Below are positions 1 through 20,000 of a DNA stretch of 20,000 nt, one piece after another (the stretch's first letter is position 1; each line of letters starts with the position of its first letter). Position numbers and translations under genes: made by a program. Source of the stretch: an uncultured virus (IMG/VR IMGVR_UViG_3300027798_000043) (Duplodnaviria > Heunggongvirae > Uroviricota > Caudoviricetes > Crassvirales); IMG/VR virus record IMGVR_UViG_3300027798_000043; one strand, written 5' to 3'. A model generated the notes under the pieces. That model searched no databases and was not told the origin of the DNA. It saw only the letters and a list, made by a program, of their open reading frames with translations.

Positions 1-534
1 TTCTTGTTTGAATAACTCCATTGCTTTATCAAACTCTTCTATATTATCATTGATAAGTTCTACGTGTTGTTTAGGTTCTTCTTTTAAAATGATGATTTTG
101 TAACCTATTTTTTCAGAATAGATATAAGGTAAACCTTTAAGATGTCTTTCCCTTAATTCATCAACATTAAAGTACTTTAAATCAACATCAATCTCAACAA
201 CCTCACAACTTGGATTCTTAATAAACCATTCAAGAAATTCATTATCAAGAGCTTGTACACCATCTTTGATTAGGTCTTGGTCTGTTGTTAGGATGATTTT
301 TTTATAAAAATACTTGTTACTTGGTAACTTAAATTGCAGTATACTTTTATATTGTTCTGAATAAACCCAATCTACTTCTTTAATTTCTTCATCATTAGTG
401 ATGTAAATGTTTACATTTCTACAAGGTGGATACCCATAATCAAGTTTTGTAATAACTAAATTTTTATTTGAATTGATATATACCCTACTTGGTTTATCTG
501 TTGGTATTACCCATAAATTTCTTTTCTTTTCCAT
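1..534 (-). CDS. Hypothetical phage protein, 3'-truncated by the window edge (MEKKRNLWVIPTDKPSR...KKIILTTDQDLIKDGVQALDNEFLEWFIKNPSCE...)
   Basis: Hand-translated. ATG at 534-532 overlaps the upstream stop (TAATG) and the frame stays open to position 1. Absent from the ORF track because it runs off the edge. Confidence 0.85.
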   Translation of the reverse strand, partial: MEKKRNLWVIPTDKPSRVYINSNKNLVITKLDYGYPPCRNVNIYITNDEEIKEVDWVYSEQYKSILQFKLPSNKYFYKKIILTTDQDLIKDGVQALDNEFLEWFIKNPSCEVVEIDVDLKYFNVDELRERHLKGLPYIYSEKIGYKIIILKEEPKQHVELINDNIEEFDKAMELFKQE

Positions 535-626
535 TATTCTGTTCCTTTTTTAATTAAATAATACCATAGCCAAATTATCTTTGATCTTGTAAATTCATAA
601 GCCGCTAATACTAATATGTATTTCAT
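534..626 (-). CDS. 30-aa hydrophobic micro-protein (MKYILVLAAYEFTRSKIIWLWYYLIKKGTE)
   Basis: Hand-translated. Coupled on both sides: ATGA overlap at 623-626 and TAATG overlap at 532-536. Confidence 0.65.
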   Translation of the reverse strand: MKYILVLAAYEFTRSKIIWLWYYLIKKGTE

Positions 627-1300
627 ATTACTAATACATTACCATTACTTGTTAATTTGCCAAATTTTCTATCGGTTACTACTGATCCATTACTAAACCA
701 TGTGTCGCATATACTTAATTTCTGAAGTCCAGCATTAATAATACCACCCATATTATGGATATGACCAAATAAATGATATGCAGGTTGAACTTCTAATAGT
801 TTATTAAGTAAAGATTTATCGCCACAACATTCTAGTAAACCATCACGATTTTCAGACTTGTCTAAAATATTTTTAGGGGGACCGTGGGTAATAACAATAT
901 TAGTTTCATTGTGTATAGCATCACACCAGAATCGGTCAAGTTTATTTCGATCTCTCATAAAAGACCAATTACCAAAGTTAGGTGTATAAGGCGAACCAAA
1001 TATTTTAATACCTTCAATGGTAACATAATCATTTTCTAGGTATATAATACCGTTGTCTTCAAAATCTTTTTTAGTTACTAGTTTCTTTTCAATGCTAGAG
1101 TCGTGGTTACCAGCTACGTATATTTTATACTTAGGCGATAACTCTTTATACCAGTCAATGAATTCTCTAACCTCAGGTTCGTTATTGTATGGATCTCTAG
1201 GATTGCTGCAATCACCAGAATGTATTACCATATCAATAGCTCTAGGTACTTTTAATAAGTCGTGATACGTGTGAGTATCGGAAATGTGCCATATTTTCAT
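623..1300 (-). CDS. Calcineurin-like metallophosphoesterase
   Basis: All five motifs present in order: SDTH, SGD, GNHD, THGPP, GHIH. Confidence 0.92.
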   Translation of the reverse strand: MKIWHISDTHTYHDLLKVPRAIDMVIHSGDCSNPRDPYNNEPEVREFIDWYKELSPKYKIYVAGNHDSSIEKKLVTKKDFEDNGIIYLENDYVTIEGIKIFGSPYTPNFGNWSFMRDRNKLDRFWCDAIHNETNIVITHGPPKNILDKSENRDGLLECCGDKSLLNKLLEVQPAYHLFGHIHNMGGIINAGLQKLSICDTWFSNGSVVTDRKFGKLTSNGNVLVI

Positions 1301-1470
1301 TATTCTTTATCTTCTACGAATTCTTTGAATCCATTAATAATTGTGCTGTGATGAAATGTAACCGCTATTAGCAGAGCGTAAAATACATCTACATATTCGT
1401 CAATTCCCATATCGTCACCTTCAATTTCAGTTGAATGTTTTCTTCCTTCCGCTTCTATCGTAATTTTCAT
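1300..1470 (-). CDS. 56-aa hypothetical protein (MKITIEAEGRKHSTEIEGDDMGIDEYVDVFYALLIAVTFHHSTIINGFKEFVEDKE)
   Basis: Hand-translated. Exactly fills the gap, with ATGA and TAATG overlaps on its neighbours. Confidence 0.75.
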   Translation of the reverse strand: MKITIEAEGRKHSTEIEGDDMGIDEYVDVFYALLIAVTFHHSTIINGFKEFVEDKE

Positions 1471-1664
1471 AATTTATTATCTTTTTCTATTAATTGAAAT
1501 ATATAACTCCATACTTTAACCTCAAACCTGTCTCTTATATTTAATTCTATTTGATGGGCTTTATCTATTTTCCAATATAAGTTCGGATCATTAGCTTCAA
1601 TTGTTGCAGTTAATAATGCGGATTCTATTTTCATTCTAGCGGATTCTTTAATTTCTTGCATCAT
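1467..1664 (-). CDS. Hypothetical protein, 65 aa
   Basis: ORF track; tightly coupled within the operon. Confidence 0.7.
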   Translation of the reverse strand: MMQEIKESARMKIESALLTATIEANDPNLYWKIDKAHQIELNIRDRFEVKVWSYIFQLIEKDNKL

Positions 1665-1912
1665 TATCCTAATTTATCAAGGTCTATATTCCATTCGGTT
1701 AACAATTCGTTTATTTTATCAAATACTAAATCTACGCCGCCATAAGCGCCACAGTCTTTACCGTTTGCTAAATCTCGATCAAGATCCCACTCACATTTTC
1801 TTTTTATATTATGAGATAATTCCCATAATAAACCGGCCATAGCGGGTGCCATATTGTGTATAGCAAATTCATAACTATCGTTTGGTAACTTAAATTTAAT
1901 TGTTGCTTTCAT
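1664..1912 (-). CDS. Hypothetical phage protein, 82 aa
   Basis: ORF track; coupled to neighbours. Confidence 0.75.
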   Translation of the reverse strand: MKATIKFKLPNDSYEFAIHNMAPAMAGLLWELSHNIKRKCEWDLDRDLANGKDCGAYGGVDLVFDKINELLTEWNIDLDKLG

Positions 1913-1913
1913 A

Positions 1914-2387
1914 TTAGTTAGGTCTTGTTCTTATTTCTTCGTTACTATTTCGTATTTTTATTTTTTCAGCTTCGTAATAATTCCAGTAAGCAGTTACGCT
2001 GTCACCGGGAACTTTGTATTCATCAGGCATACATTGAGGCATTGGCGTGGCGCCGAGGTTTAACATACCTCCGGGTATATTACTTAATACATCTTCGCAC
2101 TTTGTTATAGTTAAATGCTTTTTGCCGTAACGTTTGGTATACTCTTCGCCAAGCGCTAGCATGTGAAAGTACAGCCATGCGTAATTGTCAGCAGATTCTC
2201 GTGCCCATATAGCTGACGGATGATTTTTATGGGTCATCTTGTATGGTACATCTGCATCATCGCCATCTAACATAATATGGGCAGTACATAATAATTGTGC
2301 GGATTCTAAGATCATTTTTACAACGTGCTTATTGTACATCATTGTAGCCGCTTTGTCAGGATCTTTGTCTAAATAGAATATATTCAT
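1914..2387 (-). CDS. Pyrimidine-dimer DNA glycosylase / T4 endonuclease V-like family protein
   Basis: N-terminal MNIFYLD, KHVVKMILESAQLL, H-x-NHPS-x-x-W, EEY-x-x-RYGK-x-H and PQCMPDEYK motifs typical of the phage Pyr_excise-like family. Confidence 0.8.
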   Translation of the reverse strand: MNIFYLDKDPDKAATMMYNKHVVKMILESAQLLCTAHIMLDGDDADVPYKMTHKNHPSAIWARESADNYAWLYFHMLALGEEYTKRYGKKHLTITKCEDVLSNIPGGMLNLGATPMPQCMPDEYKVPGDSVTAYWNYYEAEKIKIRNSNEEIRTRPN

Positions 2388-2404
2388 AGTTTGTTTGTTT
2401 ATTA

Positions 2405-2438
2405 TATTATCAAAGTTGATTCGTGTTCAGTCTGTAAG
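2405..2438 (-). promoter_or_regulatory. Conserved promoter-like element, copy 1
   Basis: + strand TATTATCAA-agttga-TTCGTG-ttcagtc-TGTAAG, upstream of the ATG at 2387. Confidence 0.7.
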
Positions 2439-2568
2439 TTGCTGATTGTAGCTTTTTATTATGTTTATACAGTCGATTACCCCTACAATATGAACAACTG
2501 CCATTATTTCTACAGGATCTATCAAATACTCTTGATTTTCTGTACGCTTGTTTTACTGTTCTGCTCAT
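2410..2568 (-). CDS. 52-aa basic Cys-containing micro-protein (MSRTVKQAYRKSRVFDRSCRNNGSCSYCRGNRLYKHNKKLQSATYRLNTNQL)
   Basis: Hand-translated. A-rich leader ending ACTATG and a C-x5-C-x2-C motif; the stop codon lies inside promoter-like copy 1. Confidence 0.7.
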   Translation of the reverse strand: MSRTVKQAYRKSRVFDRSCRNNGSCSYCRGNRLYKHNKKLQSATYRLNTNQL

Positions 2569-2581
2569 AGTATTTAATTTA

Positions 2582-2892
2582 GGAACTAAAAGGGGAATCG
2601 AACCCCAAAACCCGTCGGTTGTGCCAGTAATCTTCTGTCCTTCACTTAGCTCTTGTTAACCCGGGAGGCGTCGTAAATTTTTGACCCCATATTTCAGGGG
2701 CAACCACAGCGCTACTGTTGGAATTAATTCATGCGACCCTGAGCGATTAACATATCGTTGTATCTTTTAATTCTGCCACGACCAATGCAAGAATCGACCG
2801 GGGGCACCCCAATCCCATAATTCAGAATTATGTGCTGTTTCCCACAAAACACAACCTCTACACTACCTTACCGATCGGATCAGCAGGACAAT
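2582..2892 (-). ncRNA. Putative structured RNA with a tRNA-like 3' module
   Basis: No ORF in the track, GC-richer than its flanks, several hairpins. The 3' end has a GGGG-TTCGATT-CCCC T-arm and a GAGCTAA/TTAGTTC acceptor-like stem, but no canonical D or anticodon arm. Confidence 0.5.
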
Positions 2893-2904
2893 TGTGTATA
2901 GCAA

Positions 2905-3513
2905 TTAGTGGATAATTAGACCCACTTTGTTAGTTTTGTTGAACCATCTAGTAGCATATAAATCTATTTCGCTAGTGTCAATATAGCCAAACTTAAGTAG
3001 CTCAGCACTGTTACTAAAGATTCTTGCGTGACGATCAACTTCTAAGTCAACCATGTGTTTTTGTTTACCAGACATACTATAGATAACGTCATAGTTTTCA
3101 GGTAAAGTTACTTCTTTAAATAGTTCAACCATATTAGTGTAACTGTAAAACCTAACGTTGGGATTATTTTTAGCGATCTCAATCCACTTCTGTAGATATT
3201 CTCTGCTATAGTAATCGCCGGAGTCGTGAACCCTCACATACTGAGGCTTCTTCTTCTGAATTTCCGCATTCATCTCAACTATGAAATCTGATGTTTTGGT
3301 TAACTCGTATCTTCTCTCAAACGCAGGTTTTACATTACCCCATATATACGCGCCCTTTTTAGCGTAACAAAACTTTACGCACTCATCAGCCATAGGACAT
3401 GTTAATTTACCAGATGCGGATTTATATGCGGGTATACCGAAGTTAAATACTTTAAGACCTAATACTTTGCTAGTCTTTTTTAATTTGGAATTCTGAGTGA
3501 GTAAGCTTGCCAT
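2905..3513 (-). CDS. Gp88-like phage protein (Cys cluster, radical-SAM-like)
   Basis: N-terminal NSKLKK, TCP-x4-C-x3-CYA cluster, VRVHDSGDYYS and FYSYT motifs. Confidence 0.75.
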   Translation of the reverse strand: MASLLTQNSKLKKTSKVLGLKVFNFGIPAYKSASGKLTCPMADECVKFCYAKKGAYIWGNVKPAFERRYELTKTSDFIVEMNAEIQKKKPQYVRVHDSGDYYSREYLQKWIEIAKNNPNVRFYSYTNMVELFKEVTLPENYDVIYSMSGKQKHMVDLEVDRHARIFSNSAELLKFGYIDTSEIDLYATRWFNKTNKVGLIIH

Positions 3514-3515
3514 TG

Positions 3516-3791
3516 TTAGTTAAATTTAATTGTTACGCCATTAGCTTTGATTCTTAAGATGCTTGCCAATGTTACCATTCTGTAGCTATCATCGTCCATT
3601 GAAAATACTTTCAATAAGTTGTAATTTTTAGGGTTATAAGCTAGCCCTTTACCTGTAAGATTTTTAGCCACGCCAAATCTAGCGTTGAAAGATCTTCTTG
3701 TACCATCTTTTTTAATAAAAGCGATGTTGAATATTCTACCTGTATCTCCTACAAGTTCATGAATAAATTGTGCTGTTTTTAAGTTTTTCAT
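3516..3791 (-). CDS. Small phage protein, probable SH3/Sm-like beta-barrel (F-x-KKDG-x-x-R family)
   Basis: FIKKDGTRR...VFSMDDDSYRMV pattern; directly downstream of promoter-like copy 2. Confidence 0.65.
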   Translation of the reverse strand: MKNLKTAQFIHELVGDTGRIFNIAFIKKDGTRRSFNARFGVAKNLTGKGLAYNPKNYNLLKVFSMDDDSYRMVTLASILRIKANGVTIKFN

Positions 3792-3806
3792 TTTTAATTT
3801 ATTTTA

Positions 3807-3850
3807 GTTACATTTATATTATCAATTGTTATTCGTATCCGTTTTGTAGA
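3807..3850 (-). promoter_or_regulatory. Conserved promoter-like element, copy 2
   Basis: GTTACA-ttta-TATTATCAA-ttgtta-TTCGTA-tccgttt-TGTAGA. Confidence 0.72.
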
Positions 3851-4093
3851 TTAATCCAATAATACCATATAAGCATCAGGATTTGCACGTCTAAACCAAT
3901 CTAACGCTTTAACAAGGGTTTGATCTTGTTTGCCTACATATACACAACCCATAATGAAGTCATACATACTTAATTCTGCAGGTGTTAAATCTATGCTGTA
4001 GCCGCTGAATGGATTAGTAACTTCGCTGCCGTCAGTGTATAGCATACCGTTGAACCATTTTGGTAGTAGCTGCTCTTTAATTTCTTTGCTCAT
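3851..4093 (-). CDS. Hypothetical phage protein, 80 aa (MSKEIKEQLLPKWF...YMVLLD)
   Basis: Track ORF 3851..4141. Start reassigned to the ATG at 4093 to minimise overlap with the upstream gene. Confidence 0.75.
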   Translation of the reverse strand: MSKEIKEQLLPKWFNGMLYTDGSEVTNPFSGYSIDLTPAELSMYDFIMGCVYVGKQDQTLVKALDWFRRANPDAYMVLLD

Positions 4094-4376
4094 TGATTTC
4101 TTGTTTTGCTTGTTCACTAATTTGTTCACTAATCGCTCCAATATGGAATTCTACTGATTCATCTTCAGACAACTGTCTATATTCTTTCCAATCATATATG
4201 GTAAATACATCACCATCTTCAGTCTCGCAATCCCATTCGAAGTTAACTTTATCTTCACCATAGTTATCTTCAAAGCTTGGGTTACCAAATAATTCTTTTA
4301 ACTTAGCTACCGTGGTAGTTATCGTAGTGCTATAAAAGCTTGTGCCATTTATACTTTTATTTGTTACTTTTGCCAT
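4077..4376 (-). CDS. Conserved-looking acidic phage protein, 99 aa (LFGNP...DKVNFEW...FTIYDWK)
   Basis: ORF track; TAATG coupling at 4376. Confidence 0.8.
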   Translation of the reverse strand: MAKVTNKSINGTSFYSTTITTTVAKLKELFGNPSFEDNYGEDKVNFEWDCETEDGDVFTIYDWKEYRQLSEDESVEFHIGAISEQISEQAKQEINEQRN

Positions 4377-4573
4377 TATTGTTTATGTTTTTTAAGTGTT
4401 AAGTCGTCTACTGTGTTTGTTATTTGTTTTACCATTTGTTCTAAATAAGCTACAGTAAATATACCGCGCCCGCCTGTAGCTTCGTGCTCATTAATATCAT
4501 TACTCCATTCTTTAAGTAATATTTGTAGTCCTTCCTTTAAAAACCACGCTTCCTGACCATTTAATTTTTTCAT
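4376..4573 (-). CDS. Hypothetical protein, 65 aa
   Basis: ORF track; leader AACAACTATG. Confidence 0.75.
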   Translation of the reverse strand: MKKLNGQEAWFLKEGLQILLKEWSNDINEHEATGGRGIFTVAYLEQMVKQITNTVDDLTLKKHKQ

Positions 4574-4578
4574 AGTTG

Positions 4579-4827
4579 TTATGTTAAAACGATTCTTAAT
4601 TTACTATCTTCAGTTTCGCCGGTTAGCATTTGTCTTTCATTGTCAAATACTAAATCAACTTTTAATTTTTTAGCAGCACTCAATGTATTGGGATTGATAT
4701 GCCCTTGTAAACTGATTTCATCTTTATGAACCCATACGTTTATAGAATAGAAATCTTCAAATTCTATAGATTTAGATAAAGTAGCAAATCTACCGACTAA
4801 ATTAATTTTTTTAGTTAAATCACTCAT
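4579..4827 (-). CDS. Hypothetical protein, 82 aa
   Basis: ORF track; leader AACAACTATG; follows promoter-like copy 3. Confidence 0.78.
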   Translation of the reverse strand: MSDLTKKINLVGRFATLSKSIEFEDFYSINVWVHKDEISLQGHINPNTLSAAKKLKVDLVFDNERQMLTGETEDSKLRIVLT

Positions 4828-4845
4828 AGTTGTTATATTTTATTG

Positions 4846-4889
4846 GTTACATTATTATTATCAATTGTTATTCGTATCCAGTCTGTAGA
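4846..4889 (-). promoter_or_regulatory. Conserved promoter-like element, copy 3
   Basis: GTTACA-ttat-TATTATCAA-ttgtta-TTCGTA-tccagtc-TGTAGA; overlaps the 3' end of CDS 4861..5145. Confidence 0.72.
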
Positions 4890-5145
4890 ACTGATCTAAT
4901 ACTAATTGCTCAAGCTTCTCTAATAGCTCATCATCAAGATCATCATCATCAAAGATAATAGTTATTTCTTCGTCACGTTCATATTTACGATCTCCTCTTA
5001 TAATTAATACGCCTTCGTAAGTTTCACCGCCAATTGTTACTTCACCGCCGGGTAATGTTATTTCTTCAGCATCCAAAGTTACATCAAAATAATAACGATC
5101 TACTGTCCTGCTAGAGGAATGGCTTATGTCTACTATGTTTTTCAT
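4861..5145 (-). CDS. Highly acidic hypothetical protein, 94 aa
   Basis: ORF track; D/E-rich C-terminal half. Confidence 0.75.
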   Translation of the reverse strand: MKNIVDISHSSSRTVDRYYFDVTLDAEEITLPGGEVTIGGETYEGVLIIRGDRKYERDEEITIIFDDDDLDDELLEKLEQLVLDQFYRLDTNNN

Positions 5146-5381
5146 TACTGTATTACTTTTATAAATTGTCCGTTTTTATCGTATAATATGTTTAATTCTA
5201 ATTCGTGATCTACTGTATCGATCATTGCGTTAATATCTTGGAACTGTAGACCAAGAGAAAATTCTTCAGCCGTTAATTGCATACCGCGGTAGTGTATAGC
5301 ATAGTCATACAAGAGTTGTGGGTTAACTACTCGGCCGTTGCGCATTGCAATCCATTTACTTTTTATTTCGTCTTTTACCAT
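5145..5381 (-). CDS. Hypothetical protein, 78 aa
   Basis: ORF track; TAATG coupling to the downstream gene. Confidence 0.75.
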   Translation of the reverse strand: MVKDEIKSKWIAMRNGRVVNPQLLYDYAIHYRGMQLTAEEFSLGLQFQDINAMIDTVDHELELNILYDKNGQFIKVIQ

Positions 5382-5532
5382 AGCTTAGTTCTAATCTTAA
5401 ATAATTATTATATACTCTGTTATATCCTTCAACCATTTTCTCATTGCTGCAATACTCTACATTTTGTATTATATTCCGCATCCATGAGTTAAACTTGTCG
5501 GTTTCTTTAATTGCTAATTGTTCTATAGTCAT
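5356..5532 (-). CDS. 58-aa hypothetical protein (MTIEQLAIKETDKFNSWMRNIIQ...GKRRNKK)
   Basis: Hand-translated. ATG 1 nt after the upstream stop; fills the gap between 5381 and 5534. Confidence 0.6.
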   Translation of the reverse strand: MTIEQLAIKETDKFNSWMRNIIQNVEYCSNEKMVEGYNRVYNNYLRLELSYGKRRNKK

Positions 5533-5533
5533 G

Positions 5534-5815
5534 TTAGTCTTCTTTAAGTAACCAGGTTATTAATTGTTTTTTATCGTCAAATACAAAGACCTCAGGGCTC
5601 TGTTTTAACGCTTGTCTTACAAACTCACGTTTAGTTGGTTTTGTCCAAGAGTACGCTACAGATAAGTCGTTAAGGGACATTGCTGCAAACGAATCTTCAT
5701 CTTTCTTAACAACGATATTCTTGGGACCGTTATTCCATTTAATACCAACATTACAACTGTCAGTTACTTCTGTTATATCAATGTTTTCCGCATCAAAATG
5801 TACTACTCTTTTCAT
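5534..5815 (-). CDS. Hypothetical protein, 93 aa
   Basis: ORF track; operon context. Confidence 0.75.
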   Translation of the reverse strand: MKRVVHFDAENIDITEVTDSCNVGIKWNNGPKNIVVKKDEDSFAAMSLNDLSVAYSWTKPTKREFVRQALKQSPEVFVFDDKKQLITWLLKED

Positions 5816-5816
5816 A

Positions 5817-6065
5817 TTAATATTTTTCTTTAATTTCGGTTAATGTTAGGTTATAGTGATTCCATAATTTTGTTCTACTAAATGCACTCGCTTTCGCGCC
5901 ATAAGAAGACTTCATCTTCGTTTTAACTTGTTTATAGTCATCGCTATTAAACTGTTTGCACATGCCATCAGTATTTACGGCATTGATCCTGTTCGCTCGG
6001 TTATGTGCTTTCTTTTCTTCAAGATATTGGCACGCTTCTTTCATATTGTTCGCTATTACTATCAT
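5817..6065 (-). CDS. Hypothetical basic protein, 82 aa (MIVIANNMKEA...)
   Basis: Track ORF 5817..6107. Start reassigned to the ATG at 6065, which overlaps the upstream stop (TAATG). Confidence 0.7.
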   Translation of the reverse strand: MIVIANNMKEACQYLEEKKAHNRANRINAVNTDGMCKQFNSDDYKQVKTKMKSSYGAKASAFSRTKLWNHYNLTLTEIKEKY

Positions 6066-6253
6066 TAGTCTTTGATTATATAGGTTAAACCGTTTAAATT
6101 GAACCACTCAGAGTAGCCGTCTTGATCTTCGTCATTAGTTATAAATCCGAACTTTGAGGGTAGATCACCGACAAGATATGACGTGTATAGCACACCGTTT
6201 AGTTTAATAAAATTGTTCTTTAAAAACTTGATTGATTTTTTTTCTTTGTTCAT
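6065..6253 (-). CDS. Hypothetical protein, 62 aa
   Basis: ORF track; leader AACAACTATG; follows promoter-like copy 4. Confidence 0.78.
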   Translation of the reverse strand: MNKEKKSIKFLKNNFIKLNGVLYTSYLVGDLPSKFGFITNDEDQDGYSEWFNLNGLTYIIKD

Positions 6254-6268
6254 AGTTGTTTAGTATTG

Positions 6269-6312
6269 GTTACATTATTATTATCAAACTTAATTCGTAT
6301 TCGTTCTGTAAA
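6269..6312 (-). promoter_or_regulatory. Conserved promoter-like element, copy 4
   Basis: GTTACA-ttat-TATTATCAA-acttaa-TTCGTA-ttcgttc-TGTAAA. Confidence 0.72.
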
Positions 6313-6314
6313 GG

Positions 6315-6509
6315 TTATTGATTTGCTAACGCTATTGCTAGTTCTTCGTGTATTTCGTCGATCATTCTTAGTATGTGGTATGATGCATGTACTTGATGGT
6401 TATCATTGCATCTTAAGGCATCAGCGAGTACATCTGTATGCTCGTCTTTTAAGTGGTCAATAGCCACTTGAATTACATTAGCTTCTTGTTTTGTTATTGT
6501 TATAACCAT
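6315..6509 (-). CDS. Hypothetical helical protein, 64 aa
   Basis: ORF track; leader ending ACACTATG. Confidence 0.72.
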   Translation of the reverse strand: MVITITKQEANVIQVAIDHLKDEHTDVLADALRCNDNHQVHASYHILRMIDEIHEELAIALANQ

Positions 6510-6514
6510 AGTGT

Positions 6515-6760
6515 TTAGTCGTTTAAGTATTCGGTTAAAGCATAGTTAAATGCAGATTCTAATAAATTTAATTCGCAGATCTCGCCAATTCGTTTGTTTA
6601 CTAATATACATTCAGCATCAGTGAATATAGCTTTGTCTGTTTTGTCGATCACGTCAGCCGGATCGTCTTCAAAGTGAAATAATCTATCGTTTAATACTAG
6701 ATTGTCGACGAAAGACTTCATGTCAGCTGAAGACTTAATTTGCTTGTTTAAGAATATCAT
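6515..6760 (-). CDS. Hypothetical protein, 81 aa (FHFEDDPADVI motif)
   Basis: ORF track; follows promoter-like copy 5. Confidence 0.78.
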   Translation of the reverse strand: MIFLNKQIKSSADMKSFVDNLVLNDRLFHFEDDPADVIDKTDKAIFTDAECILVNKRIGEICELNLLESAFNYALTEYLND

Positions 6761-6774
6761 AGTAGTTTGTTTTA

Positions 6775-6818
6775 GTTACATCAATATTATCAAATCTAAT
6801 TCGTATTCGTTTTGTAAG
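6775..6818 (-). promoter_or_regulatory. Conserved promoter-like element, copy 5
   Basis: GTTACA-tcaa-TATTATCAA-atctaa-TTCGTA-ttcgttt-TGTAAG. Confidence 0.72.
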
Positions 6819-6822
6819 GGTG

Positions 6823-6984
6823 TTATATTGCCATGATGTCAGTGCAATCAAAGTCTTCCCAGTCTAATACGATTTCAGCTTTACTGTATTGATCGGTGAC
6901 AATGTCAACCGCTGTTTGTTCGTCAACAGCATCGATGTATAGCACTCTAGATGCCGTTTCTACAATTCTAATTTTATATTCCAT
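6823..6984 (-). CDS. DpnD/PcfM-like small protein, 53 aa (MEYKIRIVETASRVLYIDAVDEQTAVDIVTDQYSKAEIVLDWEDFDCTDIMAI)
   Basis: Hand-translated. The I-x-ET-x-SR...A...A...Y...EIVLD-x-EDF pattern matches the DpnD/PcfM-like family as I recall it. Confidence 0.7.
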   Translation of the reverse strand: MEYKIRIVETASRVLYIDAVDEQTAVDIVTDQYSKAEIVLDWEDFDCTDIMAI

Positions 6985-6985
6985 A

Positions 6986-7210
6986 TTAATCTTTATATTT
7001 TACATCCGCCATAAAGCTAGCGCACGCTATGTTACTTAATCTTTTTAATTCCGCATAGTACTCGGCATTAACAGTCTTATCAACAATCCAATCAACTAAT
7101 TTACCATAGTCATCGGTGTGATATGTTGAATTCTCAATATTACATTTGTACATTTGTCGATCCGGAAAATACGGATTAATATACTCTACAATTTGGTTAT
7201 CTCCTATCAT
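6986..7210 (-). CDS. Hypothetical protein, 74 aa
   Basis: ORF track; operon context. Confidence 0.72.
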   Translation of the reverse strand: MIGDNQIVEYINPYFPDRQMYKCNIENSTYHTDDYGKLVDWIVDKTVNAEYYAELKRLSNIACASFMADVKYKD

Positions 7211-7213
7211 ACT

Positions 7214-7459
7214 TTATTTTTTATAAATTATCATTTCATATTTATTAGGTATATTTTCAAAATATAATCCACTTGCATTTAATATTGACTCATAGTATTT
7301 ATAGTGTTCAGCTAAGGTTGTATAACCTAAAGTATATTCACCACTATTAATAGGTTCGATATTTATAAATCCTAAGTAACCATCGTCACTTCGATCAAAT
7401 TGGAAATCATTTCTTATAATTCCAATACACTCACACACTAATCTATCTATACTATTCAT
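7214..7459 (-). CDS. Hypothetical protein, 81 aa (MNSIDRLVCEC...)
   Basis: Track ORF 7214..7549. Start reassigned to the ATG at 7459 because the upstream part is occupied by a better ORF in another frame. Confidence 0.65.
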   Translation of the reverse strand: MNSIDRLVCECIGIIRNDFQFDRSDDGYLGFINIEPINSGEYTLGYTTLAEHYKYYESILNASGLYFENIPNKYEMIIYKK

Positions 7460-7562
7460 CTTCCTCATCATCGTAAAATTCGCAATGTTCCATACAATCT
7501 GGACATAATCCATACTCTTCCATGTCGGTGTATGCACCGCAACAATCACTTACTAAACTCAT
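7452..7562 (-). CDS. 36-aa Cys-rich, probable metal-binding micro-protein (MSLVSDCCGAYTDMEEYGLCPDCMEHCEFYDDEEDE)
   Basis: Hand-translated. CCGA...CxxCxxHC pattern, A-rich leader and acidic tail. Confidence 0.72.
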   Translation of the reverse strand: MSLVSDCCGAYTDMEEYGLCPDCMEHCEFYDDEEDE

Positions 7563-7631
7563 ATTTTCTATTTTTTATTTATTATATTTGTTATATTCTA
7601 TATCTTGTAGTGCATTCTGATTTATCTGCAT

Positions 7632-7799
7632 TTATATGGTATTTATTTGCTCATTTGTTAGCGAATTTCGCCACATTTGTATGTATTCTTCTTCTTCAGG
7701 GTATTCCGCCAAAGAACCTTTGTTATTAGAGTTCATAAATTCTTCGCCAAACATATAGGTAAAGTACTCTTTTTCAGTCATTCCATAGTAATCTTGCAT
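7632..7799 (-). CDS. 55-aa hypothetical protein (MQDYYGMTEKEYF...EEEEYIQMWRNSLTNEQINTI)
   Basis: Hand-translated. First ATG after promoter-like copy 6; its C-terminus is similar to ORF 9795..9908. Confidence 0.72.
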   Translation of the reverse strand: MQDYYGMTEKEYFTYMFGEEFMNSNNKGSLAEYPEEEEYIQMWRNSLTNEQINTI

Positions 7800-7819
7800 A
7801 GTAGAATTAGTTATTGTTA

Positions 7820-7863
7820 GTTACACTTATATTATCAAATCAATCTCGTATTCGTTTTGTAAG
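7820..7863 (-). promoter_or_regulatory. Conserved promoter-like element, copy 6
   Basis: GTTACA-ctta-TATTATCAA-atcaat-CTCGTA-ttcgttt-TGTAAG. Confidence 0.72.
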
Positions 7864-7925
7864 GGTGGATAGATGTTTAATCGATTTTAAAGAGATAATG
7901 GTATAATCCCTGACTTCACTAAGCC

Positions 7926-8195
7926 TTAGTCATTTCGGTACGATACATAAGCCCAGATTGCCTGGTTGATACGGTCGAGTTCGCATTTGCCTCCGAGGTA
8001 ACGGTGTATAGCATTGTAGAACTTAGTTAGTTCGACGCAATTCTTGCAAAAGTACATTTTAAAGATGTCAATTTCTTCGCCTTGCATGAAATTTAGTCCA
8101 ACAATATCGTCTCCTACTTTTTCGATGTAGACATAGCGGTCATCTTGGTTGCACCATACGATCTCTTTACTCTCAATAATCTTGTATTCACTCAT
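7926..8195 (-). CDS. Hypothetical protein, 89 aa
   Basis: ORF track; follows promoter-like copy 7. Confidence 0.78.
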   Translation of the reverse strand: MSEYKIIESKEIVWCNQDDRYVYIEKVGDDIVGLNFMQGEEIDIFKMYFCKNCVELTKFYNAIHRYLGGKCELDRINQAIWAYVSYRND

Positions 8196-8209
8196 AGTAG
8201 TTGTTTTTA

Positions 8210-8253
8210 GTTACATCATTATTATCAAAAGTCATTCGTGTTCGTTTTGTAAG
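8210..8253 (-). promoter_or_regulatory. Conserved promoter-like element, copy 7
   Basis: GTTACA-tcat-TATTATCAA-aagtca-TTCGTG-ttcgttt-TGTAAG. Confidence 0.72.
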
Positions 8254-8386
8254 CGGTGCTATACACGTTTTACTTCGAAAACGGTGAGAAATGATCGTTT
8301 TACCTCAAATTTGGGTATGTTGTAGGACGGAGTCTACTCTTCCGGCGCTATCTCAAAGCCAGGCTAACATAGTGTATAGCAAAAAG

Positions 8387-8432
8387 AGTGACATTAGCTG
8401 CTTATAACTACTAATAGCAGGCTAACGTCGCT
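8387..8432. repeat. 46-bp inverted-repeat element, copy A
   Basis: AGTGACATTAGC-N22-GCTAACGTCGCT, flanked by A5 and T6 tracts; may also act as a terminator. Confidence 0.8.
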
Positions 8433-8444
8433 GTTTTTTATGTG

Positions 8445-8636
8445 TTATTCGTTATCTTTATCGATCATTTGCTTCAATTTACCTTCGAGCATTACGGTGC
8501 CGACTGTTCGATCGTAGTCACGTACTTCGATGCAATTATCGATTACTGTGAATTGATATTCCGTAGCGTCTTTTGGCGTGTATAGCACAACCGTAGTTAC
8601 AATAGTTCCGATTAGCATTCCAATTATTAGTTTCAT
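8445..8636 (-). CDS. 63-aa protein with an N-terminal hydrophobic helix (membrane anchor or signal)
   Basis: ORF track; MKLIIGMLIGTIVTTVVLY N-terminus. Confidence 0.75.
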   Translation of the reverse strand: MKLIIGMLIGTIVTTVVLYTPKDATEYQFTVIDNCIEVRDYDRTVGTVMLEGKLKQMIDKDNE

Positions 8637-8665
8637 AGTTGTTTATTTCATAGTTGTTTATTTTA

Positions 8666-8709
8666 GATTCATTATTATTATCAATTGTACTTCGTATTCG
8701 TTCTGTAAG
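8666..8709 (-). promoter_or_regulatory. Conserved promoter-like element, copy 8
   Basis: GATTCA-ttat-TATTATCAA-ttgtac-TTCGTA-ttcgttc-TGTAAG. Confidence 0.72.
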
Positions 8710-8741
8710 TGTATAGCATCCCCGTAGGGAGCCAAAGCAGT

Positions 8742-9143
8742 CTAACTTAGACTTGCTTCAGCATCTTGAAATTCTTTTGAATTTTCATTGATTTCAACTT
8801 CAACTTCAATTGTTGCATTCTTGATTGATAATTCAACAACTTCTAGATTTTCAATGTTAGCTAGATGTCTGACATTACTTGGCATATCAGTAGATTGTGA
8901 CCAGTATTGTCTTTTAATCCAACATGGCATTATTGATAGCTTTGGTAGCATGACTTTTAATACTTCATCATGATTGTAAGTTACTTTCTGATTTTTGTTG
9001 TTGATGAAAGTTATTACTTGATTTCGGCCAAGCCAATTCTTTCTGACTACGAAGTTAGCTCGTTCGATCGGCGGATAGATTAAAGCCAAGTCAGCAGTTG
9101 ATAATTTAGCGATCGCTTGTTGTAATAATTCTTGATTGTTCAT
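8742..9143 (-). CDS. Hypothetical phage protein, 133 aa
   Basis: ORF track; leader AACAACTATG; follows promoter-like copy 9. Confidence 0.8.
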   Translation of the reverse strand: MNNQELLQQAIAKLSTADLALIYPPIERANFVVRKNWLGRNQVITFINNKNQKVTYNHDEVLKVMLPKLSIMPCWIKRQYWSQSTDMPSNVRHLANIENLEVVELSIKNATIEVEVEINENSKEFQDAEASLS

Positions 9144-9179
9144 AGTTGTTTAATTTAAAGTTTATATTATTATTTGTTA

Positions 9180-9223
9180 GTTACATTATTATTATCAAAG
9201 TCTGTTCGTATCTAGACTGTAAG
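9180..9223 (-). promoter_or_regulatory. Conserved promoter-like element, copy 9
   Basis: GTTACA-ttat-TATTATCAA-agtctg-TTCGTA-tctagac-TGTAAG. Confidence 0.72.
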
Positions 9224-9239
9224 AAGTTGTATAGCATTT

Positions 9240-9353
9240 TTATTCTATTATAGTTAAGTCAACTATTATTTGTTCAGTTTCTGGATCAAAAATATATTTG
9301 ATTTTATTATTGTTTAAATAGTTCAGTAAGTCAGTTCTAGTTTCTTCGTTCAT
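9240..9353 (-). CDS. 37-aa micro-protein (MNEETRTDLLNYLNNNKIKYIFDPETEQIIVDLTIIE)
   Basis: Hand-translated; the only ORF between promoter-like copies 10 and 9. Confidence 0.65.
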   Translation of the reverse strand: MNEETRTDLLNYLNNNKIKYIFDPETEQIIVDLTIIE

Positions 9354-9367
9354 ATTGTTTGTTTTTA

Positions 9368-9411
9368 TATTCATTATTATTATCAAATTCAATTCGTATT
9401 GGTTTTGTAAG
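9368..9411 (-). promoter_or_regulatory. Conserved promoter-like element, copy 10
   Basis: TATTCA-ttat-TATTATCAA-attcaa-TTCGTA-ttggttt-TGTAAG. Confidence 0.72.
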
Positions 9412-9450
9412 TTACTTTATTTTTATTTAGATTAGTTTGTTACTTTGTTA

Positions 9451-9494
9451 CTTACATATATATTATCAAATACCATTCGTATTCAGACTGTAAA
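9451..9494 (-). promoter_or_regulatory. Conserved promoter-like element, copy 11
   Basis: CTTACA-tata-TATTATCAA-atacca-TTCGTA-ttcagac-TGTAAA. Confidence 0.72.
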
Positions 9495-9558
9495 TGCTAT
9501 ACACGAGCTCCGCTCGCAAGCTCGCACGGTCCCGGCTGCCAATTCCATCGAGTGGAGT

Positions 9559-9581
9559 AAAAAGGTCCCGATTAAAGGACC
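9559..9581 (-). terminator. Probable intrinsic terminator
   Basis: Minus strand GGTCC-tttaatcg-GGACC-TTTTT, 13 nt after the stop at 9595. Confidence 0.55.
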
Positions 9582-9594
9582 GAATTCCGTTATG

Positions 9595-9798
9595 TTAGTT
9601 CAGTGCTGGATCGAACTCTTCGGAGTCAACCCATGCCCAGTACGAAGCTCCTTGTCGGGTCTCATCCCACTTGCACATGCCTGAGATCGCGAAGTTGTGC
9701 GTGATGCACGTTTGGACCCAGTCCTGGCCGAATTGCCATCTTGTTTCCTCGATCATGTCGAGTCTCGTTTGTGGATGTAGATCATTTAATCTTTTCAT
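9595..9798 (-). CDS. Hypothetical Trp-rich protein, 67 aa (MKRLNDLHPQTRLDM...)
   Basis: Track ORF 9595..9852. Start reassigned to the ATG at 9798, which forms an ATGA overlap with the upstream micro-ORF. Confidence 0.7.
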   Translation of the reverse strand: MKRLNDLHPQTRLDMIEETRWQFGQDWVQTCITHNFAISGMCKWDETRQGASYWAWVDSEEFDPALN

Positions 9799-9908
9799 GC
9801 GATGTATTCGTTTAGTTGGTTTAATTGTTCTTGAGTTAGGCTTGATCTCCACGCTTGTACGTAGACTTCATCTTCTTGATATAGTAATTCTAATTCTTCT
9901 TCTGACAT
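9795..9908 (-). CDS. 37-aa acidic micro-protein (MSEEELELLYQEDEVYVQAWRSSLTQEQLNQLNEYIA)
   Basis: Hand-translated. First ATG after promoter-like copy 12; similar to ORF 7632..7799. Confidence 0.72.
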   Translation of the reverse strand: MSEEELELLYQEDEVYVQAWRSSLTQEQLNQLNEYIA

Positions 9909-9924
9909 TTTGTAGTATTTATTT

Positions 9925-9968
9925 GTTACATATATATTATCAAATGTACTTCGTATTCGTCTTGTAGG
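9925..9968 (-). promoter_or_regulatory. Conserved promoter-like element, copy 12 (first of the leftward arm)
   Basis: GTTACA-tata-TATTATCAA-atgtac-TTCGTA-ttcgtct-TGTAGG. Confidence 0.72.
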
Positions 9969-10390
9969 AAATGCTATACGCGTTGCTATACACGCTCAGC
10001 GTCGCTCCGCTCCGTGTCGTAACATAATGCCACATAGCGCACATAGCCCCGTCATACGGGAATGTATTGTATTACGTACATATAATACCATATCGTACAT
10101 AATAACGTACACACGGCACGTAGCAGCAGCTAGCAGCCAGCCCTGGAAAGCCGGAACCGTTCACGGAATCCCACGGGAAAGTCGAAACGATACGCCGAAA
10201 GCCGGAATATATTCGGGGACCCGGCAAAATGAAATGCAATTCCGTTTCCGTTTGGAAAAATGAAAATACGTATATAGCCCCTTAATTATATATATCTGAC
10301 AATACGCTTTTACCTCCACGCGAGACTACGCCGGGCTACTAAAAAATTTTTTATTATATTTTTTTTAGGAACTACTTGTTGTGCTATAAT

Positions 10391-10436
10391 AGCGACATTA
10401 GCTAGTTATATTATATAGTAGTAGGCTAACGTCACT
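10391..10436. repeat. 46-bp inverted-repeat element, copy B
   Basis: AGCGACATTAGC-N22-GCTAACGTCACT, followed by GTTTT as in copy A. Confidence 0.8.
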
Positions 10437-10449
10437 GTTTTACGATGCT

Positions 10450-10487
10450 GTAAGATTTTGGTTTCTTGCGTGAGTATATAACTATAT
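10450..10487 (+). promoter_or_regulatory. Putative second-class (late) promoter
   Basis: GTAA-N16-GTGAGTATA-T-AACTATAT upstream of the first rightward gene; the same architecture occurs at 19311-19347. Confidence 0.45.
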
Positions 10488-10499
10488 TAAATTTAAGAT

Positions 10500-10751
10500 A
10501 TGGCACAGAAATTATCACCTGCTGCGGCTAAAGCAAAAGCTGTGCGGGATAAAGCGTTTGCAATGACCGCTGAAAGAAAAGAGAAGAAAGCACATTCCCA
10601 AAGGATGCATCGTAAGAACCCTTCTGCTAAAGGAAAGGACTATGACCATGAGGACGGTAGGTTTGAATCTGTAAAGCAGAATAGGGGTAATGAAGGTGAG
10701 GGAACTAAGAAGGAGAGTGGTAAGAAATATAAAATAAATAAGAACAAATAG
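10500..10751 (+). CDS. Small basic protein, 83 aa, with a possible degenerate HNH-like motif (DYDH...S...NRG)
   Basis: ORF track; K/R-rich. The HNH resemblance is weak. Confidence 0.75.
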   Translation: MAQKLSPAAAKAKAVRDKAFAMTAERKEKKAHSQRMHRKNPSAKGKDYDHEDGRFESVKQNRGNEGEGTKKESGKKYKINKNK

Positions 10752-10753
10752 AC

Positions 10754-10975
10754 ATGGCTAAAGTAGTGAAAGGTAGATTAATTCAAGTAGAAAATAAAGA
10801 AAGAAAATTTGGTTCGGCTTATTCTTACATTGCGGTGCAGGTGGAAGATGAGGACGGGTCTAACGAAAGATGTATTTTATTTACTCAGGATGAAATAGAT
10901 AATGCTCAAAGTAGAGCAAGCAAGAACCCTGAAGACCTTACGAAAAAGGGGTTTTTTACGGACTTATTAGATTAA
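10754..10975 (+). CDS. Hypothetical phage protein, 73 aa
   Basis: ORF track; operon context. Confidence 0.78.
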   Translation: MAKVVKGRLIQVENKERKFGSAYSYIAVQVEDEDGSNERCILFTQDEIDNAQSRASKNPEDLTKKGFFTDLLD

Positions 10976-10992
10976 CTTTAATATTTAAAATA

Positions 10993-11226
10993 ATGATTAC
11001 GAAAGGCATTGGTCTCCAAGGACTAGGTATTAAAGGGCATAAAGGTCTTTGGATTGGTGATGCTGGTAATAATAAAAACGCTATGAAAGAAATGATTAAA
11101 AGAAAAGATGGTTCTAAATCTGAAAGAGGATTATGGGACAACGTAAGAGCCAATAAAGGTTCTGGTAAAAAACCAACAAAAGCAATGTTGGCACAAGCAA
11201 AGAAAATAGAAAGTAAAAAGAAATAG
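10993..11226 (+). CDS. Small Lys-rich protein, 77 aa (GLWDNVRANKGSGKKPT)
   Basis: ORF track; very basic. Confidence 0.72.
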   Translation: MITKGIGLQGLGIKGHKGLWIGDAGNNKNAMKEMIKRKDGSKSERGLWDNVRANKGSGKKPTKAMLAQAKKIESKKK

Positions 11227-11227
11227 C

Positions 11228-11350
11228 ATGGCATTTAAACTAAGAAGTCAAAATGGACCTAGGGACCTTACAGTAGGCGTATCTTTGTCTGCCAATAAAT
11301 ATGCCGGCCAAAAGGCAGGTGTAGGCGCAAGAGTAACTTATAGGTTTTAA
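11228..11350 (+). CDS. 40-aa micro-protein (MAFKLRSQNGPRDLTVGVSLSANKYAGQKAGVGARVTYRF)
   Basis: Hand-translated. ATG 1 nt after the upstream stop and TAATG overlap with the next gene. Confidence 0.68.
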   Translation: MAFKLRSQNGPRDLTVGVSLSANKYAGQKAGVGARVTYRF

Positions 11351-11610
11351 TGGCTACTCAAAAAGCTATGGGTAAAGGACAGTTGATTGATAGACTATCG
11401 GCGCAAGTTGGTAGTCGGGCAATGGCCATTGGTATACTCAAGAAACGCGGCGACTTAAAAGCAGATGGCAGAACATTAACCACGCATGGTAAAAAACGAA
11501 ACGCAATGACGGCTGAAGAGCGCGCTAAAGATAGGGCTTCTAAAGTAACAGGTAAACCGGCAAGTAGTTTCACGTACAACGCATCGACAAATAGAACTAA
11601 AAAGAAATAG
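11350..11610 (+). CDS. Small basic protein, 86 aa
   Basis: ORF track; coupled to neighbours. Confidence 0.78.
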   Translation: MATQKAMGKGQLIDRLSAQVGSRAMAIGILKKRGDLKADGRTLTTHGKKRNAMTAEERAKDRASKVTGKPASSFTYNASTNRTKKK

Positions 11611-11611
11611 C

Positions 11612-11884
11612 ATGGCAAAAACAGCAGCATGGACTAGAAAAGAAGGCAAGGATCCTAAAGGAGGATTAAACGCAAAAGGGGTTGCTTCATATAGAAGAGA
11701 AAACCCAGGATCTAAATTACAAACTGCGGTTACTAAAAAACCATCGGAATTAAAAGCAGGTAGCAAAGACGCGAAGAGACGTAAATCTTTTTGTGCAAGA
11801 ATGTCTGGTATGCCTGGACCAATGAAAAAACCAAACGGAGAATCAACAAGAAAAAAACTCGCATTAGACAAATGGAATTGTTAG
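11612..11884 (+). CDS. Conserved basic phage protein, 90 aa (RRKSFCARM family, possibly DUF6321)
   Basis: AWTRKEGK-x-PKGGLNAKG...RRKSFCARMSGM...W-x-C pattern, which I recall as widespread in aquatic phages. Confidence 0.8.
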   Translation: MAKTAAWTRKEGKDPKGGLNAKGVASYRRENPGSKLQTAVTKKPSELKAGSKDAKRRKSFCARMSGMPGPMKKPNGESTRKKLALDKWNC

Positions 11885-11894
11885 TAAAAAAAAT

Positions 11895-13256
11895 ATGGCT
11901 ATAATATATTCATACCCGGTAAGAATACCTGACCCACAAGATCTTTTAATAGGAACAGAAATGGCCGAGCCAGGAATCGAGGGCGTTCCTAGAACCAGAA
12001 CATTTACAATCGCATCGGTAACAGCATTAAGCGTGGCAACCGCGGTAATACAAGCGGCGGAAGCGGCAACGTTACTATATGCCACAATAGGATCCGTTGA
12101 TTTAAAAGCTAATATTGCCTCTCCTGCATTTGTGGGAACAGTAACAACTAATTCAGATGCTGTAATAAATGGAGTAAAAATAGGCAAAGGCGGAGGAAAT
12201 ATTGCTCAAAATACTGCTATTGGTACAAATGCTTTAAATTCTAACGCAACAGGAAATTATAATACAGCGGTTGGAAACAATACTTTAACTTTAAGTACGG
12301 CAAATGGTAGCGTAGCAGTTGGTTATGAATCTTTAAGAGTTAATACAACTGGTGCTGACAACGTTGCTTTAGGAACTTTCGTATTAACCTCTAACTCAAC
12401 AGGAAATTATAATACAGCAACTGGGAATGGGGCTTTAAGAGATAATACAACAGGAAGTTATAATACGGCAAATGGATTAAATTCTTTAAGATTAAATACA
12501 ACAGGTGAAGATAATACAGCATTTGGAGTTCAAACTTTATATAGTAATACGACAGGGGGTAGCAATGTAGCTATTGGAGAAAATTCTTTATATTATAATA
12601 CAACAGGAATTCATAATACTGGTATTGGGACTGGGGCTTTAAATGCAAATACAACAGGAAGCCTTAACACTGGCATTGGGACTGGTGCTTTAAATGGAAA
12701 TACAACATTTTCTAACGTATCTGGATTAGGTAATGACAGTCAAATAACAAATAATCATCAAGTTCAATTAGGAAATTCAATAACTACGACATACGTTTAT
12801 GGAACAGTTCAAAATCGTTCTGATTTACGTGATAAAGCCGATGTAAGAGATACAGTTTTAGGATTAGATTTTATATCTAAATTAAGACCTGTTGATTATA
12901 AATGGGATATGCGTGAAGATTACAAAGCAGAAGCCCCAACTCAATTAAATAAAGACGCAACTGAAGAAGAAAAAGAAGCGTATAAAATAGTTATGGATGC
13001 TTGGTTGGAATCTGTTAAATTGGATAATCTAACCCACGATGGCACTAATAAAAGAAGTAGATACCATCACGGTTTAATTGCGCAAGAAGTTAAAGAAATA
13101 ATAGAAGAAACTGGAGTTGATTTTGGCGGATTCCAAGACCATAAAATTTCACAAGGACAAGATGTTTTATCAATTGGTTATGATGAACTTATCGCGCCTA
13201 TGATTAAAGCTATACAAGAATTAAAAGCTGAAATTGAATTATTAAAATCAACATAA
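11895..13256 (+). CDS. Tail fibre/spike protein with ~17-aa beta-solenoid repeats and a C-terminal intramolecular chaperone (Peptidase_S74) domain
   Basis: Repeated NTAxGxxALxxNTTG units; SDLRDK site at Ser309 (12819), LRPVDYKW, HGLIAQEV and YDELIAPMIKAIQEL followed by a coiled coil. Confidence 0.88.
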   Translation: MAIIYSYPVRIPDPQDLLIGTEMAEPGIEGVPRTRTFTIASVTALSVATAVIQAAEAATLLYATIGSVDLKANIASPAFVGTVTTNSDAVINGVKIGKGGGNIAQNTAIGTNALNSNATGNYNTAVGNNTLTLSTANGSVAVGYESLRVNTTGADNVALGTFVLTSNSTGNYNTATGNGALRDNTTGSYNTANGLNSLRLNTTGEDNTAFGVQTLYSNTTGGSNVAIGENSLYYNTTGIHNTGIGTGALNANTTGSLNTGIGTGALNGNTTFSNVSGLGNDSQITNNHQVQLGNSITTTYVYGTVQNRSDLRDKADVRDTVLGLDFISKLRPVDYKWDMREDYKAEAPTQLNKDATEEEKEAYKIVMDAWLESVKLDNLTHDGTNKRSRYHHGLIAQEVKEIIEETGVDFGGFQDHKISQGQDVLSIGYDELIAPMIKAIQELKAEIELLKST

Positions 13257-13260
13257 AAAA

Positions 13261-16200
13261 ATGGCTATAATATATTCATACCCAATAAACGATGACATAC
13301 AGCCATCTGACGAGCTAGTAGGTACTACGAAGATAATCTCTAATGGTAAACTAAAAACTGTTACTAGAAATTTTCTATTACAAGATTTGGCGGAATTTTT
13401 TACACTTAATGGTGACTTTCAGAAAAAAATAACATTAACTACACTCGAGACAAGCGGCCCTGCTACACTAGATGAGGAAAATGGTGTACTTAATATACCC
13501 CAATATTCAGGAGGTGGTGCTACTAATTTAGGGTATACACCAAGTCCAACAAATGGAATAGTAACAAGTGACACAGGTGAAGATGCAACTTTACCTTTAG
13601 CTGATGGCACAAACGCAGGTTTATTAACTCCTGCTGAAAAGACTAAAATATCAAATTCAGTCCCATATACAGGAGCAGTATCTGATGTAAATTTAGGAGA
13701 GTTTGGTATTCAATTAGGGAATTTAGAATTCGATAATTCACCTACTAGTGTACCAACTACTGCTGGTTCTATGTGTTACAATGATACAGATGGAACATTA
13801 GATTTAAAATTAAAAGGCGGTAATGTTACTTTACAAATAGGGCAAGAACAAGTTATAAGGGTTGTTAATAAAACGGCTACAAATATAGACTTACTAGAAT
13901 CTAATTACCAAGCAGTAAGAGTGACAGGTGCTCAAGGTCAAAGAATGAAAGTTGATCTAGCACAAGCTACTAGTGATGTTTTAAGTGCCGAAACAATAGG
14001 ATTAGTTACTGAAACAATAGTTAATAATCAAGAAGGATTTATAACTACAAGTGGATTAGTTAGAAATATTAATACAACAGGTTCTTTGCAGTCAGAAATG
14101 TGGTTAGATGGGGACATTTTATATTTATCTCCAACAGTTGCAGGTCAAATTACAAAAGTAAAACCAACTGCTCCAAATCATTTAATCATAATTGGTTATG
14201 TAGTTCACGCTCATATAACACAAGGAACTATATTTGTCAAAGTAGATAATGGTTATGAGTTAGATGAATTACACAATGTAAAGATAACAACTGCTGCAAA
14301 TAATAATGTTCTAGCTTATACTTCTGCAACTGATATTTGGGAGAACAAAACAGTTGCAACTGTATTAGGATTTACTCCAGCAAATGATTCAAATAAACAA
14401 AACTCACTAACAATAGACGGCACAGGAACTAAGTTTCCTACAGTCGATGCTGTTAATGCAGGACTAATTAGTTCTCAATACTGGACAAAAACAGGAGACG
14501 ATATAAGGAATAATAACATAGGTCATACTCAAGTAAAAATGGTGTCTGGCAAGCAATTACAATTTCTTAACTCAGCAAATACATTAGTTGGCTTTATAAA
14601 TGAATTTGGCGTAGCTAATTTTGGAAGTATTGCAGCAGTAAACAGTTTAGTTACTATAGGGCCTATTGGCTCTAATATTCAGCTGAAACTAGAAAGGTCA
14701 CAAGCGAGCTTTACCATGATTATAGGCAACCCAAATGTTGGTGTTGTACAACCATTTACACAGACATCCACTAATTTCTTTGGTACTTCTTACGTGGCTG
14801 GTAGTGCTGAAGCTTCAGCAACAGCAGCTGCAGAACACTCATTTAATATTGGAAATTCTATTGGAAATGGAATTACTTCAGGTATATTTAGAATAGGTAG
14901 GACTAGACTGCAATCAACCGTACCAATTAAATATGCTTCTGATTTATCTTTAAGCTATGACGATAGAACATTAATAGACAAAGGTTATTTAACCACTAGT
15001 TTAAGTACAAAAGAAAATTCATTAGGTAACCCGCTAGTTGATGGCTATGTATTGTCTTCAACAACTTTAGGCGTTAGAAGTTGGATAGCGATGACAGGAG
15101 GTGGTGTAACTCCTACTTTACAACAAGTTACAACGGCAGGTAGGACTACTAGTATCCCGGTGATTATAAGCGTAGCTTCTACAAATATTGGATTAGATGT
15201 AACATCAGTAAGCAATTCAGCTATTTATGCAAGTTCTTCTTCAGCTCAAGGAATAATTGGGTACTCTAATACCGGCATTGGGATAGTAGCTGAAACAGGA
15301 ACAGGCATAGGATTGCAAGTAAACGGCGATGGTTCAATTGCAATAGAAACCAATTTACAAAATTCTAATAAAGGATTAGTTATAAATAGTTTAACAGCAT
15401 CAACAGGTAACTTTATAGATTTAAACAAGAACGGGGTCAATAAACTAACAGTAAACCAAGCAGGGGAACTAACTGCTACTAAATTAATTAAATCAGGAGG
15501 ATTGGCAACACAATACCTTATGGCTGACGGCTCAACCTCAACAGGGAGTGGAGGTTCTGTATCACTATCAGCGATAGGAACAACACCTAATGCAAATGCA
15601 GCAACGTTAACTGGAAGTGTTTTAAACTTAGAACCAGCATCAGCTTCTTTTGGTGGTGTTGTTACAACTGGAGTACAGACATTCGCAGGAGCAAAAACAT
15701 TTACCACCTCAATGAATGCTACAGTTTCAACTGGCGATGCTATAACAGGAACTAATACAACTACAGGAACTGGTGTAACTGGAAATTCAGAAGATGGAGC
15801 TGGTGTTTATGCGACATCTGTAGGAGGCGATGGTATTCAAACGTTTTCAGAAGACAGTGCAGGTATTTATTCTTCTTCGGTAAACAGTGTTTCCGCTATA
15901 TTTAATACCAATAGCGCGGCAAGTAATATAGTTGAATTTAAAAAGAATAGTGTTAATCAAGCGTTTGTAGCTAATGATGGTAAGATAACTGCAAATTCAT
16001 TTATAAAATCAGGTGGATCTCCCTCTCAGTATTTAATGGCTGATGGTTCTACTACTACAGGGAGTGGAGGTTCTGTCTCACTCTCAGCGATAGGAACAAC
16101 ACCTAACGCTAACGCCGCTACAATAACCGGCTCTGTTTTAAATCTACAACCAGCGTCAGCTTCTTTTGGTGGAGTTGTCACAACGGGTACACAGACATTT

Positions 16201-17229
16201 GCTGGAAACAAAAATTTTATAGGAACAGTAGATATTAACTTGTCGGCAAACGCTTTAAAAATTACCTCTGACCAAGGTATTGCGCTAGATGTTGTAGGAG
16301 GTAATAACACTGCTTCAATAGCTAAATTTACAAGAGTAATAGGAAGTGTAGAAGTAGCTAGGATTGACAATAATGGTTTAAAATTGCAATTAGAAACAGC
16401 ATCTACAATAGCTTCATTTGATGCTAATAAAAATGTAGTTAGCTTACCACTTGCAACATATCCAAGTTTGTCAGAACTAATTAATGTAAAAAACGTTACA
16501 AGCCCGATTCAAGATCAATTTAGTGGAAAACAAAACACATTAGTTTCAGCTACAAATATTAAAACAATAAATGGAAATAGTTTATTAGGTAGCGGTGATT
16601 TAGTTGTGTCGGGTGGTGGAGTTGCACCACAAACAGGAACAATAATTGTAACAAGCGGGACAACATTTACTGTACCGACAGGTGTCGGAATAACTACATC
16701 TACCATATTTAATATTGAACTTGTTGGTGGTGGTGGTGGAGCTGGTTCAGTGTTAGCAACTGCTGGAGCATCAGGTTCAGGTGGAGGAGGAGGTGGATAT
16801 TGTTTTAAAACAGTCACAGGGCTTTCACCTGGTAACTATACTTGTGCTATTGGAGTAGGAGGGGCGCAAATTACGGCTGGTACAGATACAACATTTACTA
16901 TATTGGGGTTTGATTTGTTAGCAAATGGTGGTGGTGGTGGTGTTAATGCTATAAGTAGCAATGGTGGAGCGGGTGGTGGCGCTTCAGATGGAGATATAAA
17001 TATTGCAGGTCAATCAGGGGATGATAGCACAACAGCATCCGCAGCAGTTCCATCTGCAAGAGGTGGTTCAAGTCCTAAAGGTTGGGGTGTTGGTGGTGCT
17101 GGAGTTAGAAACACACTTGCAGGAAAGCCTGGGAATGGTTATGGCGCAGGTGGCGGCGCGGGTAAACAAAATGCCACCGCTGGTACTGGAAGTAACGGAA
17201 TTATATTTGCTCAATGGTTTAATCAATAA
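13261..17229 (+). CDS. Large mosaic tail fibre / virion structural protein, 1322 aa, with a Gly-rich C-terminal domain
   Basis: G/S/T-rich. Shares its N-terminus with the preceding gene; has an internal ~60-70-aa duplication, a NIKTINGNSLLGSGD motif and a GGGGG-rich C-terminal domain. Confidence 0.82.
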   Translation: MAIIYSYPINDDIQPSDELVGTTKIISNGKLKTVTRNFLLQDLAEFFTLNGDFQKKITLTTLETSGPATLDEENGVLNIPQYSGGGATNLGYTPSPTNGIVTSDTGEDATLPLADGTNAGLLTPAEKTKISNSVPYTGAVSDVNLGEFGIQLGNLEFDNSPTSVPTTAGSMCYNDTDGTLDLKLKGGNVTLQIGQEQVIRVVNKTATNIDLLESNYQAVRVTGAQGQRMKVDLAQATSDVLSAETIGLVTETIVNNQEGFITTSGLVRNINTTGSLQSEMWLDGDILYLSPTVAGQITKVKPTAPNHLIIIGYVVHAHITQGTIFVKVDNGYELDELHNVKITTAANNNVLAYTSATDIWENKTVATVLGFTPANDSNKQNSLTIDGTGTKFPTVDAVNAGLISSQYWTKTGDDIRNNNIGHTQVKMVSGKQLQFLNSANTLVGFINEFGVANFGSIAAVNSLVTIGPIGSNIQLKLERSQASFTMIIGNPNVGVVQPFTQTSTNFFGTSYVAGSAEASATAAAEHSFNIGNSIGNGITSGIFRIGRTRLQSTVPIKYASDLSLSYDDRTLIDKGYLTTSLSTKENSLGNPLVDGYVLSSTTLGVRSWIAMTGGGVTPTLQQVTTAGRTTSIPVIISVASTNIGLDVTSVSNSAIYASSSSAQGIIGYSNTGIGIVAETGTGIGLQVNGDGSIAIETNLQNSNKGLVINSLTASTGNFIDLNKNGVNKLTVNQAGELTATKLIKSGGLATQYLMADGSTSTGSGGSVSLSAIGTTPNANAATLTGSVLNLEPASASFGGVVTTGVQTFAGAKTFTTSMNATVSTGDAITGTNTTTGTGVTGNSEDGAGVYATSVGGDGIQTFSEDSAGIYSSSVNSVSAIFNTNSAASNIVEFKKNSVNQAFVANDGKITANSFIKSGGSPSQYLMADGSTTTGSGGSVSLSAIGTTPNANAATITGSVLNLQPASASFGGVVTTGTQTFAGNKNFIGTVDINLSANALKITSDQGIALDVVGGNNTASIAKFTRVIGSVEVARIDNNGLKLQLETASTIASFDANKNVVSLPLATYPSLSELINVKNVTSPIQDQFSGKQNTLVSATNIKTINGNSLLGSGDLVVSGGGVAPQTGTIIVTSGTTFTVPTGVGITTSTIFNIELVGGGGGAGSVLATAGASGSGGGGGGYCFKTVTGLSPGNYTCAIGVGGAQITAGTDTTFTILGFDLLANGGGGGVNAISSNGGAGGGASDGDINIAGQSGDDSTTASAAVPSARGGSSPKGWGVGGAGVRNTLAGKPGNGYGAGGGAGKQNATAGTGSNGIIFAQWFNQ

Positions 17230-17241
17230 ATAAAAATAAAA

Positions 17242-17673
17242 ATGGTACAAACAAAACAACCAATATTTTACGAAAAAAGGGGCGACAGACAGTCGATAGT
17301 TATATTAGAAATAGATTCTTACGTAGTTGACAAAAAAGGGTATTTATTAACGGTCAAAGACTATGTTTTTATTGACGGATTTAAAGTATGCCACGACACT
17401 AAAATAGTAAGATATTTAAACAGTCAAATAGACCAATTGTCTGATTATATTGACGTTAATTTTGATTTATCGGGATTATCAAAAACGGTTAAAGATTTAA
17501 AGAAAATTCAAATTGGGTTGCTAATAGATACAACAACAAATCTACTGCCAACAGGGAAAACTATTTACAGATTAGAGCCGATTGATTGGGAGATAACTCC
17601 TGACCCTATTGTAGAAGAACCTGTAGTTGAAGAACCCGTTATTGAAGAACCCGTTATTGAAGAACCAATATAA
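17242..17673 (+). CDS. Hypothetical protein (possible tail-fibre accessory) with an acidic (V/I)EEPV repeat tail
   Basis: ORF track; position directly after the fibre genes. Confidence 0.75.
   Translation: MVQTKQPIFYEKRGDRQSIVILEIDSYVVDKKGYLLTVKDYVFIDGFKVCHDTKIVRYLNSQIDQLSDYIDVNFDLSGLSKTVKDLKKIQIGLLIDTTTNLLPTGKTIYRLEPIDWEITPDPIVEEPVVEEPVIEEPVIEEPI
17611..17670 (+). repeat. 4 x 15-bp coding tandem repeat
   Basis: gtagaagaacctgta / gttgaagaacccgtt / attgaagaacccgtt / attgaagaaccaata. Confidence 0.9.
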
Positions 17674-17675
17674 TA

Positions 17676-18002
17676 ATGATAAACTTTCTATTATTCATAA
17701 CGGCTTATGTTTTATACCTGCCATTATCTTTTATTAATTGGTTTGTTGTAGATAATAAATGTGGGTATTTTTTAAGCAGTGCAATCAACTTAGATAAATT
17801 TGCAAATAGGGAGTTTAGGACATTATGGAATAAAACGCTAAGAACCGACAAAGGATATAAGTTTGGAAACATTGAAGAGACTATTTCAAGTGCTTTAGGT
17901 AAAAATGAAAGAGATGGAACGCTCACAAAAGCAGGTAAAACATTAGTTTGGATTTTGGATAAATTTGATAATAACCACGTAAAAAAATCAATAAATGAGT
18001 AG
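17676..18002 (+). CDS. Conserved phage membrane protein (ETISSALGKN family), 108 aa
   Basis: N-terminal hydrophobic helix; GYKFG...ETISSALGKN...ILD...NH pattern. Confidence 0.78.
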   Translation: MINFLLFITAYVLYLPLSFINWFVVDNKCGYFLSSAINLDKFANREFRTLWNKTLRTDKGYKFGNIEETISSALGKNERDGTLTKAGKTLVWILDKFDNNHVKKSINE

Positions 18003-18177
18003 ACAAGAATTAGATATAATATTAAATAAATTCATATCAAGAAAATTAATGGTTTTTGTAGTGGCGTGTACTGGTTTGTTTACTGGTAATATAACGTCAA
18101 CTGACTGGGTTATAATAGCGACAGCTTATATTAGTATTCAAGGATTCACAGATACAATATTAAAGATTAAAAACTAA
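17995..18177 (+). CDS. Small two-TM membrane protein, holin-like
   Basis: SRKL followed by two hydrophobic segments; located in the lysis cluster. Confidence 0.62.
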   Translation: MSRQELDIILNKFISRKLMVFVVACTGLFTGNITSTDWVIIATAYISIQGFTDTILKIKN

Positions 18178-18368
18178 TGGATCAATGTTCTATTCGCTTA
18201 TATGCATTAAATGCACTAACCTTGATAATAAGTTTCACAAACTTGGAAATAGTATTGAAAATTATATTATTGATTATGTCAATAACATATACATGTATGA
18301 AAATATATGACTGGATAAATATTAAATTAAAAAATAAACATGAAAATAACAATAAAGAGACTTTATAA
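18177..18368 (+). CDS. Small membrane protein, putative holin
   Basis: Hydrophobic helices with a basic C-terminal tail; overlaps the next gene. Confidence 0.6.
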   Translation: MDQCSIRLYALNALTLIISFTNLEIVLKIILLIMSITYTCMKIYDWINIKLKNKHENNNKETL

Positions 18369-18723
18369 AACAGAAAAGTCCACCATAGGCGAAATGACTA
18401 TAGATGGTAAATGGGAATGTTATACACTAGAAGATATAGAAAGAGATGTTAAGATCAAATCTGAAACAGCTATTCCTAAAGGAACATATAAAGTCATAAT
18501 AAATCAATCTAATAGATTTAAAAAGTTGTTACCTTTGTTATTAAATGTACCTAATTTCGAAGGAATACGGATACATCCAGGTAACACAAATCACGATACT
18601 GAAGGTTGTATATTGGTAGGTAAAACAATGTCAAAGGATTTCATAGGTCAATCAAGAAAAGCTTTTGAATCTTTATTCGCGAAAATGAAGCCAGCTAAAG
18701 AGATAACTCTAACTATAACATAA
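18340..18723 (+). CDS. DUF5675-family protein, candidate endolysin
   Basis: STIG...CYTLE...TAIPKGTY...VPNFEGIRIHPGN...TEGCILVG pattern; sits between holin-like and spanin-like genes. Confidence 0.8.
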   Translation: MKITIKRLYKTEKSTIGEMTIDGKWECYTLEDIERDVKIKSETAIPKGTYKVIINQSNRFKKLLPLLLNVPNFEGIRIHPGNTNHDTEGCILVGKTMSKDFIGQSRKAFESLFAKMKPAKEITLTIT

Positions 18724-18724
18724 A

Positions 18725-19219
18725 ATGAAGAAAATCTTATTAATTACATTATTACTCACGTTGTTATCTTGCGCTTCAAGAAAAGTTGTTGTAGATAAAA
18801 CTGATATTAAAAAAGACAGTATAGTTGAAACAAAAGTTAAAGTTATAACTATAGAAACAGAAAAAAAAATAGATTCTACAAATATAGTTATAATTAATGA
18901 AAATAGTGAATTAAAAATAACCCCAATAGACACTACAAAAGAAATAATAGTTAATGGTGTAAGTTATAAAAATGTAATTCTAAGCATTAAAAAAAATAAA
19001 AACAATGTTTCATATTCTAACAAAAATAAAACGTCTTATACGAAGTCTAAAGACTCGACGGGTACTAATAAGGTAGTTAAGACAGAAGTAATAAAAACAA
19101 AAGAAAAGAAAATAGATAAAAAACAAAATTATTGGGTATTATTAATACCTATATTAATATTAATAATGTTATATTTACTATGGCAAAACAGACAGCGGTT
19201 GCTAAAAAAAATACTATAA
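18725..19219 (+). CDS. Lipoprotein with a C-terminal TM helix, putative unimolecular spanin
   Basis: MKK + hydrophobic core + LLSC lipobox; C-terminal YWVLLIPILILIMLYLLW followed by basic residues. Confidence 0.75.
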   Translation: MKKILLITLLLTLLSCASRKVVVDKTDIKKDSIVETKVKVITIETEKKIDSTNIVIINENSELKITPIDTTKEIIVNGVSYKNVILSIKKNKNNVSYSNKNKTSYTKSKDSTGTNKVVKTEVIKTKEKKIDKKQNYWVLLIPILILIMLYLLWQNRQRLLKKIL

Positions 19220-19311
19220 AAGTATCTAGACCAGGAATACATTCTAAAACAAAGACTTCTAAGATAAAAACTTCTAAGCTATATAGCAAGAAGTATAGAG
19301 GGCAAGGTTAG
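19180..19311 (+). CDS. 43-aa very basic micro-protein ending KKYRGQG
   Basis: Hand-translated MAKQTAVAKKNTIKVSRPGIHSKTKTSKIKTSKLYSKKYRGQG; overlaps the spanin-like gene end in another frame. Confidence 0.7.
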   Translation: MAKQTAVAKKNTIKVSRPGIHSKTKTSKIKTSKLYSKKYRGQG

Positions 19312-19347
19312 TAAAAATACATATAAACAAGTGATAATAAACTATAT
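19311..19347 (+). promoter_or_regulatory. Putative second-class (late) promoter
   Basis: GTAA-N16-GTGATAATA-AACTATAT upstream of the GroEL-like gene. Confidence 0.45.
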
Positions 19348-19370
19348 CAATCTAATTAAATAAAATAAAT

Positions 19371-20000
19371 ATGTCAGATGCAATTGTCAAAAACCTTAGT
19401 TTTGGTGATGATGCCAAGAACAAGGTATTTGAGGGTATTACAAAATTAACACTAGCAGTTAGCTCAACTCTTGGGGCGAGCGGTAAATGTGTGATGTTAG
19501 AAGACGGAACAGGCAACCCTGTCATTACAAAAGACGGCGTAACAGTTGCTGATTCTATTATACTGTTAGACCCTATTGAAAATATGGGGGCAACGCTTTT
19601 AAAAGAAGCAGCCAGGAAAACAGTTAAAGAAGCGGGAGACGGAACAACCACGGCAACGGTATTAGCTCACGCTATTTTATCTGAGGCTTATAGAGTTAAA
19701 GACACTATTAGCCAGAGAGAACTTAAAAACGGCATTGAAGCTACTGTTGAAAAAGTAATTGAATATTTAGATTCTATTGCTGTACCGGTAACAGGAACAA
19801 TGATTGACCAGATTGCAACTATATCAACAAACAACGACCCTGTCTTAGGTAAAATTATTGGGGACGCTTTTAGGGCGGTTAAGGAAACGGGGATTGTTAT
19901 GATGGAGACATCGGCATTAGCGGAAACTGAAATTGAAATATTAGACGGCGTACAATATGATAAAGGATTAGTTAATTCGCACTTTATTACAAATCATACA
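19371..20000 (+). CDS. groEL: Phage-encoded GroEL-like chaperonin, 3'-truncated by the window edge
   Basis: Hand-translated MSDAIVKNLSFGDDAK...TLGASG...ITKDGVTVA...ENMGA...AGDGTTTATVLA...IATISTNND; hallmark Cpn60 motifs. Confidence 0.95.
   Translation, partial: MSDAIVKNLSFGDDAKNKVFEGITKLTLAVSSTLGASGKCVMLEDGTGNPVITKDGVTVADSIILLDPIENMGATLLKEAARKTVKEAGDGTTTATVLAHAILSEAYRVKDTISQRELKNGIEATVEKVIEYLDSIAVPVTGTMIDQIATISTNNDPVLGKIIGDAFRAVKETGIVMMETSALAETEIEILDGVQYDKGLVNSHFITNHT

Follow-up and report, generated by a model that had tools for sequence, protein, structure and literature searches.

The window, that is, the whole 20,000-nucleotide stretch of viral DNA analysed, contains 13 exact and four one-mismatch copies of the 10-mer TGCTATACAC, 17 in all, with 16 of them in the left 10 kb. 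This recount agrees with an earlier sequence-only reading, which had listed 13 exact and three one-mismatch copies in the left 10 kb and a lone variant at 18418 on the right. The copies are located as follows:

911..920, minus strand: exact, inside the metallophosphoesterase gene 623-1300, frame AIH
1856..1865, minus strand: exact, inside the 82-aa ORF 1664-1912, frame AIH
2894..2903, minus strand: exact, intergenic, 1 nt past the stop of the GP88-family gene 2905-3513
4035..4044, minus strand: exact, inside the ORF 3851-4093, frame MLYT
5292..5301, minus strand: exact, inside the 78-aa ORF 5145-5381, frame AIH
6183..6192, minus strand: exact, inside the 62-aa ORF 6065-6253, frame VLYT
6935..6944, minus strand: one-mismatch copy TGCTATACAT (C10T), inside the DpnD/PcfM-like ORF 6823-6984
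8004..8013, minus strand: exact, inside the 89-aa ORF 7926-8195, frame AIH
8257..8266, plus strand: exact, reversed, intergenic, 4 nt off the upstream edge of the P-element 8210-8252
8372..8381, minus strand: exact, intergenic, convergent with the 8257 copy
8578..8587, minus strand: exact, inside the 63-aa ORF 8445-8636, frame VLYT
8709..8718, minus strand: exact, directly adjoining the P-element 8666-8708
9227..9236, minus strand: one-mismatch copy TGCTATACAA, 4 nt upstream of the P-element 9180-9222
9495..9504, plus strand: exact, reversed, 1 nt from the P-element 9451-9493 and followed by a GC-rich hairpin
9972..9993, plus strand: tandem pair TGCTATACGC-gt-TGCTATACAC (one-mismatch copy at 9972, exact copy at 9984), right-arm border, 34 nt before the ATG at 10027
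18418..18427, plus strand: one-mismatch copy TGTTATACAC, in a DUF5675 gene

Layout of the 10-mer in the window

The copy number is far above chance, as had been estimated earlier: dinucleotide-preserving shuffles gave a mean of 1.52 copies and a maximum of 6, and at least 17 copies were reached in 0 of 200 shuffles. Every copy from 911 to 8004 lies on the minus strand, the coding strand of the leftward genes, and the single orientation and gaps of about 1 kb described before were reproduced (945, 1038, 1141, 1257, 891, 752, and 1069 bp). The arm-body copies are evenly spaced, with a CV of 0.15 that was equalled by 0 of 20000 random placings; even spacing was also found in the relative L001 (P = 0.0008), and a doubled gap in the relative G002 is filled by an extra, non-orthologous copy.

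Genes hold seven of the eight arm-body copies, which is about the coding density. The seven exact copies within ORFs use two frames, AIH (911, 1856, 5292, and 8004) and LYT (4035, 6183, and 8578), in accordance with the sequence-only reading. Three to four of the 13 exact copies, with 8257, 9495, and 9984 named among them, are on the opposite (+) strand together with the variant at 9972, and all of these are intergenic. The working motif is TGCTATAC[AG][CT], C10T being one of two tolerated variants of the 10-mer, and a preceding C is avoided (2 of 119 copies). The copy at 18418 probably lies outside the site system. The sole match in G001, a 23 kb relative, is the same variant as this copy.

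Near the divergent region the copies are tandem or inverted, and eight of them, in both orientations, form a 1.8 kb cluster where the GC skew flips sign. The flip coincides with the switch of the coding strand.

A promoter-like repeat adjoining the 10-mer

The second repeat, the P-element, is a 43-nt promoter-like sequence of the form TTACAnAACGAATACGAA-N6-7-TTGATAATAnnnATGTAAC. Its 12 copies in the window are all on the minus strand and sit directly before leftward genes:

2395..2437, minus strand: P-element of the 12-copy set
3807..3849, minus strand: P-element, strain joint 3838 to 9447
4846..4888, minus strand: P-element, strain joint 4831 to 9918
6269..6311, minus strand: P-element, strain-variant joint 6278 to 6785
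6775..6817, minus strand: P-element, same strain-variant joint (6278 to 6785)
7820..7862, minus strand: P-element of the 12-copy set
8210..8252, minus strand: P-element of the 12-copy set
8666..8708, minus strand: P-element of the 12-copy set
9180..9222, minus strand: P-element of the 12-copy set
9368..9410, minus strand: P-element of the 12-copy set
9451..9493, minus strand: P-element of the 12-copy set
9925..9967, minus strand: P-element just ahead of a leftward gene

Strain-variant joints fall at P-elements. In this respect they resemble the mobile PeSL promoter cassettes of T4-type phages, which are likewise promoter-containing conserved repeats between small early genes where strains recombine, although the sequences are unlike; PeSL is an analogue of the P-element and not of the 10-mer. 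At five of the 12 repeats a 10-mer adjoins the P-element, forming promoter-proximal sites. The tandem pair 9972..9993 stands back to back with the P-element 9925-9967. The sequence-only reading was silent on the other-strand copies, the adjoining repeat and the effective motif.

The 10-mer could itself be a minimal phage-specific promoter, extended -10-like (TGnTATAcA) and firing in its own direction, with co-oriented internal promoters feeding the early arm and reversed copies driving the first right-arm operon and short structured RNAs. Copy orientation tracks gene direction in the arm, the tandem pair precedes the first right-arm ATG by 34 nt with no other conserved element seen there, and GC-rich hairpins, starting in the final bases of the word, follow the reversed non-coding copies. 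Non-coding copies show slightly stronger downstream folding than coding ones (mean -2.8 vs. -1.7 kcal/mol, P = 0.01), and the family encodes its own sigma-70-type factor. A promoter function is nevertheless unlikely: the next start codon lies at a variable distance (76 to 377 nt), seven of the eight arm-body copies are within genes, 12 strong P-elements are already placed right before the arm genes, copies 12 nt apart would occlude one another, and even spacing and gap-filling would not be expected. The word is also unlike the Bacteroidota -7/-33 consensus, for which no enrichment was found. The sigma-70-type factor was rejected as the determinant of the 10-mer, since this core gene also occurs in relatives that lack the motif, and its similarity between certain positive and negative genomes exceeds that within the positives.

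Distribution in related phages

The 10-mer is a family trait of uncultured freshwater phages with genomes of about 63-69 kb, distant kin of Flavobacterium and Cellulophaga podophages. The confinement to one arm noticed in the window extends to them: a small-gene arm of about 15 kb holds 14 of 15 copies in each of the complete relatives G003 and G002, the remaining 50 kb of the relatives' genomes is without sites, and a letter-reversed control word occurs 0-1 times per genome. The 2894 copy has an orthologous counterpart in G002, and the tandem pair is conserved in L001, L003, L004, L028, and L077.

The cluster at the skew change could suggest a role in replication or packaging, as origin iterons or a terminase/HNH cutting region, with the arm copies as secondary loading or priming sites for a primase-helicase on the lagging-strand template. 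Eight copies in both orientations within 1.8 kb, tandem repetition at 12 nt in some of them, and several IMG/VR contigs ending no more than a few hundred bases from the cluster are consistent with this, and a leftward fork would use the strand bearing the arm copies as its lagging-strand template. This role is, however, highly improbable. The skew changes where the coding strand does, the cluster is not the end point of either record flagged for terminal repeats, and relatives that lack the motif have the same replication and packaging genes and manage without sites. With none in the other 50 kb, the sites cannot be needed for priming in general or for the progress of packaging.

Genome ends were not found, and the two terminal-repeat-flagged IMG/VR records carry the arm mid-contig. 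Of the earlier proposal of an undescribed site system marking the first-entering DNA, the site system stands and the first entry is unsupported.

Among 119 exact copies in 11 genomes, with ORFs called naively (ATG start, longest frame), 67 lie within an ORF on its coding strand and 13 within one on the opposite strand, the other 39 being intergenic. Intragenic copies of the window are without exception on the sense strand, and most units between P-elements contain one or two copies, as could be expected if UGCUAUACAC in early transcripts were the target of an RNA-binding protein or endoribonuclease of phage or host. T4 RegB cuts early messages, and a RegB-like signal would amount to about one site per early transcription unit. 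The tandem copies would fall in the 5' leader of the operon encoding the candidate protein fam3, so self-control is conceivable. Nevertheless, an RNA-level signal is improbable, as the reversed 8257 and 9495 copies adjoin P-elements on the DNA where no rightward transcript is predicted, and the 13 copies noted above are antisense to called ORFs. No conserved RNA structure was found around intragenic copies, and an Rfam search of the window gave no match.

Selection on DNA

Comparison of orthologous stretches indicates that selection on the 10-mer acts at the DNA level, and that neither a protein motif nor chance is responsible. At the 911 site, in the phosphoesterase gene, the exact word is present in all seven distinct orthologous stretches, with variable flanking codons, and at the 1856 site it is retained in three of three. 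The 4035 site is exact in 3 of 41 stretches, one of them at 49% protein identity, and the 6183 site in 9 of 30; nine of the 11 orthologues encoding LYT at the latter use exactly the motif codons. In the gene family of the 8004 site, the exact word lies 6 nt farther along in distant members, where it is read in the other frame (MLYT). The constraint on DNA, first deduced from the two reading frames, is thus borne out by orthologues that keep the word while flanking codons change and by the use of the motif codons in most LYT-encoding orthologues of the 6183 gene.

A candidate cognate protein

A candidate 10-mer-acting protein is encoded in the opposite arm:

10500..10751, plus strand: fam3 gene, second gene of the opposite arm, encoding an 83-aa basic protein

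Residues D47, H50, R54, N61, and R62 are invariant in alignment A1, in the pattern D-x-D-H ... N-R-x-N, and the predicted structure (pLDDT 73.6) comprises two helices, a beta-hairpin and a helix. Scored by presence/absence alone in 41 relatives at least 90% complete, fam3 is encoded by 22 of 22 relatives with at least four copies and absent from 13 of 15 with at most one, these counts not being independent because the genomes are related. As 0.5-1 kb separates the gene from the copies in the divergent region, the co-occurrence could be partly physical linkage, and another protein, with specificity in a few residues, may underlie the association instead. At least three changes are required to explain the motif-positive state on a terminase tree; the sisters G026 and G045 have neither fam3 nor the site. 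The strong exception, G054, has a diverged fam3 and five copies of TGCTATACGT (0.15 expected), two of them orthologous in position to TGCTATACAC sites of G028 and G030, with AIR replacing AIH.

Weak leads suggest that fam3 may be a His-Me/HNH-type nuclease. Among named ESM-Atlas clusters, HNH_3 and HNH come closest to it (0.92, 176 shared features), and two small HNH nicking enzymes appear in its VIA rows at noise level (Z 2.9 and 2.4). Searches of fam3 against Pfam, even at E = 10, of its structure with Foldseek, and by sequence profile against the PDB gave no match, and hhalign against an I-HmuI-like HNH alignment gave a probability of 0.08%. The H-to-N spacing of HNH enzymes is longer than that of fam3.

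A small, basic, largely helical protein such as fam3 could also bind the asymmetric site without cutting it, making the copies polar roadblocks or operators similar to the L5 stoperators. Copies beside P-elements would reduce or insulate initiation and the oriented copies at about 1 kb would halt elongating RNA polymerase, thus shutting off the early arm once the right arm is expressed. Sites at about -41 to -55 of five of the 12 P-elements, the tandem pair preceding the first operon of the other arm, and the orientation of all eight arm-body copies with transcription agree with this, and even spacing suits the silencing of a long multi-promoter arm. Roadblocks are nonetheless somewhat unlikely. 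Copies next to promoters face either way, with offsets varying over 0-5 nt, so that promoter-site geometry is not fixed, and the invariant residues of fam3 include D, H, and N, not solely K and R. Lineages with only 40-60% identity between their fam3 proteins share the same 10-mer, whereas L5-type sites change along with their repressors. The G003 annotation contains no integrase or immunity module, and neither a repressor homologue nor lysogeny genes were noted.

Comparison with known systems

Among the analogues named in the sequence-only reading, the nick motifs of tf-like phages and the L5 stoperators are, by the passages compared, the closest documented ones. Nicks occur at TACT/RTGMC in tf (14 nicks; PMC3517423) and at WACTRTGAC in Rembedalsseter (13 nicks; PMC11780129). 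According to the same passages, these 9-mers are present in about 9-14 copies, are conserved between phages at only 8% BLASTN coverage and lie to 88% in coding sequences, chiefly on the coding strand, and the left half of the convergent-arm tf genome carries 11 of 14 motifs (PMC3517423, PMC11780129). As far as these passages go, the 10-mer is likewise a short asymmetric word with about ten copies per genome, far above chance, conserved among relatives almost without nucleotide similarity, located in genes at roughly the coding density with most copies on the coding strand, more frequent in the early half of a genome whose two arms oppose each other, and tolerant of single-base variants at few positions only. 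Nicks have been demonstrated in the tf-like phages, whereas the 10-mer is known here from sequence alone. In contrast to the motifs described there, it is restricted to one arm of about 15 kb and evenly spaced, has inverted and tandem copies beside promoter-like repeats, and comes with a candidate cognate protein and, in one lineage, a word switched from AC to GT, in phages of a Bacteroidota-type host group. The two words have only T-CTAT in common.

The stoperators of L5 and cluster A phages, in the passages compared, are also asymmetric sites found at promoters and along transcribed DNA in many copies per genome, with orientation following transcription; the repressor binds more than 20 such sites as a monomer (PMC9283540). 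They are, however, 13-mers in short intergenic spaces of both arms of a temperate phage with a 183-aa HTH repressor, while the 10-mer is mostly in genes (7/8 of arm-body copies) of a single arm, with promoter-side copies in either orientation. Strand-specific programmed interruptions at sequence-defined places, as proposed here, are known in T5 and phiKMV-like phages (as cited in PMC3517423). The genes responsible for the T5 nicks map to the late region. T5 has only a few major nicks, irregularly placed and with a loose consensus, phiKMV-type phages have 3-4 nicks per genome on the non-coding strand, and neither is known to show a 1-kb array.

Proposed function of the sites

The site is real, arm-specific, selected at the DNA level, evenly spaced and co-varying with the fam3 family. 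The family-wide occurrence, the even spacing and the candidate cognate protein with its co-varying motif variant go beyond the first description. The preferred explanation, with a probability of roughly 0.4, is a programmed strand-nick system as in tf, Rembedalsseter, and T5, with fam3 as the candidate nickase. That fam3 is the recogniser, and that recognition goes beyond binding to end in a nick, we infer from the above, as we do the reason for the strand rule. The other-strand copies, the tandem copies 12 nt apart and the sites at five of the 12 P-elements fit a regulator better than nicks. All 24 listed public runs are kept as contigs, from which no nick, modification, or binding could be read and in which no starts or ends of molecules showed up.

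In a programmed-nick system, TGCTATAC[AG][CT] would be recognised by a sequence-specific DNA protein that the phage encodes, for which fam3 is the candidate. One site per about 1 kb would be maintained on the non-template (coding) strand of the ~15 kb arm regardless of gene, and the divergent promoter region would additionally retain a cluster of tandem and inverted sites. Candidate fam3, produced with late or right-arm genes, would cut the motif-bearing strand, and virion DNA would then contain programmed single-strand nicks, comparable to those of the Pseudomonas phages tf and Rembedalsseter and of T5 and phiKMV-like phages. Nicks in the non-template strand would allow early transcription across them before sealing.

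Occurrence and Placement of the 10-mer in the Window

The left half of the window consists of about 30 small ORFs read leftwards, and the right half is read rightwards from position 10027. The 10-mer TGCTATACAC (hereafter the word) is present in 13 exact and four one-mismatch copies, 16 of which lie between 911 and 9993. Shuffles preserving dinucleotide composition contain 1.52 copies on average and six at most, none of the 200 reaching 17. By strand, the 13 exact copies divide into nine minus and four plus. The features concerned are the following.

Features of the window related to the 10-mer.
911–8004, coding strand: the arm body, with eight co-oriented copies of the word, one of them the 6935 variant
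2395–9967, minus strand: 12 copies of the P-element, a 43-nt promoter-like repeat of the form TTACAnAACGAATACGAA-N6-7-TTGATAATAnnnATGTAAC, in the intergenic spaces of the arm
10500–10751, plus strand: gene of fam3, an 83-aa basic protein, the candidate for acting on the word
18418–18427: one-mismatch copy TGTTATACAC within the DUF5675 gene

All eight arm-body copies are oriented with transcription, at gaps of 752–1257 nt, and seven of them are intragenic. Seven exact copies fall within unrelated ORFs, in two reading frames. A sequence-only reading of this DNA had counted 13 exact and three one-mismatch copies in the left half and one at 18418, had described a single orientation with listed gaps from 911 to 8004, and had placed seven exact copies inside unrelated ORFs; the recount and the ORF mapping agree with it, and all its numbers that were checked are correct.

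The four plus-strand copies are all intergenic and adjoin P-elements, and the GC-rich hairpins on their 3′ side begin within the final bases of the word. A tandem pair, TGCTATACGC-gt-TGCTATACAC, marks the border of the right arm and is kept in several clades. The variant TGTTATACAC in the DUF5675 gene also occurs in a 23-kb relative (G001, 4204–4213), where its retention is probably ordinary coding conservation.

Distribution among Related Viruses

A nucleotide search of 50,697 phage records with the window gave no match; more than 100 related contigs of 63–69 kb are present in IMG/VR. The closest relative, G003, is 80–90% identical in patches. Its leftward arm contains small genes and genes for a sigma-70-type factor, Erf, exonuclease, primase-helicase, ThyA, MazG and ribonucleotide reductase, and its rightward arm comprises tail fibres, GroEL/ES, terminase, portal, structural genes and a 2992-aa ORF. 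The nearest cultured phages by terminase (about 43% identity) infect Flavobacterium, Cellulophaga, Tenacibaculum and Maribacter. Public runs that contain the window are labelled freshwater or lake, one of them with 0.73 of its words. The 24 runs listed, six of them of RNA, consist of Logan contigs, and no positions at which molecules start or stop were recorded on the window. A-rich stretches without a Shine-Dalgarno sequence precede the start codons in the window, as is typical of Bacteroidota.

The 10-mer is an arm-specific trait of this family. It was found in all of the first five complete relatives, with totals of 8–15, and in 36 of 49 further related records (25 of the 36 that are at least 90% complete). 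In many relatives the identical word shows the same arrangement, being co-oriented along the small-gene arm, the leftward early arm of about 15 kb, with reversed copies clustered upstream. Mapping it genome-wide and in relatives, as the sequence-only reading had proposed, shows this concentration directly: 14 of 15 copies lie within about 15 kb both in G003 and in another relative, G002. The letter-reversed control word occurs 0–1 times per genome, and TGCTATACAC is the most frequent non-trivial 10-mer of the motif-positive whole genomes. Variants are tolerated only at positions 9 and 10 (GC, AT, GT), the effective motif being TGCTATAC[AG][CT], and the base before the word is rarely C (2 of 119). 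Eleven genomes together contain 119 exact copies: 67 in ORFs on the coding strand, 13 in ORFs on the opposite strand and 39 in intergenic DNA.

Two cultured relatives, each covered over its first 50 kb, have no copies: Flavobacterium phage elemoE (60 kb in total) and MW202828.1 (61 kb). The more distant MW202828.1 (L111, 1–50000) shows instead about 11 occurrences of a palindromic word around GTGTCGTTAACGACAC. Phage elemoE (NC_055854.1, L226, 1–50000) shares the two-arm layout and carries TATCTTTGCA six times on one strand, which presumably fits the Bacteroidota TAnnTTTG promoter box. A replacement word sought in the motif-free relatives was found in one clade, that of G054, as TGCTATACGT; the search otherwise returned pieces of the P-element and a tail-fibre coding repeat. 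In the literature, the word and its complement were found solely within primers, and no promoter work on Cellulophaga or Flavobacterium phages was found.

A universal iteron was also considered. When 596 Gb of bacterial genome sequence was scanned for paired copies at most 30 nt apart, 55 loci came up, spread over very diverse phyla and repeating at 11–44 nt. A scan of 111 ORFs beside them showed housekeeping genes unrelated to one another, with no family in common, and the fam3 gene is present at five of the 55, all of them Bacteroidota-MAG contigs of this phage family. Since the remaining tandem loci are chance minisatellites, the idea was rejected.

Selection on the DNA and Spacing of Copies

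The exact word is present in seven of seven distinct orthologues of the phosphoesterase gene, where the residues on either side differ (CD-AIH-NET vs KL-AIH-EPC). In the gene for a 62-aa protein it is found in nine of 30 orthologues; nine of the 11 that encode LYT use exactly the motif codons, and the remaining orthologues have other residues there. Within the 89-aa family, close relatives read the word as N-AIH-R, and in four distant members it comes 6 nt later and is read as Q-MLYT-F. Gain and loss of copies also occur: at 4035 the word is kept in three of 41 orthologues, one of them 49% identical. Judged by these orthologue comparisons, selection acts at the DNA level and overrides the protein sequence. 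The earlier claim that the constraint lies on the DNA and not on the protein is thus borne out by the word persisting amid changed flanks and by the two frames used in the 89-aa family. The conservation across orthologues that had been proposed as a check holds for the phosphoesterase gene and is incomplete in the gene for the 62-aa protein and at 4035.

The copies are also evenly spaced. The gaps in the arm body of the window have a coefficient of variation of 0.15, and none of 20,000 random placings was as even. Evenness is significant in the relative L001 (P = 0.0008), has P = 0.007–0.08 in most others and is not significant in L007 (P = 0.36); the higher variation in the arrays of some relatives is due to the inclusion of clustered upstream copies. 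The intervals between orthologous sites contain two additional, non-orthologous copies in G002 and two in the window, and where G002 has twice the DNA the extra copy sits in the middle of the interval. The site system is real and selected at the DNA level, and a protein of the phage very probably recognises the 10-mer.

The P-element and a Promoter Reading of the Word

Each P-element points leftwards and ends 15–25 nt before an ATG. It looks like a bipartite promoter with a leader, whose core, TTGATAAT, we take to recall the –10 boxes of the sigma-28 type, and it may be read by the phage sigma factor. The core is also present in motif-free relatives. P-elements are probably recombination linkers as well, because strain variants in public contigs join at them. 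The word abuts the upstream edge of five of the 12 P-elements, at 0–5 nt and in either orientation. A generic promoter and terminator scan of the window remained at or below shuffle level, and the Bacteroidota host-type consensus TAnnTTTG was uninformative there, whether or not a TTG upstream of it was required.

The word itself could be a promoter of a sigma-70-type holoenzyme. This reading appears improbable: the distance from the word to the next start codon varies from 76 to 377 nt, with no fixed position upstream of genes, and the phage sigma factor is intact in 16 of 17 whole genomes, including all seven motif-free ones, and fragmented in the remaining genome, G055. In G003 this sigma-70-family factor is a 254-aa core-gene product (66956–67720, minus strand; L106:6956–7720) with weak matches to regions 2 and 4. 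A signal acting at the RNA level and a role in replication or packaging are ranked last.

Comparison with Phage Nick Sites and Stoperators

Pseudomonas phage tf is reported to have 14 nicks in TACT/RTGMC, all on one strand and 11 of them in the left half of a genome composed of two convergent gene sets, with similar sites at similar places in its relatives (PMC3517423). For Rembedalsseter and 60 relatives, a second source gives a net average of 9 copies of a 9-mer per genome vs 0.7 by chance, conserved at 8% BLASTN coverage, with 88% located within coding sequences, mostly on the coding strand (PMC11780129). Sequence-defined phage nicks have been known since T5, and both sources leave the enzyme (outside T5 genetics) and the purpose unknown (PMC11780129, PMC3517423).

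The arm-body copies share the traits described for tf and Rembedalsseter, including indifference to gene boundaries and placement mostly on the coding strand, and the same motif is enriched clade-wide irrespective of nucleotide similarity. Unlike the programmed nicks of these phages, of T5 and of phiKMV-like phages, however, the copies in the window occupy both strands (nine minus, four plus). Because it is not confined to one strand, the 10-mer is classed as working like the nick systems and not as a member of them. The nick-site analogy drawn earlier is thus supported by clade-wide enrichment and gene-boundary indifference, and limited by the four of 13 copies on the plus strand. A programmed strand-nick system ranks first among the readings of the sites, with a probability of about 0.4.

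The sites might instead be polar roadblocks or operators comparable to the stoperators of mycobacteriophage L5. Repressors of the L5 type are described as binding more than 20 asymmetric 13-mers in promoters and short intergenic spaces, in an orientation tied to transcription (PMC9283540). The orientation of all eight arm-body copies with transcription and the copies adjoining five of the 12 P-elements resemble stoperators, whereas the intragenic position of seven of the eight differs from them. An HTH repressor or integrase of the L5 type was not found among the window ORFs or 52 G003 proteins, where one G003 ORF gave a weak HTH_11 match (E = 0.0012). The L5 analogy, also put forward earlier, therefore survives for orientation and the promoter-side copies and is lost for intergenic placement and for an HTH repressor and temperate lifestyle; roadblocks or operators are unlikely, being better placed than a promoter and behind programmed nicks.

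fam3, a Candidate Partner Protein

Profiling of 17 whole genomes, 10 with the word and seven without, left three candidates, including fam3, encoded by the second gene of the right arm. Profiling of gene content on ±10 kb loci was confounded by relatedness and was set aside. The 89-aa family (window 7926–8195) was rejected as a determinant owing to its absence from motif-positive G028 and G030, and the 622-aa ribonucleotide reductase since it merely swaps with another type.

Among 41 records at least 90% complete, fam3 is present in all 22 with at least four copies of the word. The protein is missing from 13 of the 15 records with no more than one copy; the other two are G054, where the homologue is clear, and a record whose match is weak and split. 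Among the four records carrying two or three copies, one has fam3, two give weak matches and one gives none. This association is one of presence and absence among related genomes, for a gene within 1 kb of clustered copies. On the terminase tree, the motif-positive state needs at least three changes.

The G054 genome contains TGCTATACGT five times vs 0.15 expected. Three copies are in the arm orientation and one is reversed upstream of the fam3 gene; two of the five are orthologous in position to TGCTATACAC sites of G028 and G030. Because TGCTATACGT replaces TGCTATACAC at these sites, the G054 proteins read AIR, not AIH. The sister genomes G026 and G045, which lack fam3, have QIT at those positions.

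A tblastn search of 50,697 phage records with fam3 gave no match. One search recovered 343 members of the family and a profile search 240 cluster representatives; none of them is named or has a Pfam domain, and 18 longer homologues scanned for fusions contain no informative domain. The invariant residues include D47, H50, R54, N61 and R62. In the AF2 model (pLDDT 73.6), two long helices are followed by a beta-hairpin (strands 46–49 and 54–57) and a short helix (58–64); H50 follows the first strand and N61/N64 belong to the short helix, an order of elements that is presumably that of His-Me/HNH nucleases. The nearest named ESM-Atlas clusters are HNH_3 and HNH (0.92, 176 shared features). The best Z in VIA was 3.2, and two small HNH nicking enzymes (Z 2.9 and 2.4) appeared amid unrelated rows. 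Neither Pfam nor a PDB sequence profile, each at E up to 10, returned a match, nor did Foldseek, and hhalign against an alignment of I-HmuI-like HNH proteins, the single HNH subfamily compared, gave a probability of 0.08%. The model hints weakly that fam3 might be a nuclease of the His-Me/HNH type.

Combined with the nick reading, fam3 would be a minimal site-specific nicking enzyme of an undescribed family, writing a ruler-like array of nicks, one per about 1 kb, into the non-template strand of the host-takeover arm. This fuller proposal is doubtful.

Other Features of the Genomes

Neither Rfam nor a tRNA scan gave a hit anywhere in the window, including a 336-nt non-coding, GC-richer stretch (2569–2904) located 3′ of the GP88-family gene. 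One RNA run includes a variant from which precisely 2569–2905 is missing, another joint skips 2623–2820, and the deepest RNA contig of run X3 spans 2612–3604. In the GC-rich part of the divergent region, 9564–9908 (minus strand) contains small ORFs of 37 and 67 aa with an ATGA overlap, and a terminator-like hairpin (9564–9581) follows the pair.

On its left arm the window has genes for a metallophosphoesterase, a protein resembling endonuclease V (Pyr_excise) and a member of the GP88 family, as well as many ORFans; on its right arm are tail-fibre genes, the DUF5675 gene and the first part of a GroEL-like gene. GroEL and GroES homologues are phage-encoded (window 19371–20000; G003 21384–23184), and a second GroES-like gene precedes the terminase; elemoE shows this arrangement too. 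The 2992-aa ORF of G003 (47630–56608; L105:7630–16608) ends the structural arm; its counterparts of 3695 and 3860 aa in relatives are annotated only as structural. As a possible virion RNA polymerase, the G003 protein was compared with Pfam, PHROGs, PDB sequences and the phage database, none of which gave a match. The ribonucleotide reductase type is swapped among relatives, a single 622-aa enzyme vs a two-subunit class I-like pair (e.g., G002 53560–55428 vs G003 56734–59644).

Implications

The family offers an exact word, a spacing rule, restriction to one arm and natural relatives without the system, together with one small candidate partner whose presence and divergence track the word. With two proteins and two words, a direct bench test is possible. 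Whichever reading prevails would be informative, as the first nickase–site pair, as stoperator-like silencing in a lytic Bacteroidota phage or as a new promoter class; a site that is only bound, or only a promoter, would be a well-documented regulatory motif. If fam3 does nick the word, this would be the first nicked-genome system with its enzyme identified and the first case of an enzyme and its site switching specificity together, from …ACAC to …ACGT at positions that are orthologous. In that case the regular spacing, together with the copies beside promoters, would suggest a function for phage nicks, unknown for 50 years: the nicks may hold the incoming early arm in a relaxed state accessible to transcription or, alternatively, hide it from host defences.
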